The notes below the pieces were generated by a model. The model ran no database searches and was not told where the DNA came from. It saw nothing but the letters and a program-made list of their open reading frames with translations. From Escherichia coli (GTDB taxonomy: Bacteria > Pseudomonadota > Gammaproteobacteria > Enterobacterales > Enterobacteriaceae), in the NCBI RefSeq assembly GCF_013122565.1, contig NZ_CP053258.1: a DNA stretch of 64,000 bases; one strand, 5' to 3'. Positions 1 through 64,000 of this stretch are shown in pieces (positions within the stretch are counted from its first letter, which is position 1; every line of letters starts with the position of its first letter). A program made the position numbers and the translations under genes.

Positions 1-312
1 ATCCCTTGTACGGGGCATAGTCGGATTTATTTGCTGCAAATGAAAGATGTGGCATTTGTCAGCAGTCGGATGAGCGGTGTCTACGTTACCAGCCACGAAG
101 GGAAAGAGGGCTTTACCGAATTGACATTACGTACCCTGGAAAGTCGTACACCACTACTGCGCTGCCATCGTCAGTATCTGGTTAACCTCGCGCATTTACA
201 GGAGATTCGTCTGGAAGATAACGGCCAGGCCGAGTTGATTTTGCGTAATGGCTTAACCGTGCCGGTCAGCCGCCGTTATCTGAAAAGCTTAAAAGAGGCG
301 ATTGGCCTGTAA
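1..312 (+). CDS. btsR: LytTR-family response regulator, C-terminal part (5' end outside window)
   Basis: Open frame from window start to stop at 310-312; position immediately upstream of yehS as in K-12 (yehT/btsR). Confidence 0.7.
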
Positions 313-358
313 AAGACTGCTAAAATGGCTTTTTGCCTCATCAACACCTGAAGGCCTC

Positions 359-829
359 ATGCTAAGTAACGATATTCTGCGCAGCGTGCGCTACATTTTG
401 AAAGCCAATAATAATGACCTGGTGCGTATTCTGGCGCTGGGTAATGTCGAAGCCACCGCGGAACAGATCGCCGTCTGGCTACGTAAAGAAGACGAAGAGG
501 GTTTTCAGCGTTGTCCGGACATTGTTTTGTCGTCATTCCTCAATGGCCTGATTTATGAAAAACGCGGCAAGGATGAGTCTGCTCCGGCACTGGAGCCGGA
601 ACGTCGCATTAATAACAACATCGTGCTGAAAAAATTACGCATCGCGTTTTCGCTGAAAACCGATGACATTCTGGCGATCCTCACCGAACAGCAGTTCCGC
701 GTTTCGATGCCGGAAATTACAGCGATGATGCGCGCACCGGATCATAAAAACTTCCGCGAATGCGGCGATCAATTTTTACGTTATTTTCTGCGTGGACTGG
801 CAGCGCGCCAGCATGTGAAGAAAAGCTAA
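359..829 (+). CDS. yehS: DUF1456-family protein YehS (156 aa)
   Basis: ORF 302..829 trimmed to ATG at 359 with GAAGG SD upstream, giving 156 aa (MLSNDILRSV...); synteny. Confidence 0.8.
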   Translation: MLSNDILRSVRYILKANNNDLVRILALGNVEATAEQIAVWLRKEDEEGFQRCPDIVLSSFLNGLIYEKRGKDESAPALEPERRINNNIVLKKLRIAFSLKTDDILAILTEQQFRVSMPEITAMMRAPDHKNFRECGDQFLRYFLRGLAARQHVKKS

Positions 830-838
830 GACGGGTAT

Positions 839-863
839 GGCGGCCATGCGAAACATGGCCGCC
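839..863. terminator. Perfect 10-bp stem hairpin between convergent yehS and yehR
   Basis: ggcggccatg-cgaaa-catggccgcc inverted repeat; no strong T-run, so intrinsic-terminator function is uncertain. Confidence 0.4.
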
Positions 864-869
864 GACAGA

Positions 870-1331
870 TTATTTCACTTCTTTAAAACCAGCGGCTTTC
901 ATCACCAGTTCCATTTGCGCCATAGTGATACCTTTTTTGGCATCTTCAGCAGAAACGTTGATTCCTGAAATACCCTGCAGGGCTTTAAAATCCACTTTTT
1001 CCATATCGATAGTCACGTTTTCCTGCGCGTAGGTATCGGTATAGGTTAATTTTTCTTCAACACCCTCGATGTTTTTGTATTTGGCGCTTAACGGCTCAAG
1101 TGTCTTGGCAGCATCTTCTTTGGTGGTTGCACCAATGGAGGCAAATTGAATTTTGGTTTCAGAAGATTGCTTAAGCACCTTGTCACCTTTGTAGATATAG
1201 GTAATGGCAATTTCAGTGCCGTTCAGATTGGCGCTGAATTTCTTCGATTCTTCTTTGTCACCGCAGCCAGCAAGAGAGAAAACCAGAACAGATGCAACAA
1301 CAAGGGAAAACAGCTTATTGAAAGCCTTCAT
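870..1331 (-). CDS. yehR: Lipoprotein YehR (153 aa)
   Basis: ORF 870..1343 trimmed to MKAFNKLFSLVVASVLVFSLAGC signal peptide with lipobox Cys. Confidence 0.8.
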   Translation of the reverse strand: MKAFNKLFSLVVASVLVFSLAGCGDKEESKKFSANLNGTEIAITYIYKGDKVLKQSSETKIQFASIGATTKEDAAKTLEPLSAKYKNIEGVEEKLTYTDTYAQENVTIDMEKVDFKALQGISGINVSAEDAKKGITMAQMELVMKAAGFKEVK

Positions 1332-1455
1332 GTAAAACTCCATTTTATTTAATCAAGGAACTGGTGACTCTCACCAGGGGCTATATAGGATATGCCTAAT
1401 ACCGTGGCGTGAGCAGTCCGGAACTGGAGTAGAACTCTTAGTAAAAAGCACTATT

Positions 1456-3456
1456 TCATCCTTTTTGCTGAAGCATGGGGAATAATTGTTCGCACAGCAA
1501 AACACCGTTATTCATTGCTTCTACCCGTGCCTCGCTTTCTGTATTACGAAATTGTCCCAACACATGTGCCAGCCGATAAAAAACCACCGCGGTGAGGTCA
1601 TTCGCCAGCAACTCTGCCTGACCAATAGCACTCTGTTCCTGATAGCGCCAGCCGTTATGGAGCAGTTGAATAAGTAACGCCTGGCAGCGCATCAGCAACT
1701 GATGAGCAGTAGACGGCACAGGCAGAACGCTGGCAGAAGGTAGCGGTGCCACAGGCGCAGTTTCTGCGTCCAGCGCCCAGGCGCGGGTTTTTGTCATCAT
1801 TACCCGTGGTTCCAGTGTCAATTGCCCATCAACAAAACTGACAAAGCCAGAAACCAGACACACGGGGTCCTCTGTTTGTTGCAAAAGCGCCGCCATGCGT
1901 TCAACGGCATAAGGCGCGCTGGCTGAGGCTGGTAGGGATAACGTCAGCACATTATCTTCCCCTTCGCCGCTAATGACCTGCGCATCCAGTGTCTGGCGGC
2001 TGCTATCCCAACCAAGCGAAATACACTCCGCTACCGGCAGAATAAATAAGTTATCGACCTGGTTGAGTGGTCGTATGCAGGCGGGGGGACGCTGGCGTAA
2101 ATATTCCCGCAAAGCCACAATGCCCGGCTGGCGCAACGGCGCGCTCAACATTTGCCAGGCGTCTGGCGACAACGGCACAACGCTGCTTAAGCGGTTGCGG
2201 GTAGCTAACAGCAGCTCGCCATCGGCACTGCGTTTTGCTGCTTGTGAAACAATTTGCCCACCTGCCAGTGCGCCAGCCTGAAAACTAAACAGCCGACGTT
2301 TTGCCGCGGGAGCGTTTTCTTGTTCGCTTCTCGGCCAACTACGCGAAAGATGCAAAATACTGCCGGTGTCGGGATCGGTGAACCAGATGCGTAAACCATA
2401 CTGCTCAATATCCTGCCAGCAACGCATACCTAAAGACACCAGCCGCAGATGATCAAGCTTTGCTTCTCCGGCAATGCCAGCGCCAACGACCGTGCGCCAC
2501 GGCACAGGAGGAACTTCACCGATACTGTCGCGCCGGGCCATCTCTTGTGCGCAATTTAATCGACTGTTTAATGCCGCAAGCTGACGTAAGCATTCTCCGG
2601 CATGATAGTGGCTGGCGCGGGCGTGGAAGGCATCAACGCTGGCGCGCAGTTGCCGTAGCGATTCACTCACCCATCGCCAGTTGCAGCGTTCCGCCGCCTG
2701 CTGTGCGCGGCTGAAAGCGGCCTCGTAATGGATTGGCGGCTGGCTGATGCCGCCCAGCCATAATGCCTGACTTAATTGCTGAACATATTGACGACACGCG
2801 TTGCCCTCTTCGCTGGCAAACGGATCGTCAGATGATGTGACGTGTTCGCTGCGCATCTGCCAGATTAAATGAGTAAATTCCGCTTGCTGAGTTTTTGCCT
2901 CGACGAAGGCCTGCACAGCCAGTACGACATGTTCGCAAAGTGTGCCGTCAATACAATCACAACGGGCGAAACGAATACTGCTGCGGGAATAAAAACGCAC
3001 ATCGCTCATCGGTAAGCGGGCAGAGGGAATTTCGCCCGGCGTACAGAACAACTCAATGGTGATGCCTTTAGCGACCAACGCCTGTGCGCGTTTGCGGGTG
3101 GCATCGGGAAGGGTAGCCAGTTCTTCCAGCCAGATTGCCGGATCCCACTCTTCTTCTTTTTCCGTGGGCTGAACGGTGGCACAAAGTCGTTGATAACTTA
3201 ACACCAGCATAACGCGATGACGGCACATGCCGCTGGCCCCGCAGGTGCACTGAGCCTCTTTCAGTGCCTGACCGTTCGCCAGCTGGGTACGGACACCGTC
3301 ACTGAAGGTGGCGATTAAAGCGCCGTTCTCATGGCTGATTTCCGGGACGTTGCCATTTTCCAGTTCCTTAAGGCTGCGCTTAACAAAACCGGCATTGCTT
3401 AACGCCGTCAGTGCCTGCGGTGTCAGTTCTAATAATTCCGGGCGTAGTGAATTCAT
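1456..3456 (-). CDS. yehQ: SWIM zinc-finger protein YehQ
   Basis: Two CxC...CxH motifs (CTCGASGMCRH, CDCIDGTLCEH); start chosen at MNSLRPEL so that ATG overlaps the yehP stop (ATGA at 3453-3456); start uncertain (ORF extends to 3480). Confidence 0.75.
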   Translation of the reverse strand: MNSLRPELLELTPQALTALSNAGFVKRSLKELENGNVPEISHENGALIATFSDGVRTQLANGQALKEAQCTCGASGMCRHRVMLVLSYQRLCATVQPTEKEEEWDPAIWLEELATLPDATRKRAQALVAKGITIELFCTPGEIPSARLPMSDVRFYSRSSIRFARCDCIDGTLCEHVVLAVQAFVEAKTQQAEFTHLIWQMRSEHVTSSDDPFASEEGNACRQYVQQLSQALWLGGISQPPIHYEAAFSRAQQAAERCNWRWVSESLRQLRASVDAFHARASHYHAGECLRQLAALNSRLNCAQEMARRDSIGEVPPVPWRTVVGAGIAGEAKLDHLRLVSLGMRCWQDIEQYGLRIWFTDPDTGSILHLSRSWPRSEQENAPAAKRRLFSFQAGALAGGQIVSQAAKRSADGELLLATRNRLSSVVPLSPDAWQMLSAPLRQPGIVALREYLRQRPPACIRPLNQVDNLFILPVAECISLGWDSSRQTLDAQVISGEGEDNVLTLSLPASASAPYAVERMAALLQQTEDPVCLVSGFVSFVDGQLTLEPRVMMTKTRAWALDAETAPVAPLPSASVLPVPSTAHQLLMRCQALLIQLLHNGWRYQEQSAIGQAELLANDLTAVVFYRLAHVLGQFRNTESEARVEAMNNGVLLCEQLFPMLQQKG

Positions 3457-4589
3457 GACTGAAGATTCTCCGCAAGCCATGATGCCAGCTCGCCCGGTGT
3501 CATGGCGGCTATTTGTGCGCCGATATTAACCAGCGCCTGGGCCGTATCGTGGTCATAGCAGGGTGTTGCGTTGCTATCGAGCGCCGCCAGTCCCAGCACT
3601 TTGATGCCGCTCTGGACACACTTTTTCACCTGATGCGTCAGCAATGATGATGAACCCCCTTCGTAAAAATCGCTCACGAGGATAATGACGCTTTTTGCTG
3701 GTTGTTCAATAAGTTGCCGACCATACTCCACGGCACTGGCGATATTGGTCCCGCCACCCAACTGTACTTTCATTAATAACTCTACCGGATCGGCAACGTC
3801 TGCCGTGAGATCAACGACGCTTGTGTCAAACGCCACCAGATGGGTACGAATGCCGGGTAACTGCCACAAACAGGCCGCCATCACCGCAGAGTGGATCACC
3901 GAATCGACCATCGAGCCGCTTTGATCAACCAGTAAGACCAGTTGCCATTGTTCGCTTTGGCGTTTAATGCGGCTGTTAAAGCGGGGGGATTCGATATACA
4001 ACTTGCCGTGTTGCGGGTGCCAGTGTTGCAGGTTGGCGCGCAGAGTACTTTTGAAATCAAAGTTTCGCGCCAGTGGAATAAATGAGCGGCGACGGCGATC
4101 GCGGACACCAGAAAAAGCCTGACGAACCTCCTTTGCCAGTTGTGCCATAATTTCTTCCACAACCTGGCGCACTATCCGGCGGGCGGCAGCCAGTACTTCG
4201 GGATTCATCAGATGTTTGGTGTGCAAAACGGCGCGTAGCAGGCTTTCAGAAGGCTGCATACGTTCCAGCACGTCGAGATTTGTCACCACATCTTCAATGC
4301 CGTAGCGCAGTACGGCATCGCTTTCCAGCCGCTCAATCACCTGTTGCGGAAACAGCGTGTGAATACTGTTGATCCACTCAGGAGTGGTGAGATTTGAGCC
4401 ACCTAATCCACCGGAGCGTTCACCACGCTGGAGCCGTTCAGGATCGCGCCCATACAGCCACTCCAGCGCGTGGTCTATCTGCCGGGCGTTGTCATCCAGC
4501 CCACAAAGCGTCGTTTCTGCCGCTTCGCCAAGAATTAATCGCCAGCGTTGTAGTTCACGGGTGGTCAGAAGATCGTTCAGTTCAGACAT
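3453..4589 (-). CDS. yehP: von Willebrand factor A domain protein YehP (378 aa)
   Basis: MIDAS-type DxSxS motif (LLVDQSGSM); ORF 3453..4817 trimmed to MSELNDLL start 3 nt after the yehM stop. Confidence 0.85.
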   Translation of the reverse strand: MSELNDLLTTRELQRWRLILGEAAETTLCGLDDNARQIDHALEWLYGRDPERLQRGERSGGLGGSNLTTPEWINSIHTLFPQQVIERLESDAVLRYGIEDVVTNLDVLERMQPSESLLRAVLHTKHLMNPEVLAAARRIVRQVVEEIMAQLAKEVRQAFSGVRDRRRRSFIPLARNFDFKSTLRANLQHWHPQHGKLYIESPRFNSRIKRQSEQWQLVLLVDQSGSMVDSVIHSAVMAACLWQLPGIRTHLVAFDTSVVDLTADVADPVELLMKVQLGGGTNIASAVEYGRQLIEQPAKSVIILVSDFYEGGSSSLLTHQVKKCVQSGIKVLGLAALDSNATPCYDHDTAQALVNIGAQIAAMTPGELASWLAENLQS

Positions 4590-6861
4590 GGAAAACTCCC
4601 CAGTGTTGCAGCGATGCCAGTGCCTGCTGTTCGAGTTGTTGATGATGTGCAATGGCTTGTGGTGGACAATGCAACGGCATTTGCAGAGCCGAAACGGGAA
4701 GTTGCGCCAGTTGATAATGTTCAAGCACCTGATGCGCCAGCGTCCCGCGTTCTCGTGGCGGTAGCCAGGCCATCGCCGCGCGTAAATCGGGCAGGGCATT
4801 GATAAAATCGGCATCACTTAGTTGATTTAAATGACTGCTGAAACCGGCGATAAATGCCGGCTGACAAGCCAGTTGATGACGGGCTAATGCCAGCAAACCG
4901 TGCAGCGCCTCGCCGGATTGGGCCGGGGATAACTGCGTCAGCATTGTCAGCGCCGCTTCGGCACTAGCGTTGGGATGTTCCAGACGCATCAGTGCGCCAA
5001 GAGTCGCGCCGCGATCCAGCGCCGGGGCATGAATCGCCTGACTGCGGCGCTCCAGTAAGGCTACCGCCGCAGAAAGCGAAACGCCGGATAAGTTAACGCC
5101 GCTATGTAGATCGCGCAGGATATGGCAAAGCGCTTGCCAGCTATGCAGGTGAGCGTGAAACTCCTTTTCATCCGGTCTGCCGTTGGATTCACACAGCCAC
5201 AGCGTGCGATCGATAGCCGCGCATAACGTCGTTTGTAATATCTGCGCGCCTTGCATACCGCTAATTTCATCCAGCCGCCATAAGGCATATAGCACTTCCA
5301 GCGCCTGGCCCATTTCGGCAAATTGATTTTCCTGGGCGATTAATAATGTGAGTTGTTCCAGTAATTGCTCACTAAAGCTCGCCAGGCCCGCTAACGCCGC
5401 CTGGCTAAGACATGCGGTAATGCTGCCGATTCCACCCGCGTCCAGCATATCGGCTTCTAATTTATTGCGTGCGGCTTCCTGGAGTGTTGCACCAAAGCAG
5501 GCGGCCTCAATCAATGCCGCATGCTGGCTAAGCGGGCGGGTTAATTTCCAGCGTTCTTCACCGTTGCCTGCAAGTGTCAGTGTACTTCCCTGCTGGCGTA
5601 CAATCCCTGGGATCTCCAGTATTGCCAGCCGATGTAACACCTGACTTTGCGCTAGTCCATTGGGGTTAAAGCGATTTAAGGTAAGCTGCGCCGGAAGAGA
5701 GATTCCGGTACGTTCCAGTTCGCAGGTGACATCTTTTGGCAGAGGCGGTTGTGGCGTGGAGGGGGCAAGTTTACCGAATCCGTCACCCGCTAATGTGTCT
5801 ATCAACGTTAGCAGAATCGGATCGGTATCGGGATGAATAACTCCGCGATAGCTCCACGGCAACGGCGCGTTCAAGGCTTCTTTAATCAGCGAGCCTGCTA
5901 TGGCATCCAGCCAGTCAGTGCGTAACGGTAGTGTATGACCGCGCAACTGTGCCAGCGCCATCACATGCAGATGAGCGGCAGCCATATCAGCGGTAGAAGC
6001 GGGCAATTTGTGCTGGCGCAAACGGGCAAGGATAGTTTTTAGCAGTTGTTCACCGGCCTGCTGTAAGCCCCACTGCCAGCACCAGTTTTGCCAGACCGGG
6101 GCAGGCATACCGGAAAGGTATCCAGCCAGCACATCAAGGCGCTTTTCACTGTAGGGGGTGAGATAACAACCTGTAACGGCATCTGCCAGCGACGGCAATT
6201 CTGGCGTGTTAATTTCCTGCGGACATTCGCGCCACATTTTTGCCAGTGCCGGAGCGTGCCAGCCACCGCAGACAACTAACACGTCGCCATTATTTTGCTG
6301 CATCGCCCATCCAATCCAGCGGGCCATAAAGGCTTCGCGCTGACGATTGAGTGCATCGCCGAGGAAATCGCCCCGCAGTTGGGCAAAATAGTGCGCCAGT
6401 GCAGAGGGTAATGCAGTTCGCTGGCTTTCATCTTCGAACAAGTGATCCCACAGGGTATCGCTGTTATCCATGCGGGTGGCACGCAGCAGCAAGGTCTGGC
6501 TTTCCTCTTGCGTATCAGGCGAATCGTCCTCTTCTTCACTCTGTGCCCAGCAAGGCAAATCGATGAAGTAAGTTTGTGCCTGAATACGACGAGCGGCTTG
6601 TAGCGCCTGCCACTCCGGCGAAAATTCAGCAAATGGCGTCCAGGCACCACGCCCGGGGGCTGCACCGTCCTGATACTGGCAATAACTGTAAATAGCTACC
6701 GGAAGCTGGTGGGCTAAAAACAGTTCGTCTACCCGGTCATTAAAATCAGCCGGGCCTTCAATCAACACGTATCGTGGCCGCTGGCTTTCGATTAACGATT
6801 TCACCAGCCGGGCGCAGGCCGGACTATGATGCCGGATGCCGACAATTAACAGCTCGCTCAT
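4582..6861 (-). CDS. yehM: Large protein of unknown function YehM (759 aa)
   Basis: ORF 4582..7029 trimmed to MSELLIVGIRHH start giving 759 aa; tightly packed in the yehL-M-P-Q string. Confidence 0.8.
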   Translation of the reverse strand: MSELLIVGIRHHSPACARLVKSLIESQRPRYVLIEGPADFNDRVDELFLAHQLPVAIYSYCQYQDGAAPGRGAWTPFAEFSPEWQALQAARRIQAQTYFIDLPCWAQSEEEDDSPDTQEESQTLLLRATRMDNSDTLWDHLFEDESQRTALPSALAHYFAQLRGDFLGDALNRQREAFMARWIGWAMQQNNGDVLVVCGGWHAPALAKMWRECPQEINTPELPSLADAVTGCYLTPYSEKRLDVLAGYLSGMPAPVWQNWCWQWGLQQAGEQLLKTILARLRQHKLPASTADMAAAHLHVMALAQLRGHTLPLRTDWLDAIAGSLIKEALNAPLPWSYRGVIHPDTDPILLTLIDTLAGDGFGKLAPSTPQPPLPKDVTCELERTGISLPAQLTLNRFNPNGLAQSQVLHRLAILEIPGIVRQQGSTLTLAGNGEERWKLTRPLSQHAALIEAACFGATLQEAARNKLEADMLDAGGIGSITACLSQAALAGLASFSEQLLEQLTLLIAQENQFAEMGQALEVLYALWRLDEISGMQGAQILQTTLCAAIDRTLWLCESNGRPDEKEFHAHLHSWQALCHILRDLHSGVNLSGVSLSAAVALLERRSQAIHAPALDRGATLGALMRLEHPNASAEAALTMLTQLSPAQSGEALHGLLALARHQLACQPAFIAGFSSHLNQLSDADFINALPDLRAAMAWLPPRERGTLAHQVLEHYQLAQLPVSALQMPLHCPPQAIAHHQQLEQQALASLQHWGVFHV

Positions 6862-6871
6862 GCATCTTTCC

Positions 6872-7960
6872 TCACGGCAGGCGGTGGCGGGCTTGATAAT
6901 AAGCCTGCCAGTGAGCTTCTTTATGTGTGGCGACTCGCTGTTCGAAGTAACGGCGCAGACGAGCGCGATCTTCTTCGTTATCTTTGACGATGGTTCCGGC
7001 AATACAGTCCACCAGATCGGCTGGCTCACCTGCGCGATTCGCTAAAAACCAGGCGCGGACGCCCACAGCGTGGGCCACGTTCACGGCTTCAGCGGTGGAC
7101 ATAATCGCTGTTAGTGTATCCATTGACGTTTTCTTTTCGCCGTTGGCACGCAGATCGCGGAAGGTGCGGACCAGTAACTCCAGTACCGCGTCAGGCACTT
7201 TATGCGGAATACCGCTATGGGCCAGCAAACGCGCCGAAGCACTGGCGACCAGTTCCAGCTCCTGAGCGAAATCCATAATCGGAAAGACAGTTTCAAAATC
7301 GAAGCGACGCTTTAGCGCAGCACTCATCTCATTGACGCCGCGATCGCGCGTATTGGCAGTGGCAATAATATTAAAGCCTTCCCGCGCATAGAGTTGACTG
7401 GCTTCACCAGTGAGTTCCGGCACCGTCATCACCCTGTCAGAAAGCATACCTAACAGACAGTCTTGCACTTCCAGCGGTGTACGCGTTATCTCTTCAAAAC
7501 GGACGATTTTGCCGTCGCGCATTCCCTGGTAAAGCGGGGCAGGGACCAGCGCTTCCGTTGATGGACCATGATTGATAAGCAGAGCGTAGTTCCAGCCGTA
7601 CTTGATTTGATCTTCAGTGGTAGATGCGCCGCCCTGGATGGTTAACCCGGCATCGCCGCTAATAGCGGTTGCCAGTAATTCAGACAGGAGAGATTTTGCG
7701 GTGCCCGGTTCCCCCACCAACATCAAACCGCGCCCGGTGGCAAGAGTGACTAACATACGTTCGACAGCAGAGGGACTAATCACGACTTTACGGCTAATAT
7801 TTTGCGCGCTATCGCCAAGGATAAAAGCACGTGCCGCAGGCAAACTTAACTGCCAACCGGGCGGGCAAGGTGCGTTATCATTTTGTTTTAATTTTGCCAG
7901 TTCATCGGCGTATAACACAGCGGCAGGCGGACGCTGCAGATGATTATTCTGCGGTGACAT
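6872..7960 (-). CDS. yehL: MoxR-like AAA+ ATPase YehL (362 aa)
   Basis: Walker A GEPGTAKS; ORF 6872..8026 trimmed to MSPQNNHLQ start giving 362 aa. Confidence 0.85.
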   Translation of the reverse strand: MSPQNNHLQRPPAAVLYADELAKLKQNDNAPCPPGWQLSLPAARAFILGDSAQNISRKVVISPSAVERMLVTLATGRGLMLVGEPGTAKSLLSELLATAISGDAGLTIQGGASTTEDQIKYGWNYALLINHGPSTEALVPAPLYQGMRDGKIVRFEEITRTPLEVQDCLLGMLSDRVMTVPELTGEASQLYAREGFNIIATANTRDRGVNEMSAALKRRFDFETVFPIMDFAQELELVASASARLLAHSGIPHKVPDAVLELLVRTFRDLRANGEKKTSMDTLTAIMSTAEAVNVAHAVGVRAWFLANRAGEPADLVDCIAGTIVKDNEEDRARLRRYFEQRVATHKEAHWQAYYQARHRLP

Positions 7961-8066
7961 ATATTCATCCCTGAAATGTATTAATGAAATAAACGATATT
8001 TTACGCGCAATAAATGTTTGGTGCATTAGTTGTTTGAGCGAAAAATATCTGGAAAGCAGATCACAG

Positions 8067-8152
8067 TAAATAAAAAAACCTGCTGGTGAGGCAGGTTCTT
8101 TTATTTACTACAGTGACGCTAACTTGCTGATTGTGCAACATTTCGTACCAAC
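8067..8152 (-). ncRNA. Putative antitoxin sRNA (OrzO/OrzP-like), divergent from toxin gene
   Basis: Minus-strand -10 TATAAT (plus 8159-8164) and -35 TTGCAA (8182-8187); 5' region (complement of 8133-8152) matches a direct repeat in the toxin 5' UTR (8298-8322); ends at hairpin 8078-8096 with T-run on minus strand. Boundaries approximate. Confidence 0.5.
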
Positions 8153-8181
8153 GAATAAATTATAACCATATCCACACTCCA

Positions 8182-8209
8182 TTGCAATTCAGTGAGTGAG
8201 ATTTATAAT
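8182..8209 (+). promoter_or_regulatory. Sigma70-like promoter TTGCAA-16-TATAAT for toxin mRNA; palindromic -35 shared with divergent sRNA promoter
   Basis: TTGCAA 8182-8187, TATAAT 8204-8209; predicted TSS ~8216 gives ~174-nt 5' UTR before ATG 8391. Confidence 0.5.
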
Positions 8210-8390
8210 CCTGCCCGTTGGGAGGTTGTGCCGGATCGGACCAATTTTAAGTCCTGGCTGCCGGACGGGTGGTGCCGCAGGCGGTGCCCTGATCCGGAGA
8301 GCAACGTTTCGTACCAACATACGTAAACCAGTATCGACAGGCAGTGTAAGGGTAAGGTGCTGGTGTTGCGCTCCTTAATAAGGAGAGCGG

Positions 8391-8480
8391 ATGGACACGC
8401 TGACACAAAAGTTAACCGTGCTCATTGCCGTACTGGAGTTATTAGTGGCTCTGTTACGGTTGATTGATTTGTTGAAGTAA
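8391..8480 (+). CDS. zorO: 29-aa hydrophobic type I toxin peptide (ZorO/ZorP-like), MDTLTQKLTVLIAVLELLVALLRLIDLLK
   Basis: AGGAGA SD at 8381-8386; single-helix hydrophobic peptide; matches my recollection of EHEC ZorO (not verified by search). Confidence 0.65.
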   Translation: MDTLTQKLTVLIAVLELLVALLRLIDLLK

Positions 8481-8503
8481 CGGGCAAATTGAAACGCATC
8501 TAA

Positions 8504-8526
8504 GGGGGAATACCGTTTCCCCCTTT
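8504..8526 (+). terminator. Intrinsic terminator after toxin ORF
   Basis: gggggaa-taccgt-ttccccc hairpin followed by TTT. Confidence 0.5.
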
Positions 8527-8674
8527 AATAAAATGATTACATCTTCCATTAATTCACCCGATAACTTTTTTCATATTTATAAATTCATCGATTTTATAAT
8601 CAACGTACTATTTGGCCGGGATGTGAATAATCATGGTGGGCTATTGGCGAAAAATATCTGGAAAGTAGATCGCA

Positions 8675-8761
8675 GAAAATAAAAGAACCTGCTGGTGAGG
8701 CAGGTTCTTTTATTTACTACTTTGATGTTAAGTTACTGATAGTGCAACATGGCATCTCAAC
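8675..8761 (-). ncRNA. Putative antitoxin sRNA, copy 2 (OrzO/OrzP-like)
   Basis: Same architecture as copy 1; pairing region is the complement of 8743-8763, cognate UTR site at 8908-8932. Confidence 0.45.
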
Positions 8762-8790
8762 GAACGAATTATAACCACCTCGGGGCCGTG

Positions 8791-8818
8791 TTGCAATTAA
8801 GATAATGAGATTTATAAT
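8791..8818 (+). promoter_or_regulatory. Sigma70-like promoter TTGCAA-16-TATAAT for toxin mRNA copy 2
   Basis: TTGCAA 8791-8796, TATAAT 8813-8818; ~175-nt 5' UTR to ATG 9000. Confidence 0.45.
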
Positions 8819-8999
8819 CCTGACTGTTGGGAAGTTGCGCCGGATCGAACCCATTTCAAGTCCTGGCTACCGGACGGGTGGTGCCGCAGGTAGTGCTCTG
8901 ATCCGGAGTGCAACATGGCGACTCAACATACGTAAACCAGTATCGACAGGCAGTGTAAGGGTAAGGTGCTGGTGTTGCGCTCCTTAATAAGGAGAGCGG

Positions 9000-9089
9000 A
9001 TGGACACGCTGACAAAAAAGTTAACCGTGCTCATTGCCGTACTGGAGTTATTAGTGGCTCTGTTACGGTTGATTGATTTGTTGAAGTAA
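9000..9089 (+). CDS. zorP: 29-aa type I toxin peptide, copy 2 (Q6K variant), MDTLTKKLTVLIAVLELLVALLRLIDLLK
   Basis: AGGAGA SD; one substitution relative to copy 1; O versus P assignment between the two copies is arbitrary. Confidence 0.6.
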   Translation: MDTLTKKLTVLIAVLELLVALLRLIDLLK

Positions 9090-9112
9090 CGGGCAAATTG
9101 AAACGCATCTAA

Positions 9113-9135
9113 GGGGGAATACCGTTTCCCCCTTT
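9113..9135 (+). terminator. Intrinsic terminator after toxin ORF copy 2
   Basis: Same hairpin as 8504-8526. Confidence 0.5.
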
Positions 9136-9270
9136 AATAAAGCTATACTCGTCATACTTCAAGTTGCATGTGCTGCGACTGCGTTCGTTCACCCCGGTCA
9201 CTTACTTTAGTAAGCTCCTGGGAATTCACTCGCTTATCGCCTTCCTGCAACTTGAATTATTTAGAGTATA

Positions 9271-9573
9271 TTATTCTATTTCTTGGTTGAATATATTCTG
9301 TAGTTCGCGATTAAAAATTGCTATTACCGTTTCAGGTGATTCACCTCGTAATTTCCGCTCATCAATACACTCATCTCTTATATAAATCAACGCATCATTT
9401 ATTTGCGGGTCGGCATCATTAAATGTTGGATGTAGCCGGAATCGCTCCAGCCGGTAGACGGAACCTGTAAATAATTCAGAGCATTTATGGATCTCAAGTC
9501 TGAAGGAAAACGGATCTTCAGGTACAGGGACCTCATAATCGTAAATAGCAACCAGCTCTTTTTGCACGATCAT
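9271..9573 (-). CDS. yehK: Small protein YehK
   Basis: 100-aa ORF directly downstream of yehI on the same strand; true start may differ slightly. Confidence 0.6.
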   Translation of the reverse strand: MIVQKELVAIYDYEVPVPEDPFSFRLEIHKCSELFTGSVYRLERFRLHPTFNDADPQINDALIYIRDECIDERKLRGESPETVIAIFNRELQNIFNQEIE

Positions 9574-9632
9574 CGCTTTCCCGTTGGTAAGTCGTGTTGA
9601 AAACGGGCAGTCGCATCACTGCCCGTTGTGTT

Positions 9633-12600
9633 TTAATGGAAAATGACGTCGGGTGCGCTTAACGCCTCACTCAAATCAAACACATCAAGTTCGGCAAAAG
9701 TGACGGATTTATTGTCACGGTACACTCGAAGAGAACGGAAGCTCATTAACGCTTTGCTATCAACATTGTAGTGGTTAAAACCGGGTGAAAACTTAAGGAC
9801 CAGCCGGTACTCGCCCAGGTCATAGACAAATGCATCCTCATAGCCTGACTCCCAGCCTTTGTATCGCATTCCCATAAGCTGCCCAACGGTAGCGGATTTA
9901 CCTTCCCAGCGAGTCAGGCTGTTACTGGTTGACTCGTCAGGTGTGAGCAGCACCGTGCGGCGCGACAACTGGCGAAAAGGCGGCATAATTTCGTAATCGG
10001 CAAAAAGCTGTGCAAATTCACTGCGCATTTCTGCTGTCATTTCTAACGGGTGGGCAATGCCAATCAGAGCATCCGCAGGCAGGTCAATGGGCTCATCTTG
10101 CGCATTGCAGAACTCACCCTCTGCGGCCACACGAAAGGCGTTGAGTAAACGACGCGGTTCATTTGCTGGATACACGCCCCATATTAATCGCTGAGTAACC
10201 AGGCGGGTAAAGGGATGATTAACAAACAGAGAATGAAAATCTGCCAGCGACCAGCGTCGGGTGGTACGTAGGGCTGCTTCAAGACGCGGGAGCAGGTTTT
10301 TGCTCACCTGGGTGGCATCTTTTTTTAGCCCTTTTAGTCGGGCCAGTGCCTCGGGCGCTTTCAGTTGATCGTCATCGGCGCGCAACCGGGGAACACTTTT
10401 CTGGCGAACGTTTTGTTGATCAAAGATAACCGGGTTGAGGTTTTCATCGAAGCGAACGGTAAACTGCCGGGGACCAAAATCAAAAATCAACGCCTGCGGA
10501 TCATCAAGACCCAGTGTTGGGACTAATCTGTCCGCTAACTCTTCCTGGCTTAGCCCGCGATTTTCTGCGACCACCTGAAGAAATTCCGCTGCGTTTTCAC
10601 GTAATGAAGAGGATTTCGCCCGTTGTGATACATGATGCAGCTGTATCAGCGCCATATCATTATTCATCAGGGTAAGTATATTCAGACCACTGACAGCACG
10701 GGCAGATTTGCCTTCTTGTGGCCAGGCGAGGATCTGTGTCGTTAGATCCCGTGCCGTGCTTTCGTCACCAAAGAGACTTAACGCCAGAAATGCCCAGTTG
10801 TCTTTTGCGGGGGCACCAGCTTGTTGCCAGGCGGTGAAGAGATCCCAGGCAAAAGCTGCCAGCGTTTGCGGCTGGCAGAACGATTTCAGTTGTTCCAGTC
10901 CGCTATAAAAACGTCCCCCCTGGGTAAAGCGCAGCATTTCGCCGATAATTTCCAGAGCGTCATCGGTAACAGGTTGATTATTAGTGATAAGTCGAGGCCT
11001 GGACCACATTGCCGGATGCCAGAAATCAGGGGCTTTTGGAATGCGTGCCGGGTAAATCTCTATTTGACTCTGTTTAAGTAATTGTTCCAGGGCAGGCCAT
11101 ACATCAGCGCGATCCCAGCGGTTTGCCACGGTTTGTAGTAATACGCCATGTCCCTGTTCATACAGTAAACGCAGGGCAAGTAATGCAGCTTCGCTATTAT
11201 CGCTGGATTTGGTGAAGACAAGAGGGATAAGTGCAGTAGCCGTATGTTCCGGCCATTGTAAAATCCACTGGCGGGCCAGATCACGCTGCGCCGCGAAACG
11301 TCGCCAGACGCGGGCAACAGGCAGGGCCAGTTCTGTTGCGCCAAAATGAATCAGCAGAGGAAATATCTCTTTTGGATGTCGGGCAAAGGCGGTGTTTAAT
11401 CCAGGCAAAGCATCGGTACCCAGCACACTTAACAGATATTCCCCCCCGGTGTAATGAAAATCAGCCTCGACAATTTGTTGCCAGCACGATACCGCCATTT
11501 CGTGCGGCATCTGCGCGATAAGGTACAGATTCCAAATCCCCCAACGCTTTTTATTACCATAGTAAAATCCGTGCTGAAAAGTTCGCCACCCTCCCATCAG
11601 CGCAATGCTATCTTGTGCCAGTAATGCTTTGGTGGCTTCTTCCCGGTACTGTTTAGATTTGGCCTGATACGCGTGATAAGTACGCAATAGTCCTATTGAT
11701 GTGTATTCTTGCAGTTGCTGAGCATCAAAGGCATCCAACTGTCCATGAAGAAGACGCTTATTAAATTCCAGGCTATGAACGTCAAAACCTAATTCCCGCA
11801 AGAAGGTATCCGCCCCTCTCTTAGCAAGACGTTCGTCAAAAGACATGGCGCTAAAATGGTCAATTGCAGTTTGCTGTTCCGGCGTCCAGTGTTTATTCGG
11901 CGACCTGTACGTTTGCGGTGCAAGCGTAAGATCAGGCAGCGAAAAGTGAGGTATGGAAGTCTTTTTCTTCCTCCCACGCCATGGTGGTGAAACGAGGATT
12001 TCAGGCATTTGGCTGTTATCGGTACTATCAATAACCGGTTTGGGCGGTGCCAATAAATAACTATTCAGTACTGCCCGGGCTTGAGTACTTAACCACTGCA
12101 TCACCTCTTCTGCCAGTTGTGGCTGCGATGCCATCAGCGTTTGTAACAGCGTACGCCAGTATTCATCTCGAGCTTTTTGCTGGGCAGGCAGCTTTTTGTC
12201 TTCGATGATTGGATAACCAGGGCGGGCTGGTGGTTCTTTTAACGCCAGCAGTTCTGCCAGTGCCGCGAGCGTCGCGTGGGGGAAGTTTTTACTGTATTTA
12301 GCCACACGTTGCAGGCTGGGTTTGTTTTTATCAGCCACCAGTAGCAAGGTGCGGATGACCTGCGGATGGTTAATTTGTACCAACAGACTGCCGCAATCTT
12401 CTTTATGGGCATACATCGCGAGGCGCGGAATGGCTGCCAGTCCTTGTTCGCGCAAAAGGGCGGCGCAGGCCGCGTAGCCGAAGTGGTTTTCATGCGACAT
12501 GTAGCTGGCTTCGCGATCGCTAAATATATCCTGACTCCAGTAGTGATCGAGTTTCCTCACCGCTGTGGGGTCATTAGCAACAACTTTTAGCCACTCCTTA

Positions 12601-13280
12601 GAATGATAATGAGTCCGTGGGCATTCAAGGCCTATCAACTCATTGGCGATTTCTGGTTTTTCCGGGAGGATCAGCGCAATAAAAGGGCGGCGAACTTTGG
12701 TTATTCCTGGCAGTGCGGCAATGAGTTTGTCGGCGCAACGCTGCCAGCAGCTTTCCTCTGCCAGAGAGAGATGCTTACGCAGTCGGAGATCGAATTCGTT
12801 ATAGGTTTCTGATCGATAACCATAGCCATAGTCCTCGTTCTGATACTGCAATGTCACTACCAGAGGATCACTCTCATAACACCGCGCAATAAACTGGCGT
12901 GCAATCACCACCTCAGTCGCATATTCCAGCCCCTCTTGTTGGACGATTTCGTCGAGTAACTGTTGGCTGTCATTTTGCGCGATACAGGCTAGCGCCGCCA
13001 TTGTCCGGGCCGGGATTGAGGGTTTGTGTTCGCCGATCAAGTTGATGGCCTGCGTGATGGCGGACTGCCACTCCAGTGAAAAATTCTCATAACGCCAGAC
13101 AATGTTTTTTTTCTTCTCAGCTTTTTGTAGCAATTCATCACCCAGTGTCTGAATGATGCTTTCAGTGATAACAGGCACTGGTTCGCCCGGCCAATTGCGA
13201 TGGCTGAGTGGTGTTTTGCCTTTTTTATATTTCAGTTCCAGTTGGGCGTTATCCGCCAGCCACGGTAATTCCTTGTCCAT
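9633..13280 (-). CDS. yehI: YehI, 1215-aa paralog of the molR family lacking the N-terminal WGR-like domain
   Basis: C-terminal two-thirds align with the four upstream paralogs (shared AWP..K.A..GL.IL, DRL.P.LGLD, LLPPFRQL blocks); AAGGAA SD 9 nt after upstream stop. Confidence 0.85.
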   Translation of the reverse strand: MDKELPWLADNAQLELKYKKGKTPLSHRNWPGEPVPVITESIIQTLGDELLQKAEKKKNIVWRYENFSLEWQSAITQAINLIGEHKPSIPARTMAALACIAQNDSQQLLDEIVQQEGLEYATEVVIARQFIARCYESDPLVVTLQYQNEDYGYGYRSETYNEFDLRLRKHLSLAEESCWQRCADKLIAALPGITKVRRPFIALILPEKPEIANELIGLECPRTHYHSKEWLKVVANDPTAVRKLDHYWSQDIFSDREASYMSHENHFGYAACAALLREQGLAAIPRLAMYAHKEDCGSLLVQINHPQVIRTLLLVADKNKPSLQRVAKYSKNFPHATLAALAELLALKEPPARPGYPIIEDKKLPAQQKARDEYWRTLLQTLMASQPQLAEEVMQWLSTQARAVLNSYLLAPPKPVIDSTDNSQMPEILVSPPWRGRKKKTSIPHFSLPDLTLAPQTYRSPNKHWTPEQQTAIDHFSAMSFDERLAKRGADTFLRELGFDVHSLEFNKRLLHGQLDAFDAQQLQEYTSIGLLRTYHAYQAKSKQYREEATKALLAQDSIALMGGWRTFQHGFYYGNKKRWGIWNLYLIAQMPHEMAVSCWQQIVEADFHYTGGEYLLSVLGTDALPGLNTAFARHPKEIFPLLIHFGATELALPVARVWRRFAAQRDLARQWILQWPEHTATALIPLVFTKSSDNSEAALLALRLLYEQGHGVLLQTVANRWDRADVWPALEQLLKQSQIEIYPARIPKAPDFWHPAMWSRPRLITNNQPVTDDALEIIGEMLRFTQGGRFYSGLEQLKSFCQPQTLAAFAWDLFTAWQQAGAPAKDNWAFLALSLFGDESTARDLTTQILAWPQEGKSARAVSGLNILTLMNNDMALIQLHHVSQRAKSSSLRENAAEFLQVVAENRGLSQEELADRLVPTLGLDDPQALIFDFGPRQFTVRFDENLNPVIFDQQNVRQKSVPRLRADDDQLKAPEALARLKGLKKDATQVSKNLLPRLEAALRTTRRWSLADFHSLFVNHPFTRLVTQRLIWGVYPANEPRRLLNAFRVAAEGEFCNAQDEPIDLPADALIGIAHPLEMTAEMRSEFAQLFADYEIMPPFRQLSRRTVLLTPDESTSNSLTRWEGKSATVGQLMGMRYKGWESGYEDAFVYDLGEYRLVLKFSPGFNHYNVDSKALMSFRSLRVYRDNKSVTFAELDVFDLSEALSAPDVIFH

Positions 13281-13289
13281 GCTCTTTCC

Positions 13290-16200
13290 TTATTCAAACA
13301 GGGCTTCAATATCATTAATTAACTCGCTGGTGGTGATGGCATCGAGTACGGAGAACTGCGCTTCCTGAGTTGAATTATTCCTCCAGCCATAGCTTTCTGC
13401 TTTGCCTTCCCATAGCCACAGCTTGCTTAAGAGCTGCTCGGCGCTAAGTTCGGCTGGCGACATACCCACAGCAAAGCCTTCATCGATTTCCATGATTAAC
13501 GACCAGCGGCCCAGGGGTTTGATCATCCAGCAGATCCAGCCTCCATCCTGTGGTTCGCCCTTTATCCAGCCTTTATTCGCCAGCCCCATGACCCGACCAC
13601 TCGGGCATTTTCTGCCTGCCCAGCGGGTCAGTTCGCTGGCGTTGCGCTCGGCTTCTGTCAGGGCGTAACTGTTACGGTCAAGCTGACGGAACGGTGGTAG
13701 CAGTTCGTAGTCGGCAAAAAGCTGACCAAAGGCGGCAGCATCCGTCGGTGATATTTCCAGAACGTGAGGAATACCAATAGAGATATCGCCTTCCGGCAGG
13801 GTGAAAAGATCATCGTCAGCGGTGCTGTAACTGTTATCTTCCGCCACGCGAAAGCACGCCAGCAGCTGGTTTTCGGCGCTATAAACGCCCCAAATCAGAC
13901 GACGGGTTAAGTGGCGAACCAGCGGGTGCTCAACCAGGAAAAGCTGAAAGTTTTCCGGCGACCAGCGGCGGCGCAGGCACATGGCGGATTCCAGCCTTGC
14001 TACCTGCTGGGCGGCGACGGTACGCGCATCTTTTTTCAGCAATTTGTAGCGGTTTACCGCCTCATCAGCCCGCGATTCATCATCGCTTTTATTGGGTTTA
14101 GGTAAGTCTTTCAGGCGGCTGCCGGAAACATCACGCACAAACGGTTTTAAGGTTTCATCAAAGCTGACGGTGAACTGGCGTGAGCCGAAATCCAGCAGCA
14201 ACGAACCGTTATCATCCAGACCGAGATCCGGGGCCAGGCGATCTTCTAGCTCCGCCACCGTGAGTTCGCGGCTTTCGGCAATGTCGGCAATTTTTTCTTT
14301 TGCCCGCTCCTGTAATGCTTTGAATTTCAGTTTCTGGGCGATGCCGTTAAGTTGCATCAAGGCGATATCACTACCGATAGTGGCGAGAATATCCAACCCA
14401 ACGGTGGCGCGTTTATGCTGGGATTCACCAGGCCAGGCACGGATTAATGGCGTCAGTTTGCGGGCGGTGTCATCGTTACCGAGAACACCTAACGCGTTGA
14501 ACGCCCAGCTCTCTTTCGACGGCGCGCCAGCGGTCTGCCAGGCGGTAAACAGATCCCAGGCAAATCCCGCCAGTGAGTCGGGGGTACAGGCATCTTTCAC
14601 CTGCAATAATCCCGGATACAGTGCCTCTTCCTGAGGGAAGCGGAGCATTTCACCGAGGTAGAGTAGGGCGCTATCGGGCAGTGATTGGGCGTTTGCTTTT
14701 AATACCGGGCGCGTCCAGAGCGATGGCTGATAAAAGGCCGGAAGAGTGGGGATTTTTGTCGGGTGATTATCTAAGGGATCGAGCGCAAGCAGAGCGTTCA
14801 CCGCGTCTGTTACTTCCGGCTGGTTATAACGCCGGGCGATTTCTTGCAGTAATGGCTGATGACCGTTTTCGGTAAGCATACGCAAGGCAGCGCGGGCGTT
14901 ATCCTGTGCTTCACCGGCTTTGCCGAGCGCGGCAGGCAGCAGGCCGGTAATGGCGTGTTCCGGGTATTTCAACAGCCAGCTACGGGCGTCTTGTCGTAGG
15001 GTTTTGAGTTTGTTGAAGGCGCGGGCAATCAGTGGCGCTAATTCGATAGCCGCAAAATATTGTGCTATAGGCAGCGCTTCTTGCGGATAGCGAGATGCTG
15101 AGTGGATAAAACCTGTTAAACCAGCAAGTCGAAGATGCAACATTACTTGTTTTGCACCTGTATGTGGTTCTTTACTAAGGATGTTCCACATCTCGATAGC
15201 TTTATTAATGGGTAAAACATGGAGTGAAGAAAGATTCCATTCGCCCTGATAAGGGGAGTTATAGGACTTAAAAGCATCAATCAGCGCTGAATAATCTTCA
15301 CGCTGCCAGGCATCCAGTGCTATTTCTGGAACATCAATATAGCCTCTATGTTTGTTCCAATCCCAGCGGTTGAATCCCAGGGAGGTCAGAAAAGCTTTTT
15401 CTCCCTCAGCTTGCTGATGAGGTTGCCAGTTATGCTGCACTTGCAGTGTTTTGCTTTTTGTTTCATTTATTGTACAGAAGGATTCTAGGGATAATGGTGC
15501 TAAATCCAGCACCGAAATCGTCGATTTTTTCTTTTTAGCCAGCCAGGGCGGTGAGATTAGTACGGCAGGCAGCAAATCGGCGTTCGCATAAACTGAAGGT
15601 TGTGTCAGTTGTTGCAGGCATGACTTAAGTTCGGTAACCGCCGGAGCAGATAGCCAGGGAATTACCTGCTCTGCTAATGTTGGTTGTGAGATAAGCATTG
15701 TCATTAGCATCATGCGCCAGCGCTTTTCATCTTTTTGTGCCAGAAGTTCTGCTAATGCCGCCAGCGCTGCATGTGGAAAGCGAACGAAAGCCTTTGTCAT
15801 GCGATCGTGGCAACGCTTTCCCTGCTCGCTTGCATGGATAAGTAGTGTAAGTGCCTGGGGGTGGTTGATATGCATCAACACTTCCCCACATGTGTCACCA
15901 GCAGCGTAAGGAGCAAAACGGGCCAGCGCAGCGACACCTTGCTCCTTGAGTATCGTTGCACACCAGATTTTACCGCCGTAATAATCATCAAATACCTGCC
16001 CAGGCTGTCCTGGATAGTATTTTCCCAGTTCTGCCAATACCTGCTCGTCGGTGGTCGTCAGTTTCAGCCATTCCAGCGCATATAACCCTTTTTGTCCACA
16101 AAGATGTCTGGCAATCTCATGAGCTACTTCTGGTTTTTCCGGCAACAATAGTGCAACCAGTGGCTGGTGCCACGTGGGCATGGTTCCGAGAGCGGCAATC

Positions 16201-17048
16201 AGTTTGTCGGCGCAGCGCTGCCATACATCGTCATTTGCAAGTGAGAGATGCTTACGCAGGCGCATTTCAACCGAAGCGAAGCGTAACAGATAGCCAGGCT
16301 GCCTGTTATCCGGGGTAACCGTAATGAGATGGGCATCATAATCCCAGTCGAAGCGGATGAATTGCAATGCAATGACAACCTCAGTGGCATATTCCAGACC
16401 ACCTTCCTGGACAATTTGATCCATTAGCTCTTCATGATCGTTACGATTGAAGCCTTGTTCCAGCGCAACCAGTACCGCCAGAACCATCGGTGGTAGCGTG
16501 GTGCTAATTGGCGAGTCGATAAGGCCTACGGCTTGTGTAATTGCCTGCTGCCAGTCCAGTGAACAGGTGCTGTAATCGAAGGTGAGCACCTTTTTAAAAC
16601 GCCGGTGAGTATTCGCGGCGACGGAGCGTAGCAGGGTTAATTCATTCTCCTGTGGCACAGGAGCGCCAGGCCAGCGTCGATGACTTAGTGTGGTTGGCGC
16701 AACCTCTGTCGGTAAAATGATTTGGGTGTCGTCTGCCAGCCAGGGGAGGTGGTCTCCAGTAAATGCCGGTTTGTCTTGTGGCAAAGGGGTTATTTCCGGG
16801 CATTCGATAACCTTGCCGGGCGCAGATGTCGGTGTCATCACGGATACTTCTTCTACGTAGCCCTTTTTTGTTTTCTCCGTAATCAGCTTCAGTTCCGCTT
16901 TTTCCGCCGCTGCAGCATCTGCAAAGCTTTTTACCTGGCTTTGCCCGTTAGTACCGACTTTGCCCCAGGTAATATGCAGCTCGTTTCCCTGCTGCTCCAC
17001 CGCCCAGAATTTATGTGATTTTTCATCCTGATAAATATAGGTTTTCAT
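13290..17048 (-). CDS. MolR-family protein, paralog D (1252 aa), N-terminal WGR-like domain
   Basis: Intact ORF; N-terminus MKTYIYQDEKSHKFWAVEQQGNELHITWGKVG; start 12 nt downstream of paralog C stop with AAGGAA SD. Confidence 0.85.
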   Translation of the reverse strand: MKTYIYQDEKSHKFWAVEQQGNELHITWGKVGTNGQSQVKSFADAAAAEKAELKLITEKTKKGYVEEVSVMTPTSAPGKVIECPEITPLPQDKPAFTGDHLPWLADDTQIILPTEVAPTTLSHRRWPGAPVPQENELTLLRSVAANTHRRFKKVLTFDYSTCSLDWQQAITQAVGLIDSPISTTLPPMVLAVLVALEQGFNRNDHEELMDQIVQEGGLEYATEVVIALQFIRFDWDYDAHLITVTPDNRQPGYLLRFASVEMRLRKHLSLANDDVWQRCADKLIAALGTMPTWHQPLVALLLPEKPEVAHEIARHLCGQKGLYALEWLKLTTTDEQVLAELGKYYPGQPGQVFDDYYGGKIWCATILKEQGVAALARFAPYAAGDTCGEVLMHINHPQALTLLIHASEQGKRCHDRMTKAFVRFPHAALAALAELLAQKDEKRWRMMLMTMLISQPTLAEQVIPWLSAPAVTELKSCLQQLTQPSVYANADLLPAVLISPPWLAKKKKSTISVLDLAPLSLESFCTINETKSKTLQVQHNWQPHQQAEGEKAFLTSLGFNRWDWNKHRGYIDVPEIALDAWQREDYSALIDAFKSYNSPYQGEWNLSSLHVLPINKAIEMWNILSKEPHTGAKQVMLHLRLAGLTGFIHSASRYPQEALPIAQYFAAIELAPLIARAFNKLKTLRQDARSWLLKYPEHAITGLLPAALGKAGEAQDNARAALRMLTENGHQPLLQEIARRYNQPEVTDAVNALLALDPLDNHPTKIPTLPAFYQPSLWTRPVLKANAQSLPDSALLYLGEMLRFPQEEALYPGLLQVKDACTPDSLAGFAWDLFTAWQTAGAPSKESWAFNALGVLGNDDTARKLTPLIRAWPGESQHKRATVGLDILATIGSDIALMQLNGIAQKLKFKALQERAKEKIADIAESRELTVAELEDRLAPDLGLDDNGSLLLDFGSRQFTVSFDETLKPFVRDVSGSRLKDLPKPNKSDDESRADEAVNRYKLLKKDARTVAAQQVARLESAMCLRRRWSPENFQLFLVEHPLVRHLTRRLIWGVYSAENQLLACFRVAEDNSYSTADDDLFTLPEGDISIGIPHVLEISPTDAAAFGQLFADYELLPPFRQLDRNSYALTEAERNASELTRWAGRKCPSGRVMGLANKGWIKGEPQDGGWICWMIKPLGRWSLIMEIDEGFAVGMSPAELSAEQLLSKLWLWEGKAESYGWRNNSTQEAQFSVLDAITTSELINDIEALFE

Positions 17049-17060
17049 TGCAAATTCCTT

Positions 17061-18500
17061 TTAATCAAACAGTGATTCAATATCGTTAATCAGCTCGCTG
17101 GCAGTGATGTCGTCGAGCACGGAGAAGGGATAAACCGATTTGCGCGGCGTCAGTTTGTACAACTGAATGTGCTCAATTTTTTGGTTATCGCTGATTTCGG
17201 TGACGGGCAATCCAACACAGAAGCCGGGTGTCACACTCAGTTCGACGTAGCCATCATCCACAGCTTTATAAAATGAGTAATAGCCGCCACCATCCAGAAC
17301 ATCGCCCCGTTGCCAGCCTTTATTCATCAGCCCGGCGACGCGCCAACTCGCTGCCTGGCGACCAGCCCAGCGCTGCAAATCGTTGCTGTTTTTTTCTGAA
17401 TCAGAGAGCTGAGACCAGGGGCGATCAAGTTGACGGAACGGTGGCAGGAGTTCGTAGTCAGAGAACAGTTGGGCAAATTCAGCAGCCTGTGGGGCCGGGA
17501 TTTCCAGCACATGCGGGATACCGATACAGCCCTGCGCAAGGGTAAACGGGGTATCCTGACCGTCGCTAAAACTGCCATCCTCCGCCACGCGAAAACAGCA
17601 AATAAGGTGATTATCAGCGTCATAAATGCCCCACATCAGACGTTGGGTGATATGACGAACCAGGGGATGCTCAACCAGAAACAGGCGGAACTGTTCTGCA
17701 GTCCAGCGGCGACGCTGACACATGGCGGCTTCCAGACGCGAAATCTGTTGTGCAGCTACCGTGCGGACATCTTTTTTCAACAACTTGTAGCGATTTACCG
17801 CTTCCTCAGCCAGCGTTTCATCATCGCTTTTGTTCGGTTTGGGCAGGTCTTTCAGACGGTTGCCGGAAGTATCGCGCACAAACGGTTTTAAGGATTCATC
17901 AAAGCTGACGGTGAACTGGCGTGGGCCGAAATCCAGCAGCAGCGAACCGTTATCATCCAGACCGAGATCGGGCGCTAACCGGTCTTCCAGCTCTGCGACA
18001 GTGAGCTGGCGGCTTTCGGCAATCTGGGCGATTTTAGTTCTAGCCTGATCCTGCAAGGCTTTAAATTTTAGCTTTTGCGCAATGCCGTTAAGCTGCATCA
18101 GGGCGATATCGCTGCCGATAGCAGCAAGAATATCCAGCCCGACAGTGGCGCGTTTATGCTGGGATTCCCCCGGCCAGGCGCGGATGAGCGGGGTGAGTTT
18201 GCGGGCGGTGTCATCGTTACCCAGAATCCCCAGTGTGGTAAATGCCCAGTTATCTTTAGCTGAGCCACTGGCAGATTCCCAACTGAGGAAGAGATCCCAG
18301 GCAAAATCGGCAAGAGATTGCGGGGTACAGGCCTCGATTACCTGTGTAATTCCTGGGTAAAGGGTGGCTTCGCGGGGGAAAGAGAGCATGGTGCACAGGT
18401 GCAGGATGGCTGAATCTGAAAGTGCCTTGCCGTTACTGCGCAGAAGCGGGCGGTGCCATACTTCTGGCGAACACCACCCAGGGAGTTTAGCGATTTTCTG
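17061..18500. repeat. ~1.45-kb near-identical block shared by paralogs C and B (copy 1)
   Basis: C-terminal ~480 codons of paralog C are nearly identical to paralog B (20910..22350); antisense spurious ORFs are duplicated too. Confidence 0.8.
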
Positions 18501-20897
18501 CGGATAGTTTTCCAGCGGATCTGCTGCTAAAAAGTCGGTAAGTGCAGTCATTACCTCAGGTTGTTGGTAACGGCTGGCAATTTTTTTCAGCAACGCGAGA
18601 TGACCATTATTGGCCAGGTAGCGTAATGTCATCCGGGCATCTTGTTGTTCTTTAACTGGTTTACTCAGCGCAATGGGCAGCAGCCCGGTAATGGCATGTT
18701 CCGGGTAGGTGGTGAGCCAATATTCAGCGACATCTCGTACGGATTTTAACTGGCAAAATGCGCGGGCCATCAGCAGGGCAACTTCAGTGGAACCGAATTG
18801 AGCGGCGAGGGGAACCGCCTCCTTAGGGTTTACCAGGGCATAACGCAACAGACCTGGTACCGTAGATAGACCAAATCGCTCAACCACTTTTTCAGCACCC
18901 ACGAGGTGCATGTGTGAGAGTCCATTCCAGATTGAGAGCGCTTTCTCTGCTGGTAGACGAGTGAGTATGGATACAGAAAAGGTAATAAAACCTTCATAAT
19001 CATACTTTGGTCGGGTATTTAACAACGATTCATAATCTTCCGTTTCCAGCAGACGAATGGCCGTTTTTGTTACGCCCCATTTAATATCAAATCTTTCTGG
19101 ATCAGGATTATTCTCATCAAATGCTCCGCTTCTGAATCCCAGGCGGCGTAAGACTTCAGCAGTAGAAGGTATTTCTGCTTCGGGTTGTGGCTGAGGTTTG
19201 GGGCCAATGGACTCCAGAGGTAATACGGGTAATGTAAATATCGTCGTGGCTGATTTATTCTTTTTCTTCAGCCAAATTGGATTAGTTAATATACCGGGTA
19301 ACTCACAAGCATTGGCTATCTCTTCTTTAGCATGCAATTGAGGGAAATAACTGAATAAAAGTTGTTTCTGTTCCTCACTCAACCAGGGCATTGTATTACG
19401 CAAGGTTTGAGCATTACCTAATACAATTTGTTCCATCAGGCGAGAATACCTCAGATTTTTAGCACTAAGCAAAGCTGCAGTAAGGGCATAAAGCGCCGAT
19501 TCTGGGTACTTCGAAGCCGAAATTTCGACACCTATGGCACATTCCTCTTTGATAAACAACGTAACGACATCAGGATGGTTAATTTCCTGAAGTGCGTGTC
19601 TGACAGGATAACTATCGTTAACGCCCTCTTGCAGACGTGACAGCGCATTAAGACCTTGTTCACGCAGTAGGGTTTTAATACAACGCTTCGTCATATCGCC
19701 TCCCCATCCCGTTGTGAGTTCAAGTTGATGGAAATGCTTCAGCAGACACGTTGCTTGTGGGTCAGTTGTGACAAGGGAAAGCCACTCAATCTCTGGGTAA
19801 TCATGCATAGGGGCAATTTCCAGGGCTATCTGATTGGCAATATCTGGTTTTTCTGGTAGCAAAAAAGCAATTAATGGGCGTCTGCGGGCAGGCAGTGAAG
19901 GGAGAGCATCTATGAGTTTATTAGCACAGCGTTGCCAGGTTTCCTCATCTGTGTGCGAAAGGTGTTCTCGTAAACGTAACTCTATTTCGTCGCTGAATCC
20001 ATATTTGTAGCGCATGTCGGAAATATCGTGGCTAAGGCTTACTACAGGTAGATAATAATTGTCTGCCATTTCCCCTCTTCTCAGCGCACTAAAAAGACTA
20101 TTGTAATGAAGTTTTAAAGTGGCATTTTTTGTAGGATCGGTATTTGCGTCGTCAGTCATTTGTACATGCTGTATAGCGATAACTAACTCAGTGGCATACT
20201 CAAGGCCTCGCAGTTGCACTATGCTATCCAGCCATGTATGAGGGCGACCGGGGCAGCCGATAATTAATCTTGTTAGTGTCAATATGGCGTCGGAAAGCAA
20301 CGATCCGTCTTGCTGTAATTTATGGATGCGCGAAATAGTTTCCTGTAACGCCAATTGCCATTCTGACTGGCATTGGCTGACATCGAGCTTTTGCAGACAG
20401 GCAAGGTAAAATGCTGCCCAATATGGGTACTTTTTTAGTTGCATCCAGAAGAAACCATCTTTATCAACAATGTCCAGAGGATCATTAATCAAGTGACGAT
20501 GGCTAAACGGCGCGGGTTCATCATTGGCAAAAATAACAATTGACTCACCGTCCTTCAGCCAGGGCGGCGTTTCCAACGTGGGCATCGCTTGTGGCTGTGC
20601 CGTTTCAGGCGTTGTGAAGTTTCCGGTTGGTATTGCTAACTCTTGTACTGAAATTGTGCTTGATATCGGAGAATTTATGATGGTTTCTGGCGAACCATGC
20701 TTCACATATCCCTTCTTCATCTTCTCCGCAATCAGCTTCAGTTCCGCTTTTTCCGCCGCTGCAGCATCTGCAAAGCTTTTTACCTGGCTTTGCCCGTTAG
20801 TACCGACTTTGCCCCAGGTAATATGCAGCTCGTTTCCCTGCTGCTCCACCGCCCAGAATTTATGTGATTTTTCATCCTGATAAATATAGGTTTTCAT
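17061..20897 (-). CDS. MolR-family protein, paralog C (1278 aa), N-terminal WGR-like domain
   Basis: Intact ORF; C-terminal ~480 aa nearly identical to paralog B. Confidence 0.85.
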   Translation of the reverse strand: MKTYIYQDEKSHKFWAVEQQGNELHITWGKVGTNGQSQVKSFADAAAAEKAELKLIAEKMKKGYVKHGSPETIINSPISSTISVQELAIPTGNFTTPETAQPQAMPTLETPPWLKDGESIVIFANDEPAPFSHRHLINDPLDIVDKDGFFWMQLKKYPYWAAFYLACLQKLDVSQCQSEWQLALQETISRIHKLQQDGSLLSDAILTLTRLIIGCPGRPHTWLDSIVQLRGLEYATELVIAIQHVQMTDDANTDPTKNATLKLHYNSLFSALRRGEMADNYYLPVVSLSHDISDMRYKYGFSDEIELRLREHLSHTDEETWQRCANKLIDALPSLPARRRPLIAFLLPEKPDIANQIALEIAPMHDYPEIEWLSLVTTDPQATCLLKHFHQLELTTGWGGDMTKRCIKTLLREQGLNALSRLQEGVNDSYPVRHALQEINHPDVVTLFIKEECAIGVEISASKYPESALYALTAALLSAKNLRYSRLMEQIVLGNAQTLRNTMPWLSEEQKQLLFSYFPQLHAKEEIANACELPGILTNPIWLKKKNKSATTIFTLPVLPLESIGPKPQPQPEAEIPSTAEVLRRLGFRSGAFDENNPDPERFDIKWGVTKTAIRLLETEDYESLLNTRPKYDYEGFITFSVSILTRLPAEKALSIWNGLSHMHLVGAEKVVERFGLSTVPGLLRYALVNPKEAVPLAAQFGSTEVALLMARAFCQLKSVRDVAEYWLTTYPEHAITGLLPIALSKPVKEQQDARMTLRYLANNGHLALLKKIASRYQQPEVMTALTDFLAADPLENYPQKIAKLPGWCSPEVWHRPLLRSNGKALSDSAILHLCTMLSFPREATLYPGITQVIEACTPQSLADFAWDLFLSWESASGSAKDNWAFTTLGILGNDDTARKLTPLIRAWPGESQHKRATVGLDILAAIGSDIALMQLNGIAQKLKFKALQDQARTKIAQIAESRQLTVAELEDRLAPDLGLDDNGSLLLDFGPRQFTVSFDESLKPFVRDTSGNRLKDLPKPNKSDDETLAEEAVNRYKLLKKDVRTVAAQQISRLEAAMCQRRRWTAEQFRLFLVEHPLVRHITQRLMWGIYDADNHLICCFRVAEDGSFSDGQDTPFTLAQGCIGIPHVLEIPAPQAAEFAQLFSDYELLPPFRQLDRPWSQLSDSEKNSNDLQRWAGRQAASWRVAGLMNKGWQRGDVLDGGGYYSFYKAVDDGYVELSVTPGFCVGLPVTEISDNQKIEHIQLYKLTPRKSVYPFSVLDDITASELINDIESLFD

Positions 20898-20909
20898 TGC
20901 AAATTCCTT

Positions 20910-22350
20910 TTAATCAAACAGTGATTCAATATCGTTAATCAGCTCGCTGGCAGTGATGTCGTCGAGCACGGAGAAGGGATAAACCGATTTGCGCGGCGTC
21001 AGTTTGTACAACTGAATGTGCTCAATTTTTTGGTTATCGCTGATTTCGGTGACGGGCAATCCAACACAGAAGCCGGGTGTCACACTCAGTTCGACGTAGC
21101 CATCATCCACAGCTTTATAAAATGAGTAATAGCCGCCACCATCCAGAACATCGCCCCGTTGCCAGCCTTTATTCATCAGCCCGGCGACGCGCCCACTCGC
21201 TGCCTGGCGACCAGCCCAGCGCTGCAAATCGTTGCTGTTTTTTTCTGAATCAGAGAGCTGAGACCAGGGGCGATCAAGTTGACGGAACGGTGGCAGGAGT
21301 TCGTAGTCAGAGAACAGTTGGGCAAATTCAGCAGCCTGTGGGGCCGGGATTTCCAGCACATGCGGGATACCGATACAGCCCTGCGCAAGGGTTAACGGGT
21401 TATCGTGACCGTCGCTAAAACTGCCATCCTCCGCCACGCGAAAACAGCAAATAAGCTGATTATCAGCGTCATAAATGCCCCACATCAGACGTTGGGTGAT
21501 ATGACGAACCAGGGGATGCTCAACCAGAAACAGACGGAACTGTTCTGCAGTCCAGCGGCGACGCTGACACATGGCGGCTTCCAGACGCGAAATCTGTTGT
21601 GCAGCTACCGTGCGGACATCTTTTTTCAACAACTTGTAGCGACTTACCGCTTCCTCAGCCAGAGTTTCATCATCGCTTTTGTTCGGTTTGGGCAGGTCTT
21701 TCAGACGGTTGCCGGAAGCATCGCGCACAAACGGTTTTAAGGATTCATCAAAGCTGACGGTGAACTGGCGTGGGCCGAAATCCAGCAGCAGCGAACCGTT
21801 ATCATCCAGACCGAGATCGGGCGCTAACCGGTCTTCCAGCTCTGCGACAGTGAGCTGGCGGCTTTCGGCAATCTGGGCGATTTTAACTCTTGCCTGATCC
21901 TGCAAGGCTTTAAATTTTAGCTTTTGCGCAATGCCGTTAAGCTGCATAAGAGCGATATCGCTGCCGATAGCAGCAAGAATATCCAGCCCGACAGTGGCGC
22001 GTTTATGCTGGGATTCCCCTGGCCAGGCGCGGATGAGCGGGGTGAGTTTGCGGGCGGTGTCATCGTTACCCAGAATCCCCAGCGCGGTAAATGCCCAGTT
22101 ATCTTTAGCGGAGCCACTGGCAGATTCCCAACTGAGGAAGAGATCCCAGGCGAAATCAGCAAGAGACTGCGGAGTACAGGCCTCGATTACCTGTGTAATC
22201 CCGGGGTAAAGGGTGGCTTCACGGGGGAAAGAGAGCATGGTGCACAAGTTCAGGATAGCTGAGTCAGGAAGTGCCTTGCCGTTACTGTGCAGAAGCGGGC
22301 GATGCCATACTTCTGGCGAACACCAGGTGGGGAGTTTGGCGATTTTCTGC
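20910..22350. repeat. ~1.45-kb near-identical block shared by paralogs C and B (copy 2)
   Basis: See 17061..18500. Confidence 0.8.
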
Positions 22351-24650
22351 GGAAAATTATCGAGTGGGTCGCAGTTAAGGACATCTAACAAACCTGTAAG
22401 CACTTCTGGCTGATTATAGCGGTGGGCAATTTGTTCCATTAACGGCTGATGCCCATGATGAGCCAAATAGCGTATTGCCATCACAGCATCCTCACGTTCA
22501 CTGCCCGGTTTGCCGAGTACAGCAGGTAATAGACCTGTAATAGCATGTTCCGGATAGGTTAATAACCAACGCTGTGCGACGTCACGTACAGATTTTAGCT
22601 GACGAAAAGCGCGTGCCATTAATAGCGCCACGTCGGTTGTACCAAAACGTGCGGCTAAAGGAATGGCTTCCTGAGGTACGACTAAGGCGTGACGCAGCAA
22701 GCCGGGTAATGTGGGAAGACCGTAATAGTCCACTACTTCGCATGCGTTAATCAGATGTAGGTGAGTCAGTGCGTTCCATATTTTCAGTGCTTTATTTTCT
22801 GTTAGCTGAAGCAATACAGACACATTGACAAGGATATGACTTGCCCACCGAGGTTTATCCCAGATCTTTAATAAAGCTTCGTAATTGTCTTGCTCGAAAA
22901 AATCAATGGCAGCCTGAGGTATACCCCAACCAAGCTCTTCGCAATGGAAGTTCAACAAATCCAGGATATCTTTCGCTGATGGGGATGGCGCAGATGGCTC
23001 AGTCAGATTTTTTGTTGCGGGGATAGATTCCAGGGGGGAAAGAGGTAATACCCGGAGAGTGAGGTTGATACCAGCAACCTTTTTCTTTTTTTTCACCCAT
23101 GAAGGGGCGATCAATATACTAGGTAACTCATTCTGATGAGCAATTTTTTCGCTGGACATAAGCTGAGGAAAATAACTAAATAAAATTTGTTGCTGTTTTT
23201 CGTCAAGGCAGGGTAGCGTTTTATGTAAGGCTTGCGCATTACCCAAGATGATGCGCTCCAGTAAACGATAATAGCGCGGGTTATTTGTGTGATTTAAGGC
23301 TTTTGTTAATGCATAAAGTGCAGCTTCTGGATGTAAATTTGTTGCGCATTCCACTTCACTGATACATTCTTCTTTTATTAATATATTAATGGCGTCAGGA
23401 TGATTAACTTGTGTAATTAGATTTTTAACTGAATAACTATCCTTTATCCAACGCTGAAGAAGCGGAAGAGCTTTTACCCCTCGTTCGCGCAGTAATGTCG
23501 CAGTGCATTTTTCAGCCATCTGCCAGTCGTTATAGCGCTTAAGTTGGTTAAGATTCATTAATTCATTGAGTGCCTGCGCATCTGTGGCAACGATATCCAA
23601 CCATTCCATTTCTGGGTAATTAACACATTGCACTAAATCAAGGACAATTTGATTAGCAATTTCAGGTTGTTCAGGCAAAAGAAAACCAATTAAAGGACGT
23701 TTACGTGGAGACAGGAAAGGCAACGCTTGAGTAAGCTTTTTCATGCACCGTTGCCATGTTTTTTCATCAGTGCGCGAGAGATGATTTCGCAAGTGAAAAT
23801 CTACAGTGCTGAAGCCGAACTCAAAACGTTGTTCTGATATTGTGTTACTGAGAATAAGCGTTGGTACGGAATTATTTGTAAAAAAATTGTATTCCATGCG
23901 AACATACAAAAGGCATTTATTTAATGCATCACAATTTCCTGGATCTTGATTTTGATCATCAGATATCTGAATTTGCTGCAATAGCAAGACTAATTCGGTC
24001 GCGTATTCTACCCCATGTTGTTGCACCAGATAATCAAAAAGATCATTGACACTATCGCTATTTTGCATAAGTAACTTGACCAGCAAAAAGAATGCATCGG
24101 AGAAAATAGAACCGTCTATATTTTTCTGCTGAACGCGCATGATTGCTTCATCCCGGCCTCGTTGCCATTCCGGGCGGCAGTCACTCACATCAAAATGCTG
24201 TAATTGTGCAAGAAAATAGTATTCCTCATATTTGTTTTCCCATAAGAATGACCATAACGAGATATCTTTAGCAAACGTGCTGACACTGTCTGCTGGGAAT
24301 TTCCTACTGCTAAATACTCTCTTCGTTTCGAGAATAATTGGTTCAATGTCTGCAATCCACGGTGGTGTGTCGACATCAGTAATAATTGGATGTTGTTCGC
24401 TATCATCATCTGTGGTGGGAACAGCAATCAGCATGTTTATATCGTCAGTCGATTTTACATACCCCTTCTTCACCTTCTCCGCAATCAGCTTCAGTTCCGC
24501 TTTTTCCGCCGTTGCAGCATCTGCAAAGCTTTTTACCTGACTTTGCCCGTTAGTGCCGACTTTGCCCCAGTTGATATGCAGCTCGTTGTCTTGCTGCTCA
24601 ACCGCCCAGAATTTATGTGATTTTTCGTCCTGATAGATATAGGTTTTCAT
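20910..24650 (-). CDS. MolR-family protein, paralog B (1246 aa), N-terminal WGR-like domain
   Basis: Intact ORF; same N- and C-terminal blocks as paralog C, divergent middle. Confidence 0.85.
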   Translation of the reverse strand: MKTYIYQDEKSHKFWAVEQQDNELHINWGKVGTNGQSQVKSFADAATAEKAELKLIAEKVKKGYVKSTDDINMLIAVPTTDDDSEQHPIITDVDTPPWIADIEPIILETKRVFSSRKFPADSVSTFAKDISLWSFLWENKYEEYYFLAQLQHFDVSDCRPEWQRGRDEAIMRVQQKNIDGSIFSDAFFLLVKLLMQNSDSVNDLFDYLVQQHGVEYATELVLLLQQIQISDDQNQDPGNCDALNKCLLYVRMEYNFFTNNSVPTLILSNTISEQRFEFGFSTVDFHLRNHLSRTDEKTWQRCMKKLTQALPFLSPRKRPLIGFLLPEQPEIANQIVLDLVQCVNYPEMEWLDIVATDAQALNELMNLNQLKRYNDWQMAEKCTATLLRERGVKALPLLQRWIKDSYSVKNLITQVNHPDAINILIKEECISEVECATNLHPEAALYALTKALNHTNNPRYYRLLERIILGNAQALHKTLPCLDEKQQQILFSYFPQLMSSEKIAHQNELPSILIAPSWVKKKKKVAGINLTLRVLPLSPLESIPATKNLTEPSAPSPSAKDILDLLNFHCEELGWGIPQAAIDFFEQDNYEALLKIWDKPRWASHILVNVSVLLQLTENKALKIWNALTHLHLINACEVVDYYGLPTLPGLLRHALVVPQEAIPLAARFGTTDVALLMARAFRQLKSVRDVAQRWLLTYPEHAITGLLPAVLGKPGSEREDAVMAIRYLAHHGHQPLMEQIAHRYNQPEVLTGLLDVLNCDPLDNFPQKIAKLPTWCSPEVWHRPLLHSNGKALPDSAILNLCTMLSFPREATLYPGITQVIEACTPQSLADFAWDLFLSWESASGSAKDNWAFTALGILGNDDTARKLTPLIRAWPGESQHKRATVGLDILAAIGSDIALMQLNGIAQKLKFKALQDQARVKIAQIAESRQLTVAELEDRLAPDLGLDDNGSLLLDFGPRQFTVSFDESLKPFVRDASGNRLKDLPKPNKSDDETLAEEAVSRYKLLKKDVRTVAAQQISRLEAAMCQRRRWTAEQFRLFLVEHPLVRHITQRLMWGIYDADNQLICCFRVAEDGSFSDGHDNPLTLAQGCIGIPHVLEIPAPQAAEFAQLFSDYELLPPFRQLDRPWSQLSDSEKNSNDLQRWAGRQAASGRVAGLMNKGWQRGDVLDGGGYYSFYKAVDDGYVELSVTPGFCVGLPVTEISDNQKIEHIQLYKLTPRKSVYPFSVLDDITASELINDIESLFD

Positions 24651-24662
24651 TGCTAAATCCTT

Positions 24663-27600
24663 TTAATCAAACAGTGATTCGATGTCGTTAATCAGCTCGC
24701 TGGCGGTGATGTCGTTGAGCACGGAGAAAGTGGGTGAGGATTGTTTACCATAGCGATCATAAGGGGCGGTGATTTTTACGCTTTCGACAGGCAGCAGGTC
24801 GCTATACCCCGTTTCGCCATAAATTAATGAAAAAGGTTCTGTTTCAAGTTCGAGAGCGCCATAAGGGGTAGATTTGCGCATCGCATAGATGCTGCCGCTT
24901 TCTTCCAGACGTTGCCAGCCTCTGCGTTCCAGCCCGACAATGCGTCCGGCCTGGCAGAGACGTCCGTTCCAGCGTGACAATTCATGGGCATCACGCTCGT
25001 TATCCGCAAGGTGGTAACTACCACGATCGAGCTGTTGGAAAGGGGGAAGCAGTTCGTAATCAATGTATATTTGCCTGAATGCAGCGGCGGATTCAGGGGG
25101 GATTTCCAGCACATGCGGAATACCGATGTTTCCTGCTGGCAGCGTGAATAGCTCATCCTGCGCATCGCTGTAAGTGCTGTCTTCTGCCACACGAAAACAG
25201 GTGATAAGGGCGTTTTCATCGTTATAAACCCCCCATAACAGCCGTCGGGTTAAGTGACGTACCAGCGGATGCTCCACCAGAAACAGGCGGAACTGCTCTG
25301 CCGTCCAGCGTCTGCGCTGGCACATAGCCTGCTCCAGACGATCAATCTGCTGGCTGGCAATGGCGCGCACATCTTTCTTCAATTGTTTAAAGAGGTTAAC
25401 GGCGTCAGTTGCCAGTGTTTGATCATCGCTCTGGTTTGGTTTGGGTAAATCTTTCAGGACTTTGCCGTTTGCGTCGCGAACCACGGGTTTCAAGGTTTCG
25501 TTAAAACCAACGGTGAATTGACGTGGGCCGAAATCAAGTGTCAGCGAGCCATTGCTATCAAGCCCTAAATCTGGAGCCAGGCGGTCTTCCAGTTCAGCCA
25601 TAGTCAGCCCACGGTTTTCAGCAACTATGTTGATTTTCTCGCGGGCATGTTCCTGTAATGCTTTGAATTTAATTTTTCGCGCGATGCCATTAAGCAGCAT
25701 TAGCGCAACATCGCTGCCAATATCAGCTAATACATCCAGCCCGGACACCGCCCGTTTATGCTGGGATTCCCCAGGCCAGGCGCGGATGAGCGGAGTTAAT
25801 TTACGCGCGGTGTCGTCATTGCCTAAAATCCCAAGCGAAGTAAATGCCCAGTTTTCTTTTGCTGGGGCACCAGCTTCTGTCCAGGCGGTATACAGATCCC
25901 AGCCAAAGTCAGCCAGTGATTCGCGGGTGAAGGTTTCTCTAATGATATCCAGCCCAGCGTAGGCGGTAATGTCGCGTGGAAAGCTCAACATTGTGCCGAG
26001 GTGGCGCATAGCGTCATCTGGCAGAGGCAGGTTGTTACTTTTAAGCCGAGGTCTGTGCCATAAGGTGAACTGATAAAAGCCGGGCAGTGGGGCGATTTTT
26101 GCAGGATATTCTTCCAGTGGGTCGCTATCAAATAATGTTGCCAGCGCAGCTAAAACATCAGGTTGATTATATCCTTGGGCGATTTCCTCAATCGTTTCTC
26201 GCTGGTTTAAATTCACCAGCAGGCGGAGCGCCTGGCGGGCACAATCACGATCTTTTCCTTTTTTGCCCAGGGCCACAGGAAGTAGCCCGGCGGCGGCATG
26301 GCGCGGATAATCAGTTAGCCAGTTTCGCGCATCTTCATAAGACATTTTTTTCTGTAATTGTTGCGCCATCGGTAAGGCCAGTTCACTGACACCGAGGAAA
26401 AAGGGGAAGAAGCACAGGCGTCGTGGATCACGTTGCAGGCAGGTCATAAATGCAGGTATGGCGGCGCTACCAAAAAGTGCCAGAATATTTCCCTCACCAG
26501 AGTAGTTATCTTCTTTGACTATCTGGTTAAGAAAAGAAATGGCCTGTTGACCAGGCAGGTAACAGAGGGCAATAAGATTCCAGCTTTTGTATGCATTGTT
26601 ATGGTATTGCACAAATTCAGCATTCAATGCTGGAAAATCGAAGCGTAGCAGGGCATCAACGGCACTTTGTGGCGCCGGAATTTTTTCGTATATTTTTTCT
26701 CCGCTCTCCCGCCATTTTTCAAAACCAAGATGCCACAGTATTTGTTGCTCCGGTGTAAGCGGTATTAAGTGTTTCTCCCAGCTTGCTTTTTTCATCGGTG
26801 CCAGGTCGGTAAACAATGTTTGTTTTGTCGCCTGCTGTTGGGCTATTTGCTGGAAGCGGGTGATAAGGTAAGTACGGGTCAGTTTTTTGGCAATCTCTGG
26901 AGTGATATCCGAAACAGAAGGAACTGGGAGCACAGGAAGATCAAACACCGGCGTATTTTTCTTTTTCTCTTTGGTCATCCAGGGAGGCGAAACAAACAGC
27001 TCTGGCAACATATCCGCAGTGGCATATTCACATTCTTCAGCGACTGACTGCGGACGACATTCAGATAAGATGCCAGCGGCTTTGGCATTAACCCAGGGAA
27101 TGACGTCGCATACTAACTCTGGCGTGATGGTAATCAGTTTGATAAGTGCGTTACGCCACTGTGCATCTTCATGTATTGCCAGCAAAGTAGCATAAGCGGC
27201 AAGAGCCGCAGCGGGATGTTTTTGACAGGCTTTGCTTAAGTATTCCAGGTGCTTTTTCTTGCCAATCACACCGAGGATCAGAATTTGAATCGCATCCGGG
27301 TGATTCGTTTTCCATAGCCATTTGACAAGATTTTCAGTCTCGCTGTTGCGCTCGAAAAGATAAGTGGGATTGTCAGAATGCTCTTCCGTAAACTCAAGAA
27401 GGATCTGGCTTACACCCCGAATTCCATTATTCGCCAGCAACATTGCCAGATAAGCGCGAAAATTACGAAAATCACGATACAACGGTGGGAAGTCGTATTT
27501 TTCCACTGTACTAAGAGCAGTATCATCGGTTATCACCAGTCTTAACCAGGTCATCGCCGGAACGTTTTGGTCTGCATAGCGTAGAGCCATAGCATTGGCA

Positions 27601-28469
27601 ATATCCGGGCGTTCAGGGAGCAGTAACGCCGCAAAAGGTTGCCGTGCTGGAGATAGCGAGGGAATAGCCGCGAGTACTTTATCTACACAGCGTTGCCACT
27701 CATCTTCTGAAGCGAGTGAAAGATGATGACATAGACGTTGATGCCAACTAGGTAGCGATTCTGCTTCGTGATTAGGTGGAATGATGGTGGTTACTGCGCC
27801 TTTTACTGGTTTATATCTAAGTTGAATAGCGAGAAGGGCAATTTCAACGGCGCTTTCCAGACCACAGCGAATGACTAAGTCATCGACCAGTTCATCTGCA
27901 GAGTAAGAGTTCCAGAAACTCCAGAGCAATGCTGCATCAGATTGCGCACTCCCTGTCTGTTGATTACCCTGAACTCGCATTTGTAACTCAGCAAAAGCAT
28001 GCTGCCAGTTTTCTGGATAAGAACGGTAATTGTTGTCGGGATCATATGCCCTGGTGTTATCTGCAATACGCTTCCATATCTCACCGTCTTTGCGCAGATA
28101 ATTGATCTCTCTGGGGCGAGAGCGATGAGGGAAAGCAAATCGATTAATATCGTCAGTTACCGGAATGACTGCATCATCAGCCAGCCATGGGCGTTTGTTT
28201 TTACTCTCAAGGGAAGTTTCAACTTCAGGAGTGGCTTTGGTGCTGGAGATATGCACGTTTGCTGAAGCATCTTCCACATAGCCTTTTTTCGTTTTCTCTG
28301 CGATAAGCTTTAGTTCCGCTTTTGCCGCTGCCGCAGCATCCGCAAAACTTTTTACCTGGCTTTGCCCTTGGGTGCCAACTTTTCCCCAACTGATATGCAA
28401 CTCGTTTCCCTGTTGCTCCACCGCCCAGAATTTATGTGATTTTTCGTCCTGATAGATAAAGCGTCTCAT
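24663..28469 (-). CDS. molR: MolR-family protein, paralog A (1268 aa), first gene of the array next to metG
   Basis: Intact ORF; N-terminus MRRFIYQDEKSHKFWAVEQQGNELHISWGKVG; occupies the K-12 molR (pseudogene) position. Confidence 0.8.
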   Translation of the reverse strand: MRRFIYQDEKSHKFWAVEQQGNELHISWGKVGTQGQSQVKSFADAAAAAKAELKLIAEKTKKGYVEDASANVHISSTKATPEVETSLESKNKRPWLADDAVIPVTDDINRFAFPHRSRPREINYLRKDGEIWKRIADNTRAYDPDNNYRSYPENWQHAFAELQMRVQGNQQTGSAQSDAALLWSFWNSYSADELVDDLVIRCGLESAVEIALLAIQLRYKPVKGAVTTIIPPNHEAESLPSWHQRLCHHLSLASEDEWQRCVDKVLAAIPSLSPARQPFAALLLPERPDIANAMALRYADQNVPAMTWLRLVITDDTALSTVEKYDFPPLYRDFRNFRAYLAMLLANNGIRGVSQILLEFTEEHSDNPTYLFERNSETENLVKWLWKTNHPDAIQILILGVIGKKKHLEYLSKACQKHPAAALAAYATLLAIHEDAQWRNALIKLITITPELVCDVIPWVNAKAAGILSECRPQSVAEECEYATADMLPELFVSPPWMTKEKKKNTPVFDLPVLPVPSVSDITPEIAKKLTRTYLITRFQQIAQQQATKQTLFTDLAPMKKASWEKHLIPLTPEQQILWHLGFEKWRESGEKIYEKIPAPQSAVDALLRFDFPALNAEFVQYHNNAYKSWNLIALCYLPGQQAISFLNQIVKEDNYSGEGNILALFGSAAIPAFMTCLQRDPRRLCFFPFFLGVSELALPMAQQLQKKMSYEDARNWLTDYPRHAAAGLLPVALGKKGKDRDCARQALRLLVNLNQRETIEEIAQGYNQPDVLAALATLFDSDPLEEYPAKIAPLPGFYQFTLWHRPRLKSNNLPLPDDAMRHLGTMLSFPRDITAYAGLDIIRETFTRESLADFGWDLYTAWTEAGAPAKENWAFTSLGILGNDDTARKLTPLIRAWPGESQHKRAVSGLDVLADIGSDVALMLLNGIARKIKFKALQEHAREKINIVAENRGLTMAELEDRLAPDLGLDSNGSLTLDFGPRQFTVGFNETLKPVVRDANGKVLKDLPKPNQSDDQTLATDAVNLFKQLKKDVRAIASQQIDRLEQAMCQRRRWTAEQFRLFLVEHPLVRHLTRRLLWGVYNDENALITCFRVAEDSTYSDAQDELFTLPAGNIGIPHVLEIPPESAAAFRQIYIDYELLPPFQQLDRGSYHLADNERDAHELSRWNGRLCQAGRIVGLERRGWQRLEESGSIYAMRKSTPYGALELETEPFSLIYGETGYSDLLPVESVKITAPYDRYGKQSSPTFSVLNDITASELINDIESLFD

Positions 28470-28577
28470 TCTGCATCCCTGTAATTTTATCCAGTTGAAT
28501 GCAGATGCTACCAGTATTTATGCGGGTTAGAGAGAGACAAAATCGCAAGAAAACAACTTTAGGAATTTATAAAGAAA

Positions 28578-28600
28578 AGGCGCTGTCGATGCAGCGCCTT
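28578..28600 (-). terminator. Probable metG intrinsic terminator
   Basis: aaggcgctg-tcgatg-cagcgcctt hairpin followed on minus strand by T-rich run. Confidence 0.5.
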
Positions 28601-28609
28601 GAAGGGGGA

Positions 28610-30643
28610 TTATTTCACCTGATGACCCGGTTTAGCACCGGCATCCGGGCTTAGCAGGAAGATATCTTTCCCGCCAGGACCAGCAGCCATTACCATGCCT
28701 TCGGAGATACCAAAGCGCATTTTACGCGGCGCCAGGTTAGCCACCATAATGGTGTGACGACCAATCAGAGCCTGCGGATCCGGGTAAGCAGAACGAATGC
28801 CGGAGAAAACATTACGTTTTTCACCGCCGAGATCCAGTGTCAGTCGCAGCAGTTTGTCAGAACCTTCAACAAACTCTGCATTTTCAATCAGCGCCACGCG
28901 CAGGTCAACTTTAGCGAAGTCGTCAAAGGTGATGGTTTCCTGAATCGGATCGTCTGCCAGCGGGCCAGTAACTGGCGCGGCAGCTGCTTTCACTTCTTCT
29001 TTAGAGGCTTCCACCAGTGCTTCAACCTGCTTCATATCGATGCGGTTATACAGCGCCTTGAACGGATTCACTTTGTGGCCCAGCAGCGGTTGCTGGATAC
29101 CATCCCAGGTCAGTTCCGTATTGAGGAATGCTTCTGCACGCTCGGTCAGTTTCGGCAGTACCGGCTTCAGGTAAGTCATCAGCACGCGGAACAGGTTTAT
29201 GCCCATTGAGCAAATTGCCTGCAGGTCGGCATCGCGGCCTTCCTGTTTCGCCACAACCCACGGAGCCTGTTCATCGACATAGCGGTTAGCCAGATCAGCC
29301 AGCGCCATGATTTCGCGCACGGCTTTACCAAATTCGCGGCTTTCCCACGCTTCACCAATCACTTCAGCGGCATCAGTGAAGGTTTTGTACAACTGCGGGT
29401 CAGCCAGTTCGCTTGCCAGCACACCGTCAAAACGCTTGTTGATAAAGCCCGCATTACGAGAGGCCAGGTTAACCACTTTGTTAACGATATCGGCATTCAC
29501 GCGCTGAACGAAATCTTCCAGGTTGAGATCGATATCATCAATGCGCGAAGAGAGTTTCGCAGTGTAGTAGTAACGCAGGCTGTCAGCGTCAAAATGATTC
29601 AGCCAGGTGCTGGCTTTAATAAAGGTACCGCGAGACTTAGACATCTTCGCGCCGTTCACCGTCACATAGCCATGAACAAACAGGTTGGTCGGCTTGCGGA
29701 AGTTGCTGCCTTCCAGCATTGCTGGCCAGAACAGACTGTGGAAGTAAACAATATCTTTACCGATGAAGTGGTACAGCTCGGCGGTGGAGTCTTTCTTCCA
29801 GTATTCATCGAAGCTTACGCTGTCGCCGCGCTTGTCGCACAGATTCTTGAAAGAACCCATATAGCCAATCGGCGCATCTAGCCAGACGTAGAAATATTTA
29901 CCCGGCGCGTTCGGAATTTCAAAACCGAAGTACGGCGCGTCGCGGGAGATATCCCACTGTTGCAGGCCGGATTCAAACCACTCCTGCATTTTATTTGCCA
30001 CCTGCTCCTGCAACGCACCGCTGCGGGTCCATGCCTGCAACATTTCGCTGAAAGAGGGCAGATCAAAGAAGAAGTGTTCAGAATCACGCATTACCGGCGT
30101 AGCGCCAGAAACCACCGATTTCGGCTCGATCAATTCAGTCGGGCTGTAGGTCGCGCCGCAAACTTCGCAGTTATCGCCGTATTGATCCGGGGATTTACAT
30201 TTCGGGCAGGTGCCTTTCACAAAACGGTCCGGCAGGAACATGCCTTTTTCCGGATCGTACAGCTGAGAGATGGTGCGGTTTTTAATAAAACCGTTTTCTT
30301 TCAAGCGAGTATAGATAAGCTCAGACAACTGGCGGTTCTCTTCGCTGTGCGTCGAGTGATAGTTGTCATAGCTGATGTTAAAGCCTGCGAAATCAGTCTG
30401 ATGCTCCTGACTCATTTCGCCAATCATCTGCTCCGGGGTGATACCAAGCTGCTGAGCTTTCAGCATGATCGGTGTACCGTGGGCATCGTCGGCGCAGATG
30501 AAGTTGACCTCGTGGCCGCGCATTCGCTGGTAACGGACCCAGACATCAGCCTGGATGTGCTCCAGCATATGGCCGAGGTGGATTGAGCCGTTAGCGTACG
30601 GCAGTGCGCACGTCACCAGAATTTTCTTCGCGACTTGAGTCAT
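28610..30643 (-). CDS. metG: Methionyl-tRNA synthetase (677 aa)
   Basis: N-terminus [25 protein letters not shown] (HIGH motif), KMSKS present; ORF trimmed by 3 codons. Confidence 0.95.
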
Positions 30644-30774
30644 AGTAGGCATTACTTCTTAATAGTGAAAAGGGGTTAGATAGTACCAAATGGGAAAATG
30701 TTAAGTAAGTACTTCTCTATATTCTTCAGGTAAACTATCAGCTGATGGTTTATCTATACAAAAAAGGAGTCGGG

Positions 30775-31884
30775 ATGAACGAACAATCCCAGGCCAAATC
30801 ACCAGAAGCCTTGCGCGCAATGGTCGCCGGGACACTGGCCAATTTTCAGCACCCAACCCTGAAGCATAACCTCACCACGCTGAAAGCGTTGCACCATGTC
30901 GCCTGGATGGACGACACGTTGCATGTGGAACTGGTTATGCCATTCGTCTGGCATAGCGCGTTTGAAGAGTTAAAAGAGCAATGTAGCGCCGAACTGCTGC
31001 GTATCACCGGGGCGAAAGCTATCGACTGGAAACTGTCGCACAATATCGCCACCTTAAAACGCGTGAAGAATCAGCCGGGTATTAATGGCGTGAAGAACAT
31101 CATTGCGGTCAGTTCCGGTAAAGGCGGCGTGGGTAAATCCTCCACGGCGGTAAACCTGGCGCTGGCACTGGCGGCGGAAGGGGCGAAAGTCGGCATTCTG
31201 GACGCCGATATCTACGGCCCATCAATTCCCACCATGCTGGGCGCAGAAAATCAGCGTCCAACTTCGCCGGACGGTACCCATATGGCACCGATTATGTCTC
31301 ATGGCCTGGCAACCAATTCAATTGGTTATCTGGTTACTGACGACAATGCGATGGTGTGGCGTGGACCGATGGCGAGCAAGGCGTTAATGCAGATGTTGCA
31401 GGAAACCTTGTGGCCGGATCTCGACTATCTGGTGCTTGATATGCCGCCAGGCACCGGTGACATTCAGCTGACGCTGGCGCAGAACATTCCGGTGACTGGT
31501 GCGGTAGTGGTCACCACCCCGCAGGACATCGCGCTGATCGATGCGAAAAAAGGCATTGTGATGTTCGAGAAAGTCGAAGTTCCGGTGCTCGGTATTGTCG
31601 AGAACATGAGTGTGCATATTTGCAGTAACTGTGGTCACCATGAACCGATTTTCGGTACCGGTGGTGCAGAGAAACTGGCTGAAAAATACCATACACAGCT
31701 GCTGGGGCAGATGCCGTTACACATCTCCTTACGTGAGGATCTCGATAAAGGCACGCCAACGGTTATCAGCCGTCCGGAGAGCGAATTTACCGCTATCTAC
31801 CGCCAGCTGGCTGACCGCGTTGCAGCTCAGCTCTACTGGCAGGGTGAAGTCATTCCAGGCGAGATTTCCTTCCGCGCGGTCTAA
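30775..31884 (+). CDS. mrp: Fe-S cluster carrier ATPase Mrp/ApbC (369 aa)
   Basis: P-loop GKGGVGKS, CxxC motif; AAGGAG SD before ATG at 30775; divergent from metG as in K-12. Confidence 0.9.
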   Translation: MNEQSQAKSPEALRAMVAGTLANFQHPTLKHNLTTLKALHHVAWMDDTLHVELVMPFVWHSAFEELKEQCSAELLRITGAKAIDWKLSHNIATLKRVKNQPGINGVKNIIAVSSGKGGVGKSSTAVNLALALAAEGAKVGILDADIYGPSIPTMLGAENQRPTSPDGTHMAPIMSHGLATNSIGYLVTDDNAMVWRGPMASKALMQMLQETLWPDLDYLVLDMPPGTGDIQLTLAQNIPVTGAVVVTTPQDIALIDAKKGIVMFEKVEVPVLGIVENMSVHICSNCGHHEPIFGTGGAEKLAEKYHTQLLGQMPLHISLREDLDKGTPTVISRPESEFTAIYRQLADRVAAQLYWQGEVIPGEISFRAV

Positions 31885-31912
31885 CGCCTATTAACCATTC
31901 TGGTTATTCTTC

Positions 31913-31956
31913 ATACACCGCAGAGATGTTACATTGATGCGGTGTATTTGTTTTTG
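31913..31956 (+). terminator. Probable mrp terminator
   Basis: tacaccgc...gcggtgta stem followed by tttgtttttg. Confidence 0.4.
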
Positions 31957-32146
31957 CCGCATTAATGAACACTTATTTAATACTGCGAATATTCTGCGGA
32001 CCTTCGTCCGAAACTCTACAAAGTCGATTGATCATACAGGCAATGCGTCATTATCATCCTTCGTGGCTGTGTAGTGGATGTACAGCTATAGTTTGTTATG
32101 CACTCATTCTATCCAGGCATAACCTTTACTACAGGGATAACGTTCA

Positions 32147-32428
32147 ATGAATAAGTATTGGCTGTCAGGAATTATTTTTCTTGCCTATGGATTGGCTTCT
32201 CCCGCATTCTCTTCAGAGACTGCCACATTAGCGATTAATGGCAGGATCAGTCCCCCAACATGCAGTATGGCTATGGTTAATGGTCAACCTCAACAGCATT
32301 GTGGTCAGTTAACGTATAATGTTGACACCCGTCATCTGTTTTCTTCGCCCGTCAAAGGTGTAACGACAGAAGTGGTTGTTGCAGGTAGCGATAGCAAACG
32401 TCGAATCGTGTTAAATCGCTACGATTAA
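32147..32428 (+). CDS. yehE: Small secreted protein YehE (93 aa)
   Basis: Signal-peptide-like N-terminus; position upstream of yehD as in K-12. Confidence 0.7.
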   Translation: MNKYWLSGIIFLAYGLASPAFSSETATLAINGRISPPTCSMAMVNGQPQQHCGQLTYNVDTRHLFSSPVKGVTTEVVVAGSDSKRRIVLNRYD

Positions 32429-32460
32429 TTTGGCAACCTGATTTTAATTGCATTTAGAAA

Positions 32461-32496
32461 GCCGAAATCATTTATATAAATGATCTCGGCTTTTTT
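32461..32496 (+). terminator. Intrinsic terminator after yehE
   Basis: gccgaaatcattta/taaatgatctcggc hairpin followed by TTTTTT. Confidence 0.45.
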
Positions 32497-32720
32497 ATTG
32501 ATATCAACAATACCATTTACATAAATCTACATTAATTGATAGATGCGATAAATAGTTAATACTCTTAAATATTTGTTGTATTTATATTGCAATGGTTAAT
32601 TTGTTTTAAATCAATAAAACAATATGTTTACATTGCGGCAACTTTTTTGATGTGAGAAATTTGTTTCCAAGAGATACAGACTATTAACAACCAAAAATAA
32701 ATTTTATTAAGGAACATATT

Positions 32721-33263
32721 ATGAAACGTTCAATTATTGCTGCCGCTGTCTTTTCTTCTTTTTTTATGAGCGCTGGAGTATTTGCTGCAGACGTTGATAC
32801 CGGAACATTAACTATTAAGGGGAATATTGCAGAATCTCCGTGTAAATTCGAAGCGGGTGGTGATTCAGTAAGTATTAATATGCCAACTGTACCAACCACT
32901 GTCTTTGAAGGTAAAGCTAAATATTCTACCTATGATGATGCAGTCGGTGTAACCAGTAGCATGTTAAAAATTAGCTGCCCGAAAGAAGTTGCTGGTGTAA
33001 AACTCTCGTTGATTACCAACGATAAAATAACTGGTAACGATAAGGCGATAGCCAGTAGCAACGATACTGTGGGTTACTATCTCTATTTAGGTGATAACAG
33101 CGAAGTCCTGGATGTTTCTGCACCTTTTAACATTGAGAGTTATAAAACAGCGGAAGGTCAATATGCTATTCCGTTTAAAGCAAAATACCTGAAACTGACA
33201 GATAGCTCAGTGAATTCAGGTGATGTGTTATCTTCTCTGGTTATGCGTGTGGCGCAGGATTAA
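32721..33263 (+). CDS. yehD: Fimbrial major subunit YehD
   Basis: Signal peptide, fimbrial-subunit-like sequence; AAGGAA SD; AT-rich upstream region. Confidence 0.85.
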   Translation: MKRSIIAAAVFSSFFMSAGVFAADVDTGTLTIKGNIAESPCKFEAGGDSVSINMPTVPTTVFEGKAKYSTYDDAVGVTSSMLKISCPKEVAGVKLSLITNDKITGNDKAIASSNDTVGYYLYLGDNSEVLDVSAPFNIESYKTAEGQYAIPFKAKYLKLTDSSVNSGDVLSSLVMRVAQD

Positions 33264-33342
33264 TAAATAAAATTGTAAGTTTCTCCAGGTAATAAACATG
33301 GCCGCTATCCCATGGCGGCCTTTTAATTTAAGAGGCATTAAA

Positions 33343-34017
33343 ATGAAAGGATTATTATCTTTACTCATTTTTTCTATGGTCCTTCCTGCACATGCCGGAA
33401 TTGTTATCTACGGGACGCGCATTATTTACCCGGCAGAAAATAAAGAAGTGATGGTGCAGTTGATGAACCAGGGAAACCGTTCTTCGCTGCTGCAGGCGTG
33501 GATTGATGATGGCGATACGTCATTACCACCAGAAAAAATTCAGGTTCCTTTCATGTTAACGCCACCAGTGGCAAAAATAGGGGCAAATTCCGGGCAGCAA
33601 GTAAAAATCAAAATTATGCCGAATAAACTGCCCACTAATAAAGAAAGCATTTTTTATCTGAATGTTCTGGATATTCCACCAAATAGTCCAGAGCAAGAAG
33701 GTAAGAATGCACTGAAGTTTGCGATGCAAAACAGAATTAAGTTGTTTTACCGGCCAGCGGGTATTGCTCCGGTAAATAAAGCGACATTTAAAAAATTGCT
33801 GGTAAATCGCAGTGGCAATGGTTTGGTGATAAAAAATGACTCAGCTAATTGGGTGACGATTTCGGATGTCAAAGCTAATAATGTCAAAGTCAATTATGAA
33901 ACTATTATGATTGCCCCCTTAGAAAGTCAGAGTGTTAATGTCAAAAGTAATAATGCAAATAACTGGTATCTGACCATTATCGATGACCACGGCAACTATA
34001 TTAGTGACAAAATTTAA
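33343..34017 (+). CDS. yehC: Periplasmic fimbrial chaperone YehC
   Basis: Start chosen at MKGLLSLLIFSMVLPAHA with AGAGG SD; the ORF extends to an upstream ATG at 33298, which may be the annotated start. Confidence 0.75.
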   Translation: MKGLLSLLIFSMVLPAHAGIVIYGTRIIYPAENKEVMVQLMNQGNRSSLLQAWIDDGDTSLPPEKIQVPFMLTPPVAKIGANSGQQVKIKIMPNKLPTNKESIFYLNVLDIPPNSPEQEGKNALKFAMQNRIKLFYRPAGIAPVNKATFKKLLVNRSGNGLVIKNDSANWVTISDVKANNVKVNYETIMIAPLESQSVNVKSNNANNWYLTIIDDHGNYISDKI

Positions 34018-34032
34018 TTGCAGGAGCTGCCT

Positions 34033-36513
34033 ATGTTGAGAATGACCCCACTTGCATCAGCAATCGTAGCGTTATTGCTCGGCATTGAAGCTTATGCAGC
34101 TGAAGAAACCTTTGATACCCATTTTATGATAGGTGGAATGAAAGACCAGCAGGTTGCAAATATTCGTCTTGATGATAATCAACCCTTGCCGGGGCAGTAT
34201 GACATCGATATTTATGTCAATAAACAATGGCGCGGGAAATATGAGATCATTGTTAAAGACAACCCGCAAGAAACATGTTTATCAAGGGAAATTATCAAGC
34301 GGTTAGGCATTAACACCGATAACTTCGCCAGTGGAAAGCAATGTTTAACATTTGAGCAACTTGTTCAGGGCGGGAGTTATACCTGGGATATCGGAGTTTT
34401 TCGTCTCGATTTCAGTGTCCCGCAGGCCTGGGTGGAAGAACTGGAAAGTGGCTATGTTCCACCGGAAAACTGGGAGCGGGGTATTAATGCGTTTTATACC
34501 TCTTATTATGTGAGTCAGTATTACAGTGACTATAAAGCGTCGGGTAATAGTAAGAGTACATATGTACGTTTTAACAGCGGGTTAAATTTACTGGGGTGGC
34601 AACTGCATTCTGATGCCAGTTTCAGTAAAACAAATAACAATCCAGGGGTGTGGAAAAGCAATACCCTGTATCTGGAACGTGGATTTGCCCAACTTCTCGG
34701 CACGCTTCGCGTGGGTGATATGTACACATCAAGCGATATTTTTGATTCTGTTCGCTTCAGCGGTGTGCGGTTGTTTCGTGATATGCAGATGTTGCCTAAC
34801 TCGAAACAAAATTTTACGCCACGGGTGCAGGGGATTGCTCAGAGTAACGCGCTGGTAACTATTGAACAGAATGGTTTTGTGGTTTATCAGAAAGAGGTTC
34901 CTCCTGGCCCGTTTGCGATTACAGATTTGCAGTTGGCCGGTGGTGGAGCAGATCTTGATGTCAGCGTGAAAGAGGCGGACGGCTCGGTTACCACCTATCT
35001 GGTGCCTTATGCAGCGGTGCCAAATATGCTGCAACCTGGCGTATCGAAATATGATTTTGCGGCGGGTCGTAGCCATATTGAAGGGGCAAGCAAACAAAGT
35101 GATTTTATCCAGGTGGGTTATCAGTATGGTTTTAATAATTTATTGACGCTGTATGGTGGCTCGATGGTCGCGAATAATTACTACGCGTTCACTTTGGGGA
35201 CTGGCTGGAATACACGCATTGGTGCCATTTCCGTCGATGCCACGAAGTCGCATAGTAAACAAGACAACGGCGATGTGTTTGACGGGCAAAGTTATCAAAT
35301 TGCTTACAACAAATTTGTGAGCCAAACGTCGACACGTTTTGGTCTGGCGGCCTGGCGTTATTCGTCGCGTGATTACCGGACATTTAATGATCACGTTTGG
35401 GCAAACAATAAAGATAATTATCGCCGTGATGAAAACGATATCTATGACATTGCCGATTATTACCAGAACGATTTTGGCCGTAAAAATAGCTTTTCTGCCA
35501 ATATGAGCCAGTCATTGCCAGAAGGCTGGGGTTCTGTGTCGTTAAGTACGTTATGGCGAGATTACTGGGGACGTAGCGGCAGCAGTAAGGATTATCAGTT
35601 GAGTTATTCCAACAACCTGCGACGGATAAGCTATACCCTCTCGGCAAGCCAGGCTTATGACGAGAATCATCATGAAGAGAAACGATTTAATATTTTTATA
35701 TCGATTCCCTTTGATTGGGGTGATGACGTTACGACGCCTCGTCGGCAAATATATATGTCTAACTCAACGACGTTTGATGATCAAGGTTTTGCCTCAAATA
35801 ATACGGGATTATCAGGAACCGTTGGAAGCCGGGATCAGTTTAACTATGGGGTCAACCTGAGTTATCAGCATCAGGGAAATGAAACGACAGCTGGAGCTAA
35901 TTTGACCTGGAATGCGCCGGTTGCGACAGTGAATGGCAGTTATAGTCAGTCGAGTACTTATCGACAGGCTGGAGCCAGGGTTTCAGGGGGCATTGTCGCC
36001 TGGTCGGGTGGCGTTAATCTGGCGAACCGTCTTTCCGAAACGTTTGCTGTGATGAATGCACCTGGCATTAAAGATGCTTATGTCAATGGGCAAAAATATC
36101 GCACAACAAACCGTAATGGAGTGGTGGTATACGACGGAATGACACCTTATCGGGAAAATCACCTGATGCTGGATGTGTCGCAAAGCGATAGCGAAGCAGA
36201 ATTACGTGGCAACCGGAAAATTGCCGCCCCTTATCGCGGCGCGGTTGTACTGGTTAATTTTGATACCGATCAGCGCAAGCCATGGTTTATAAAAGCGTTA
36301 AGAGCAGATGGGCAACCATTAACGTTTGGTTATGAAGTCAATGATATCCATGGTCATAATATTGGCGTTGTCGGCCAGGGAAGTCAGTTATTTATTCGCA
36401 CCAATGAAGTACCGCCATCGGTTAATGTGGCAATTGATAAGCAACAAGGACTTTCATGCACAATCACCTTCGGTAAAGAGATTGATGAAAGTAGAAATTA
36501 TATCTGTCGGTGA
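34033..36513 (+). CDS. yehB: Outer-membrane fimbrial usher YehB (826 aa)
   Basis: CAGGAG SD; large beta-barrel usher-like protein; follows chaperone gene. Confidence 0.9.
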   Translation: MLRMTPLASAIVALLLGIEAYAAEETFDTHFMIGGMKDQQVANIRLDDNQPLPGQYDIDIYVNKQWRGKYEIIVKDNPQETCLSREIIKRLGINTDNFASGKQCLTFEQLVQGGSYTWDIGVFRLDFSVPQAWVEELESGYVPPENWERGINAFYTSYYVSQYYSDYKASGNSKSTYVRFNSGLNLLGWQLHSDASFSKTNNNPGVWKSNTLYLERGFAQLLGTLRVGDMYTSSDIFDSVRFSGVRLFRDMQMLPNSKQNFTPRVQGIAQSNALVTIEQNGFVVYQKEVPPGPFAITDLQLAGGGADLDVSVKEADGSVTTYLVPYAAVPNMLQPGVSKYDFAAGRSHIEGASKQSDFIQVGYQYGFNNLLTLYGGSMVANNYYAFTLGTGWNTRIGAISVDATKSHSKQDNGDVFDGQSYQIAYNKFVSQTSTRFGLAAWRYSSRDYRTFNDHVWANNKDNYRRDENDIYDIADYYQNDFGRKNSFSANMSQSLPEGWGSVSLSTLWRDYWGRSGSSKDYQLSYSNNLRRISYTLSASQAYDENHHEEKRFNIFISIPFDWGDDVTTPRRQIYMSNSTTFDDQGFASNNTGLSGTVGSRDQFNYGVNLSYQHQGNETTAGANLTWNAPVATVNGSYSQSSTYRQAGARVSGGIVAWSGGVNLANRLSETFAVMNAPGIKDAYVNGQKYRTTNRNGVVVYDGMTPYRENHLMLDVSQSDSEAELRGNRKIAAPYRGAVVLVNFDTDQRKPWFIKALRADGQPLTFGYEVNDIHGHNIGVVGQGSQLFIRTNEVPPSVNVAIDKQQGLSCTITFGKEIDESRNYICR

Positions 36514-36523
36514 GAGGTGGAAT

Positions 36524-37558
36524 ATGATGTTCAGAAATGGAATGTTACTAATATTTATTTTATGGGCTAATTTTACCTGGGCTGGATGTCGTACCACTGC
36601 ATCATTAAATATTACTGATAGTATTAATGTGGGGGAGATTTTAGCGAATGAGGTTTCCTTTAGTAAAAATGTCGTGTTTACTGGGATATCTTGTGATACG
36701 AGCACGGATAAAATAGTTTATAAAAATATCCAAAGTGATTGGGTTGAAGTTGGGCCTTTTGGTAATGGCGAAAAATTAAAGGTTAAAATAGATTCTTTAG
36801 GTAAAAACAGTGAGACGATTGGGAAATCCAGCAATGCGCAGGCAGAATTACCCTATGTGGTTAAAATTGCCAGAGGTACACTTGATTTTACTGGAGAAAG
36901 AAAACCAACCTGGTTTCTTTCAGATACTGTGATTGCAAATATTGGCGGTGAGTCATCTACATCTATCGACTTTTGGTTGGGAATTTGTAAGACATTGAAG
37001 ATTAACTGGTGTGTAAGTTATCTCACCAGTAAACTGGCGGGGGATACATTTACGCTTGGGTTAAGTATTTCCTATTATCCTAAAAATACGACCTGTAAGC
37101 CTGAAAACACAATAATAAAAGTAGATGATATTGCCTTGTCCCAGCTCAGAAGTCAGGGAAAGATTACGGCGAACAGTAAGGAAGGAATAATTTCGTTGAA
37201 ATGTGATAATCTTTTCGGCGACAAAAACCAAGCATCGAGGAATATGGTCGTATATCTTTCCAGCAGTGACTTAGTTACAGGAAGCAATACAATTTTGCGT
37301 GGCAACATAGATAATGGTGTAGGATTTGTGTTGGATCTAAAAGAACCACCAAAAGGAACTGAAGCTGCCATCAAAATTTCTGCTAGCGGCAATCAGGGCG
37401 CGGCGACATCATTATGGAAAACAGATAAACCAGGGGCTTCTTTAAATAGCAATATTATTAATATACCAGTTATGGCCAGTTACTACGTCTACGATACAAA
37501 CAAAGTTAAATCTGGCGCACTGGAGGCAACCGCATTAATCAACGTGAAATACGACTAA
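36524..37558 (+). CDS. yehA: Fimbrial adhesin-like protein YehA (344 aa)
   Basis: ORF 36326..37558 trimmed to MMFRNGMLLIFILWANFTWA start with GAGGTGG SD right after the yehB stop. Confidence 0.8.
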   Translation: MMFRNGMLLIFILWANFTWAGCRTTASLNITDSINVGEILANEVSFSKNVVFTGISCDTSTDKIVYKNIQSDWVEVGPFGNGEKLKVKIDSLGKNSETIGKSSNAQAELPYVVKIARGTLDFTGERKPTWFLSDTVIANIGGESSTSIDFWLGICKTLKINWCVSYLTSKLAGDTFTLGLSISYYPKNTTCKPENTIIKVDDIALSQLRSQGKITANSKEGIISLKCDNLFGDKNQASRNMVVYLSSSDLVTGSNTILRGNIDNGVGFVLDLKEPPKGTEAAIKISASGNQGAATSLWKTDKPGASLNSNIINIPVMASYYVYDTNKVKSGALEATALINVKYD

Positions 37559-37614
37559 TAACAAGCAAGACGAGCAAGTGGCTAATAATAAAAAATAACA
37601 AGGTGTCTGCATTT

Positions 37615-37641
37615 CCCCCTCATGATGAGGGGGCTTTTTTT
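37615..37641 (+). terminator. Intrinsic terminator after yehA
   Basis: ccccctcatgatgaggggg hairpin followed by cttttttt. Confidence 0.55.
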
Positions 37642-37978
37642 AGCGATGATAAAAAATCTCACCGTCGTAGGCTTTAATGATTTTACCGTCGGTGTCGCTG
37701 ATCAACACGTACGCGCCACCCATATAGGTCCAGTGCGTCCCGGCATCAGGCGCGGGCAGGTTACGTAACTGCCACTGCTTAATGTTGTACTCATCGGTGC
37801 GGTACATCTCTGGGACGGTATCGCCTGGTTTGAAATGCTTAAAGTCAGCAATGAAACTGCTTAACTCATACTTGGAAATTCCCGAGGTATTGGTCGAACC
37901 CGCGGTGGCTGGTGCGGCCCAGGCGGCACTGGTAACCAGCAAAAGCGCACCCAGCAACATCTTATTTTTAATGGTCAT
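37640..37978 (-). CDS. rcnB: Periplasmic Ni/Co homeostasis protein RcnB/YohN (112 aa)
   Basis: ORF 37640..38158 trimmed to MTIKNKMLLGALLLVTSAAWA signal peptide with GGAGAG SD. Confidence 0.8.
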   Translation of the reverse strand: MTIKNKMLLGALLLVTSAAWAAPATAGSTNTSGISKYELSSFIADFKHFKPGDTVPEMYRTDEYNIKQWQLRNLPAPDAGTHWTYMGGAYVLISDTDGKIIKAYDGEIFYHR

Positions 37979-38196
37979 AAACTCTCCACTTTGGGGATCT
38001 GTAATATCAGTCGCATATCTTTCCTGCCATACAATATAACTGACAAGCGATATTTTGTTAGTGATCCCATGATTTCGTAAAAAGTGTAAATGAAAGGATG
38101 CCCTAAAAGCATCCTTAGCGAGCAGAGAGTCAGCGGAAATAGCTGATTTAAGAATCATCCTGGGCTGAAGATAACATGCAAGCCTAAAGGATTGAG

Positions 38197-39021
38197 TTAT
38201 CGCATTATGCCCATGAAGCCATGTACGCCCATATACACACCAACTAAGCCAATCAACAGACTGGAAAAATAGGGGGCGCGTTTAGCGAGAGTGTTAAATC
38301 CGCTCCAGCGTTTTGCGACCTGCTGAACGCTGATTGCTGCGCCAACGCCTACGGTGACAAGCGTTAACGCCAGGCCAATGCTAAAACTTACGACCAGTGT
38401 TGCGCCCAGTGTCAGGGCTTTCAACTGAATGCAAATCAACAGCACGGTAATTGCTGCCGGGCAGGGGATAAGGCCACCGGTTAAGCCAAATAACAAAATT
38501 TGCCAGTTGGTGACCTCTCTACCATCAAAGCGTCGTTTAATGTCATTAGCATGGGCTCGTGCATGAGCATCCTGATACTCGCCATGTTCGTGATGGTGAT
38601 GATGCCCATGGTCGTGGTGATCTTCGTGATCGTGGTGATGATGTTCATGATCATGCTCGTGCATATTCTCCAGCCAGTTGCGTTCGCCGCGCCAGGTACG
38701 CCAGAACATCCAGAACGCGGTGCCAATAATGATCACTGCAGAAATCAACTGGAGCCACGGTTCTGCAGATTGAGCAGTAAAGCGTTTGCTGATCACCATC
38801 CCGCCAAAGGCAATCAACCAGACCACCGCGGTATGCGAAATGGTTGCTGCCAGTCCGAGCATCACCGCCTGTTTAATGGTGCCTTTGATGGCGATGATAA
38901 ACGCCGCCATCATCGTTTTTGAGTGCCCTGGTTCCAGGCCATGAAGCGCACCAAGTAAGATGGCGCTGGGGATGAAGAACCAGGCGTTTCCTTGCTGAAG
39001 AAGAGTTGTAAATTCGGTCAT
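38197..39021 (-). CDS. rcnA: Nickel/cobalt efflux protein RcnA
   Basis: Membrane protein with very His-rich loop (HEHDHEHHHHDHEDHHDHGHHHHHEH). Confidence 0.9.
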   Translation of the reverse strand: MTEFTTLLQQGNAWFFIPSAILLGALHGLEPGHSKTMMAAFIIAIKGTIKQAVMLGLAATISHTAVVWLIAFGGMVISKRFTAQSAEPWLQLISAVIIIGTAFWMFWRTWRGERNWLENMHEHDHEHHHHDHEDHHDHGHHHHHEHGEYQDAHARAHANDIKRRFDGREVTNWQILLFGLTGGLIPCPAAITVLLICIQLKALTLGATLVVSFSIGLALTLVTVGVGAAISVQQVAKRWSGFNTLAKRAPYFSSLLIGLVGVYMGVHGFMGIMR

Positions 39022-39058
39022 GATAATAATTCTTAGTATTAATTCGGCAATCTGATTC

Positions 39059-39093
39059 TACTCCCCCCCAGTACCTGATACTACCCCCCAGTA
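39059..39093. promoter_or_regulatory. Two RcnR operator sites in rcnA-rcnR divergent intergenic region
   Basis: TACT-C7-AGTA at 39059-39073 and TACT-A-C6-AGTA at 39079-39093, i.e. the TACT-G6-N-AGTA motif on the opposite strand. Confidence 0.7.
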
Positions 39094-39141
39094 GATTAAT
39101 AGTGCTATGATTTTTCATGTTCTTGTTAACCAGGTGTTGCC

Positions 39142-39414
39142 ATGTCTCATACAATCCGTGATAAACAGAAACTGAAAGCGCGTGCCAGTAAGATTCAGGG
39201 CCAGGTCGTGGCGCTCAAGAAAATGCTCGACGAACCGCATGAATGCGCTGCAGTTTTACAACAGATTGCTGCTATCCGTGGCGCGGTAAACGGTCTGATG
39301 CGGGAAGTGATTAAAGGTCATCTGACGGAACACATCGTTCACCAGGGGGATGAGCTAAAACGTGAAGAAGATCTGGATGTCGTTCTGAAGGTGCTGGATT
39401 CTTATATCAAATAA
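39142..39414 (+). CDS. rcnR: Ni/Co-responsive repressor RcnR (90 aa)
   Basis: CsoR/RcnR-family small helical protein, divergent from rcnA. Confidence 0.9.
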
Positions 39415-39494
39415 TTTATTAACGCGATTGTAAAACTGCCGTTTTTCCTCGTTTACAACGCGTGCGCTGGACATTACCATCCTCCTCTGCGATT

Positions 39495-39605
39495 TATCAT
39501 CGCAACCAAACGACTCGGGGTGCCCTTCTGCGTGAAGGCTGAGAAATACCCGTATCACCTGATCTGGATAATGCCAGCGTAGGGAAGTCACGGACCACCA
39601 GGTCA
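39495..39605 (+). promoter_or_regulatory. TPP (thiamine pyrophosphate) riboswitch in thiM leader
   Basis: ggggtgcccttctgcgtgaaggctgagaaatacccgtatcacctgatctggataatgccagcgtagggaa matches the classic thiM thi-box aptamer, immediately upstream of thiM SD. Confidence 0.8.
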
Positions 39606-39636
39606 TTGCTTCTTCACGTTATGGCAGGAGCAAACT

Positions 39637-40425
39637 ATGCAAGTCGACCTGCTGAGTTCCGCGCAATCTGCGCACACGTTACACCTTTTTCACCAACATT
39701 CCCCTCTTGTGCACTGCATGACCAACGATGTGGTGCAAACCTTTACTGCCAATACCTTGCTGGCGCTCGGTGCATCGCCAGCGATGGTTATCGAAACCGA
39801 AGAGGCCAGTCAGTTTGCGGCTATTGCTAGTGCCTTGCTGATTAACGTTGGCACGCTGACGCAGCCACGCGCACAGTCGATGTGTGCCGCCGTTGAGCAA
39901 GCAAAAAGCTCTCAAACACCCTGGACGCTTGATCCAGTAGCGGTGGGTGCACTCGATTATCGCCGCCGTTTTTGTCTGGAACTTCTGTCTCATAAGCCAA
40001 CCGCCATACGTGGTAATGCTTCGGAAATCATGGCATTAGCTGGCATTGCTAATGGCGGACGGGGAGTGGATACCACTGACGCCGCAGCTAACGCGATACC
40101 CGCTGCACAAACACTGGCACGGGAAACTGGCGCAATCGTCGTGGTCACTGGCGAGATGGATTATGTTACCGATGGACATCGTATCATTGGTATTCACGGT
40201 GGCGATCCGTTAATGACCAAAGTGGTAGGAACTGGCTGTGCATTATCGGCGGTTGTCGCTGCCTGCTGTGCGTTACCAGGCGATACGCTGGAAAATGTCG
40301 CATCTGCCTGTCACTGGATGAAACAAGCCGGAGAACGCGCAGTCGTCAGAAGCGAGGGGCCAGGCAGTTTTGTTCCACATTTCCTTGATGCGCTCTGGCA
40401 ATTGACGCAGGAGGTGCAGGCATGA
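39637..40425 (+). CDS. thiM: Hydroxyethylthiazole kinase
   Basis: 262-aa ORF after TPP riboswitch; GGCAGGAG SD. Confidence 0.95.
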
Positions 40426-41222
40426 AACGAATTAACGCTCTGACGATTGCCGGTACTGATCCGAGTGGTGGTGCGGGGATTCAGGCCGATCTTAAAACCT
40501 TCTCGGCACTTGGCGCTTATGGTTGCTCAGTTATTACTGCACTGGTGGCGCAAAATACCCGTGGCGTACAGTCGGTGTATCGCATTGAGCCTGATTTTGT
40601 CGCCGCCCAGCTCGATTCGGTGTTCAGCGATGTGCGAATCGACACCACTAAAATCGGTATGTTGGCGGAAACCGATATTGTTGAAGCGGTGGCAGAACGG
40701 TTGCAACGTTATCAGATCCAAAACGTGGTACTCGACACCGTTATGCTGGCAAAAAGCGGCGACCCGCTGCTTTCACCTTCGGCGGTTGCTACGCTGCGCA
40801 GTCGATTATTGCCACAGGTTTCATTAATAACGCCAAACTTGCCCGAAGCTGCTGCCTTGCTCGACGCGCCACACGCGCGCAACGAACAGGAAATGCTGGA
40901 ACAAGGGCGATCGCTGTTGGCGATGGGCTGTGGCGCAGTGCTAATGAAAGGTGGTCATCTGGATGATGAACAAAGCCCGGACTGGCTGTTTACTCGTGAG
41001 GGAGAACAACGATTTACTGCACCGCGCATTATGACCAAAAACACCCACGGCACTGGTTGTACGCTCTCTGCGGCGTTGGCTGCACTACGCCCGCGCCATA
41101 CAAACTGGGCTGACACCGTACAGGAGGCAAAAAGCTGGCTTTCATCGGCGTTAGCCCAGGCCGACACGCTGGAAGTTGGTCACGGTATTGGTCCGGTTCA
41201 CCACTTCCACGCCTGGTGGTGA
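40422..41222 (+). CDS. thiD: Hydroxymethylpyrimidine/phosphomethylpyrimidine kinase
   Basis: 266-aa ORF, ATGA-overlapped with thiM stop. Confidence 0.95.
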
Positions 41223-41277
41223 GCACCGTACTATAGCTGCTTTGGTTATTGTCAGTCTTTGGCGCTGACATTCAGGG

Positions 41278-42105
41278 ATGAAACCAATGCAGCTAAGAAT
41301 TACCAGTCGAAAAAAACTCACCGCTCTATTATGCGCTCTTGGGCTAATTTCCATCGTTGCAATTTATCCGCGTCAGACGGTGAATTTTTTCTATTCGACA
41401 GCAGTTCAGATTACAGACTACATCCACTTCTACGGTTATCGCCCGGTTAAATCTTTCGCTATTCGTATTCCTGCCAGTTACACCATTCACGGAATAGATG
41501 TTTCGCGCTGGCAGGAGCGGATCGACTGGCAGCGGGTGGCAAAAATGCGCGATAACGGTATCCGCTTACAATTTACCTTTATCAAGGCGACGGAAGGCGA
41601 AAAGCTGGTGGACCCCTATTTTTCGCGTAACTGGCAACTAAGCCGCGAAAATGGCCTGCTGCGCGGGGCGTATCATTATTTCTCCCCGTCGGTATCCGCT
41701 TCAGTTCAGGCGCGATTATTTCTGCAAACGGTGGATTTCTCACAAGGCGATTTACCTGCCGTGCTGGATGTAGAAGAACGGGGAAAATTATCGGCAAAAG
41801 AATTACGCAAGCGGGTAAGTCAGTGGCTAAAAATGGTCGAAAAAAGTACGGGAAAAAAGCCGATTATTTACTCAGGAGCCGTTTTTTATCACACCAATCT
41901 GGCGGGCTATTTCAATGAATATCCGTGGTGGGTGGCTCACTACTATCAACGTCGTCCGGACAATGACGGCATGGCCTGGCGCTTCTGGCAGCATTCCGAC
42001 CGTGGACAGGTAGATGGCATCAATGGTCCGGTGGATTTTAATGTATTTAATGGCACGGTGGAGGAGTTGCAGACATTCGTTGATGGGATTAAAGAAACGC
42101 CTTAA
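41278..42105 (+). CDS. yegX: Glycoside hydrolase family 25 (lysozyme-like) protein YegX
   Basis: Signal/TM N-terminus then GH25-like sequence; alternative start at 41287. Confidence 0.75.
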   Translation: MKPMQLRITSRKKLTALLCALGLISIVAIYPRQTVNFFYSTAVQITDYIHFYGYRPVKSFAIRIPASYTIHGIDVSRWQERIDWQRVAKMRDNGIRLQFTFIKATEGEKLVDPYFSRNWQLSRENGLLRGAYHYFSPSVSASVQARLFLQTVDFSQGDLPAVLDVEERGKLSAKELRKRVSQWLKMVEKSTGKKPIIYSGAVFYHTNLAGYFNEYPWWVAHYYQRRPDNDGMAWRFWQHSDRGQVDGINGPVDFNVFNGTVEELQTFVDGIKETP

Positions 42106-42156
42106 ATAAGAAGCAGTGATATACTCCCACCAGACTCCCTGGCAGGAAAAAGACAA

Positions 42157-42903
42157 ATGGAACAAGCGCATACCCAGCTGATTGCCCAACTGAACGAGCG
42201 TATTTTAGCGGCGGATAACACGCCGCTTTATATTAAGTTTGCCGAAACGGTAAAAAATGCCGTGCGCAGCGGGGTGCTGGAGCATGGCAATATTTTGCCC
42301 GGTGAGCGTGATTTAAGTCAGTTAACCGGCGTTTCGCGCATTACGGTGCGCAAGGCGATGCAGGCGCTGGAAGAAGAGGGCGTGGTGACGCGTTCGCGTG
42401 GTTACGGCACGCAGATCAACAACATCTTCGAATACTCGTTGAAAGAAGCGCGAGGTTTTTCTCAGCAGGTGGTATTGCGCGGGAAAAAGCCCGATACGCT
42501 ATGGGTTAACAAGCGTGTCGTGAAATGTCCCGAAGAAGTCGCGCAGCAGCTGGCGGTCGAAGCGGGAAGTGATGTCTTTTTGCTTAAGCGTATTCGCTAT
42601 GTCGATGAAGAAGCGGTATCGATTGAGGAATCGTGGGTTCCGGCGCATTTAATTCATGATGTTGATGCCATCGGAATTTCTCTTTATGACTATTTCCGCA
42701 GCCAGCACATTTACCCACAACGTACGCGTTCCCGCGTTAGCGCCCGGATGCCAGATGCCGAGTTTCAGTCACATATTCAGTTAGATAGCAAAATACCGGT
42801 GCTGGTGATCAAGCAAGTGGCGCTTGACCAGCAGCAACGGCCTATTGAGTACAGCATCAGCCACTGTCGCAGCGATCTATACGTTTTTGTGTGCGAGGAG
42901 TAG
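42157..42903 (+). CDS. yegW: GntR-family (HutC-like) transcriptional regulator YegW
   Basis: N-terminal winged-HTH, C-terminal UTRA-like domain. Confidence 0.85.
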   Translation: MEQAHTQLIAQLNERILAADNTPLYIKFAETVKNAVRSGVLEHGNILPGERDLSQLTGVSRITVRKAMQALEEEGVVTRSRGYGTQINNIFEYSLKEARGFSQQVVLRGKKPDTLWVNKRVVKCPEEVAQQLAVEAGSDVFLLKRIRYVDEEAVSIEESWVPAHLIHDVDAIGISLYDYFRSQHIYPQRTRSRVSARMPDAEFQSHIQLDSKIPVLVIKQVALDQQQRPIEYSISHCRSDLYVFVCEE

Positions 42904-43842
42904 TTCCTCGCGCGTTGGCGCACAATCACCGCCCCGATGCCCGACAACCCACGACGCCACTGCATTCCCCAGTAATACGGCATCCGCCAGTGGCAGACCA
43001 GAAGCCAGCCCGGCAAGTACGCCACCGGCATGACTGTCGCCCGCCCCAATGGTATCTACAACTTGCGTTGGATATGCTGGAACGCAGCCAGAAGCGTTGT
43101 CGCTGAAATACCATGCGCCCTCTTTATCGAGACGAACGATCAACGGCGCGGCAAATTTCTCCTGCCATTGCTTGCCAAGTGTTGTTATCTCTGCGGATAA
43201 AGCAAAACGTTCGGCGGCAATCTCAGCCTCTTGACGATTGAGTGACACTAAAGGTCGACAGGCCATGATCCGCGCCAGTAATGCGTCCGGGATATCGCCA
43301 ATACGTGGGCCAAAATCGATAAACGGCGTCACGTCTTGCAGCTTTTCCAGCCATTCCACTAACAATTCGCCGCAGGGCGAGGCCAGTTGATAACCGGAAA
43401 AATAGAGCAGGCTGCCAGGCGCAACGGTTAATCGTGCCAACCATTGGTGATTCCATTGATTTTCCACACCGCTGAATGACATAAAAGTGCGTTCGCCATC
43501 AGGCTCAACCAGCGCTAGACACCAGCCGTTATCACCTTCGGCGTTATCGATCAGGCTGATTAAGCCCTCTTTTGCCATCCGGTTGCGAATAATCTCCGCC
43601 CATACCCCCTGACCGAGCGGCAAGGCATTACCCGCTTCGATGCCGAGGCGCTTTAACGCCACGGCAATATTCAGTGCGCAGCCGCCAACGTTAACGCTCT
43701 GCTGTTTCAGTTCGATATCGCACCCACGCCAGGGGAGGGCATAAGCGTCGGCGATCACGTCAATGACCGCCGCGCCGACGACCATCACCGGCTGACGCGT
43801 GGTTAATTCAGGCAGCAGCGTGTGTAATCGAGCGCCGCTCAT
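42877..43842 (-). CDS. yegV: PfkB-family sugar/nucleoside kinase YegV
   Basis: PfkB motifs (GG, DTxGAGD); 3' end overlaps yegW 3' end by 27 nt (convergent). Confidence 0.85.
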   Translation of the reverse strand: MSGARLHTLLPELTTRQPVMVVGAAVIDVIADAYALPWRGCDIELKQQSVNVGGCALNIAVALKRLGIEAGNALPLGQGVWAEIIRNRMAKEGLISLIDNAEGDNGWCLALVEPDGERTFMSFSGVENQWNHQWLARLTVAPGSLLYFSGYQLASPCGELLVEWLEKLQDVTPFIDFGPRIGDIPDALLARIMACRPLVSLNRQEAEIAAERFALSAEITTLGKQWQEKFAAPLIVRLDKEGAWYFSDNASGCVPAYPTQVVDTIGAGDSHAGGVLAGLASGLPLADAVLLGNAVASWVVGHRGGDCAPTREELLLAHKNV

Positions 43843-44843
43843 ACCGCCTCCCGTTGTTGACGATATTTCGCCAGCGCCGTGGCATAGCGGTTGAAATCAA
43901 GCTGATTTACCGCATCCAGTTCCGCCTTTAACGCAGGATCGATAGCGTTAACGCCATGCAACGCGCCGCAAATCGCCGTCGCCATAGCACCGATGGTGTC
44001 TGTGTCGCCGCCAAGGTTAGCGCAGAGAACGGCGCAACGGTTCGGGTCGGTTTGTGCCAGTTCAACCAGCGCAATGGCGCACGGAACGGACTCAATAGTG
44101 CTGGTACCTGCGCCAACGACCTGGTAAAGCTGTTCGCTGGCGGATTCGGTGCCGTCGGCATTGCGCACAATTTTCAGCGCAATCTCCAGACGTGCTGCCA
44201 GTGAGGCGCTGAAGGTAGTGATGCGTTTTTGCTGTGCATGTCGCGCAATTGAAGGCAGTGAATCAACAATCGCTGACCAGCTTTCTCCGTCAATGGCACG
44301 AGAAATCGCCCATGCGATGACTACCGCACCTGCAACCGCCAGATCGGATTTATGGGTCGGGCTGGACGCCAGCGCCACATCATCAATAAAGGAATCAACA
44401 TCGCGCGCCGGAAGCAAACAACCTAATGGCGAGACGCGCATCGCTGCGCCGTTGGTCACGCCGTTGTTTTCCAGTTCAGCAACGGGTTTACCGTCGCGAA
44501 TGGCGTTAAGCGCAATCTTCGAGGTCGGACCTAGCACGTTTTTGTTGAAGGCGTCGAAACGCAGCGCCCAGTCGAGGATATTACGCCCAATCAGATCCGG
44601 ATCGATCTTGCCTTCACGTTCCAGCAACGCATCCGCCAGACACAGCGCCATCGAGGTATCGTCGGTGAATTCGGCGCGGTTAAAATAACAGGCCGCGTTA
44701 TTCTCCTTTGGTCCAGGCAGAAAACGGTCAATCCAGCCAAAGTGTGCTTTAACGCGGCTGCGTGGCCAAAGCTCGGAGGGCATCCCCATCGCATCCCCTA
44801 ACGCCTGCCCATAAAGAGCACCGAGAATACGTTCTGTTTTCAT
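43839..44843 (-). CDS. yegU: ADP-ribosylglycohydrolase-family protein YegU
   Basis: 334-aa ORF; ATGA overlap with yegV. Confidence 0.85.
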   Translation of the reverse strand: MKTERILGALYGQALGDAMGMPSELWPRSRVKAHFGWIDRFLPGPKENNAACYFNRAEFTDDTSMALCLADALLEREGKIDPDLIGRNILDWALRFDAFNKNVLGPTSKIALNAIRDGKPVAELENNGVTNGAAMRVSPLGCLLPARDVDSFIDDVALASSPTHKSDLAVAGAVVIAWAISRAIDGESWSAIVDSLPSIARHAQQKRITTFSASLAARLEIALKIVRNADGTESASEQLYQVVGAGTSTIESVPCAIALVELAQTDPNRCAVLCANLGGDTDTIGAMATAICGALHGVNAIDPALKAELDAVNQLDFNRYATALAKYRQQREAV

Positions 44844-46117
44844 TTAACTTCCCCTTGTGTCAACGCAATATCGCGATCATCGACCTTGATAGCCGTAATT
44901 TCGTTGTCGGATTCGCGGAAAAAAATCATGAACAGCACGGCGATAATGGCAATCATCACCGCGCCGAAAGTCCACATCCCGGACCAGTTGAAAGTCAGCC
45001 CGTTTACCGGTTCCGGATAAGCGAACATCTTTTCCATCATCACACCGCCAAGACGATAGCCGAGCAAACTGCCGAAGCCCTGGCAGCAGAGCGTGATCAG
45101 CCCCTGCGCGGCGGTACGCATATGCACGGGGGCTTTTTTATCGACATAGATGTAAGCGGTAACGTAGTAAAAATCGTAACTTACGCCATGCAGCAAAATA
45201 CCGAGGAACAGTAACGCGTAGGTGAAATATTCATCCGCACTACCGTAAATAAAGAAGCCATAGCGGATCGCAGCGGTGACCAGACCAAGCAATAATACCT
45301 TTTTGATACCAAAGCGTTTAGTGAAAAACGGCAATGCCAGCATAAAGAAGATTTCAGAGAACTGGCCGAGCGTCATCCAGCCAGTGGCGTTTTTCATGCC
45401 GACTTCGGTCAGATACCCGTTGGCAAAGATGTAATAGAACGCCAGTGGCATCGCAAACAGGAATGAACAGAAGAAAAAGACGAGGAAGTTTTTATCGCGC
45501 AGTAGGATCAGCGCATCCAGGCCGAGCATGACTTTAATGTCCATTTTGCCGGTGCTTTTTGGCGGCGTGTCGGGCAGGAAAAACGCAAACACACCGAGCA
45601 GAGCAGAACTTCCGGCGGTAATCAGCAGCGGGATGTTAGTCGGTGAGATATCGGCATACCCCAGCATTTGCGGCAAGAAACCACATGCCAGACCGGAGGC
45701 AATCCAGCCGATAGTGCCCATCACACGAATGCGCGGGAAATCACGCTCAACATCCGGCACGTTGGCAAAAGCGATGCTGTTAGTCAGCGCAATGGTCGGC
45801 ATATAGGTTAGCGAGTAGGCCAGCAGTAACGGGAAGAACCCGGCAAAAGTGGTCTGTTGCGCAGCGAAATACATCAGCACCGTACCAGCGAACATCAATA
45901 CCGCCAGCACTTTCTGCGCCGAGAAAAAGCGGTCAGTGATGGAGCCAACCAGAATCGGCGACAGGATCGCCGCAATGGCGGTACAGGCATACGACCAGCC
46001 AATTTCTCCGGCGCTAAAACCGCTTTTACTTAACCACAGCCACAATGGCACAAACCACGCGCCCCAGATAAACCATTCAACAAACATCATGAACGACAGC
46101 TTTGCTGTTGTTTTCAT
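44840..46117 (-). CDS. yegT: Nucleoside:H+ symporter-family transporter YegT
   Basis: 12-TM MFS-like protein; overlaps yegU start by 4 nt. Confidence 0.85.
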   Translation of the reverse strand: MKTTAKLSFMMFVEWFIWGAWFVPLWLWLSKSGFSAGEIGWSYACTAIAAILSPILVGSITDRFFSAQKVLAVLMFAGTVLMYFAAQQTTFAGFFPLLLAYSLTYMPTIALTNSIAFANVPDVERDFPRIRVMGTIGWIASGLACGFLPQMLGYADISPTNIPLLITAGSSALLGVFAFFLPDTPPKSTGKMDIKVMLGLDALILLRDKNFLVFFFCSFLFAMPLAFYYIFANGYLTEVGMKNATGWMTLGQFSEIFFMLALPFFTKRFGIKKVLLLGLVTAAIRYGFFIYGSADEYFTYALLFLGILLHGVSYDFYYVTAYIYVDKKAPVHMRTAAQGLITLCCQGFGSLLGYRLGGVMMEKMFAYPEPVNGLTFNWSGMWTFGAVMIAIIAVLFMIFFRESDNEITAIKVDDRDIALTQGEVK

Positions 46118-46372
46118 CTTTTAATTCCTTCATGACAGGTAATGTAAGGTACGCGATGACAATACCATTTAATAATACCTTTTAAATACCTTTGCGGTGA
46201 AAACTTGACCGCGGTAACATTTTTCTGATGAATCGAGCCAACAGAAAACGCTGAAAAAACATCCAAAAGATGGAAAAACTCGCCTGTAACGACCAGGATT
46301 ATGATTGCCCGCAAAAGGCGGGCCAGGACAATCCATAGCCGATATCCAATCGGAATTTACGGGAGCATAGTA

Positions 46373-47425
46373 ATGACAGATATTGCGCAGTTGCTTGGCA
46401 AAGACGCCGACAACCTTTTACAGCACCGTTGTATGACTATTCCTTCTGACCAGCTTTATCTCCCCGGACATGACTACGTAGACCGCGTGATGATTGACAA
46501 TAATCGCCCGCCAGCGGTGTTACGTAATATGCAGACGTTGTACAACACCGGGCGTCTGGCTGGCACAGGATATCTTTCTATTCTGCCGGTTGACCAGGGC
46601 GTGGAGCACTCTGCGGGCGCTTCATTTGCCGCGAACCCACTCTACTTTGACCCGAAAAACATTGTTGAACTGGCGATTGAAGCGGGCTGTAACTGTGTGG
46701 CATCAACCTACGGCGTGCTGGCTTCGGTATCACGACGTTATGCACACCGTATTCCTTTCCTCGTCAAACTCAACCATAACGAAACACTAAGCTACCCCAA
46801 CACCTACGACCAAACACTGTATGCCAGCGTAGAACAGGCTTTTAATATGGGCGCGGTGGCGGTTGGTGCGACTATCTATTTTGGCTCGGAAGAGTCACGT
46901 CGCCAGATTGAAGAAATTTCTGCGGTTTTTGAACGTGCGCACGAGCTGGGCATGGTGACAGTGCTGTGGGCCTATTTGCGTAACTCCGCCTTTAAGAAAG
47001 ATGGCGTTGATTACCATGTTTCCGCCGACCTGACTGGTCAGGCGAACCATCTGGCGGCAACCATAGGTGCAGATATCGTCAAACAAAAAATGGCGGAAAA
47101 TAACGGCGGCTATAAAGCGATTAATTACGGCTATACCGACGATCGCGTCTACAGCAAACTGACCAGTGAAAACCCCATCGACCTGGTGCGTTACCAGTTA
47201 GCCAACTGCTATATGGGGCGTGCCGGGCTTATCAACTCAGGTGGAGCTGCAGGCGGAGAAACTGACCTTAGTGATGCGGTGCGTACTGCGGTAATTAATA
47301 AACGCGCAGGCGGTATGGGGCTGATTCTGGGGCGGAAAGCATTTAAGAAATCGATGGCTGACGGCGTGAAACTGATTAACGCCGTGCAGGACGTTTATCT
47401 CGATAACAAAGTCACTATTGCCTGA
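46373..47425 (+). CDS. fbaB: Class I fructose-bisphosphate aldolase (350 aa)
   Basis: ORF trimmed to [16 protein letters not shown] with GGGAG SD. Confidence 0.9.
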
Positions 47426-47433
47426 TGTGAAAT

Positions 47434-47459
47434 CATCCTCTCCCATGAGGGAGAGGATG
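47434..47459. terminator. Hairpin between convergent fbaB and rbtT-like gene
   Basis: catcctctccc-atga-gggagaggatg inverted repeat. Confidence 0.4.
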
Positions 47460-47481
47460 AGTGCCTGATGCGTTTCGTTTT

Positions 47482-48756
47482 TCAGGAGATATTCAATGCT
47501 TTCTCAGTCACTGGCGCAGAACTGAATCCTGGCTGCTCAACGCGAATGAATGCGCAAAGGACAAAGGCCAATAGATACAATGCTGTATAGGCAATGACCA
47601 CACCGATAGTGCTAAACCACGGTAATAACACCACGGCAATTGCCGGAGCCAGGAAGTTAGACATACCCGCAGAGAGGTTGTAAACCGAGATTGCAGCACC
47701 TTTGTGTTTTGGTTCCAGTGCCGGGAAGACAGCGGCCATCGGCACAAATGCAGCAACAAAAGTTCCCAGAGCAATCGCCGGAATCATTGCCATCCAGTAG
47801 TTGTGACCAAAGTATTGCGGCATGTAGTAAAACGCTAAACTTGATGCTGCCATCCCGAGGCAACCAAACCAGCGAATAACACGCATCCAGCCCATTTTTT
47901 CTGCCACAATCCCCCAAAAAATATTAGAGAAAATAGTGGTAAAGAAAAATGCCGCCCAGACCTGCAACCATTCAGAGGTGGTGAATCCCAGTTCATCCAC
48001 AAACATCATTGGCATAATGACCGCAAAACCGAATAACGATAAGGTATTTATAATGCGCACAATACTGGAGAGAAAAATATTGCGGTTGGTATAAAGTAAA
48101 GTTACTGCCCGACTTAATTCTGCAAACTTCTCACGGGGAGTTAAATTATGCATATGTCCAGGCGTTTTAACATGACGCAAGGAGATCATGGCAATGACAC
48201 CGCCAGCAAAGCAGAACGCCAGTGCCAGCCATAAGGTTCCCATTTCACCCATAATCGGTATCGTAAAACTGGGAATATAACTGCCAGCAACACCGATCCC
48301 TACTGAATATACCGCCCAGTACCAACCCAGAGCAGCACTGGAATTTTCGCTACGCACGTTATGAATAATAACGACGATAAATGAGTAGAGAAATAGCGGA
48401 TACGCTAAACCACGAATCCCGTAAAACAGCAGGATTAACCCATAGTTTGCCTGTCCTAATCCAAAGACCAGAAACAGAACATGGAATACGCACCATAGGA
48501 CAAAACCAATCAGCATGGTTTTTTGCGGCGTGATGATTTCCGCTACCACCCCAGAAACCCAGGCGGAAAGGGCAGCCGCCAGGCCGTAGAGCGTAAAGGC
48601 AAAAGAGGCTTCCGCAGGTGTGAAGCCTAACGATTTAATATAGTGCGATAAGAATGCGAGTTCGAAACCATCACCAGTCATAAATACTGCGATGGCGATA
48701 TATCCCCATATCAGATGCAGTGGCAAACCCAACCACTGTTTATTATTTCTGGACAT
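47482..48756 (-). CDS. rbtT: MFS polyol transporter (ribitol transporter-like)
   Basis: ~80% identical paralog of the dalT-like gene at 56485..57762; last gene of rbtD-rbtK-rbtT string. Confidence 0.7.
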   Translation of the reverse strand: MSRNNKQWLGLPLHLIWGYIAIAVFMTGDGFELAFLSHYIKSLGFTPAEASFAFTLYGLAAALSAWVSGVVAEIITPQKTMLIGFVLWCVFHVLFLVFGLGQANYGLILLFYGIRGLAYPLFLYSFIVVIIHNVRSENSSAALGWYWAVYSVGIGVAGSYIPSFTIPIMGEMGTLWLALAFCFAGGVIAMISLRHVKTPGHMHNLTPREKFAELSRAVTLLYTNRNIFLSSIVRIINTLSLFGFAVIMPMMFVDELGFTTSEWLQVWAAFFFTTIFSNIFWGIVAEKMGWMRVIRWFGCLGMAASSLAFYYMPQYFGHNYWMAMIPAIALGTFVAAFVPMAAVFPALEPKHKGAAISVYNLSAGMSNFLAPAIAVVLLPWFSTIGVVIAYTALYLLAFVLCAFIRVEQPGFSSAPVTEKALNIS

Positions 48757-48857
48757 ATAAACCTCGTTTTTAGGGTGCAGATGAATGCACTCCGGGATAT
48801 TACCGGAGTGAGTCGTTATTATTGATTGCCTGAAAACAGCGTCAGGCGGCTGGTTAA

Positions 48858-50462
48858 TTAGTCTCTGAGTAATTTTGCAGTATGCTGCAACTGCTTATAG
48901 GCCTCATATCGACGATGATGAAGAGATTGATAGCGTTCTTGCGGATAATAATATTTATCCACATGGGTGAATTGTTGCATCGCTTCGCCAACAGAAGGTG
49001 CAATATTTCCGGCGACAGCACCAAGAATGGCCGAGCCTAATAAAACCGGTTCGCAGCATTGCGTCGTAATGACCGGAATACCGCAAGTATCTGCCAGAAC
49101 TTGTCGTACCAGTGGATGCTGCCCGGCACCGCCGCTAATAACGATATTTTTACTCACTACTCCCTGCGCTGTTTGAGCGTCGAGAATTTGGCGCAGACCA
49201 TAACCAATTCCGCATAATCCAGCGATATACAAGGCGAGTAAATTATCCAGATCTCGCTCCATACCCAGGCCACAAATTACCGCTCTGGCATGAGGATCTG
49301 CGAAGGGGGCGCGATTTCCGAGAAATTCCGGCACCACGTGTAGCCCTTTCGCCAGGGCGACAGCATCTGATGGTTGCGCCGTTTTTTCGAGGATTCGATC
49401 AGCAAGCCAGACGGGGAGGGGCTGATTCACACGTTGTGCCATTTCACGAGCTTCTTCAACAGCCGGATGGAAATCCAGTAGCTGGTCAATAGCTGCTCCC
49501 GCAGCACTTTGCCCGCCTTCAACTAACCACAGACCTGGAACCATCGCACTGTAATACGGCCCCCAGACACCTGGTACAAACGAGGGAGAAGTTGTAGATG
49601 CCATGGTGCATGAAGAAGTGCCGAAAACATACGCGAGATTGTTCAGCGCTCCACCTTCTACGCCAACCGTACCGATGCCACCAGCGTGAGCATCAATTAA
49701 CCCTACAGCGACAGGTGTGCCGGGGAGTAATCCCATCTCTGCCGCGGCTTGTGCTGTTAAACCATTTCCACAAGGTGTTCCGGGAGAAACAATATGATGA
49801 CCAATGCGAATAAAATCTTCATCCGCTAACTCTGCAAGGCCAATGGTGCGGAAATAATCTGGATCCCAGCGATTTTCATGCGCCAGCCACGTCCATTTAC
49901 AGGTAACAGTGCATACTGAACGCGCTAAATCACCGGTAGCCCGCCAGGTCAGAAAATCGGCCAGATCGAAAAATTGTCCGGCCCGTTCGTAGATCTCTGG
50001 CATATTTTCTTTCAGCCAGAGAATTTTCGGTGTTTCCATTTCAGGCGAAATTTTACCACCGACGTAGTTCAGCACCGGATGGTGAGTGGCATTGATTCGC
50101 TCTGCTTGTTCGGTGGCGCGGTGATCCATCCACACAATGATATTTTGCTTTGCATCTCCTTCCGGGCTGACAGGCAATGGATCACCGTTTTTATCCAGTA
50201 CCACCAGAGAACAGGTGGCATCAAAACCGATGCCTGCCACACTTTGTGCACAAACGTCTGCCAGAGTGAGCGCATTACGAATACATGAACAGACCGCCTG
50301 CCAGATCTCCTGGCTGGACTGTTCCACGCGGCTTCCGCTGCGCCGTGTAGTTGTGATTTTTTCTGTGGCATGGGATAGCAGAGATCCGTTGAGATCAAAA
50401 ATCCCGGCGCGGACACTGCCTGATCCCACATCAACACCAATAACGGTTTTGGTTATTGTCAT
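48858..50462 (-). CDS. rbtK: FGGY-family ribulokinase (D-ribulokinase-like)
   Basis: N-terminal VIGVDVGSGSVRAG sugar-kinase motif; start chosen at MTITKT (ORF extends to 50486). Confidence 0.75.
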   Translation of the reverse strand: MTITKTVIGVDVGSGSVRAGIFDLNGSLLSHATEKITTTRRSGSRVEQSSQEIWQAVCSCIRNALTLADVCAQSVAGIGFDATCSLVVLDKNGDPLPVSPEGDAKQNIIVWMDHRATEQAERINATHHPVLNYVGGKISPEMETPKILWLKENMPEIYERAGQFFDLADFLTWRATGDLARSVCTVTCKWTWLAHENRWDPDYFRTIGLAELADEDFIRIGHHIVSPGTPCGNGLTAQAAAEMGLLPGTPVAVGLIDAHAGGIGTVGVEGGALNNLAYVFGTSSCTMASTTSPSFVPGVWGPYYSAMVPGLWLVEGGQSAAGAAIDQLLDFHPAVEEAREMAQRVNQPLPVWLADRILEKTAQPSDAVALAKGLHVVPEFLGNRAPFADPHARAVICGLGMERDLDNLLALYIAGLCGIGYGLRQILDAQTAQGVVSKNIVISGGAGQHPLVRQVLADTCGIPVITTQCCEPVLLGSAILGAVAGNIAPSVGEAMQQFTHVDKYYYPQERYQSLHHRRYEAYKQLQHTAKLLRD

Positions 50463-50472
50463 GATTGCGCCC

Positions 50473-51225
50473 TTACAGATCGACACTGCCAGGCAGGATC
50501 ACTAAATCTCGCACGGTGACATTTTTCGAGCGGGTCACCATAAACAATACTGATTCCGCCACTTCAATCGGTTGCATCAGGCTACCATTTGCCAGGGCTT
50601 CTTCCATTTTGGCTTTTGGCCAGTCATCAAGCAGGGCAGTGACTACTGGTCCTGGCAGCACCGCACCCACACGCACGCCATATTGAGAAACCTGGCGGCG
50701 GGTAGTGTGTACGAATGCCTGAACGGCAAATTTGGACGCGGTGTAGATCGGTTCCCAGATAACCGGAACGACGCCCGCGATGGAACTGGTAAAAATTATA
50801 TCGCCCGACCTCTGCGCAATCATATGCGGCAGGACTGCACGGACACAGCGAAACGCCGCATTTATATTCAGATTTAACACACGATCCCAGACATCTGGAT
50901 CACCTTCAGCCACTGGGCCGCCAATATAAGCGCCTGCATTGGCATGAAAAATATCCAGCCCACCCGCCAGTTCGATAATGTCCGCCAGCATGTTATCGAC
51001 TTGCTGATTATTGAAGAGATCGAGTTGCAGCGCGTACGCGTTTTCGCCTAACTCAGCGACAATCTTGTGCAGTTTGTCGCCTTCCCGGTCAATCAATACT
51101 ACCTTTGCTCCTGCATCGAGCAGCGTTTTTGCACATTGCAGGCCAATACCTGACGCAGCGCCAGTGATAGCTGCAACTTTGCCATTAAGGGGAGTATTCA
51201 TAGAGGGCACAGAGTGATTCATCAT
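50473..51225 (-). CDS. rbtD: Ribitol 2-dehydrogenase (short-chain dehydrogenase/reductase)
   Basis: SDR Rossmann motif GAASGIG; sequence closely resembles Klebsiella RbtD as I recall it. Confidence 0.8.
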
Positions 51226-51383
51226 ATAATCCTTTTACCAGGGCGAATTTATAGTCTCTGTTTGCTTGCACGCACTGAACGGGAATTTAGCTGCCGTGTG
51301 AAGCAAACTGCTCAATCGATGAAGCAGATCTAGCACTTGCTTAAATTCTCAGCAAGAGACATTCAAAATGAAGAGGCAAATTT

Positions 51384-52415
51384 GTGACAAGCGTTGAGAA
51401 AACGAAGAAAACGACCATTTACGACCTGGCAGAATTAACCGGCGTTTCTGCCAGTGCGGTAAGCGCTATTTTGAATGGCAACTGGAAAAAGCGACGCATC
51501 AGCGCAAAGCTGGCTGAGAAGGTCACCCGTATTGCGGAAGAGCAGGGATATGCCATTAATCGGCAGGCAAGTTTACTGCGCAGTAAAAAATCCAACGTTA
51601 TTGGCATGATTGTGCCGAAATATGACAACCGATACTTTGGATCGATTGCCGAAAAATTTGAAGAGATGGCGCGTGCCAGAGGATTACTGCCAATCATCAC
51701 CTGTACGCGGCGACAGCCAGAACTGGAAATTGAGGCTGCTCGCGCCATGCTCTCCTGGCAGGTGGATTGGGTCATTGCTACCGGAGCGACTCAACCGGAT
51801 AAAATAGCCCAAATGTGCCAGCAAGCGGGCGTACCGACACTGAATCTGGATCTGCCGGGAACACTGGCGCCGTCGATCATTTCTGATAACTATATGGGGG
51901 CGAAATTATTGACGGAAAGAATTTTAGCCAACAGCCAGAAACGCTATGGCAAGCTGGCACCTTTGACTTTTGTCGGTGGACGTATAAGCGATAACAATAC
52001 TGCTGAACGTTTACGTGGTTTTGTCGATGCCCATCAGGCTTTGGGGATAACCGTACCGGATGAACATAAACTGGTTACCGGCTACTCTTCTGCTCGCGTA
52101 GAGGGATTACTGAAAGAGGTCTTCCAAAGCTCTGCAGTATCGCTTCACGGGTTATTCGTCAACTCGACAATCTCTCTTGAAGGGGTGGTTCGCTGGCTGG
52201 CGCAAACCGGGCAGACGGGAGCCAATCAACCGCCAATGGGGTGTTTTGACTGGGATCCTTTTGTTTCTCTGCTCGGGCACGATATCGATATGGTTCGTCA
52301 GGATGTACCCGCCATGCTCGAAAAAGTGTTTGAAATTGTGGATTCTGGCGATACCACCCTGCGTCGCATTGAGATACCGCCACAACTCATTCCGAGCCTG
52401 AATGTTGTCAGCTGA
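51384..52415 (+). CDS. LacI-family transcriptional regulator, divergent from rbtD (putative ribitol operon regulator)
   Basis: N-terminal HTH (TIYDLAELTGVSASAVSAILNG), periplasmic-binding-fold C-terminus; GTG start at 51384. Confidence 0.7.
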   Translation: MTSVEKTKKTTIYDLAELTGVSASAVSAILNGNWKKRRISAKLAEKVTRIAEEQGYAINRQASLLRSKKSNVIGMIVPKYDNRYFGSIAEKFEEMARARGLLPIITCTRRQPELEIEAARAMLSWQVDWVIATGATQPDKIAQMCQQAGVPTLNLDLPGTLAPSIISDNYMGAKLLTERILANSQKRYGKLAPLTFVGGRISDNNTAERLRGFVDAHQALGITVPDEHKLVTGYSSARVEGLLKEVFQSSAVSLHGLFVNSTISLEGVVRWLAQTGQTGANQPPMGCFDWDPFVSLLGHDIDMVRQDVPAMLEKVFEIVDSGDTTLRRIEIPPQLIPSLNVVS

Positions 52416-52417
52416 GA

Positions 52418-53359
52418 TTAACGTGTCAGCAACCAGCGTGCGGTGTGTTCATCGGTGACCAGACCGTTGATCCACCCACCTTTTAATGCTGCGAGGATCG
52501 CCGGACGTTTATCCTCACCACAGGCAGCTGCGATACGTGGGCAGTTGCTTTCGCGGATATCATGGCTAGTGATCATCTGGTTGATCTGGCTTTCCACAAC
52601 ATTGCCTTCAGCATCAATAAAGCGTCCGAGGATTTCACCAACGCCTCCGCGTGCTGTTAACTCTTCCAGTTGCTGCTCATCAATAAAGCCATCTTTGAAG
52701 ATAGGGCTTTGACGACCTAAAGCACCAATACCCACGAAAATAACATCAGAGTCACGCGCTACGGTAGAGACGTTGCGGAACAATCGATTGGTTGACCACA
52801 TTTGGTACTCTTCGCGGGACTGAGCATAGCGTGGAGCTGGCCACTGGTAATATTTTCCCTGAATTTTTCTCGCCAAAAGCAGCGGTACGTCGTCGTAATA
52901 GTTACATTGCCCGTGTTCATTCATGGCGCTAATCAGCGCCACACAGCGGGTATTCTGACTATCAAAATCGATACGTTTAATGGTTTTCTTCAACGTTAAG
53001 CCAGAACCAATACCAACGATGGTCGGTTTGTCACCCTGTAAGTAACGCGCCATCAGTTGATAACAGCCAAATGTCACGCTGTCGAGCGTACTTTCAATAC
53101 TGTAAACCGGCATAATATTGCAGTCGGTTAATTGGTACTTTTCCTTTAACAGTTGGGCATAATCGAGACAGTTGGCAACCGGATGATGCAATCCAATCGA
53201 CACAATCCCTTCGTCTTTCGCTGCTGCTATCAGGCGTTGAACCACTGGCCGTGAAGTACCTAACTGACTTGCGATTTCACTCTGATTAAGCCCGGCAATG
53301 TAGTACATCCATGCCGCCCGTACTTTTTGATCGAGCCTGATGTCATCTTCTTTGTTCAC
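52418..53359 (-). CDS. SorC/DeoR-type sugar-binding transcriptional regulator, divergent from dalD (putative arabinitol operon repressor)
   Basis: N-terminal HTH (LNQSEIASQLGTSRPVVQRLI) plus sugar-binding domain. Confidence 0.7.
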   Translation of the reverse strand: MNKEDDIRLDQKVRAAWMYYIAGLNQSEIASQLGTSRPVVQRLIAAAKDEGIVSIGLHHPVANCLDYAQLLKEKYQLTDCNIMPVYSIESTLDSVTFGCYQLMARYLQGDKPTIVGIGSGLTLKKTIKRIDFDSQNTRCVALISAMNEHGQCNYYDDVPLLLARKIQGKYYQWPAPRYAQSREEYQMWSTNRLFRNVSTVARDSDVIFVGIGALGRQSPIFKDGFIDEQQLEELTARGGVGEILGRFIDAEGNVVESQINQMITSHDIRESNCPRIAAACGEDKRPAILAALKGGWINGLVTDEHTARWLLTR

Positions 53360-53571
53360 GTTTCCCTACCTCAAAAGTGGCGTGCGGAATCGTGAAAATC
53401 CCGCAACTGATTAGCGTCATTTTGGCCATAGCTTTACCGCGAGGCAAGTTTATTGCTTTGATTTGGTCATTTGTAATTTTTTTGGTCAATTGTTCTTTTG
53501 TGATCTAACGCTCTTAATTAACTCAAATGTTCGATTACAGTTCAGCCATAACGTCAATGGAGAACGAAACA

Positions 53572-54939
53572 ATGAACGAACAATTTACATGGCTGCACAT
53601 CGGGTTAGGTTCTTTTCATCGCGCACATCAGGCGTGGTATCTACACCGTTTGCAGGTGATGGGCGATAAACGCTGGAGCATTGCTGCGGGCAATATTCGT
53701 AATGATGCTGAACATGTCGTACAGGCACTCAGTGCACAGAAAGGTCGCTATGTGCTGGAAACCGTCAGCCCGGAAGGGGTAAGCGAATATGAAGAGATCA
53801 CCTCAATTCAGAAGTTGATACCGTGGCAGGCAGATTTACAACCGCTGATTGCTGAAGGGGCAGATCCGAAGACAAAAGTGATTGCTTTCACCGTCACCGA
53901 AGGCGGGTACTACCTGAATACCAGTCACAAACTGGAAGTTAACAATCCTGATTTAGCGGCAGATCTTAAAGGGGGATGCAAAACAATTTACGGTGTTATT
54001 ACCCGTATCCTCGAAGCGCGTATGGCAAATAACGCCGGACCACTAACCCTGCTGAATTGCGATAACGTGCGCCATAATGGTGAACGTTTCCATGATGGCC
54101 TGGTTGAGTTTCTCCAGCTAACTGGCAAACAGGATGTCATCGACTGGCTGAGTACAAATACCACTTGCCCGAATACCATGGTTGACCGCATTACGCCTCG
54201 TCCGGCAGCAGAACTTCCGGCACGGATCAAGGCTCAAACGGGTATTGCCGATAAAGCGCCGGTAATGGGCGAAACCTTTATCCAGTGGGTCGTGGAAGAT
54301 AATTTCCGTGATGTCCGTCCGGCACTGGAGAAGGTCGGTGTCGAACTGGTGGCGTCGGTAATCCCCTATGAAGAGGCGAAGATTCGCATTCTTAACTCTT
54401 CACACAGTTGCATCGCCTGGGCAGGTACGTTAATCGGTCAAAAATATATCCACGAAAGCACAATGACCGATTTTATCTATCAGATTGCCGACCGCTACGT
54501 GACGGAAGATGTCATTCCTTGCCTGGGCGATAACGGTATCGATTTGCCAACCTACCGTGATGTTGTACTCAAGCGTTTTACCAATCCACATATTCAGGAC
54601 ACCAACCAACGCGTCGCTGCGGATGGTTTCTCGAAAATTCCGGCGATGATTGCCCCCACACTGCGAGAGTGCTACCAGCGAGGCGTTCGCCCGAATGCCA
54701 CCGCCATGTTACCTGCACTGTTTTACGTATTCATGGAGCAGTGGCATCACGGCAAACTGCCCTATGAATATCAGGATGGCATCCTTGATGCACCAGCTGT
54801 CCATGCAATGTTCCAGTCTGCCGATCCCGTCGCTGTTTATGCCAGTGATAAAGCGCTGTTTGGCGATTTAACCGAACGTGAAGATTTTGCCGCGTTGTTG
54901 CGCGAAAAAATCGCTGACGTCTACGCGTTAATTAACTAA
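53572..54939 (+). CDS. dalD: D-arabinitol 4-dehydrogenase (mannitol dehydrogenase family)
   Basis: N-terminus [23 protein letters not shown] typical of the mannitol/arabinitol dehydrogenase family; TGGAGAA SD. Confidence 0.8.
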
Positions 54940-54952
54940 CCAGGAGGCGGTT

Positions 54953-56416
54953 ATGTATCTGGGTATCGATCTGGGCACATCGGAAGTTAAGGCGCTGGTC
55001 ATTGATGAAAACAATGAAATTGTTGCCACCCATAGTGCGCCGCTGACCATTCAGCGGCCCCATCCACACTGGTCAGAACAATCGCCGCAAGCCTGGTGGG
55101 AAGCGACGGAATATTTAATGTCGACCCTGCGGGAAAAATGCGGTCACCACTGGCAGGCGATCAAAGCCATTGGCCTTTCTGGTCAAATGCATGGTGCCGT
55201 CCTGTTGGATGAAAAAGGAGAGGCGATTCGTCCGGCGATTTTATGGAACGACACCCGCAGTGCGCAGGAGTGTGCGGAGCTGGAAGAGATCGCACCAGAG
55301 TTGCATCAGGTAGCGGGAAACCTGGCGATGCCTGGATTTACCGCCCCCAAATTGCTATGGGTACGGCGCCATGAGCCGCAGCATTTTGCGCGCATTTCCA
55401 CCGTTTTACTGCCGAAAGACTATTTGCGTTTCAAAATGACCGGCCAAAAGATTTCCGATATGTCGGATTCTGCTGGCACGTTGTGGCTCGACGTGGAAAA
55501 ACGCGACTGGTCAGATTCGTTGCTGGAAAAATGTGGCCTGACACGGGCGAATATGCCGGAACTGGTGGAAGGTTGTGACGTTTCTGCCACTCTTTCCCCT
55601 GAAGTTGCCAGCCGTTGGGGGCTGACATCTTCGGTTGTAGTTGCTGGTGGCGGTGGCGATAACGCCGTGAGCGCAATTGGTGTGGGGGCCGTTTCTCCCG
55701 GAGATGCGTTTATTTCTTTGGGAACTTCCGGGGTGTTGTTTGTGGTGACAGATGCCTATCGTCCTGCGCCGCAATCAGCAGTCCATGCTTTCTGTCACGT
55801 ACTACCGAATTTATGGCACCAGATGAGTGTAATGCTCAGTGCCGCCAGTTGTCTGCAATGGTTCTGCCGTCTGGTGGGGGTAACGGAAACAGAGTTACTG
55901 GAAGAGATTACCCAACTTTCTGATGCAGACAAAGCCAGTGCACCGATGTTCCTCCCGTATCTTTCTGGTGAACGTACGCCACATAACGATCCTCATGCCC
56001 GGGGATTGTTCTGGGGGCTGACACACTCCAGTCAGCGTGCGCTAATGGGATATGCAGTGCTGGAAGGCGTCAGCTTTGGTATTGCCGATGGGCTGCGAGT
56101 CCTGCAAGAAAGCGGTACGGCAATTGAGCAATGCTCGCTGGTAGGTGGGGGGGCGAGAAGTCCATTCTGGGCGCAGTTACTGGCCGATATTCTCGATATG
56201 CCAGTGGTGACGCATAAAGGCGGTGAAACGGGTGGGGCGCTGGGAGCCGCGCGTCTGGCCTGTCTTGCTGCGGGAAAACCACTGGCGGCAGTGTGTGAAA
56301 AACCTGAAATCTTCAAAACCTGGCGCAGCGATCCTGAACGTCATAAGGCGCTGATGCAACGATATCAGCAGTTTACTGCGCTGTATCACAACGACCTGAA
56401 CTATCGCAATCAATAA
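54953..56416 (+). CDS. dalK: Xylulokinase (FGGY family)
   Basis: MYLGIDLGTSEVKALV N-terminus; CAGGAGG SD. Confidence 0.8.
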   Translation: MYLGIDLGTSEVKALVIDENNEIVATHSAPLTIQRPHPHWSEQSPQAWWEATEYLMSTLREKCGHHWQAIKAIGLSGQMHGAVLLDEKGEAIRPAILWNDTRSAQECAELEEIAPELHQVAGNLAMPGFTAPKLLWVRRHEPQHFARISTVLLPKDYLRFKMTGQKISDMSDSAGTLWLDVEKRDWSDSLLEKCGLTRANMPELVEGCDVSATLSPEVASRWGLTSSVVVAGGGGDNAVSAIGVGAVSPGDAFISLGTSGVLFVVTDAYRPAPQSAVHAFCHVLPNLWHQMSVMLSAASCLQWFCRLVGVTETELLEEITQLSDADKASAPMFLPYLSGERTPHNDPHARGLFWGLTHSSQRALMGYAVLEGVSFGIADGLRVLQESGTAIEQCSLVGGGARSPFWAQLLADILDMPVVTHKGGETGGALGAARLACLAAGKPLAAVCEKPEIFKTWRSDPERHKALMQRYQQFTALYHNDLNYRNQ

Positions 56417-56484
56417 CATCTGTCACAAATGCCCTCCGGTGTTTGCACCGGAGCGGCGTTTTGTATCCTACAAACGAGGTCACT

Positions 56485-57762
56485 ATGTCGTTAACAAATA
56501 AACAATGGCTGGGATTACCCTTAAATCTGGTGTGGGGATATATTGCCATTGCCATCTTTATGACCGGAGACGGTTTTGAACTGGCATTCCTGTCGCATTA
56601 CATTAAAGCACTGGGTTTCACGCCTGCAGAAGCCTCCTTTGCCTTTACGCTCTATGGCCTGGCGGCAGCGCTTTCCGCCTGGGTTTCCGGCGTAGTTGCC
56701 GAAATCATTACGCCACAAAAAACCATGTTTATCGGCTTCGTGCTGTGGTGCGTATTTCACGTGCTGTTTCTTGTCTTTGGTCTGGGGCAGGCGAACTATG
56801 GGTTAATCCTGCTGTTTTATGGTATTCGTGGCCTGGCCTATCCGCTGTTCCTCTACGCCTTTATTGTGGCGATTGTCCATAACGTACGCAGTGACAGCAC
56901 CAGTGCTGCGCTGGGCTGGTTCTGGGCAGTTTACTCTATTGGTATCGGCGTATTCGGCAGCTACATCCCCAGTTTTACCATTCCACTTATTGGCGAAATG
57001 GGAACATTATGGCTGGCGCTGGCCTTCTGTGGGGTTGGTGGCGCTGTTGCGTTAATTTCTATGCGCAAAGTAGAAACACCACGCCATATGCAAAACCTCA
57101 CCACAAAAGAGAAGTTTAGCGAACTGGGCCGTGCGGTGACTTTGCTTTATACCAACCGCAATATTTTGCTTTCCAGTATTGTTCGCATTATCAACACCTT
57201 ATCTTTATTCGGATTCGCCGTAATTATGCCGATGATGTTTGTTGATGAGCTGGGCTTTACCACCTCTGAGTGGTTGCAGGTCTGGGCAGTCTTCTTCTTT
57301 ACCACCATCTTCTCTAACGTATTCTGGGGCGTGCTGGCAGAGAAAATGGGCTGGATGAAAGTTGTTCGCTGGTTTGGTTGCGTGGGAATGGCGCTTTCAA
57401 GCCTGGCGTTCTACTACATGCCGCAACATTTCGGTCATAACTTTGCTATGGCGCTGATACCTGCGGTGGCACTGGGGATCTTTGTTGCTGCATTCGTACC
57501 GATGGCAGCCGTTTTCCCGGCACTGGAACCGAAACATAAAGGAGCAGCTATTTCGGTTTATAACCTTTCCGCCGGGTTGTCCAACTTCCTTGCTCCGGCA
57601 ATCGCCGTGGTACTTCTGCCTTATTTCAGTACTATTGGTGTGGTTATCGCTTACACCACCCTGTATGTGATAGCGTTTATTATTTGCCCGTTTATTCGCG
57701 TCGAACAACCGGGATTCTCAAATCAGCAAGTGTGTGAAGGGAAGACCGCCACCATTTCCTGA
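56485..57762 (+). CDS. dalT: MFS polyol transporter (arabinitol transporter-like)
   Basis: Start at MSLTNKQWLGLPL; paralog of 47482..48756. Confidence 0.75.
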   Translation: MSLTNKQWLGLPLNLVWGYIAIAIFMTGDGFELAFLSHYIKALGFTPAEASFAFTLYGLAAALSAWVSGVVAEIITPQKTMFIGFVLWCVFHVLFLVFGLGQANYGLILLFYGIRGLAYPLFLYAFIVAIVHNVRSDSTSAALGWFWAVYSIGIGVFGSYIPSFTIPLIGEMGTLWLALAFCGVGGAVALISMRKVETPRHMQNLTTKEKFSELGRAVTLLYTNRNILLSSIVRIINTLSLFGFAVIMPMMFVDELGFTTSEWLQVWAVFFFTTIFSNVFWGVLAEKMGWMKVVRWFGCVGMALSSLAFYYMPQHFGHNFAMALIPAVALGIFVAAFVPMAAVFPALEPKHKGAAISVYNLSAGLSNFLAPAIAVVLLPYFSTIGVVIAYTTLYVIAFIICPFIRVEQPGFSNQQVCEGKTATIS

Positions 57763-57806
57763 TGACGACAAGCCTGGTGTGGTGCCAGGCTTTATTGCGA
57801 GGAACA

Positions 57807-58460
57807 ATGTTTAATTGTAAAGCAGTCATTTTTGATATGGACGGCGTCATCATTGATTCGGAAGGGTTATGGCGTGAGGCACAAAAGGGAGCACTGGCAA
57901 GGTGGGGCGCATGTGTCAGTGAAGAAGAGTGTATAAGACTGACTAAAGGTAAAAGGCTGGATGAGATTGCCCAAACCTGGTGTGAATATTGTCATTTACA
58001 CATTGAACCCGCACTGTTGGAAAGTGAGATTCGCCGCCTGATCACTACGTTGATTGCCGGGACGGGCGAAGCGATGCCAGGCGTTCAGGACGTGTTATCT
58101 TTTTTGCGCCGGAGTGGCTATCAACTGGCGCTGGCAACCTCTTCATCTTACCAGGTGATCGATGCTGTACTGACAAAACTCAATATTCAGCACTATTTTT
58201 CGGTGATTTGTAGTGCTGATGACGAAAAGCATGGGAAACCACATCCGGCAGTTTATCTTTCTGCACTGCGAGAATTGCAACTGTCTGCTGCAGATTGTTT
58301 GGTTATAGAGGACAGCGTGAGTGGTTTTCAGGCAGCACAGGCGGCAGGAATAAACACCATTGTGGTATCAGAAGATGCCCAACAAACCTGCTTTAATGCG
58401 GCGAGTGCAAGATATTTATCGATGAATGAATTACTGGCAGCGTTAGCCGTAGCTGCGTAA
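57807..58460 (+). CDS. HAD-superfamily hydrolase (phosphatase/beta-phosphoglucomutase-like)
   Basis: AVIFDMDGVIIDS motif at N-terminus; start chosen at MFNCK (ORF begins 57762). Confidence 0.6.
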   Translation: MFNCKAVIFDMDGVIIDSEGLWREAQKGALARWGACVSEEECIRLTKGKRLDEIAQTWCEYCHLHIEPALLESEIRRLITTLIAGTGEAMPGVQDVLSFLRRSGYQLALATSSSYQVIDAVLTKLNIQHYFSVICSADDEKHGKPHPAVYLSALRELQLSAADCLVIEDSVSGFQAAQAAGINTIVVSEDAQQTCFNAASARYLSMNELLAALAVAA

Positions 58461-58533
58461 CAAAAAAGGGTGAGCGCAGAAGATCCCAGGGATGATGCCG
58501 GTCTGCTAATCCTGCTTCTGCGCTTGCTTTTAT

Positions 58534-59433
58534 TTAACGTAAAAGCGGGCAATCTGGTGGCAGACGGCAACGCAACGCTGCCGGAAGTATTTCAATATGA
58601 AAATTTTGCCCACTCAACGGTTCGCCATCAAGATTAAAGGTGATGTCGTGTGGTGCCTGAATATCAAACCACGACGAAGCGCCTTCGATAATATTCGGGT
58701 TATCTTCGTCAGATTTTAAGGTTGATACGAGAGCTGGAAGAATTTCATCGCCGGTAAAAATGCGCAGTTGCAGCAAGCCATCGTTAATTAACGCGTTCGG
58801 ACACAATTGCTGACCGCCACCGGCCTGACGCCCGTTACCAATACCAATGACCAGGGCGTCACCTTGCCAGTGAAAGTTTTCACCGTGGATTTCACAACGG
58901 TCCGGTTGCAGAGTATCCATGCGCATTAAGCCATGAATGATGTAAGAGACGCCACCCAGCGCGGCTTTTAATTTTTCCGGCGTTTCTGTGGTAATACGCG
59001 TCCCAAATCCGCCTGTCGCCATATTAATAAAACAGGTTTGTTTGTTGACCTGCGCCATATCTATCGCAATGGCGTTACCGGCAATTGCCAGTTTCAGCGC
59101 CTTATCCAGTGCCTCAGGAATCCCTACACTGGTGGCAAAATCATTGGCGGTTCCTAATGGCAAAATTCCCAGCGCGGGTATGTCATCCCCCTCACACTGA
59201 ATCAACGCCGTAGAAACTTCATTAATGGTGCCATCGCCACCACCGGCAATCACCGTTGCGACGCCCAACTTCCGGGCCTCCTCTACATATCGTGCGGCAT
59301 CGCCTTTCTCCCAGGTAACCCGCACATGGATCGTCATTCCTTCCTCACGCAACAGCATAATTGCTTCGCGCAAGGGTAGATTGTCAGTACTTTTGCCATT
59401 AAGAATCAGTAAGCTGGCGGGAAATTCTGCCAT
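58534..59433 (-). CDS. yegS: Lipid kinase YegS (299 aa)
   Basis: DAG-kinase-like GGDGT motif; synteny. Confidence 0.9.
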
Positions 59434-59846
59434 GATCGTATGTGCCTTTATGATTGGTCTGTAGATAGTGTAGAGCAGAAAAGAAAAGGTGGAGTCAGAA
59501 CAGGATGAAAGTCGGAGGATAAAAAGTCAGTTCAAGTATGGAGGATTCAGTGGTTACCACCAGGAGCTTGCAATGGGAACAGCGAATATTAACGGTAGCC
59601 ACCGATAAATTTCAAAAAAGAGCATATGCCTAATATTCAACCAAACAGTGGCATCTTAAATATACTATTCCAAATATATTAAAGCCCCATGGAGTTACCT
59701 GGAAAGGGCCTTCATGTCTGTAATTCCTACTTATGTAGGAAATGTTGTACAGAACATTTATTATAATCCTATTCAAATATAATAATCAGCCATTATTATA
59801 TTTAAACACTAGAGAGTGTCGTTGGTATTTAATGGGGAAAGGTGAG

Positions 59847-60164
59847 ATGAAAAAGATAGCTGCTATATCATTAATTAGTATTTTTATTATGTCTGGTTGT
59901 GCTGTGCATAATGATGAGACAAGTATCGGTAAATTTGGCCTTGCATATAAAAGTAATATTCAGCGTAAACTCGATAACCAATACTACACCGAAGCCGAAG
60001 CTTCTTTAGCCAGGGGTAGAATATCTGGTGCAGAAAATATAGTAAAAAATGATGCAGCTCATTTCTGTGTTACTCAGGGCAAAAAAATGCAGATAGTTAA
60101 ATTGAAGACAGAAGGTGCAGGATTACATGGCGTCGCTCGTCTGACATTCAAATGTGGAGAGTGA
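59847..60164 (+). CDS. yegR: Small lipoprotein YegR (105 aa)
   Basis: MKKIAAISLISIFIMSGC signal peptide with lipobox; ORF 59742..60164 trimmed. Confidence 0.7.
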   Translation: MKKIAAISLISIFIMSGCAVHNDETSIGKFGLAYKSNIQRKLDNQYYTEAEASLARGRISGAENIVKNDAAHFCVTQGKKMQIVKLKTEGAGLHGVARLTFKCGE

Positions 60165-60322
60165 GAATATTTTTTGGTTAGCGTCAAACATGCGCGTTCT
60201 GGCTGTGCGTAGCCGGAACCTGTGCGAGCACGATGCCGTTACGTGAAAGGCATCGTGCTATGAAGGGAGATTCTATCGATGTGGTCAATGGAAGACGGTG
60301 ACCAGGGATAGGGCTTATGTAC

Positions 60323-60349
60323 AAAAAATAAGCCCGTGTAAGGGAGATT
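60323..60349. mobile_element. P2-type 27-bp attachment core (attL of prophage)
   Basis: AAAAAATAAGCCCGTGTAAGGGAGATT, which I recall as the phage P2 att core, located about 80 bp beyond the 3' end of int. Confidence 0.7.
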
Positions 60350-60428
60350 TAGGGTGTCACCAGTAGGGGCTTTCAACGGTACAATGCGGGTTTGAGCGGC
60401 ATAAATTACCACTGAAAGCCCTTAAACG

Positions 60429-61442
60429 TTACTCTACTGTGGACACTGTGTGGACACTCTCGGCCTCAGTACCACCTCTTAGCGGATTAAGAGAAATGGC
60501 GTCCTGAAGGTACTCTGGCGCAAAATGAGCGTAAACCATAGTTTGCTCAATCCGCGTGTGACCTAGTATCCGTTGTAGCGTGATAATACTTCCTCCATTA
60601 ATCATGAAATGAGTGGCAAAGCTGTGCCTTAGTGCATGTGTGGCTTGCCCCATTGGCAAATCCGGTTTTATTGCTTTCATTGTTCGTCTGAAGCGAGGGT
60701 AATCAGCATCAGGGAATAAAAAACCTCGTTTGTTATCCGCGATCATTTTGGCAACAGCCTCTGAGATCGGGACGGTGCGTGGTTTGTTTGTTTTCGTTTT
60801 AACAAACGTGACGCGGTTATGGATGATATTTTCTGCTTTCAAACGAGCTGCTTCTCCCCAACGTGCTCCAGTACTCAGGCAAAGAATCGCAATCTTTTTG
60901 TTGTCGCCGTCAAGAGCAGCAAGCAGTAAGGCAATTTCTTCCTGCGTGAGATAGCCTGTGTCTGGTTTTTCCTCCTTAAGCCTTTTTGTCCCTCTGATAG
61001 GGTGCTCACCAAAGAATAACTCCGCTTCAATCAGGGCTGTAAACATGCCGCTAATACATGTTAAATCACGATTGATACTCGAAGGTTTAATACCCTGACT
61101 TCTTCGGGTGGCGCAGTACTGGCTGATAAGCGATTTCGTAATTTGAAATGCGCATGGGTCATTCGTTATTTTTGTGAAGATTTCAATTTTTCCAAGATTA
61201 GATTTCCCATGCTCTTCGTGTTTACCCTTTAAATCCCACCAGATCTGTGTCAGCTCCGACAGACGTCGCTTGTCTGTTGGTTTTGATAGCCATTCTTTAT
61301 TGTGGTGGTTGTACAACGTGTATTTCTCGAAAGCGACAGCTTCGCTTTTCTTATCAAACTTCCTACGGATGCGTTTTCCATTACGTCCAGTAGGGCGGAT
61401 GTCCACTTCATATCGACCATCATCGAGTTTTTTGATTGCCAT
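60429..61442 (-). CDS. int: P2-type tyrosine integrase (337 aa)
   Basis: Tyrosine recombinase catalytic residues (R...HxLRHSFATH...Y near C-terminus). Confidence 0.9.
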   Translation of the reverse strand: MAIKKLDDGRYEVDIRPTGRNGKRIRRKFDKKSEAVAFEKYTLYNHHNKEWLSKPTDKRRLSELTQIWWDLKGKHEEHGKSNLGKIEIFTKITNDPCAFQITKSLISQYCATRRSQGIKPSSINRDLTCISGMFTALIEAELFFGEHPIRGTKRLKEEKPDTGYLTQEEIALLLAALDGDNKKIAILCLSTGARWGEAARLKAENIIHNRVTFVKTKTNKPRTVPISEAVAKMIADNKRGFLFPDADYPRFRRTMKAIKPDLPMGQATHALRHSFATHFMINGGSIITLQRILGHTRIEQTMVYAHFAPEYLQDAISLNPLRGGTEAESVHTVSTVE

Positions 61443-61557
61443 CAGAAAACCCTCCGAGTGGTGTGTTTTTTTGCGACTACTAATCGCTTTTTTCGTGGTG
61501 GCTGAAATTTAGCCACCAATAGTAGGCACTTGTGATGAATATATTCACGATGAATTG

Positions 61558-61857
61558 TTAACCAGTCTTTTGACCGGAGTGGGGCGACGTTGTTTCGTTT
61601 TGCCCAAAGTGTGCGAGAGCGGGCGCAATTTGCCCGGACTCAGGAGCGATCTGATTGGTCATGAACCATAAAGTGTATTTGGTGAATTGTGGGGTCTGCA
61701 GGATGTTCATCATGACATCTGTTGGAGGTGTTGAACGACCACTTTCATAGTAACTCAGCGTGCCATACGGAACCCCTGTTAAATCAGCAAGTTGTTGTCT
61801 GCTCAAATACTCTGATTTTCGCATTAAGACTATCTTCTCGCTTATCGTGTTTGACAT
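61558..61857 (-). CDS. P2-type immunity repressor C (99 aa)
   Basis: HTH (LSRQQLADLTGVPYGTLSYYE); divergent from cox. Confidence 0.85.
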   Translation of the reverse strand: MSNTISEKIVLMRKSEYLSRQQLADLTGVPYGTLSYYESGRSTPPTDVMMNILQTPQFTKYTLWFMTNQIAPESGQIAPALAHFGQNETTSPHSGQKTG

Positions 61858-61971
61858 GGTGTTTAGATCTCAATAGTATTTGGTTTAGATGTAGATTGTT
61901 TAGTGCTTGGATGTGGGCACTAAAAGGCATTATAAGACATTAAACGCAATTCATGAGGGCTAGAGGACGAC

Positions 61972-62247
61972 ATGAGCAAGCAAGTAACACTCATGACTGA
62001 TGCGATTCCTTATCAGGAGTTCGCAAAACTAATAGGAAAATCGACAGGAGCGGTTCGTCGGATGATCGATAAAGGAAAGCTGCCTGTAATTGATATGACC
62101 GATCCACAATCAGCTTCAGGTCGTGCAGGTGAATATTGGGTATACCTTCCGGCATGGAATAACGGACTAAAACTGGCTTATGAAAGCCGCCCTAAAGAGA
62201 TTCGTGACGGCTGGTTGATGTGGTTAGGTCTCGGTGAACCACGTTAA
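61972..62247 (+). CDS. cox: P2-type Cox (excisionase/transcriptional switch, 91 aa)
   Basis: Size, position and divergent orientation to C. Confidence 0.8.
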   Translation: MSKQVTLMTDAIPYQEFAKLIGKSTGAVRRMIDKGKLPVIDMTDPQSASGRAGEYWVYLPAWNNGLKLAYESRPKEIRDGWLMWLGLGEPR

Positions 62248-62428
62248 GGAGAACCGTATGAATGAGCCTCGTTGTATTGCTCAGTTACTGCGTAACGAAA
62301 GCCCCAGGGCGATTGACTTCACCATCACCCACGGTAAGGGGCGTAAGGGAATCATTATCCGCACCAAAAAACAGAGTCCGTTAAAAAAGGCTCTGACCTT
62401 TCTGAAAAGCCGGAGGGTATGGAAATGA
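62234..62428 (+). CDS. Small early-region hypothetical protein (P2 orf78 position)
   Basis: ORF overlapping cox stop; position only. Confidence 0.45.
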   Translation: MNHVKENRMNEPRCIAQLLRNESPRAIDFTITHGKGRKGIIIRTKKQSPLKKALTFLKSRRVWK

Positions 62429-62925
62429 CAGTGATGACGCTCAATCTCGTTGAAAAACAGCCAGCAGCTATGCGCCGGATAATTGGTAAGCATCTTGCCG
62501 TTCCTCGCTGGCAGGATACATGTGATTATTATAATCAGATGATGGAGCGCGAACGGCTAACAGTTTGCTTTCATGCGCAGTTAAAACAGCGTCACGCAAC
62601 GATGCGTTTTGAAGAAATGAACGACGTCGAACGTGAACGACTGGTATGTGCAATTGATGAATTGCGTGGGGCATTCTCAAAACGTCGTCAGGTCGGTGCA
62701 AGTGAGTATGCATATATTAGTTTTTTAACAGTCAGTCAGCGTCGTACTTTATTTATGCATGCCGGATTGACTGAAAAAGAATTTAACCAGCCATACTGGC
62801 GAATTAATGAAGAGTCATGTTACTGGCGTGATGCTTTATTCCGTGCATTACGTGAATTATTCAGCCTGTTTGAGTATGCACCGACAATTCTGACGTCGGT
62901 AAAACCAGAGCAATATCTGCATTAA
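62419..62925 (+). CDS. P2 B-like replication (helicase-loader) protein
   Basis: 168-aa ORF in B position after cox. Confidence 0.65.
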   Translation: MEMTVMTLNLVEKQPAAMRRIIGKHLAVPRWQDTCDYYNQMMERERLTVCFHAQLKQRHATMRFEEMNDVERERLVCAIDELRGAFSKRRQVGASEYAYISFLTVSQRRTLFMHAGLTEKEFNQPYWRINEESCYWRDALFRALRELFSLFEYAPTILTSVKPEQYLH

Positions 62926-62988
62926 GTAATTAACCAGAGTTTTTAACGCACTTAATCGTGCGGGGCTTCTTTTTGCCTGGAGAAAGTT

Positions 62989-63213
62989 ATGCATACAGTT
63001 TCTGAAAATCAGTGCGGTAAATACGCATTACTGCTGCAACAGGCCAGAACCGAAGCACAGGCCGACGCTGCGACGCGCTTTTCTTCTCATCTTGATGCCA
63101 TGATTCGCCACATCACAAAGGCGGAGTTATCCCGCGTGGAGATAGTCGAGCTGCTCAGTCAGGAGTCGGAAAAATTTCACAATATCGGATTGTCTCGCGG
63201 GGAGGTGCTTTGA
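62989..63213 (+). CDS. Early-region hypothetical protein (P2 orf80 position)
   Basis: Position and size. Confidence 0.5.
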
Positions 63214-63515
63214 TGTCCTGTTCTCGTTCAGTTGTATTACTGAATAACGCCTTAAAAATCGCCGTTATGAAAAATGGCGATTTGTCTCTTATTCAACTTG
63301 GTCTTGATAAAGAAAAACGCGAAATAACTGAGTCTGTTATCGCGATTTATCAGAACGAATTAAACCTCCTGTCTGATGTGGTCAATTTGCTTGTTAAACG
63401 CGCTGTGTTTCACAAGCAAATCTCCTCCGTGGATGAACTGACGAAATTAACGACAGAAATCGCCAGCTATTGCGCTGATGAATTTAAAAACCTTAACAAC
63501 AAAAGGAACTGGTAA
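63210..63515 (+). CDS. Early-region hypothetical protein (P2 orf81 position)
   Basis: Position and size; ATGA overlap with previous ORF. Confidence 0.5.
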
Positions 63516-63739
63516 TGCCGGACAACGTAGATTTTATTCAGGAACAACAGGCTGAATTACTGGAGCGCCAGATTAACGCGGCAAGGGTAAAACATTGCGG
63601 TGCTTCTGCGATGGTTTGCGAAGAGTGTGACGCGCCAATACCTGCTGCCCGTCGTGCGGCTTATCCGTCAGCCACGCGTTGTGTTTCCTGTCAGTCAGTT
63701 TTTGAAGCAAAAAACAAACATTACCGGAGAACGGCATGA
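63515..63739 (+). CDS. DksA/TraR-type C4 zinc-finger protein (P2 orf82 position)
   Basis: CEECDAPIP...RCVSCQ four-cysteine motif. Confidence 0.6.
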   Translation: MPDNVDFIQEQQAELLERQINAARVKHCGASAMVCEECDAPIPAARRAAYPSATRCVSCQSVFEAKNKHYRRTA

Positions 63740-64000
63740 GTATTCGTATTGAAATTGGCGAACGTTATGTCGTTACCAGTGACAGCTTTCAGTTTATTCT
63801 CCACGAGAAAAAGAGAGCTGAAAGCGGTAAAAACGCCGGTCAGGAATGGCTGGCGGTGGTTGGTTATTACCCGAAATTAAGCCAGCTCGTTTCCGGCCTG
63901 ATGCATCACGATATTCTGACCGGAAGCGCAAAGTCTTTTGCTGATTTAAACGCGCAGGTTGAGCAACTCAGCAAGCGTTGTTCAGAGGCTTTTGGCTCAT
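63736..64000 (+). CDS. Early-region hypothetical protein (P2 orf83 position), 3' end outside window
   Basis: ATG at 63736 overlapping previous stop; open to window end. Confidence 0.45.
   Translation, partial: MSIRIEIGERYVVTSDSFQFILHEKKRAESGKNAGQEWLAVVGYYPKLSQLVSGLMHHDILTGSAKSFADLNAQVEQLSKRCSEAFGS

Follow-up and report, generated by a model that had tools for sequence, protein, structure and literature searches.

A conserved 27-nucleotide tail-to-tail overlap of yegW (ggaR) and yegV in Escherichia coli and related Enterobacterales

The window considered here, a stretch of 64,000 nucleotides of Escherichia coli DNA (contig NZ_CP053258.1), contains two genes that run toward each other and share their final coding bases. 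The genes, the shared stretch and the two stop codons are as follows.

42157..42903, plus strand: yegW (ggaR) coding sequence, 248 amino acids, a repressor of the GntR/HutC family that carries a UTRA effector domain, supported by its open reading frame (ORF), Pfam and RefSeq
42877..43842, minus strand: yegV coding sequence, 321 amino acids, a sugar kinase of the PfkB family, encoded last in yegTUV, supported by its ORF, Pfam and RefSeq
42877..42903, both strands: the shared 27 nt, read as YegW L241-E248 plus stop on the plus strand and as YegV L314-V321 plus stop on the minus strand
42877..42879, minus strand: the yegV stop TAG, which is the yegW Leu241 codon CTA on the opposite strand
42901..42903, plus strand: the yegW stop TAG, which is the yegV Leu314 codon CTA on the opposite strand

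The ORF list places yegW at 42157-42903 and yegV at 42877-43842, so that two ORFs on opposite strands have their 3′ bases, 42877-42903, in common and form a convergent overlapping protein-coding pair. Their codons are in register, with position 1 of one gene opposite position 3 of the other (phase 123:321). Loss of the yegV stop would extend YegV by 31 residues, and loss of the yegW stop would extend YegW by 23. The sequence-only reading had reported the 27-nt convergent overlap, and the ORFs, the RefSeq annotations of K-12 and NCTC9040, and the 77 sequences compared below all bear it out. In K-12 MG1655 (b2101/b2100), RefSeq shows the identical 27-nt overlap at 2182035-2182061, with yegV at 2181096-2182061 and yegW, annotated as “DNA-binding transcriptional regulator GgaR”, at 2182035-2182781. 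The overlap is also 27 nt in the RefSeq annotation of NCTC9040, whose YegW is 100% identical to that of the window. Within the species the arrangement is close to universal: of 5426 complete E. coli genomes, 5424 match a 6.3-kb stretch around it, 5417 of these along 80% or more of its length, with the gene names yegX, yegW, yegV, yegU, yegT and fbaB across the matches, and the yegW/yegV junction is in one piece in 5423 of the 5426.

Both proteins belong to well-defined families, and their domains reach nearly to the shared stretch or into it. YegW has the domain plan of a GntR/HutC regulator, a GntR winged helix-turn-helix at the N-terminus (residues 29-87; PF00392, E 3e-16) and a UTRA domain at the C-terminus (residues 108-242; PF07702, E 2e-36), and structures of YvoA/NagR align with it as far as V245 (E 6e-22). 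In YegV, the PfkB domain covers residues 19-309 of 321; solved PfkB kinases align with it up to residues 313-316, and those chains run a few residues further.

Upstream of yegV lie the remaining genes of its operon and the region from which the operon is transcribed.

43839-44843, minus strand: yegU, ADP-ribosylglycohydrolase family, an upstream gene of yegTUV
44840-46117, minus strand: yegT, nucleoside:H+ symporter family, an upstream gene of yegTUV
46118..46300, no strand assigned: yegT-fbaB intergenic region, site of the yegTUV promoter and of GgaR binding as published (PMC10819704)

Each gene of yegTUV (43839..46117 and yegV) joins the next by a 4-nt overlap, and the yegT-fbaB intergenic region has a promoter-like site on the minus strand at 46201..46172. 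An Rfam scan of 36-50 kb of the window gave the thiM TPP riboswitch as its sole match.

The relation between the two sides of the junction is known from the literature. YegW has been renamed GgaR and described as a single-target repressor of yegTUV, which binds only upstream of yegT (PMC10819704; Saito et al. 2024), at 190 bp from that gene, on the evidence of ChIP-chip, gel shift, Northern blot and RT-qPCR (PMC10819704). The suggestion, made from the sequence, that YegW may control yegTUV was thus correct: deletion of ggaR raises yegTUV mRNA about 30-fold, and the single mRNA of ~3.3 kb gives a Northern signal only in the deletion strain and none in the wild type (PMC10819704). ADP-glucose, the published effector, releases GgaR in vitro, and yegTUV mRNA is ~3-fold higher in 1% glucose than in 0.25% (PMC10819704). 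The protein itself is constant at ~20-30 molecules per cell in the media reported, including 1% glucose, and the overlap with yegV goes unmentioned in that paper (PMC10819704). Separately, ExcludonFinder lists yegV-yegW, from RNA-seq coverage, among 165 convergent excludons of MG1655, seen in 50% or more of 58 transcriptomes (Sanmartin et al. 2025, PMC12288877).

When one genome per species was scanned with YegW, 80 loci came back; the genera represented include Escherichia, Citrobacter, Enterobacter, Klebsiella/Raoultella, Kluyvera, Lelliottia, Pectobacterium, Cedecea and Leminorella. An overlap of exactly 27 nt is seen in the window and at 76 other loci, covering about 70 Enterobacterales species, and among the loci with this overlap YegV identity falls to about 63%. 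The same 77 sequences served for the codon-use and entropy analyses of yegW, and 68 sequences served for those of yegV.

A closer look at the codons shows how the two stops hold each other in place. At yegW Leu241, opposite the yegV stop, the 77 sequences use CTA (55) or TTA (22) and no other leucine codon, and at 17 other conserved leucine positions of yegW, where codons turn over freely, CTA and TTA together account for 12.4%. The reciprocal position, yegV Leu314, again has no other leucine codon: 30 of the 68 sequences use CTA and 38 use TTA. Synonymous variation is zero at yegV codons 315-321, compared with 1-1.8 bits at codons 293-313, and in yegW the synonymous entropy is 0.68 bits inside the overlap versus 1.08 elsewhere. 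The YegW tail SDLYVFVCEE, which makes up the last β-strand and the tail, is almost invariant. The YegV tail follows the pattern LLL[A/T][H/D/Y/N][K/E][N/D/H][V/I], with substitutions only where the change in yegW is synonymous, that is, opposite yegW wobble bases. In the same way, yegW E247 and E248 are almost always GAG, by which YegV keeps Leu, and not Phe, at L315 and L316. Because stops, YTA codons and tails are all conserved, these comparative data indicate that both reading frames are maintained to their annotated stops, with YegW as the dominant partner. Pfam matches, conserved stops, the codon lock and the tail alignments together show two real genes, each under purifying selection up to its stop.

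The junction also contains elements that bear on how transcripts from each side may end.

42891..42913, both strands: palindromic GC-rich hairpin with the core GCGAGGA-GTAGT-TCCTCGC at 42893-42911, centred on the yegW stop
42904..43007, plus strand: tract rich in C (44%) and poor in G (21%), antisense to yegV and a candidate for Rho utilisation
42513..42668, minus strand: C-rich, G-poor tract in the 95th-98.5th percentile, a candidate Rho site ~210-360 nt past the yegV stop, antisense to yegW

The hairpin stem is built from yegV codons R311-E312-E313 paired with L315-L316-A317, and its fold energy is -16.2 kcal/mol on the plus strand (z -3.7) and -12.7 kcal/mol on the minus strand (z -4.6). 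A consensus scan found no canonical hairpin-plus-U-tract terminator near the junction on either strand. The bases that follow the hairpin are GCGUUGG on the plus strand and ACACAAAAACG on the minus strand, with no U-tract, and the T-run on the plus strand lies 5′ of the hairpin; the order of hairpin and then U-tract on each strand, which would define a bidirectional intrinsic terminator, is thus absent from the window junction. The sequence-only reading had concluded that the overlap leaves no room for terminators. This stands insofar as there is no intergenic space and no canonical intrinsic terminator, and it goes too far in that a hairpin (42891-42913) and a C-rich tract lie inside the partner coding sequence, an arrangement with precedent, since ~20% of the genes in the 58 convergent overlaps of E. 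coli have predicted intrinsic terminators inside the partner's coding sequence (Lillo & Krakauer 2007, PMC2174442).

Conservation of these elements is partial. The 7-bp hairpin core is complete in 17 of 68 species and mostly has 5-6 of its 7 pairs elsewhere, and the hairpin is missing where Pectobacterium, Cedecea and Leminorella carry the 27-nt overlap. When each fold is ranked against windows of the two genes, the plus-strand hairpin is in the most stable 5% at 29 of 77 loci and the minus-strand hairpin at 0 of 77. The wobble sites that are free to vary favour the pairing codons, with GAG at 78% versus a background of 46.5% and CGC at 74% versus 49%, in counts that ignore phylogeny. One arm of the hairpin is frozen by the overlap, and compensatory changes therefore cannot occur. 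That the hairpin may be selected as RNA is suggestive only. On the plus strand of the window, the excess of C over G at 42904-42981 ranks at the 99.7th percentile among the 78-nt windows of the whole 64 kb, and in relatives the corresponding value 3′ of the junction has a median at the 90th percentile and reaches at least the 95th in 20 of 77. With the hairpin complete in just 17 of 68 species and the C-rich tract at or above the 95th percentile in just 20 of 77, neither signal is clearly selected. On the minus strand, the tract at 42513..42668 is the first C-rich tract that yegTUV transcripts meet beyond the yegV stop, and in relatives the C-rich maximum lies at a median of ~300 nt downstream of that stop. 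The E. coli Term-seq supplement of PMC7815308 has no entry for 3′ ends of yegV, yegW or yegX.

Several relatives depart from the 27-nt overlap, and these cases are informative about how it is held. In Citrobacter amalonaticus S646, the 3′ end of yegW has been partly duplicated in tandem, which places the genes 56 nt apart; yegW Leu241 is now CTG, and YegV extends to a new stop. In C. sedlakii, a 69-nt insert with two hairpins separates the genes and YegV has a new tail. Yokenella has a 1-nt deletion within the overlap that shifts both frames and may be real or a sequencing error, and Salmonella enterica subsp. arizonae retains just a yegV remnant. In more distant orthologues yegW still converges on yegV-yegU-yegT, with a different junction. 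In Providencia and at one further locus (L089), the genes are 32 nt apart and the spacer forms a textbook bidirectional intrinsic terminator, with A-tract, stem and T-tract. The spacer of Yersinia intermedia measures 67 nt and contains a 13-bp hairpin, locus L090 has the genes 242 nt apart, and in Pantoea dispersa they overlap by 14 nt. Aeromonas jandaei has the 27-nt version between IS110 transposase genes, and these flanking genes suggest that its copy was acquired by horizontal transfer.

Since relatives use a spacer or a shorter overlap, the 27-nt overlap is not essential to the circuit of regulator and operon; it is one of several workable junctions for this pair. The length of YegW (248 amino acids) and that of the YegV tail (14 residues after GGDC) are equal in the overlap lineage and at the spacer loci (Providencia, L089 and Yersinia). 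The equal tail lengths would fit a history in which the overlap came first and was resolved by duplication, as in C. amalonaticus S646, but inspection by eye showed no leftover sequence similarity. An origin of the overlap in which one protein was lengthened by stop-codon loss was also considered and is ruled out, as both tails are of normal length for their folds and are the same in relatives that have no overlap.

Taken together, the junction is probably an ordinary case of two functional genes that overlap tail to tail, evolutionarily frozen, and not a dedicated regulatory device. The last β-strand and tail of YegW are under strong purifying selection and dictate the shared sequence, and both leucine codons are restricted to the rare YTA forms, which preserves the two stops. 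An insertion or deletion would harm YegW and YegV alike, and the length of the overlap therefore stays at exactly 27 nt; double coding constraint fully explains the conservation of those 27 nt. The duplication in C. amalonaticus S646 and the insertion in C. sedlakii can be seen as natural “unlocking” events, and as such they support the double-coding lock. The feature itself is ordinary, and the overlap, the relation of regulator and target and the excludon listing are all already present in databases or papers. What is new here is the exact conservation across species, the reciprocal lock of stop and leucine codons, the dominance of YegW over the YegV tail, the natural resolution events, and the alternative junctions with terminators.

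It had also been claimed that transcripts from each side must enter the partner gene, and this holds: the coding sequences overlap, and each functional mRNA is consequently complementary to the other over 27 nt or more. Transcription from both sides would be expected to run on into the partner gene, where Rho would be the most likely factor to end both transcripts after the ribosome leaves at the stop codon. Transcripts of yegW or yegX-yegW would then be predicted to terminate within ~100-200 nt, at the C-rich tract that begins at 42904, and the hairpin at 42891-42913 would serve as their exonuclease-resistant 3′ end. The succession of a hairpin and a C-rich tract on the plus strand fits Rho-dependent termination, as judged from the arrangement of the two elements. 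For yegTUV transcripts, Rho termination would be placed ~200-400 nt into antisense yegW. In the repressed state the effects of collision and antisense pairing are probably small, because each promoter is either weak or under repression, with ~20-30 molecules of GgaR per cell and wild-type yegTUV mRNA undetectable on Northern blots. On induction of yegTUV, the effect would be at most a modest lowering of ggaR expression. The potential mutual interference raised by the sequence-only reading already exists as a general idea in the literature, both in the excludon listing (PMC12288877) and in the account of collision-driven bidirectional termination at hairpins between convergent genes (bioRxiv 10.1101/2022.10.23.513370). 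The excludon listing would allow a regulatory role for the overlap, which we rate as small.

A stronger regulatory reading would have the junction act as an excludon-type feedback. When ADP-glucose frees GgaR, transcription of yegTUV into the 3′ end of ggaR would lower GgaR synthesis, by collision or through RNase III, and reinforce derepression, with the reverse when the operon is repressed. Several observations would suit such a circuit: the two transcripts cannot overlap by fewer than 27 nt, the pair is on the convergent excludon list of MG1655 (PMC12288877), a regulator and its target occupy the two sides (PMC10819704), the junction is conserved, and the first Rho-like tract lies ~210-360 nt into ggaR, so that antisense transcription could reach far. 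Set against this, GgaR is held at its constant ~20-30 molecules per cell even in 1% glucose, where yegTUV mRNA is ~3-fold higher (PMC10819704), and both units are expressed at very low levels, so that collisions should be rare. Relatives separate the same pair by a spacer, with a bidirectional intrinsic terminator in Providencia and L089, and the overlap has been undone in two lineages of Citrobacter, which implies that the circuit works without it. The conservation of the 27 nt, for its part, is accounted for by double coding constraint alone. On balance, we consider this feedback unlikely. Its strongest form, in which the overlap makes ggaR and yegTUV a cis-coupled switch, seems to us decidedly unlikely; here induction of yegTUV would cut GgaR synthesis, by collision or by RNase III cleavage that yields a non-stop ggaR mRNA, derepression would be self-reinforcing or bistable, and the junction would have been conserved partly by selection for the coupling.

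The hairpin at 42891-42913 invites another reading, that of a collision-type bidirectional terminator that pauses RNA polymerase in both directions and sets both 3′ ends without Rho. Elements of this kind have been described between convergent E. coli genes (bioRxiv 10.1101/2022.10.23.513370), and the hairpin here resembles that description, as it forms on both strands, lies exactly at the gene boundary and is unlike an intrinsic terminator, which are the hairpin properties of the collision-type element (Wang 2022); the enrichment of pairing codons (GAG and CGC) would agree with such an element. The published model, however, needs high expression with frequent converging and trailing polymerases (bioRxiv 10.1101/2022.10.23.513370), and both units here are weak. 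The patchy distribution of the hairpin, complete in a quarter of the 68 species and missing from three genera that keep the 27-nt overlap, is also unfavourable, and on the yegTUV strand the hairpin precedes the yegV stop, so that termination there would give a non-stop mRNA. We therefore hold a collision-type terminator at this junction to be very improbable.

That the overlap is an annotation artefact, with one of the C-terminal tails not truly translated, is scarcely credible: although some annotated overlaps are mispredictions (PMC2478687, on large overlaps), 3′-end overlaps are fixed by stops and are independent of start calls, neither stop shifts its position in any of 77 sequences, where the partner is forced to use rare leucine codons, the YegW tail is invariant with synonymous variation, YegV L315 and L316 are maintained, and both tails align to solved homologues. 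The overlap sits at 3′ ends, and the choice of start codon is thus unable to remove it. Alternative start and stop assignments, which the sequence-only reading had named as what would undo its claim, were checked and leave the overlap in place, and misassignment of a start or stop as its source is ruled out by stop conservation and the codon lock.

As an ordinary overlap of two functional genes, the pair is an example of a self-locking tail-to-tail junction, in which the stops are held by rare leucine codons and one protein dictates the tail of the other, and which natural variants undo by duplication. There is a practical consequence as well, as yegW and yegV cannot be edited independently. 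Recoding of TAG to TAA already met overlapping oligonucleotides at this junction (PMC3458525). We infer that deletions designed from the second codon to the seventh-from-last codon of either gene would clip the last codon and the stop of its partner, and such clipping could confound published ggaR and yegV knockout phenotypes. Were the excludon reading true, the junction would give a recently described regulator of glycogen an additional layer of feedback in cis; a large effect of this kind is not favoured.

Comparison with known systems places the pair among familiar ones. Like the GntR/HutC repressors that sit adjacent to the operon they control, and as a relative of YvoA/NagR, YegW combines a GntR helix-turn-helix with a UTRA domain and is encoded beside its only target, yegTUV. 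It differs from them in orientation, since ggaR is convergent with the last target gene and overlaps it, and is not divergent from the operator. The bidirectional terminator of Providencia and L089 occupies the same place between the same genes and likewise has a hairpin that can be read on both strands, but there a 32-nt spacer holds the canonical succession of A-tract, stem and T-tract, whereas the window lacks the order of hairpin and then U-tract.

In the published description of Rho-dependent 3′ ends of E. coli, a stable stem-loop that lacks a U-tract precedes a rut site (Dar & Sorek 2018, PMC6061677). In sequence the plus strand resembles this, with a GC-rich stem-loop that has no U-tract and a C-rich, G-poor tract after it; the yegW/yegV hairpin differs in that it lies inside coding sequence and is only partly conserved. 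A C-rich, G-poor rut-like region is found immediately downstream on the plus strand, and on the minus strand such a tract occurs only at least ~210 nt downstream. Convergent excludons share with the pair their convergent transcripts, complementary 3′ ends and a short or absent intergenic distance (PMC12288877). Excludons are defined, however, by overlapping transcription of untranslated regions and by mutually exclusive expression, whereas the overlap of yegW and yegV is coding and GgaR is reported to be constant. The constancy of GgaR while yegTUV varies 3-fold with glucose argues against a strong reciprocal effect in cis. As far as sequence features go, the junction fits the categories of Rho-protective hairpin, collision element and excludon alike.

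The closest likeness is to the convergent overlaps catalogued in PMC2174442, a common and well-described class in which genes on opposite strands have their 3′ ends in common and the stops lie opposite YTA leucine codons; phase 123:321 accounts for 33% of the convergent overlaps of at least 5 nt (PMC2174442). At 27 nt, the overlap of yegW and yegV is longer than the modal 4 nt and far below suspicious lengths, and there is no qualitative difference. Particular to this pair are its exact conservation in about 70 species and the fact that it joins a regulator to its target. By every feature examined, yegW/yegV is a member of the convergent overlap class.

The junction between the repressor gene yegW and the kinase gene yegV is not an overlap in every relative. 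In the Providencia locus L084 and in locus L089, the two genes are separated by a short spacer (coordinates here and below for L-numbered loci are those within each relative's locus):

L084:5748-5779 (Providencia) and L089:4748-4779, 32-nt yegW-yegV spacer forming a near-perfect bidirectional intrinsic terminator, e.g., AAAAAAGAGACTAGGCCTCTTTTTT

The presence of this terminator argues that a dedicated terminator was lost from, or was never present in, the lineage carrying the overlap. Two Citrobacter junctions are also free of overlap. In C. amalonaticus S646 (L023:5690-5860), the 3′ end of yegW is partly duplicated in tandem (∼80 nt), which sets the genes 56 nt apart, with YegW Leu241 encoded by an overlap-free CTG and YegV extending further to end in ...EELLFAHGDIQVAATRTQ before its stop. 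This locus is a natural case of duplication resolving the overlap. In C. sedlakii, a 69-nt insert carrying two hairpins separates the genes (L016:5748-5816), the second hairpin (GCCGCA...CCCCGATGCGGC) looks REP-like, and the YegV tail differs, reading REQLLVSLKR and stop.

The entire yegW/yegV-yegU-yegT cassette, with its 27-nt overlap intact, is found between IS110-family transposase genes in the non-enterobacterial Aeromonas jandaei (L086:2550-8532), a setting that suggests horizontal transfer of the unit. Elsewhere the operon is in decay in some lineages, as in Salmonella enterica subsp. arizonae (L027), where an intact yegW adjoins only a yegV remnant (residues 255-321), and in E. coli NCTC9040 (L001:5261-6417), where the annotation marks yegT as a pseudogene with a frameshift. 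A 1-nt deletion within the 27-nt overlap of Yokenella regensburgei ATCC 49455 (L064:5720-5750) shifts both frames together, such that YegW would read on for ∼76 codons; either the deletion is an error in the sequence or both genes have become pseudogenes.

On the other side of the operon, window fbaB (46301-47425) shares only 93-95% identity with its K-12 and NCTC9040 counterparts, against ∼97-99% for its neighbours from yegX to yegT. To the right of fbaB lies an RbtT/DalT-type MFS transporter gene (47482-48756), as in NCTC9040, where K-12 has gatY. The fbaB/transporter stretch resembles a segment that has undergone recombination or that borders an island. Among the complete E. coli genomes searched, the best match to the 6.3-kb stretch has an identity of at most 97.6%.

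The overlap also bears on deletion alleles. Judging from the usual deletion design as worded in PMC4958250, a yegV deletion would take out the yegW E248 codon and stop (window 42898-42903), and a ggaR deletion the last codon and stop of yegV (window 42877-42882). Because such a design would remove the partner's last codon and stop, reported ggaR- and yegV-deletion phenotypes might include effects of an altered partner protein.

Several window features surround the junction:

39506-39602, plus strand, TPP riboswitch upstream of thiM (Rfam RF00059, 71 bits)
40422-40425, 4-nt same-strand overlap of thiM/thiD
43839-43842, 4-nt same-strand overlap of yegU/yegV
44840-44843, 4-nt same-strand overlap of yegT/yegU

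Since thiM, thiD, yegX, and yegW are all plus-strand genes, thiMD read-through could reach yegV and contribute to its antisense transcription. Same-strand overlaps of 4 nt are the usual arrangement in translational coupling.

Follow-up and report, generated by a model that had tools for sequence, protein, structure and literature searches.

The yegTUV locus of Escherichia coli: a probable repressor-controlled module for the uptake and breakdown of a non-canonical riboside

Introduction

What are the products of yegT, yegU and yegV for? In the E. coli sequence analysed here (a window of 64,000 nucleotides from NZ_CP053258.1, assembly GCF_013122565.1), genes for a transporter, a hydrolase and a kinase lie beside a regulator gene at positions 42157-46117, from the start of yegW to the start of yegT. 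A first-pass annotation of this DNA had suggested the uptake, hydrolysis and phosphorylation of some nucleoside or glycoside, with the remark that the substrate is not established. That remark was borne out: papers up to 2025 assign yegTUV no function (PMC10819704, PMC11979927), and neither YegU nor YegV has a published substrate, so the central point of the annotation stands. It had, however, missed published work. YegW has been renamed GgaR, a repressor with a single target, the 3.3-kb yegTUV mRNA, and with an ADP-glucose response and a glycogen phenotype (PMC10819704); for YegT, a crystal structure and negative nucleoside tests are available. Operon structure, repression and two binding regions are thus already published. 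The present analysis adds the family, fold and catalytic residues of the proteins, the coupling of hydrolase, kinase and regulator across phyla, and the swapping of transporters around them.

Results and Discussion

Layout and conservation of the locus

RefSeq names the genes of this stretch yegX, yegW, yegV, yegU and yegT. yegW (ggaR; 42157-42903, plus strand) encodes a GntR/HutC-type repressor. The minus strand carries yegV (42877-43842; PfkB-family kinase), yegU (43839-44843; metal-dependent hydrolase with the ADP-ribosylglycohydrolase, or ARH, fold) and yegT (44840-46117; NupG-like MFS proton symporter of the NHS family), the last being the first gene of the operon. yegT/yegU and yegU/yegV overlap by 4 nt each, and the convergent yegV and yegW by 27 nt. 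All five open reading frames are present, and the families originally assigned to them were upheld, every Pfam threshold being passed by a wide margin. Of 5426 complete E. coli genomes, 5424 carry a match to a 5.1-kb stretch of the locus, with identities of 95-99%; the locus is core E. coli DNA and no mobile island.

The transporter YegT

YegT belongs to the NHS family by profile (Nuc_H_symport PF03825, 608 bits; NCBIfam TIGR00889, 650 bits against a cut-off of 446) and by its ribose-contact and proton-site residues, and is nearly identical to the crystallized protein in PDB 8ZOJ. It shares family, fold, the GxxxD protonation site and the ribose contacts with NupG and XapB. When residues were mapped onto NupG, the ribose contacts R136, T140 and E264 were found kept as R131, T135 and E255, whereas the base-contact positions are altered (W138, A226, Y229, H310, Y314). 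Across 30 module-linked orthologues, this distinct pocket signature does not vary, and neither do R131, T135, E255 and D315, the protonation site of the GxxxD motif. YegT does not appear to be a carrier of canonical nucleosides: besides the base contacts unlike those of NupG, none of U, A, C and G bound in isothermal titration calorimetry (PMC11979927), and published uptake tests with xanthosine, uridine, cytidine and gemcitabine gave no transport.

The module across bacteria

With the YegU profile we collected 79 loci from Proteobacteria, Firmicutes, Actinobacteria and Chloroflexi. The ARH gene is adjoined by a PfkB kinase gene in 62 of them and by a GntR regulator gene in 56, and nine of ten long homologues are ARH-PfkB fusions, in either domain order. 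No fourth conserved enzyme was found across the module loci, nor any riboswitch near the 15 modules searched. ARH hydrolase, PfkB kinase and GntR regulator are the constant core of the module across phyla, which is new here. Also new is the exchange of three unrelated transporter families around this core: 30 gamma-proteobacterial loci have NHS/YegT, 18 loci have NCS1 and 11 have the PnuC family, where all ten PnuC-like proteins tested scored above the TIGR01528 cut-off. Such swapping points to a small, riboside-like solute. Uptake, glycosidic cleavage and phosphorylation of a riboside, as originally suggested, thus stand, given the adjacency of hydrolase and kinase and their fusion in both orders. 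We consider it highly probable, whichever enzyme acts first, that yegTUV is a repressor-controlled uptake and breakdown module for a non-canonical riboside.

The hydrolase YegU

YegU matched ADP_ribosyl_GH (PF03747) with 224.9 bits against a cut-off of 26.2, over 285 of 287 profile positions. Its AF2 model (pLDDT 97.3, pTM 0.95) has the all-helical ARH fold, and a Foldseek search of the PDB returned MJ1187 (TM-score 0.80/0.89), DraG (0.76) and ARH3 (about 0.77), each with probability 1.00; across ARH3, ARH1, DraG, Tri1 and MJ1187 the fold is common to YegU at TM-scores of 0.74-0.80. So are the buried Gly and His, the Asn, and the two-metal motif E...[T/S]DDT...DTDT. In YegU this motif reads E24...T60-D61-D62-T63...D280-T281-D282-T283, of the binuclear E...[T/S]DDT...D[T/S]D[T/S] type, and aligns with E41, T76-D77-D78 and D314-D316-T317 of hARH3; neither D61 nor D282 varies among 36 homologues. 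N131, G132 and H164 correspond to hARH3 N151, G152 and H182 and are kept in 33-36 of the 36. In ARH1 and ARH3 the buried Gly and His touch the pyrophosphate on C5'', and the Asn shields C4''/C5'' (PMC6309922). In the same alignment, the residues that hold adenosine in hARH3 are replaced (F143 by E123, S148 by G128, Y149 by V129; variable), and the G115 loop is deleted in 36 of 36 family members. YegU thus appears to combine an ARH3-type metal site and phosphate contacts with the absence of adenine-binding residues, a combination described here for the first time, and we infer that it may cleave a 5-phosphoribosyl compound at its ribosidic bond.

The fold and the intact catalytic motif would also suit a hydrolase of ADP-ribosylated macromolecules, that is, of protein or nucleic acid, for instance in protection against toxins or phages, with the transporter and the kinase as unrelated neighbours. 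YegU is also weakly similar to the DraG and Tri1 models. Its scores nevertheless fall far under these NCBIfam equivalog cut-offs (79.5 against 337 for DraG, 69 against 490 for Tri1), the adenosine-binding residues and loop of the ADP-ribosylhydrolases are missing, and no PADLOC defence family was matched. Whereas the context partner of those enzymes is a transferase or target protein, yegU is translationally coupled to genes for a small-molecule transporter and a kinase, with kinase fusions in many organisms, and it lies in core-genome DNA. We regard a macromolecular target as very improbable indeed.

The kinase YegV and the order of the steps

YegV is a member of the PfkB carbohydrate/nucleoside kinase superfamily (PF00294, 188 bits) and keeps D28, G53-G54, N58, the NXXE motif (N202/E205) and the catalytic D269 (GAGD). 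Is it a ribokinase? RbsK reportedly contacts free ribose through Asn14, Lys43 and Glu143 besides Asp16, Asn46 and Asp255, in work attributed to Sigrell (1998). Counterparts of the latter three are kept in YegV (D28, N58, D269), whereas N14, K43 and E143 are replaced by V26, C55 and A154 (variable). In the ARH-partner kinases examined, fusions included, the diol-binding Asp, Asn46 and catalytic Asp are likewise retained and N14 and K43 are absent, a pattern that is new here; as a control, a PfkB protein outside the module in the O. oeni locus carries the full RbsK signature. YegV moreover missed the ribokinase equivalog cut-offs (TIGR02152, 81.1 bits against 299.65; NF008353, 57 against 341). 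It thus does not appear to be an RbsK-type ribokinase, and we propose that it would act as a riboside 5'-kinase.

These observations bear on which enzyme acts first. Hydrolysis followed by phosphorylation, the order implied in the first-pass annotation, would have YegT import a riboside or ribosyl-glycoside, YegU release free ribose and aglycone, and YegV convert the ribose to ribose-5-phosphate as a dedicated ribokinase. Ribokinase is indeed the best NCBIfam match of YegV and accounts for its closest full-length PDB matches, and pairs of nucleoside hydrolase and ribokinase are common. Ribose-utilization loci of Bacteroides are also said to combine genes for ribokinases and nucleoside hydrolases with those of the ARH family, which counts for this order. 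In some loci, for example in Edwardsiella and Brenneria, the ARH gene occurs with or without GntR and has no adjoining kinase or transporter gene, which is compatible with the hydrolase acting first, or with an endogenous substrate. The ribokinase score of YegV and the absence of N14 and K43 from all ARH-partner kinases, when the O. oeni bystander has both, speak against it, as does the presence of RbsK in E. coli already. YegU, for its part, conserves the contacts that ARH1 and ARH3 make to the phosphate on C5''. We find this sequence of events rather unlikely. Since the partner kinases lack Asn14 and Lys43 and YegU retains the 5''-phosphate contacts, the order is probably the reverse, as judged from residue patterns and the reported ribose contacts of RbsK.

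A kinase-first model and its relatives

The route we favour, although only tentatively, runs from riboside to riboside-5'-phosphate and on to ribose-5-phosphate and aglycone. YegT would import the riboside by proton symport, with the ribose contacts kept and the base pocket remodelled into an aromatic cage; YegV would phosphorylate its 5'-OH; and the ARH3-type two-metal centre of YegU would hydrolyse the 5-phosphoribosyl compound so formed at its C1' bond, giving ribose-5-phosphate and the free aglycone. To our knowledge, the characterized ARH enzymes cleave alpha-1'' bonds exclusively, so the riboside might be alpha-linked, if what holds for ARH1 and ARH3 extends to a subfamily that is only about 22% identical.

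The same logic is known from pseudouridine breakdown in E. coli, where psuK/psuG/psuT (yeiC, yeiN, yeiM) provide a transporter, a PfkB riboside 5'-kinase and a glycosidase that splits the 5'-phosphate into ribose-5-phosphate and base; the proposed sequence of YegV and YegU would correspond to that of PsuK and PsuG. PsuK-type kinases also lack Lys43 of RbsK, and AtPUKI lacks Asn14 too, with Val/Ile instead. The parts differ, however: PsuG adopts another fold and breaks a C-C bond, and the chemistry of YegU is a proposal; the pseudouridine transporter is of the CNT type and YegT of the NHS type; and YegV scores 19 bits with the PsuK model, whose cut-off is 540. The same parts list is found in Salmonella enterica, where STM4065-STM4066-STM4067 and STM4068 encode a permease, a PfkB kinase, a putative ADP-ribosylglycohydrolase and a GntR-type repressor, as in yegTUV and yegW. 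STM4066 (PDB 1TYY) is an aminoimidazole riboside kinase, for which phosphorylation of a riboside bearing a small heteroaromatic aglycone was shown experimentally, and loss of STM4067 attenuates the persistence of Salmonella in the gut. The operon and its regulator STM4068 are said to have been detailed by Dougherty and Downs in 2003, and we take its permease not to be of the NHS type. The two systems are paralogous rather than orthologous, 1TYY matching YegV at a mere E = 8e-5, and the Salmonella module is absent from this E. coli locus.

As to the aglycone, our leading guess is that the riboside may be pyridine- or NAD-derived. Several hints concern NAD, among them the association of the module with PnuC and the fact that ADP-glucose, the in vitro effector of GgaR, is a close analogue of ADP-ribose. 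In two related Leuconostoc-type loci, the module occurs without GntR, after genes for NrtR, an MFS transporter resembling NiaP, and a NadC-like protein; no NrtR-like palindrome occurs in the 160 nt that precede the ARH gene. Published work on Streptomyces describes a pairing of NrtR with draG. The link to NAD is thin, resting on the two related Leuconostoc-type loci, and we consider an NAD-related aglycone unlikely.

Regulation by GgaR and the ADP-glucose question

YegW consists of an N-terminal winged helix (GntR PF00392, 59 bits) and a C-terminal effector domain (UTRA PF07702, 125 bits), and scores below the cut-offs of the named equivalogs PhnF, HutC and TreR. Published ChIP-chip, EMSA and Northern blot data establish it as the GntR/HutC repressor of the adjoining yegTUV, 30-fold derepressed in the deletion mutant (PMC10819704). 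Upstream of yegT we predict its primary operator at 46148-46190 (minus strand), formed by tandem GGTAT repeats (46190-46186, 46179-46175, 46166-46162) followed by an inverted GTACC (46152-46148). The site falls within probe 2, which GgaR binds (PMC10819704). In 20 aligned Enterobacterales yegT upstream regions, conservation of the consensus AAAGGTATTTaAAAGGTATTA...TGGTA...GTACC stays at 90% or above, between variable flanks. A second, weaker site is predicted inside yegT (45273-45310, minus strand; ORF nt 808-845): it matches the operator in 30 of 38 nt, which none of 200 shuffles reached (maximum 26), and lies in probe 5 (ORF nt 571-869), bound at higher protein amounts only (PMC10819704). 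The primary operator overlaps the -10 hexamer of a predicted sigma-70 promoter (46172-46201, minus strand; -35 TTCACC 46201-46196, -10 TATTAT 46177-46172), which has 9 of 12 consensus matches in a scan whose number of sites is no higher than in shuffled sequence. Abutting the -35 hexamer is a CRP-like palindrome, AAAATGTTACCGCGGTCAAGTTTT (46200-46223), whose TGtTA-N6-TCAa core is conserved in Enterobacterales; published genomic SELEX places a CRP site in the fbaB/yegT spacer. The predicted GGTAT-repeat operator over the yegT promoter and its second copy are new here. GgaR would accordingly occlude the promoter through the tandem repeats until released by an ADP-sugar-like or phosphoribosyl effector, and CRP probably adds catabolite control.

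A different role follows from the proposal that yegTUV handles or supplies ADP-glucose, by taking it up, cleaving it or phosphorylating, and that GgaR senses ADP-glucose to set glycogen storage (Saito et al., 2024). ADP-glucose at 10-100 uM frees GgaR from DNA in EMSA, which ADP and glucose do not, and deletion of ggaR raises glycogen accumulation 2-3-fold and impairs growth on M9 glucose (PMC10819704); in addition, yegV deletion turned up in a low-glycogen screen. The kinase-first model has no direct explanation for this phenotype. However, ARH chemistry needs a ribose C1'' bond, which ADP-glucose lacks, and the published panel consisted of those three effectors, leaving out ADP-ribose, NAD-derived nucleotides and other sugar nucleotides (PMC10819704). 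The in vivo support is a 3-fold change with glucose concentration, and in many phyla the same core occurs with NCS1 or PnuC and no glycogen genes nearby. An indirect effect on glycogen is conceivable, for instance by way of AMP, ribose-5-phosphate or PRPP pools shifted at 30-fold derepression. We consider an ADP-glucose role improbable.

The neighbouring gene yegX

The first-pass title had counted yegX into the cluster, yet the gene (41278-42105, plus strand) lies outside the range given there, and both the published transcript and the sole GgaR target are yegTUV (PMC10819704). We rejected yegX as a member of the conserved module, as among Enterobacteriaceae loci with an examinable yegW-thiD interval a YegX homologue accompanies the ARH/kinase/regulator core in the Escherichia locus only; in Citrobacter, Enterobacter, Kluyvera and others thiD directly follows yegW. 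yegX adjoins the module and stands outside the conserved unit. Its product is a GH25 muramidase-like protein (Glyco_hydro_25 PF01183, 185 bits) that carries a membrane anchor at its N-terminus and shares 37-41% identity with GH25 phage endolysins.

The yegTUV operon and its convergent repressor gene

The ORF list confirmed five genes at the locus: yegX (41278-42105) and yegW (42157-42903) on the plus strand, and yegV (42877-43842), yegU (43839-44843) and yegT (44840-46117) on the minus strand, with fbaB divergent from yegT. The first-pass annotation had assigned each of the five to a family, and Pfam upheld every assignment: GH25 for YegX (185 bits), GntR plus UTRA for YegW (59 and 125 bits), PfkB for YegV (188 bits), ADP_ribosyl_GH for YegU (225 bits) and Nuc_H_symport for YegT (608 bits). 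Its range extended exactly from the start of yegW to the start of yegT, so that yegX, though named in its title, fell outside. The locus is real, well known and part of the E. coli core, and its regulator and transporter have already been studied. The 5.1-kb stretch, whose genes RefSeq names yegX, yegW, yegV, yegU and yegT, is found in 5424 of 5426 complete E. coli genomes at 95-99% identity. By NCBIfam, YegT belongs to the nucleoside permease subfamily (650 bits, cut-off 446). YegU and YegV reached no named NCBIfam equivalog, both scoring far under the cut-offs: 81 bits against 299.65 for ribokinase, 79.5 against 337 for DraG, 69 against 490 for Tri1 and 19 against 540 for PsuK.

Overlaps of 4 nt at yegT/yegU and at yegU/yegV suggest that the three genes are translationally coupled. 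The convergent 3' ends of yegV and yegW share 27 nt (42877-42903), an overlap kept in Enterobacteriaceae loci, and a 2025 survey includes yegV-yegW among its excludons. Strong yegTUV transcription could thus hamper expression of the repressor gene yegW.

A conserved module with exchangeable transporters

A whole-library search with YegU returned 6972 representative homologues, and nine of the ten long ones are ARH-PfkB fusions, with both domain orders occurring. A profile scan with one genome per species yielded 79 loci, the neighbours of which were defined by crude ORF calling and clustering. These loci span Enterobacterales, Vibrio, Aeromonas, Gilliamella, Clostridia, Bacilli, Lactobacillales, Negativicutes, Betaproteobacteria, Actinobacteria and Chloroflexi. 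Beside the ARH gene we found a PfkB kinase in 62 of the 79 loci and a GntR regulator in 56. The transporter varies: a YegT-type NHS transporter is present in 30 of the 79 loci, all from gamma-proteobacteria, an NCS1 permease (PF02133) in 18, and a PnuC-family transporter in 11 (Clostridia). All ten PnuC-like proteins tested scored 94-150 bits, above the TIGR01528 cut-off of 42. Separate look-ups of metagenome and genome contigs gave the same gene arrangements. When ORFs were clustered within about 5 kb and Pfam was run on the operon-like neighbours, no conserved fourth enzyme recurred, only alternative transporters and regulators. The functional unit is therefore a regulator, a hydrolase, a kinase and an exchangeable transporter.

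An Rfam scan at gathering thresholds of 15 module loci lacking a GntR gene detected no riboswitch adjoining the modules; the only matches were a distant TPP element, SRP RNA and tRNA. A role in anti-phage defence was rejected, with zero PADLOC matches. We also considered a link to thiamine, based on thiMD adjacency, a weak CytX-like NCS1 score and the precedent of the AIRs kinase. It was set aside, since the thiMD adjacency is limited to vertically related Enterobacteriaceae and is not independent evidence. In one metagenomic locus (L085, 1815-3209), an additional ARH paralogue, longer at 464 aa, lies divergent to a GntR-PfkB-ARH operon.

Active sites of YegU, YegV and YegT

The AF2 model of YegU has a pLDDT of 97.3. 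Its nearest structure is MJ1187 (TM-score 0.80/0.89); a Thermus ARH-related protein, DraG and ARH3 come next. YegU was aligned to human ARH3, with the ARH3 residue numbering checked letter by letter. The metal ligands are complete (E24, T60-D61-D62-T63 and D280-T281-D282-T283), a motif of the ARH3 type as defined by Rack et al. (2018; PMC6309922). YegU N131, G132 and H164 correspond to ARH3 N151, G152 and H182 and are kept in 33-36 of 36 family members. In ARH1 and ARH3 the glycine and histidine make buried pyrophosphate contacts and are absolutely conserved, while the asparagine (ARH3 N151) shields C4''/C5'' (Rack et al., 2018). On the adenosine side, the adenine-stacking residues F143 and Y149 of ARH3, and S148, are replaced by E123, V129 and G128 in YegU, and the ARH3 G115 loop is deleted in the alignment. 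With the phosphate-side residues kept and the adenosine-side ones lost, the YegU pocket looks shaped for a ribose that bears a 5-phosphate, and not for adenosine. ARH1 and ARH3 cleave alpha-linked ADP-ribose only, which Rack et al. (2018) explain by the metal coordination of the 2''- and 3''-hydroxyls.

For the kinase, 57 ARH-adjacent enzymes were aligned with E. coli ribokinase, RbsK. The partner kinases retain RbsK D16 (YegV D28), the GG dipeptide, N46 (N58), the NXXE motif and the catalytic D255 (D269). At the RbsK N14 position they carry V, F, I or M. Cys stands in place of K43 in 51 of the 58 aligned sequences, and Phe in place of I110 in 54. In Sigrell's RbsK structure of 1998, N14, K43 and E143 are said to help enclose free ribose. 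The loss of N14 and K43 extends to divergent RbsK-like partner kinases and to every fusion protein examined, while a bystander PfkB gene in the O. oeni locus has the full RbsK signature. In pseudouridine kinases the K43 position is Val, and in the plant enzyme the N14 position is Ile. The partner kinases do not form a single family with the Salmonella kinase 1TYY, as ARH genes are paired with different PfkB subfamilies; what these subfamilies have in common is the loss of N14 and K43.

YegT was mapped onto NupG. The ribose contacts are retained as R131, T135 and E255, as is the proton site D315; the NupG structure paper likewise notes that the NupG ribose contacts R136, T140 and E264 are identical in YegT. 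The base contacts are changed: F143 to W138, Q225 to A226, N228 to Y229, Y318 to H310 and F322 to Y314. All 30 module-linked orthologues share this pocket signature without exception, even at 63% identity, and a Serratia NHS gene outside the module has the NupG signature. A 2025 JBC paper, which reports the YegT structure 8ZOJ, likewise found the NupG base-contact residues unconserved, and uridine, adenosine, cytidine and guanosine gave no binding to YegT by ITC. In a 2024 transport study, YegT took up none of xanthosine, uridine, cytidine and gemcitabine.

Regulation of yegTUV

Saito et al. (2024; PMC10819704) renamed YegW as GgaR and identified it by ChIP-chip, EMSA and Northern analysis as a single-target repressor of the 3.3-kb yegTUV mRNA. 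GgaR binds within the 190 bp preceding yegT and has weaker binding within nt 571-869 of the yegT ORF; the paper states no operator sequence. In EMSA, ADP-glucose at 10-100 uM freed GgaR from DNA, and ADP and glucose had no effect; these three made up the panel, with ADP-ribose and other nucleotide sugars outside it. Deletion of ggaR raised yegTUV about 30-fold, increased glycogen 2-3 times and led to poor growth on M9 glucose (Saito et al., 2024). The riboside pathway proposed below does not account directly for the glycogen phenotype, which may be an indirect effect of this derepression on nucleotide and pentose-phosphate pools.

A 38-nt segment at 46153-46190, located 36-73 nt upstream of the yegT ATG and reading GGTATttaaaaGGTATtattaaatGGTATtgtcatcgcGTACC on the yegT strand, recurs within yegT at 45273-45310 (ORF nt 808-845). 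The two copies agree at 30 of 38 positions (the maximum in 200 shuffles was 26), and both lie inside the two published probes that GgaR binds. The consensus AAAGGTATTTaAAAGGTATTA...TGGTA...GTACC shows 90% or higher conservation in an alignment of 20 yegT upstream regions from Enterobacterales, with drifting flanks, and Vibrio retains GGTAT-N6-GGTAT followed by an inverted ATACC. In the window the upstream GGTAT repeats lie at 46190-46186, 46179-46175 and 46166-46162, and GTACC at 46152-46148. The repeats overlap the predicted -10 hexamer TATTAT (46177-46172), so this candidate operator is consistent with repression by blocking the promoter. Directly adjoining the predicted -35 hexamer is a conserved palindrome, AAAATGTTACCGCGGTCAAGTTTT (46200-46223), which agrees with the published CRP SELEX site for the fbaB/yegT spacer.

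The intragenic copy codes for the peptide GIKKVLLLGL. GTA and TTA/TTG codons preserve GGTAT there in E. coli, Citrobacter, Kluyvera and Vibrio, and Enterobacter has GTC/CTG at the same positions, a pattern that could stem from selection, differing between lineages, on an operator within coding sequence. In L. reuteri, L. brevis and O. oeni, a perfect palindrome, ACTTGAGTACTCAAGT, unlike the enterobacterial GGTAT repeats, precedes the GntR-ARH-NCS1-PfkB operons (comparison loci L090, about 5265-5285; L092, about 5240-5260; L094, about 5255-5275). It is a likely autoregulatory operator of these Lactobacillales operons.

A proposed riboside kinase and glycosidase pathway

We propose that the transporter would bring in a riboside, that YegV would act on it as a riboside 5'-kinase before the hydrolase, and that YegU would release ribose-5-phosphate and the aglycone from the phosphoriboside. 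The module would then be of the riboside kinase plus glycosidase type, using an ARH-fold hydrolase. The first-pass annotation had suggested uptake, hydrolysis and phosphorylation of a nucleoside or glycoside, and this general pathway type was essentially right. The gene set fits a pathway of transport, riboside 5'-phosphorylation and phosphoriboside hydrolysis. We are confident that the module handles a riboside, whichever enzyme acts first. The hydrolysis-then-phosphorylation order that had been implied is probably reversed, and PsuK/PsuG follow the same logic as proposed here, a kinase and then cleavage to ribose-5-phosphate. Our preference for the kinase-first order is nevertheless tentative. 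Its main rival, in which the hydrolase acts first and YegV is a ribokinase, is favoured by loci that retain the ARH gene with no adjacent kinase; given the altered N14 and K43 positions of the partner kinases, we regard it as rather unlikely.

The nearest characterised architectural relative is the Salmonella STM4065-4067 operon, whose PfkB member is the aminoimidazole-riboside kinase 1TYY and in which loss of the uncharacterised ARH member attenuates persistence in the pig gut. The Salmonella module is paralogous to yegTUV, with 1TYY matching YegV at only E = 8e-5.

Candidate ribosides

No substrate for YegU or YegV was found in the literature, and the tests of YegT with canonical nucleosides were negative, so the first-pass annotation still holds in describing the substrate as not established. 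It had, however, overlooked the published studies of GgaR, ADP-glucose and glycogen and those on structure. Several hints point to an NAD-derived aglycone. Modules carry PnuC-family transporters (no ARH-PnuC link was found in the literature), and ADP-glucose, the effector, closely resembles ADP-ribose. An ARH3 structure with bound alpha-NAD+ is available, and the E. coli NMN glycohydrolase was still lacking a gene assignment as of 2005. In Leuconostoc holzapfelii and a related contig (L053, 6160-12258; L088, 3015-9266), an ARH-NCS1-PfkB module without a GntR gene directly follows genes for NrtR, a NiaP-like MFS transporter and a NadC-like QRPTase; an NrtR-draG pairing has been published for Streptomyces. 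These Leuconostoc-type loci have a perfect 13+13 palindrome, TTAATAAAAGTAA-aaa-TTACTTTTATTAA, ahead of the NiaP-like gene. The gap preceding the ARH gene contains no NrtR-like palindrome; NrtR control of the module was thus rejected, and the NAD link stays weak. Also against an NAD-derived aglycone, the Leuconostoc evidence comes from one lineage, no riboswitch adjoined the 15 modules scanned, and the module transporter families have other heteroaromatic solutes among their substrates too. Further candidates are aminoimidazole ribosides, ribosides of the alpha-ribazole type and those arising when ADP-ribose is broken down.

It is improbable, in our estimate, that YegU is a pyridine-nucleotide phosphoriboside hydrolase, with YegT importing and YegV phosphorylating the riboside and GgaR sensing ADP-ribose, mimicked by ADP-glucose. 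Should this be so, YegU could account for the long-orphan NMN glycohydrolase activity in the pyridine nucleotide cycle of E. coli, or could act specifically on nicotinamide or nicotinate ribotides in the alpha-anomeric (damaged) form. The ARH fold would then serve small-molecule NAD salvage or repair in many phyla.

The riboside model as a whole concerns an operon present in essentially every E. coli genome, with the same hydrolase-kinase-regulator core in gut Clostridia, lactobacilli, Vibrio, Bacillus and Actinobacteria, and a related ARH gene that aids gut persistence of Salmonella. If true, it would mean that the ARH fold was recruited to small-molecule riboside catabolism or salvage, correct a widespread annotation implying protein de-ADP-ribosylation, and reveal a nutrient or damaged metabolite scavenged by many gut bacteria. 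The model predicts ATP-dependent release of ribose-5-phosphate from a few unusual ribosides, and the predicted operator sequence is usable in reporter screens.

yegX and the flanking genes

The first-pass annotation had counted yegX as a member of the cluster. Among the loci compared, a YegX homologue occurs in the E. coli locus alone, and in other Enterobacteriaceae thiD directly follows yegW. The GH25 gene is therefore a bystander outside the functional unit and seems to have been inserted between yegW and thiD in Escherichia only. Its product has an N-terminal membrane anchor and a catalytic domain 37-41% identical to GH25 phage endolysins. The thiMD operon lies directly upstream of yegX on the same strand, with a TPP riboswitch upstream of thiM (about 39506-39602 in the window, by RefSeq annotation of a matching genome).

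Beyond fbaB, the window contains an rbt/dal (ribitol/D-arabitol) utilisation island (47482-56000), with an RbtT/DalT MFS transporter (47482-48756), an FGGY pentulose kinase (48858-50486) and, per RefSeq, dalD, xylB and a LacI-type regulator. The island is carried by 335 of 5426 complete E. coli genomes, and the genome matching the yeg region best has gatYZABCD in its place.

Follow-up and report, generated by a model that had tools for sequence, protein, structure and literature searches.

A predicted pentitol utilisation cassette of the E. coli C type between fbaB and yegS

Results

Identity and extent of the cassette

The window, the whole stretch of 64,000 nucleotides of Escherichia coli DNA analysed here, very probably carries at 47427–58533 a chromosomal cassette for pentitol utilisation that resembles that of E. 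coli C and is composed of two mirror-image, divergently regulated operons. The locus is real, apparently intact and ordinary; it represents an already described type that is carried by a minority of E. coli strains. All nine cassette open reading frames (ORFs) are full length, and their products match those of E. coli C with 99–100% identity. The interval and strands given for eight rbt/dal genes in an initial annotation of this DNA agreed exactly with the ORF calls, and its gene order, rbtT-rbtK-rbtD on the minus strand, then the genes of a LacI-type (plus) and a SorC-type (minus) regulator, then dalD-dalK-dalT (plus), was confirmed by the ORFs together with family models. The interval proposed there, 47482–57762, covered these eight genes but omitted a ninth cassette gene encoding a HAD hydrolase (57807–58460).

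As the same annotation had suggested, the cassette occupies the position of gat in K-12. It is flanked on the left by fbaB (46373–47425, plus strand; class I fructose-bisphosphate aldolase, NF006706, 811 bits) and on the right by yegS (58534–59433, minus strand; a lipid kinase gene, named from the RefSeq annotation of matching genomes), and no gat genes are present in the window between the two. In sequence comparisons, homology to gat-carrying E. coli ends at 47426 and restarts at 58534, in agreement with these flanks, and the segment specific to the cassette is bounded by the stop codons of these two genes. Both edges are marked by hairpins. The first cassette-specific sequence past the fbaB stop codon is a hairpin with a 12-bp stem (47433–47460; fold −23.1 kcal/mol, z −3.6), which lies between the convergent fbaB and rbtT and is likely a bidirectional terminator. 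The final cassette-specific sequence is a long hairpin formed by an inverted repeat where the HAD gene and yegS converge (58462–58535; fold −29.6 kcal/mol, z −3.4). The GC content of the cassette, compared with its flanks as the annotation had proposed, is similar to theirs (0.44–0.54 in 1-kb windows).

The suggested kinship with pentitol loci of E. coli and Klebsiella was also borne out. The rtl/atl (rbt/dal) locus of E. coli C contains the same genes in the same order at the same fbaB–yegS position, and the RefSeq-annotated NCTC122 genome matches the cassette with 99.7% DNA identity. As in the window, the genes are enclosed by inverted repeats and the locus lacks gat. The window differs from E. 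coli C in its unique mosaic fbaB, in flanks that are 1–2% different and in a P2-like prophage downstream of yegR. The E. coli C locus was reportedly described by Reiner in 1975 and by Link and Reiner in 1982 and 1983. In K. pneumoniae and K. aerogenes, the dal/rbt genes adjoin fbaB, convergent with it, in the identical order HAD-dalT-dalK-dalD-dalR-rbtR-rbtD-rbtK-rbtT, and the regulators belong to the same families as those of the window. The eight rbt/dal proteins are 72–87% identical to their K. pneumoniae counterparts; over all nine genes, however, protein identity is only 61–87%, dS is saturated, and the far side of the K. pneumoniae cluster carries other genes instead of yegS. The Klebsiella locus is said to have been described by Heuel et al. 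in 1998 and by the Hartley group in the 1980s.

The rbt and dal operons

The ribitol half lies on the minus strand, apart from its regulator. RbtT (47482–48756), a ribitol permease of the major facilitator superfamily (MFS) and the polyol permease family, scored 513.5 bits against TIGR00897 (RbtT/DalT/CsbX; cut-off 375 bits) and is 87% identical to K. pneumoniae RbtT. RbtK (48858–50462), a D-ribulokinase of the FGGY pentulose kinase family, scored 919 bits against TIGR01315 (cut-off 409 bits), with 72.5% identity to the K. pneumoniae protein. The spacer between the two genes (48757–48857) contains a GC-rich hairpin (48788–48810, fold z −2.7) that may act as an attenuator within the operon or stabilise the mRNA. 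Only 10 nt separate rbtK from rbtD, immediately upstream (50473–51222), which encodes a ribitol 2-dehydrogenase of the SDR family (PF00106, 195 bits). RbtD and the LacI-family regulator RbtR (51384–52415, plus strand, GTG start; PF00356 and PF00532) were assigned from domains, identity and synteny rather than from a specific curated model: RbtD is syntenic with its Klebsiella counterpart and shares 86% and 88% full-length identity with the K. pneumoniae and K. aerogenes proteins, respectively, and RbtR and its syntenic K. pneumoniae homologue have 77% identity. A protein identical to RbtD carries the name 'ribitol 2-dehydrogenase' in some sources.

The D-arabinitol half mirrors this arrangement. 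The SorC-family regulator DalR (52418–53359, minus strand, GTG start) matched PF04198 (Sugar-bind) with 175 bits and is 82% identical to the K. pneumoniae protein. On the plus strand follow dalD (53572–54939), whose product exceeded the cut-off of the D-arabinitol 4-dehydrogenase equivalog NF043014 (755.7 versus 600 bits), dalK (54953–56416), encoding a D-xylulokinase (TIGR01312, 640 bits; cut-off 380), and dalT (56485–57762), encoding a D-arabinitol MFS permease (TIGR00897, 513.9 bits). A protein identical to DalT is named 'D-arabitol membrane transporter' (Q8GQN4) in one source. The dalK–dalT spacer (56417–56484, plus strand) holds a GC-rich hairpin (fold −26.4 kcal/mol, z −3.6) and thereby mirrors the rbtK–rbtT spacer.

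Each operon is separated from its regulator gene by a divergent control region. The rbtD/rbtR region (51223–51383) contains an 18-bp CG-centred pseudo-palindrome, TGCTCAATCGATGAAGCA (51309–51326), which occurs once in the window and is unchanged in six taxa, with variable columns adjacent to it; this conservation makes it a candidate RbtR operator. The dalR/dalD region (53360–53571) shows conserved blocks in seven taxa, including the direct repeats TGGTCATTTGT (53464–53474) and TGGTCAATTGT (53483–53493) and a conserved TTTTGTGATCT (53496–53506) that resembles a CRP half-site; operators in this region are guessed from the same kind of conservation. The conserved motifs of both regions are intact in the window. 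A sigma-70 scan of the two control regions detected no strong promoter in either.

The ninth gene

The HAD gene at 57807–58460 (plus strand) encodes a HAD-IA family sugar-phosphatase homologue. An assignment as HxpB (YfbT) was rejected: the score of 173.9 bits falls below the NCBIfam equivalog cut-off of 191, and the protein is instead a HAD-IA paralogue. Among solved structures, the 2-deoxyglucose-6-P phosphatase 1te2 is the nearest. The gene also follows dalT in E. fergusonii, K. pneumoniae (61% protein identity), Leclercia (UBA3338) and E. coli O55:H7 and O127:H6, and is present as fragments in C. koseri. It belongs to the conserved pentitol unit. In comparison with E. fergusonii, dN is far below dS in eight cassette genes, and the HAD gene has a dN of about 0.26 of dS.

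Haplotypes at the fbaB–yegS site

Among 5,426 complete E. coli genomes, 308 carry the window allele at an identity of at least 99%, and gat DNA is present in 5,112. These counts, set against the total rather than compared genome by genome, fit the genotypic exclusion of rbt/dal and gat (Link & Reiner 1983) as far as this allele is concerned. In K-12, gatYZABCD-gatR fills the same fbaB–yegS interval and is likewise a polyol catabolic cassette; however, it specifies an unrelated PTS-based hexitol pathway, has no sequence in common with the pentitol cassette and is bracketed by REP-like elements. A further 27 genomes, of serotypes O55:H7 and O127:H6, combine gat with a second pentitol allele that has diverged deeply (dS about 1). 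The earlier description of alternative cassettes at one site holds in that gat is absent here, but is too simple, given the genomes in which gat sits beside a diverged rbt/dal allele. The population data suggest that E. coli has three haplotypes at this site, the cassette being one of them.

The second allele, as seen in O55:H7 (CB9615, TB182A) and O127:H6 (E2348/69 lineage), shares with the window the HAD–yegS junction, the dalR-dalDKT-HAD layout and the control-region motifs, whereas its DNA identity to the window is about 82% (dS 0.93–1.33) and rbtT is lacking. In these genomes gatYZABCD-R lies between fbaB and rbtK, where rbtT would be. The rbt half of this allele is damaged: in O55:H7 TB182A, rbtD has an internal stop, and in O127:H6, rbtK, rbtD and rbtR show frameshifts and deletions. 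One genome with the window-type (A-type) allele has lost most of the cassette in an IS1-associated rearrangement. It is nevertheless very unlikely that the cluster of the window strain is cryptic or decaying in the same way, given its nine full-length ORFs, their near-identity to the E. coli C proteins and the intact control-region motifs.

Outside E. coli, E. fergusonii and K. pneumoniae have the nine-gene unit next to fbaB; the pentitol clusters at this position in C. koseri, Leclercia and Enterobacter (E. asburiae) are partial or degraded. Since the pentitol cluster is conserved beside fbaB across Enterobacteriaceae, gat occupies the pentitol position and not the reverse; from these sequence comparisons, the pentitol cluster looks like the older occupant of the site and gat the newcomer. 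E. fergusonii has the same position and order, with about 97% DNA identity over the cassette and 100% identity in DalT, and its flanks diverge more than the cassette (dS of 0.17–0.24 for yegT/U/V and 0.81 for yegS, versus 0.07–0.17 for the cassette). Against E. coli C, dS is 0.00–0.03 for the cassette and 0.06–0.085 for yegT/U/V. The population data indicate that the cassette probably moves between E. coli lineages through homologous recombination within the flanking DNA.

The terminal inverted repeat

The two transporter genes were noted from the outset as close paralogues, with identity put by eye at about 80%; the relationship holds, and measured protein identity between RbtT and DalT is 85%. 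The genes form a long inverted repeat whose left arm in rbtT (47524–48779, 1256 nt) is 77% complementary to the right arm in dalT (56462–57717). Exact matches extend over at most 26 nt, and third codon positions account for 213 of the 297 differences. rbtT and dalT are old paralogues under purifying selection that form this repeat at both cassette ends.

A transposon-like reading was reportedly proposed when such inverted repeats were first seen. Applied to the window, it would make the cassette a composite transposon or mobile island that inserted into the gat site with the 1.3-kb repeats as its ends, and the catabolic genes flanked by a long inverted repeat, the patchy distribution in E. coli (5.7% of genomes) and the very low diversity within the cassette would fit. 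However, the arms are functional paralogous permease genes that share just 77% of their DNA sequence and differ mainly at third codon positions; the cassette contains no transposase, integrase or IS, its edges show no target-site duplication, and its GC content resembles that of the flanks. Moreover, the repeat does not enclose the HAD gene, which nonetheless travels with the unit, and the unit adjoins fbaB in five other genera or species, the site being constant in six taxa. The composite-transposon reading is thus largely refuted already, and we regard it as extremely improbable. No plasmid copies of the cassette were found. The cassette does not qualify as a mobile element and looks like the ancestral neighbour of fbaB in Enterobacteriaceae.

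Discussion

Substrates were assigned to the cassette because its genes are orthologous to those of Klebsiella and E. coli C. By analogy with the established biochemistry of these systems, RbtT would import ribitol, RbtD would oxidise it with NAD+ to D-ribulose, and RbtK would phosphorylate the latter to D-ribulose-5-phosphate. In parallel, DalT would import D-arabinitol, DalD would oxidise it to D-xylulose, DalK would phosphorylate the D-xylulose to D-xylulose-5-phosphate, and both pentulose phosphates would feed the pentose-phosphate pathway. RbtR and DalR would each repress their own divergent operon until an inducer is present. We speculate that the HAD protein may clear sugar or polyol phosphates that are wrongly phosphorylated or in excess. 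The strain is predicted, from its gene content, to ferment adonitol (ribitol) and D-arabitol and not galactitol (dulcitol). Fermentation of adonitol, D-arabitol and dulcitol is a classical diagnostic trait, usually exemplified by E. coli C.

The SDR, mannitol-dehydrogenase and FGGY enzymes belong to promiscuous families and RbtD was named without a specific curated model, but a different polyol or pentose system (e.g. for xylitol, sorbitol or L-arabinitol) with wrong ribitol and D-arabinitol labels is scarcely credible, given the margin of DalD over its equivalog cut-off, the 72–88% identity and full synteny with Klebsiella rbt/dal, linked to ribitol and D-arabinitol catabolism (Heuel et al. 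1998) in PMC5156309 and PMC12307932, and the near-identity to E. coli C, a user of ribitol and D-arabitol according to PMC6805351. PMC6805351 and PMC2806823 trace the relation between rbt/dal and gat to Link & Reiner 1983.

The main value of these results is correct annotation. The locus also shows with textbook clarity how alternative catabolic modules can occupy a single chromosomal site, and the current view of polyol catabolism is unaltered. The refinement is modest: there appear to be three haplotypes rather than two, the pentitol genes and not gat are conserved beside fbaB, and a HAD phosphatase homologue co-travels with them.

One joint reading, which we hold only tentatively and with considerable doubt, is that this is an old trans-species polymorphic site at which the pentitol genes and the conserved HAD gene are ancestral. 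The two E. coli alleles would have diverged to genus level (dS about 1); one would always be linked to gat, with gat replacing rbtT and the rbt half decaying, and the window allele, close to that of E. fergusonii, would have spread recently by recombination breaking at the cassette edges. The HAD gene would be functional and act as a safety valve when sugar or polyol phosphates become toxic. If the cassette did spread by such recombination, break points at its edge could also account for the mosaic fbaB. The fbaB of the window is an unusual and unique mosaic allele, at most 94.4% identical to that of any of 5,420 E. coli genomes, with its SNPs clustered at 46603–46858 and 47131–47314.

Identification of the pentitol genes

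The interval between fbaB and yegS carries a cluster of ribitol (rbt) and D-arabinitol (dal) genes. Using the start codons that RefSeq assigns in matching genomes, we placed rbtT (47482-48756), rbtK (48858-50462) and rbtD (50473-51222) on the minus strand, the GTG-started LacI-type regulator gene rbtR (51384-52415) on the plus strand, the GTG-started SorC-type regulator gene dalR (52418-53359) on the minus strand, and dalD (53572-54939), dalK (54953-56416) and dalT (56485-57762) on the plus strand. This ORF list reproduces the gene arrangement proposed in the initial annotation, and curated family models back each assignment. DalD cleared the NCBIfam equivalog NF043014 (755.7 bits, cut-off 600), DalK the xylulokinase model TIGR01312 (640 bits, cut-off 380), RbtK the pentulose kinase model TIGR01315 (919 bits, cut-off 409), and RbtT and DalT each the RbtT/DalT/CsbX model TIGR00897 (~514 bits, cut-off 375). 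RbtD is an SDR protein (PF00106 match), and the regulators matched PF00356/PF00532 (LacI type) and PF04198 (SorC type). The interval first assigned to the locus, 47482-57762, held these eight genes as stated but ended at dalT, omitting a ninth, which encodes a HAD-IA hydrolase (57807-58460, plus strand) and is RefSeq-annotated in every matching genome. The rbt/dal finding is thus real and its earlier reading correct. The system itself was already described between 1975 and 1998; the ninth gene, the exact boundaries, a third haplotype, the ancestral position and candidate operators are refinements of it.

By analogy with the established pathway of Klebsiella and E. coli C, RbtT would import ribitol, which RbtD would oxidise to D-ribulose and RbtK phosphorylate to D-ribulose-5-phosphate. 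Similarly, DalT would import D-arabinitol, DalD would oxidise it to D-xylulose, and DalK would yield D-xylulose-5-phosphate. Control of each operon would lie with its divergently transcribed regulator.

The nearest model to the HAD protein was the hexitol phosphatase HxpB, at a score under its cut-off (173.9 versus 191 bits), and its nearest solved structure was the 2-deoxyglucose-6-P phosphatase 1te2. In the late 1970s, Scangos and Reiner reportedly observed toxicity of non-substrate polyols in strains expressing the ribitol and D-arabinitol pathways constitutively. On that account we put the HAD protein forward as a detoxifying phosphatase, as a lead only.

Counterparts in E. coli C and Klebsiella

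E. coli C (NCTC122) and a WG5 derivative are among the 308 complete E. coli genomes that match the cassette, at 99.6-99.7% identity. PMC6805351 presents E. coli C as the ribitol- and D-arabitol-using strain of E. coli, citing Link & Reiner 1983 on 'genotypic exclusion'. In two further papers (PMC5156309, PMC12307932), ribitol and D-arabinitol catabolism is linked to the homologous rbt/dal locus of Klebsiella (Heuel et al. 1998). A scan of the genome collection with DalR returned at least five loci, with no Klebsiella among the matches listed; a K. pneumoniae contig was found by protein search through its RbtD homologue. Its gene order is HAD-dalT-(dalK)-dalD-dalR-rbtR-rbtD-rbtK-rbtT-fbaB-thiD-thiM. 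The comparison with Klebsiella RbtD, RbtK, DalD and DalK suggested by the initial annotation gave protein identities of 86, 72.5, 85 and 84%, respectively, supporting its reading. Identities for the remaining proteins were 87% (RbtT), 77% (RbtR), 82% (DalR), 86% (DalT) and 61% (HAD).

Three haplotypes at the fbaB-yegS interval

Across 5,426 complete E. coli genomes, the fbaB-yegS interval occurs as three haplotypes. Type A, the allele of the window, was present in 308 at ≥99% identity. The galactitol (gat) DNA was detected in 5,112 of the 5,426, leaving 314 genomes without it; type C carries gat only, as in K-12. As bare counts, the totals of 308 and 314 fit mutual exclusion of type A and gat.

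Type B comprises 27 genomes, O55:H7 TB182A and O127:H6 among them, and reads fbaB-gatYZABCD-gatR-rbtK-rbtD-rbtR-dalR-dalD-dalK-dalT-HAD-yegS, with gat exactly at the rbtT position. In O55:H7 CB9615, the ribitol/arabinitol cluster is likewise reported to adjoin gat (PMC2806823). The type B rbt genes contain an internal stop, frameshifts or deletions. In the O55:H7 (L003) and O127:H6 (L004) loci, rbtT is absent and the rbt genes are decaying, with the dal half and the HAD gene intact, which suggests that D-arabinitol use, not ribitol use, has been kept by selection in these pathogen lineages. Their pentitol alleles lie between gatR and yegS, at 11974-21562 of L003 and 6252-14574 of L004.

The B and A alleles share ~82% DNA identity (dS 0.93-1.33), as against flank dS values of 0.06-0.12 in yegT, yegU and yegS and 0.20 in yegV. 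At the protein level, six of the seven shared rbt/dal products are 92-94% identical, and RbtK 85%. For most proteins, A and B are mutual nearest relatives, ahead of Citrobacter, Enterobacter, Leclercia and Klebsiella; DalT is equally close to the C. koseri protein.

In the A-type locus of E. coli PSS-08-2, a pair of IS1 copies has flipped the fbaB-rcnB segment and removed the bulk of the cassette, leaving an rbtT 3' fragment beside fbaB and the HAD gene beside yegS.

Cassette boundaries and the permease repeat

Homology to gat-carrying E. coli stops at 47426, one base past the fbaB stop codon, and restarts at 58534, the yegS stop codon. These limits define a variable segment of 11,107 bp (47427-58533). 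Both junction spacers, each flanked by convergent genes, are cassette-specific and have strong predicted hairpins (47433-47460, z −3.6; 58462-58535, z −3.4), which a terminator scan did not call because they lack a T-run. The corresponding spacers of gat genomes contain REP-like elements, and by eye the junction intergenic regions of the two are unrelated. Standard blastn comparison detected neither rbtT remnants in gat genomes nor gat remnants in the window.

The cassette could be read as a transposon or island, with an inverted repeat near its ends (47524-48779 versus 56462-57717; 1256 nt, 77% complementary). We rejected this reading: the repeats are the permease genes themselves, no transposase, integrase or IS was found in the cassette and no target-site duplication at its edges, and the cluster occupies a conserved site in different genera. 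RbtT and DalT are close paralogs, as the initial annotation judged by eye (~80%), with a measured protein identity of 85%. Exact matches within the repeat extend to no more than 26 nt, and third codon positions account for 213 of the 297 differences, so both copies are under purifying selection and make poor substrates for homologous inversion. The proposed comparison of base composition revealed no anomaly, cassette GC (0.44-0.54) and GC3 (0.43-0.55) being close to those of the flanking genes. An Rfam search of the whole window found no RNA family inside the cassette.

History of the site

Several other taxa also have the pentitol cluster next to fbaB. E. fergusonii (L012) has all nine genes there, between matching flanks that run from yegW to yegS; C. 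koseri reads yegS-HAD-dalT...rbtD...fbaB-yegT; Leclercia has the cluster both with and without rbtT; E. asburiae has only the dal half; and K. pneumoniae also has the cluster at this position. The pentitol genes therefore appear to be the conserved occupant of the site, and gat an addition.

For the window versus E. fergusonii, dS was 0.07-0.17 in the cassette, 0.17-0.24 in the left flank and 0.81 in yegS; against E. coli C, it was 0.00-0.03 in the cassette and 0.06-0.085 in yegT/U/V. In each comparison, the cassette is less diverged than its flanks, which makes the A allele younger than the DNA around it. These values suggest that recombination with break points near the cassette may have spread the A allele, starting from a relative of E. 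fergusonii.

Both neighbouring genes are themselves unusual. The yegS gene (58534-59433) is only 85% identical in DNA between E. coli and E. fergusonii, its dS of 0.81 comparing with ~0.2 in its neighbours; this hints that one lineage or the other has had its yegS replaced, possibly along with the arrival of gat. The fbaB gene of the window (46373-47425) shares at most 94.4% DNA identity with that of any of 5,420 E. coli genomes, at 99% protein identity. Its differences, nearly all at third codon positions, fall in two tracts (46603-46858 and 47131-47314), and its dS is 0.29 versus 0.06-0.085 in neighbouring genes. The tracts look like short imported recombination patches beside the cassette junction.

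Candidate regulatory sites

Alignments of the control regions over six or seven taxa showed clear footprints in both the rbt and the dal regions. In the former, a block containing TGCTCAATCGATGAAGCA (51309-51326) is invariant across the aligned taxa and occurs once in the window. This 18-bp CG-centred pseudo-palindrome, symmetric at 14 of 18 positions, is a candidate RbtR operator. In the dal region, the direct repeats TGGTCATTTGT (53464-53474) and TGGTCAATTGT (53483-53493) are conserved, as is the adjoining TTTTGTGATCT (53496-53506); we regard the repeats as candidate DalR sites and TTTTGTGATCT as a candidate CRP half-site, all of these being guesses from conservation. A consensus promoter scan of both regions gave no convincing sigma-70 site. 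The rbtK-rbtT and dalK-dalT spacers are each predicted to form a GC-rich hairpin (z −2.7 and −3.6), which may tune permease expression.

Other features of the window

Between metG and the yeh genes, the minus strand carries five genes in tandem (9633-28469), with products of 1215-1278 aa. All five encode DUF4132, and the four nearer metG also WGR (MolR/YehI family). In none of the 5,426 complete E. coli genomes did coverage of this 19.6-kb array reach 80%; it peaked at 68%, at 95.5% identity, and most genomes gave only 88-92% identity in fragmented alignments over ~37-58% of it. It looks like a hypervariable paralogue array.

Two OrzO-P antitoxin RNA copies (8072-8145 and 8681-8754, both minus strand; Rfam RF02083, 89-90 bits) imply a duplicated zor-orz type I toxin-antitoxin locus. 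A TPP riboswitch upstream of thiM (39506-39602, plus strand) is expected for the region.

A P2-like prophage starts just downstream of yegR (~60323-64000; integrase 60429-61442); its identity is 98.9% with phage P2 and 99.9% with Peduovirus P24C9. In E. coli C this region holds the P2 attachment site locI, and in K-12 the P2 remnant (ogrK/yegZ). In the E. fergusonii genome CP057463, a prophage end 99.3% identical to that of the window lies directly beside yegS.

Follow-up and report, generated by a model that had tools for sequence, protein, structure and literature searches.

A core-like 10-mer beside the P2 attL at cyaR in Escherichia coli and the putative older P2-type prophage shell around yegR

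In the 64-kb stretch of Escherichia coli DNA analysed here (hereafter, the window), a P2 prophage is joined to a chromosomal flank in which ten nucleotides, 50 nt ahead of the attachment core, repeat the end of that core exactly. Is this 10-mer a vestige of an earlier integration, a site that the integrase (Int) still uses, a functional element of the host, or a chance likeness in ordinary chromosomal DNA? The surroundings of the 10-mer, from left to right, are the following.

58534-59433, minus strand: yegS, the left end of the region around the 10-mer, with a spacer of 413 nt to yegR
59847-60164, plus strand: yegR, a lipoprotein gene (PF27694), annotated as yegR in matching E. coli records, with a spacer of 158 nt to the core
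60263-60272, plus strand: the 10-mer AAGGGAGATT, identical to core positions 18-27
60323-60349, plus strand: the functional 27-bp P2 core at attL, AAAAAATAAGCCCGTGTAAGGGAGATT, reverse complement of the cyaR terminator
60350-60463, plus strand: live P' arm of the resident P2 prophage, base for base that of P2 AF063097
about 60366-60439: Cox sites, by annotation transfer from P2
60438-60445 and 60449-60456: live P' Int arm-type repeats TGTGGACA, by annotation transfer from P2
60429-61442, minus strand: P2 integrase gene (337 aa), from the list of open reading frames, collinear with the annotated P2 int
beyond the integrase gene: open reading frames for a 99-aa C repressor and then a 91-aa Cox-like protein

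P2 Int binds the core and arm-type repeats, and IHF bends the P arm; excision is directed by Cox, which occupies the interval from the core to the P' repeats. Strand exchange takes place inside the 27-bp core, and at attR the cyaR terminator is rebuilt by the core copy that the phage brings. A core identical over all 27 bp is present in the annotated P2 genome AF063097, whose annotated features run in the order Int P-arm site, IHF site, core, Cox sites, Int P'-arm site and int. Since the window is identical to P2 at every base from 60323 through the P' arm, the junction at 60323 is an attL of P2. The Rfam family CyaR_RyeE (RF00112) is recognised in the empty allele L001 at 3487-3572 on the minus strand with 100.7 bits, and the core occupies 3484-3510. 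Because this match terminates within the core, the latter is the 3' terminator of the sRNA gene cyaR, serving as attB. No cyaR body was found by Rfam at attL in the window, as expected. Both P2 integration at cyaR (locI) and the cryptic D'-ogr remnant of K-12 are already known, and the P2 insertion sites given in the E. coli W genome paper include cyaR (PMC3032704).

Present-day integration and excision would involve only the 27-bp core, the live P' arm and the live P arm, the last of these being at attR, outside the window; no data require a part for the 10-mer in the recombination of the present lysogen. With regard to the wider neighbourhood, an RbtT/DalT-type MFS transporter and a HAD hydrolase are encoded beside yegS (56443-58460), where most E. 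coli carry the regulator of the gat operon. Such rbt/dal-type genes adjoin yegS in 334 of 5426 complete E. coli genomes, an arrangement typical of E. coli C, the classical host and indicator of P2, and thus consistent with a host similar to E. coli C.

The sequence-only reading of this DNA had reported a partial core repeat about 50 bp upstream of attL, at about 60270-60281. The repeat exists as AAGGGAGATT and the spacing of 50 nt (60272 to 60323) was confirmed, but the true position is 60263-60272, 8 nt further left and still within the 60170-60349 to which that observation referred. The extended string gaAGGGAGATTc spans 60262-60273, and of the 9-mer AGGGAGATT the window has exactly two copies, at 60264-60272 and 60341-60349. 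Compared over the full length of the core, 60246-60272 agrees at 15 of 27 positions, namely 10/10 in the right part and 5/17 in the left, and 118 of the 128,000 positions in the window score as well; the near-full identity in both halves that characterises a P2-type att core is absent. In simulated Markov flanks of 889 nt, an exact match of at least 10 nt to any part of the core was obtained on either strand in 4% of cases, and in 0.4% when the search was limited to the plus strand of the 120 nt upstream. Two or more copies of AGGGAGATT were present in 4 of 100 shuffles of the window.

The distribution of the 10-mer was surveyed in the 5426 complete E. coli genomes of RefSeq, of which 5417 contain the flank 59840-60349. 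With a 46-mer centred on the 10-mer, for which a megablast seed is possible only when the 10-mer is exact, AAGGGAGATT was found in 3195 genomes. A variant, AAGGAGGATT, which is that of K-12 and UTI89, is present in 1950, whereas AAGGGGGATT is found in the L048/L049 lineage and AAGGGGGAAT in the cryptic Escherichia sp. MOD1-EC7003 (L013). An empty site, defined as a contiguous junction of B arm, core and cyaR, occurs in 4147 of the 5426 genomes, and by subtraction at least about 1900 genomes should carry the 10-mer without a prophage. The empty allele L001, in which yegR, 330 bp and trhP/yegQ succeed one another, has AAGGGAGATT at the homologous position. As the 10-mer is present in empty sites, its origin does not lie in the resident prophage, and it belongs to the ordinary chromosome; this is the outcome that the sequence-only reading had itself named as a refutation. 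In IMG/VR prophage regions, P2 attL adjoins every allele of the 10-mer (37, 33 and 4 cases) and, in 3 cases, an allele lacking the whole islet described below. The 10-mer is a polymorphic piece of the chromosome that P2 can dispense with for integration.

The history of these alleles bears on the strength of the likeness, which is perfect only in some lineages. Since the GGGGG state is found in both divergent lineages and lies one step from each common allele, the ancestral 10-mer was probably AAGGGGGATT, identical to the core at 9 of 10 positions, as judged from these two lineages only. With this allele, the flank holds 2 near-matches to the core against 1.09 expected (P = 0.28).

The segment between the 10-mer and the core is related to phage DNA, as described for the following two features.

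60271-60322, plus strand: fossil P arm of a P2-like attP/attR, decayed, abutting the core
60280-60287, 8 nt downstream of the 10-mer: intact Int arm-type repeat TGTGGTCA, putative, by sequence likeness

The local alignment of the flank with the P2 P arm reaches a score of 38, compared with 13.7 +/- 2.1 for shuffles, none of 2000 of which attained it; the corresponding fossil of L013 scores 44, and control alignments against the wrong arm remained at shuffle level. Within 60276-60305, blocks of 15 and 7 nt match the annotated Int P-arm site exactly (TCGATGTGGTCAATG-GAAGACGGTGACCAG against GTCGATGTGGTCAATGTGTGGACGTGAC in P2). Over 60275-60305, the 'bacterial' arm of the window reads ATCGATGTGGTCAATGGAAGACGGTGACCAG; at the attR of P2 and of the K-12 remnant, the ogr terminator is followed by GTCGATGTGGTCAATGTGTGGACGTGACCAG..., which is the annotated Int P-arm site. 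Furthermore, the 20-mer TTCTATCGATGTGGTCAATG is common to the flank and the live phage L148. The second arm repeat of the fossil is degenerate (GGAAGACG versus TGTGGACG), and MAFFT introduces a 16-column gap in the IHF region of the common E. coli allele, which is 16 nt shorter. Longer P-arm fossils that include a homologue of the IHF region are present in L013, L059, L074 and L137 (in L013, ...ACCAGGGATAAATCCTTCTGTTTCATTG... versus ...ACCAGAAATAAATCCTTTTATTTCA... in P2). This significant, collinear P-arm homology abutting the core identifies a relic of attR, and the B arm of the present P2 site is a decayed P2-type P arm.

The last 5-8 nt to the left of the core (60316-60322) vary between B-arm alleles (gtac, gcat, gcac, gtat or ttacgcgt in the window and at the homologous positions of L001, L059, L091 and L100), and some of the variants are identical to the P-arm ends of live phages, such as ttacgcgt in L100, which matches phage L023. 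This variation suggests an exchange between fossil and live arms, or blocks of identity longer than 27 bp. In other respects, several P2-like phages (L147, L148, L160, L163 and L164) have the same P-arm Int/IHF module with a different core, a GCTCCTGAGGGAGCC-type terminator replacing that of cyaR, so that conserved arms are joined to swapped cores.

The proximity of an intact arm-type repeat, 8 nt away, raises the question of whether the 10-mer could be a working secondary Int-binding or pseudo-att site that modulates P2 at locI, with or without the fossil arm repeat. The right part of the core, with which the 10-mer is indeed identical, is contacted by Int, and the arrangement makes attL resemble a damaged attP. 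It is, however, only half a core, without a partner half-site, and bears no likeness to the annotated arm repeats TGTGGACA, TGTGGTCA and TGTGGACG. In addition, it is polymorphic, P2 prophages lying beside all its alleles and beside the islet-less allele, and in most alleles both the IHF region and the second arm repeat have decayed. We regard such a function as most improbable. The earlier suggestion of a secondary Int-binding arm site fails for the 10-mer itself, the real fossil repeat of this kind being TGTGGTCA.

A counterpart to the fossil P arm is located on the other side of yegR.

59521-59547, plus strand: fossil attL core (copy 1), AAAAAGTCAGTTCAAGTATGGAGGATT, 18/27 to the core, ungapped
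59548-59577, plus strand: start of a fossil P' arm, CAGTGGTTACCACCAGGAGCTTGCAATGGG, 21/30 to the first 31 nt of P2 P'

The 18/27 match of copy 1 is equalled at only 4 other positions out of 128,000, and its decay is even (11/17 in the left part, 7/10 in the right). The P' start follows in register with the core, with one gap, and the alignment of the core plus 60 nt yields z = 7.5, none of 3000 shuffles being as good. Significant likeness to P' is confined to about its first 30 nt, in register with the core; when the P' segment alone was compared over 120-300 nt, significance was not reached. In the cryptic-clade L013, the copy of the fossil core agrees at 21 of 27 positions (TACCAGTAGGG versus CACCAGTAGGGG in P2). 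Concerted evolution of copy 1 with the 10-mer was considered and rejected, as their alleles combine freely.

When one genome per species was scanned for the yegS-cyaR locus, an allele devoid of the islet was recovered in E. coli E69 (L008), where yegS is followed by about 88 nt and then by the core and cyaR, while yegR, the hairpin, the 10-mer and the P-arm fossil are all missing. Collinearity of the window with E69 extends to ...GATGAAAGTCG (59517), which places the breakpoint at 59517/59518, and copy 1 sits exactly where E69 passes from the shared yegS-side sequence into the real core. A degenerate core with an in-register P' start is thus found at the very boundary of the insertion, as expected of an attL relic. 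The E69-type left flank is also present at the attL of three IMG/VR lysogens; among the RefSeq complete E. coli genomes, no E69-type allele was found.

The same synteny is observed in Kluyvera, where one species is 'empty' (L007) and others carry toxin-antitoxin cassettes in the spacer, which supports the short yegS-cyaR spacer as the likely ancestral state. These cassettes, of the HicA/HicB-like and RelE-like/HTH types, occupy L009 2530-3322 and L011 10289-11128, and neither core relics nor a duplication were found in the Kluyvera islets. Another Kluyvera locus (L012) has a P2-like attR at the same spacer. The yegS-cyaR spacer is an insertion hot spot across genera. In a metagenome-assembled genome labelled Collinsella sp. 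(L010), a P2 ogr/attR junction is also present at an E. coli cyaR locus, almost certainly owing to contamination by Escherichia.

With a fossil core and P' start on the left and a fossil P arm on the right, the islet of roughly 0.8 kb is bounded by P2-type relics of attL and attR, and can be interpreted as the shell of an older P2-like prophage. Its interior is of another kind. Homologues of yegR with 76-81% identity reside at a different, stable locus of another genus, where they are followed by a gene for a 110-aa lipoprotein (L015, L021, L022), and nucleotide homology to that locus is confined to the yegR coding sequence. A UTI89-type segment of 170 bp after yegR (L002 3331-3500; also in L020 and L013) encodes a remnant of the N-terminus of the second lipoprotein (E = 3e-6), and has been lost from the allele of the window at 60165/60166. 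The existence of yegR homologues elsewhere, the restriction of homology to the coding sequence and the remnant of the second gene all argue for captured cargo, as opposed to phage structural DNA. When phage databases were queried with 60166-60262, only records including host flank matched.

The 3' region of yegR was inspected for elements that could confer on the 10-mer a role for the host.

60227-60259, plus strand: 11-bp hairpin, AGCACGATGCC / GGCATCGTGCT, just left of the 10-mer
60279-60311, plus strand: candidate open reading frame of 10 codons (MWSMEDGDQG), from the ATG at 60279 to a TAG ending at 60311

The RNA of the 157-nt stretch 60166-60322 is predicted to fold with -61.9 kcal/mol, compared with -45.0 +/- 3.8 for shuffles (z = -4.5), and to form two strong hairpins, at 60192-60225 and 60227-60259. 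The second of these has no T-run and received no call in the terminator scan. Most of the differences between strains in the stems are compatible with G-U pairing on the plus strand. The 10-mer could act as the Shine-Dalgarno sequence of the 10-codon frame, AAGGGAG (AAGGAGG in K-12) being located 7-9 nt before the ATG, or as an unpaired element of the yegR 3' UTR, as it is unpaired in the minimum free energy structure of this strongly folding stretch. The 10 codons are kept in K-12 (MWSMEDGYQR and stop) and in the cryptic clade (MWSMEDGYQG and stop), with some synonymous differences. Nevertheless, the fossil Int arm site by itself accounts for the start of this frame, codon 8 is D, Y, H or G depending on the allele, the alleles with the long fossil alter the end of the frame so that the 10 codons are not kept, and the Shine-Dalgarno-like sequence is itself polymorphic. 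No Rfam family was found in the flank at E <= 1, and neither a promoter nor a terminator was called there that would support a separate transcript. A host function of either type seems very unlikely. The possibility that the 10-mer is a coding remnant of the second lipoprotein gene was also rejected: the match RHRAM...DVVNG, spanning hairpin, 10-mer and arm site, reaches only E = 0.6-4 and is at odds with the P-arm match, which is much stronger. On balance, we lean towards viewing the 10-mer as a non-functional piece of the conserved yegR-cyaR spacer.

These elements can be assembled into a tentative history. A P2-like prophage would have entered the cyaR terminator before E. coli diversified. 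Its left junction would survive as the decayed core and P' start at 59521-59577, and its right junction as the decayed P arm at 60271-60322, abutting a core kept intact by selection for the cyaR terminator, while yegR and the now-degraded second lipoprotein gene would fill the interior of the old shell. The 10-mer would lie where the fossil P arm frays out on its left side, the position at which live phages have the 3' arm of a terminator and its T-tail (GGGGC-TTTTTT), and a single G-to-A change, from AAGGGGGATT to AAGGGAGATT, in one E. coli lineage would have produced the perfect likeness to core positions 18-27. The order of these events and the origin of the 10-mer in a terminator tail are what we infer from the comparisons below.

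In all live P2-like phages sampled, a terminator with a T/C tail stands directly before (T)ATCGATGTGGTCAATG, as in GAGGGGCTTTTTT-GTCGATG, GGGGCTTTTTTT-ATCGATG and CAGGGCTTCTTC-TATCGATG. MAFFT positions the 10-mer opposite the terminator 3' arm and T-tail, with its G-run aligned with the GGGG of the terminator, and as phage L148 shares TTCTATCGATGTGGTCAATG, the last TT of the 10-mer already belongs to the phage-homologous block. The in-register identity between the 10-mer region and the terminator tails is weak, at about 50% over 17 nt. The terminator-tail interpretation is favoured in that it needs no extra events, the likeness to the core then being a coincidence. Two observations run against coincidence, namely, the 10/10 match within 120 nt of the core, with P about 0.004 (about 0.04 flank-wide), and the location of the 10-mer exactly where the fossil P arm begins on the left, the place expected for an attL core after loss of the interior.

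These same two observations are what a different origin would explain, in which a P2-like phage integrated beside older inserted material and the 10-mer is the right part of a second attL core. Deletions would have removed the left 17 nt of this core, and the P' arm up to the start of the P arm, to leave AAGGGAGATT-C-TA-P arm-core; both this reading and the deletions it entails seem doubtful to us, if worth weighing. The base following the 10-mer is C, as is the base that opens P' in fossil copy 1 and in the live phage variants whose P' starts with CAGGG, and an ancestral GGGGGATTC is common to copy 1 and the 10-mer. Deletions ending in this core or beside it are known as well: in the K-12 remnant (L003), the B arm and core positions 1-19 are joined to D', the deletion starting inside the attL core, and in strain S3 the deletion begins directly after AAGGGAGATTCTATC. 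The S3 locus (L006 6001-6301) is a heavily degraded P2 remnant in which the B arm, after AAGGGAGATTCTATC, is joined to a fragment of the capsid gene, followed by IS3 and rearranged tail genes.

A second core would nonetheless be expected to have left more behind. The left 17 nt agree at 5 positions, the chance level, whereas copy 1 has decayed evenly; the 10-mer is trailed by CTA and the P-arm homologue, and not by the P' arm of an attL core; and no sequence resembling a P arm or a core is present in the 87 nt to its left. The reading also calls for two independent deletions that stopped precisely on either side of a 10-nt fragment, and the ancestral allele, at 9/10, is not significant. A tandem or nested attR within 60176-60262 was likewise sought by comparison with two references, the P arm of P2 together with the core, and the fossil arm of the window itself; no similarity was detected, shuffles being as good in 970 of 3000 global and 1966 of 3000 local alignments. 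The idea of an ancient host core with GGGGG was rejected, since other genera have kept GGGAGA as the loop of cyaR, so that GGGGG is not an old host core. The cyaR terminators of these genera, seen in several of L143-L162, have compensatory stems (GCCTGCGTAA-GGGAGA-TTACGCAGGC and GGCCTGCGCAA-GGGAGA-TTGCACAGGCC), to which the P2-like junctions there correspond, phage core and host sRNA terminator co-varying.

A decayed terminator tail, or plain chance, is thus the origin that we hold to be somewhat the more probable, in preference to the stump of a second core. With regard to the sequence-only reading, its proposal of an earlier-integration vestige stands for the region, given the fossil P arm (0/2000 shuffles) and the fossil attL, but is not demonstrable for the 10-mer itself; chance, which it had also offered, best explains the likeness of the 10-mer to the core, the ancestral allele giving P about 0.28.

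The 10-mer itself matters little, being chromosomal, polymorphic and dispensable for P2 integration. More importance attaches to its surroundings, where an older P2-like prophage has left a shell that encloses the classical P2 attB (locI) flank and the orphan gene yegR, so that the annotated 'bacterial arm' of the P2 site is former phage DNA. The fossil shell also accounts for short phage-like strings beside attL. Since homology between phage and host extends past the core, caution is warranted in the calling of att boundaries and in the use of prophage-boundary software. Furthermore, the locus provides a dated example of a single phage lineage returning to the same sRNA terminator. In our literature search, which did not extend to Barreiro and Haggard-Ljungquist (1992), no description was found of the older fossil attL/attR around yegR or of the fossil B arm. 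We may even speculate, with little expectation of being right, that the preferred site of P2 is the recycled right end of an ancient prophage, that the attL of the lysogen is a quasi-attP, and that the fossil arm affects recombination. If this were true, the fossil arm, possibly with the 10-mer, may influence site preference, the directionality of excision or side reactions between attL and attB. On the same speculative footing, the 10-mer could mark a second, nested integration.

Compared with P2 at locI in the 3' end of cyaR, the window has the identical core followed by the P2-identical P' arm and int, and differs by the 10-mer, a copy of the right end of the core 50 nt upstream in the chromosomal arm, without a core-like left half. 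The cryptic P2 remnant of K-12 (D'/yegZ, ogrK and attR) is likewise a decayed P2-like prophage at cyaR and illustrates how such relics arise. The islet relic would be far older and smaller; it has no phage genes, lies beneath that remnant, encloses the host-like yegR and is present in essentially all E. coli (5417/5426). The fossil P arm is on the same side of the core as the P arm of P2 attP and at a similar distance from it, the longer alleles matching the IHF region as well, whereas its second repeat is degenerate and 16 nt of the IHF region are missing. Finally, the 3' ends of sRNA and tRNA genes are described as reused integration hot spots with relics, for instance sdsR in Salmonella, or prophages that integrate next to other prophages (general statements in PMC3333887, PMC8112680). 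As in these cases, the same terminator core has been used repeatedly, the phage core copy restores the end of the gene, and old junctions are left as degenerate direct repeats; the cyaR locus differs in that its relic measures about 0.8 kb and in that the surviving right arm serves as the 'bacterial' arm for the present P2.
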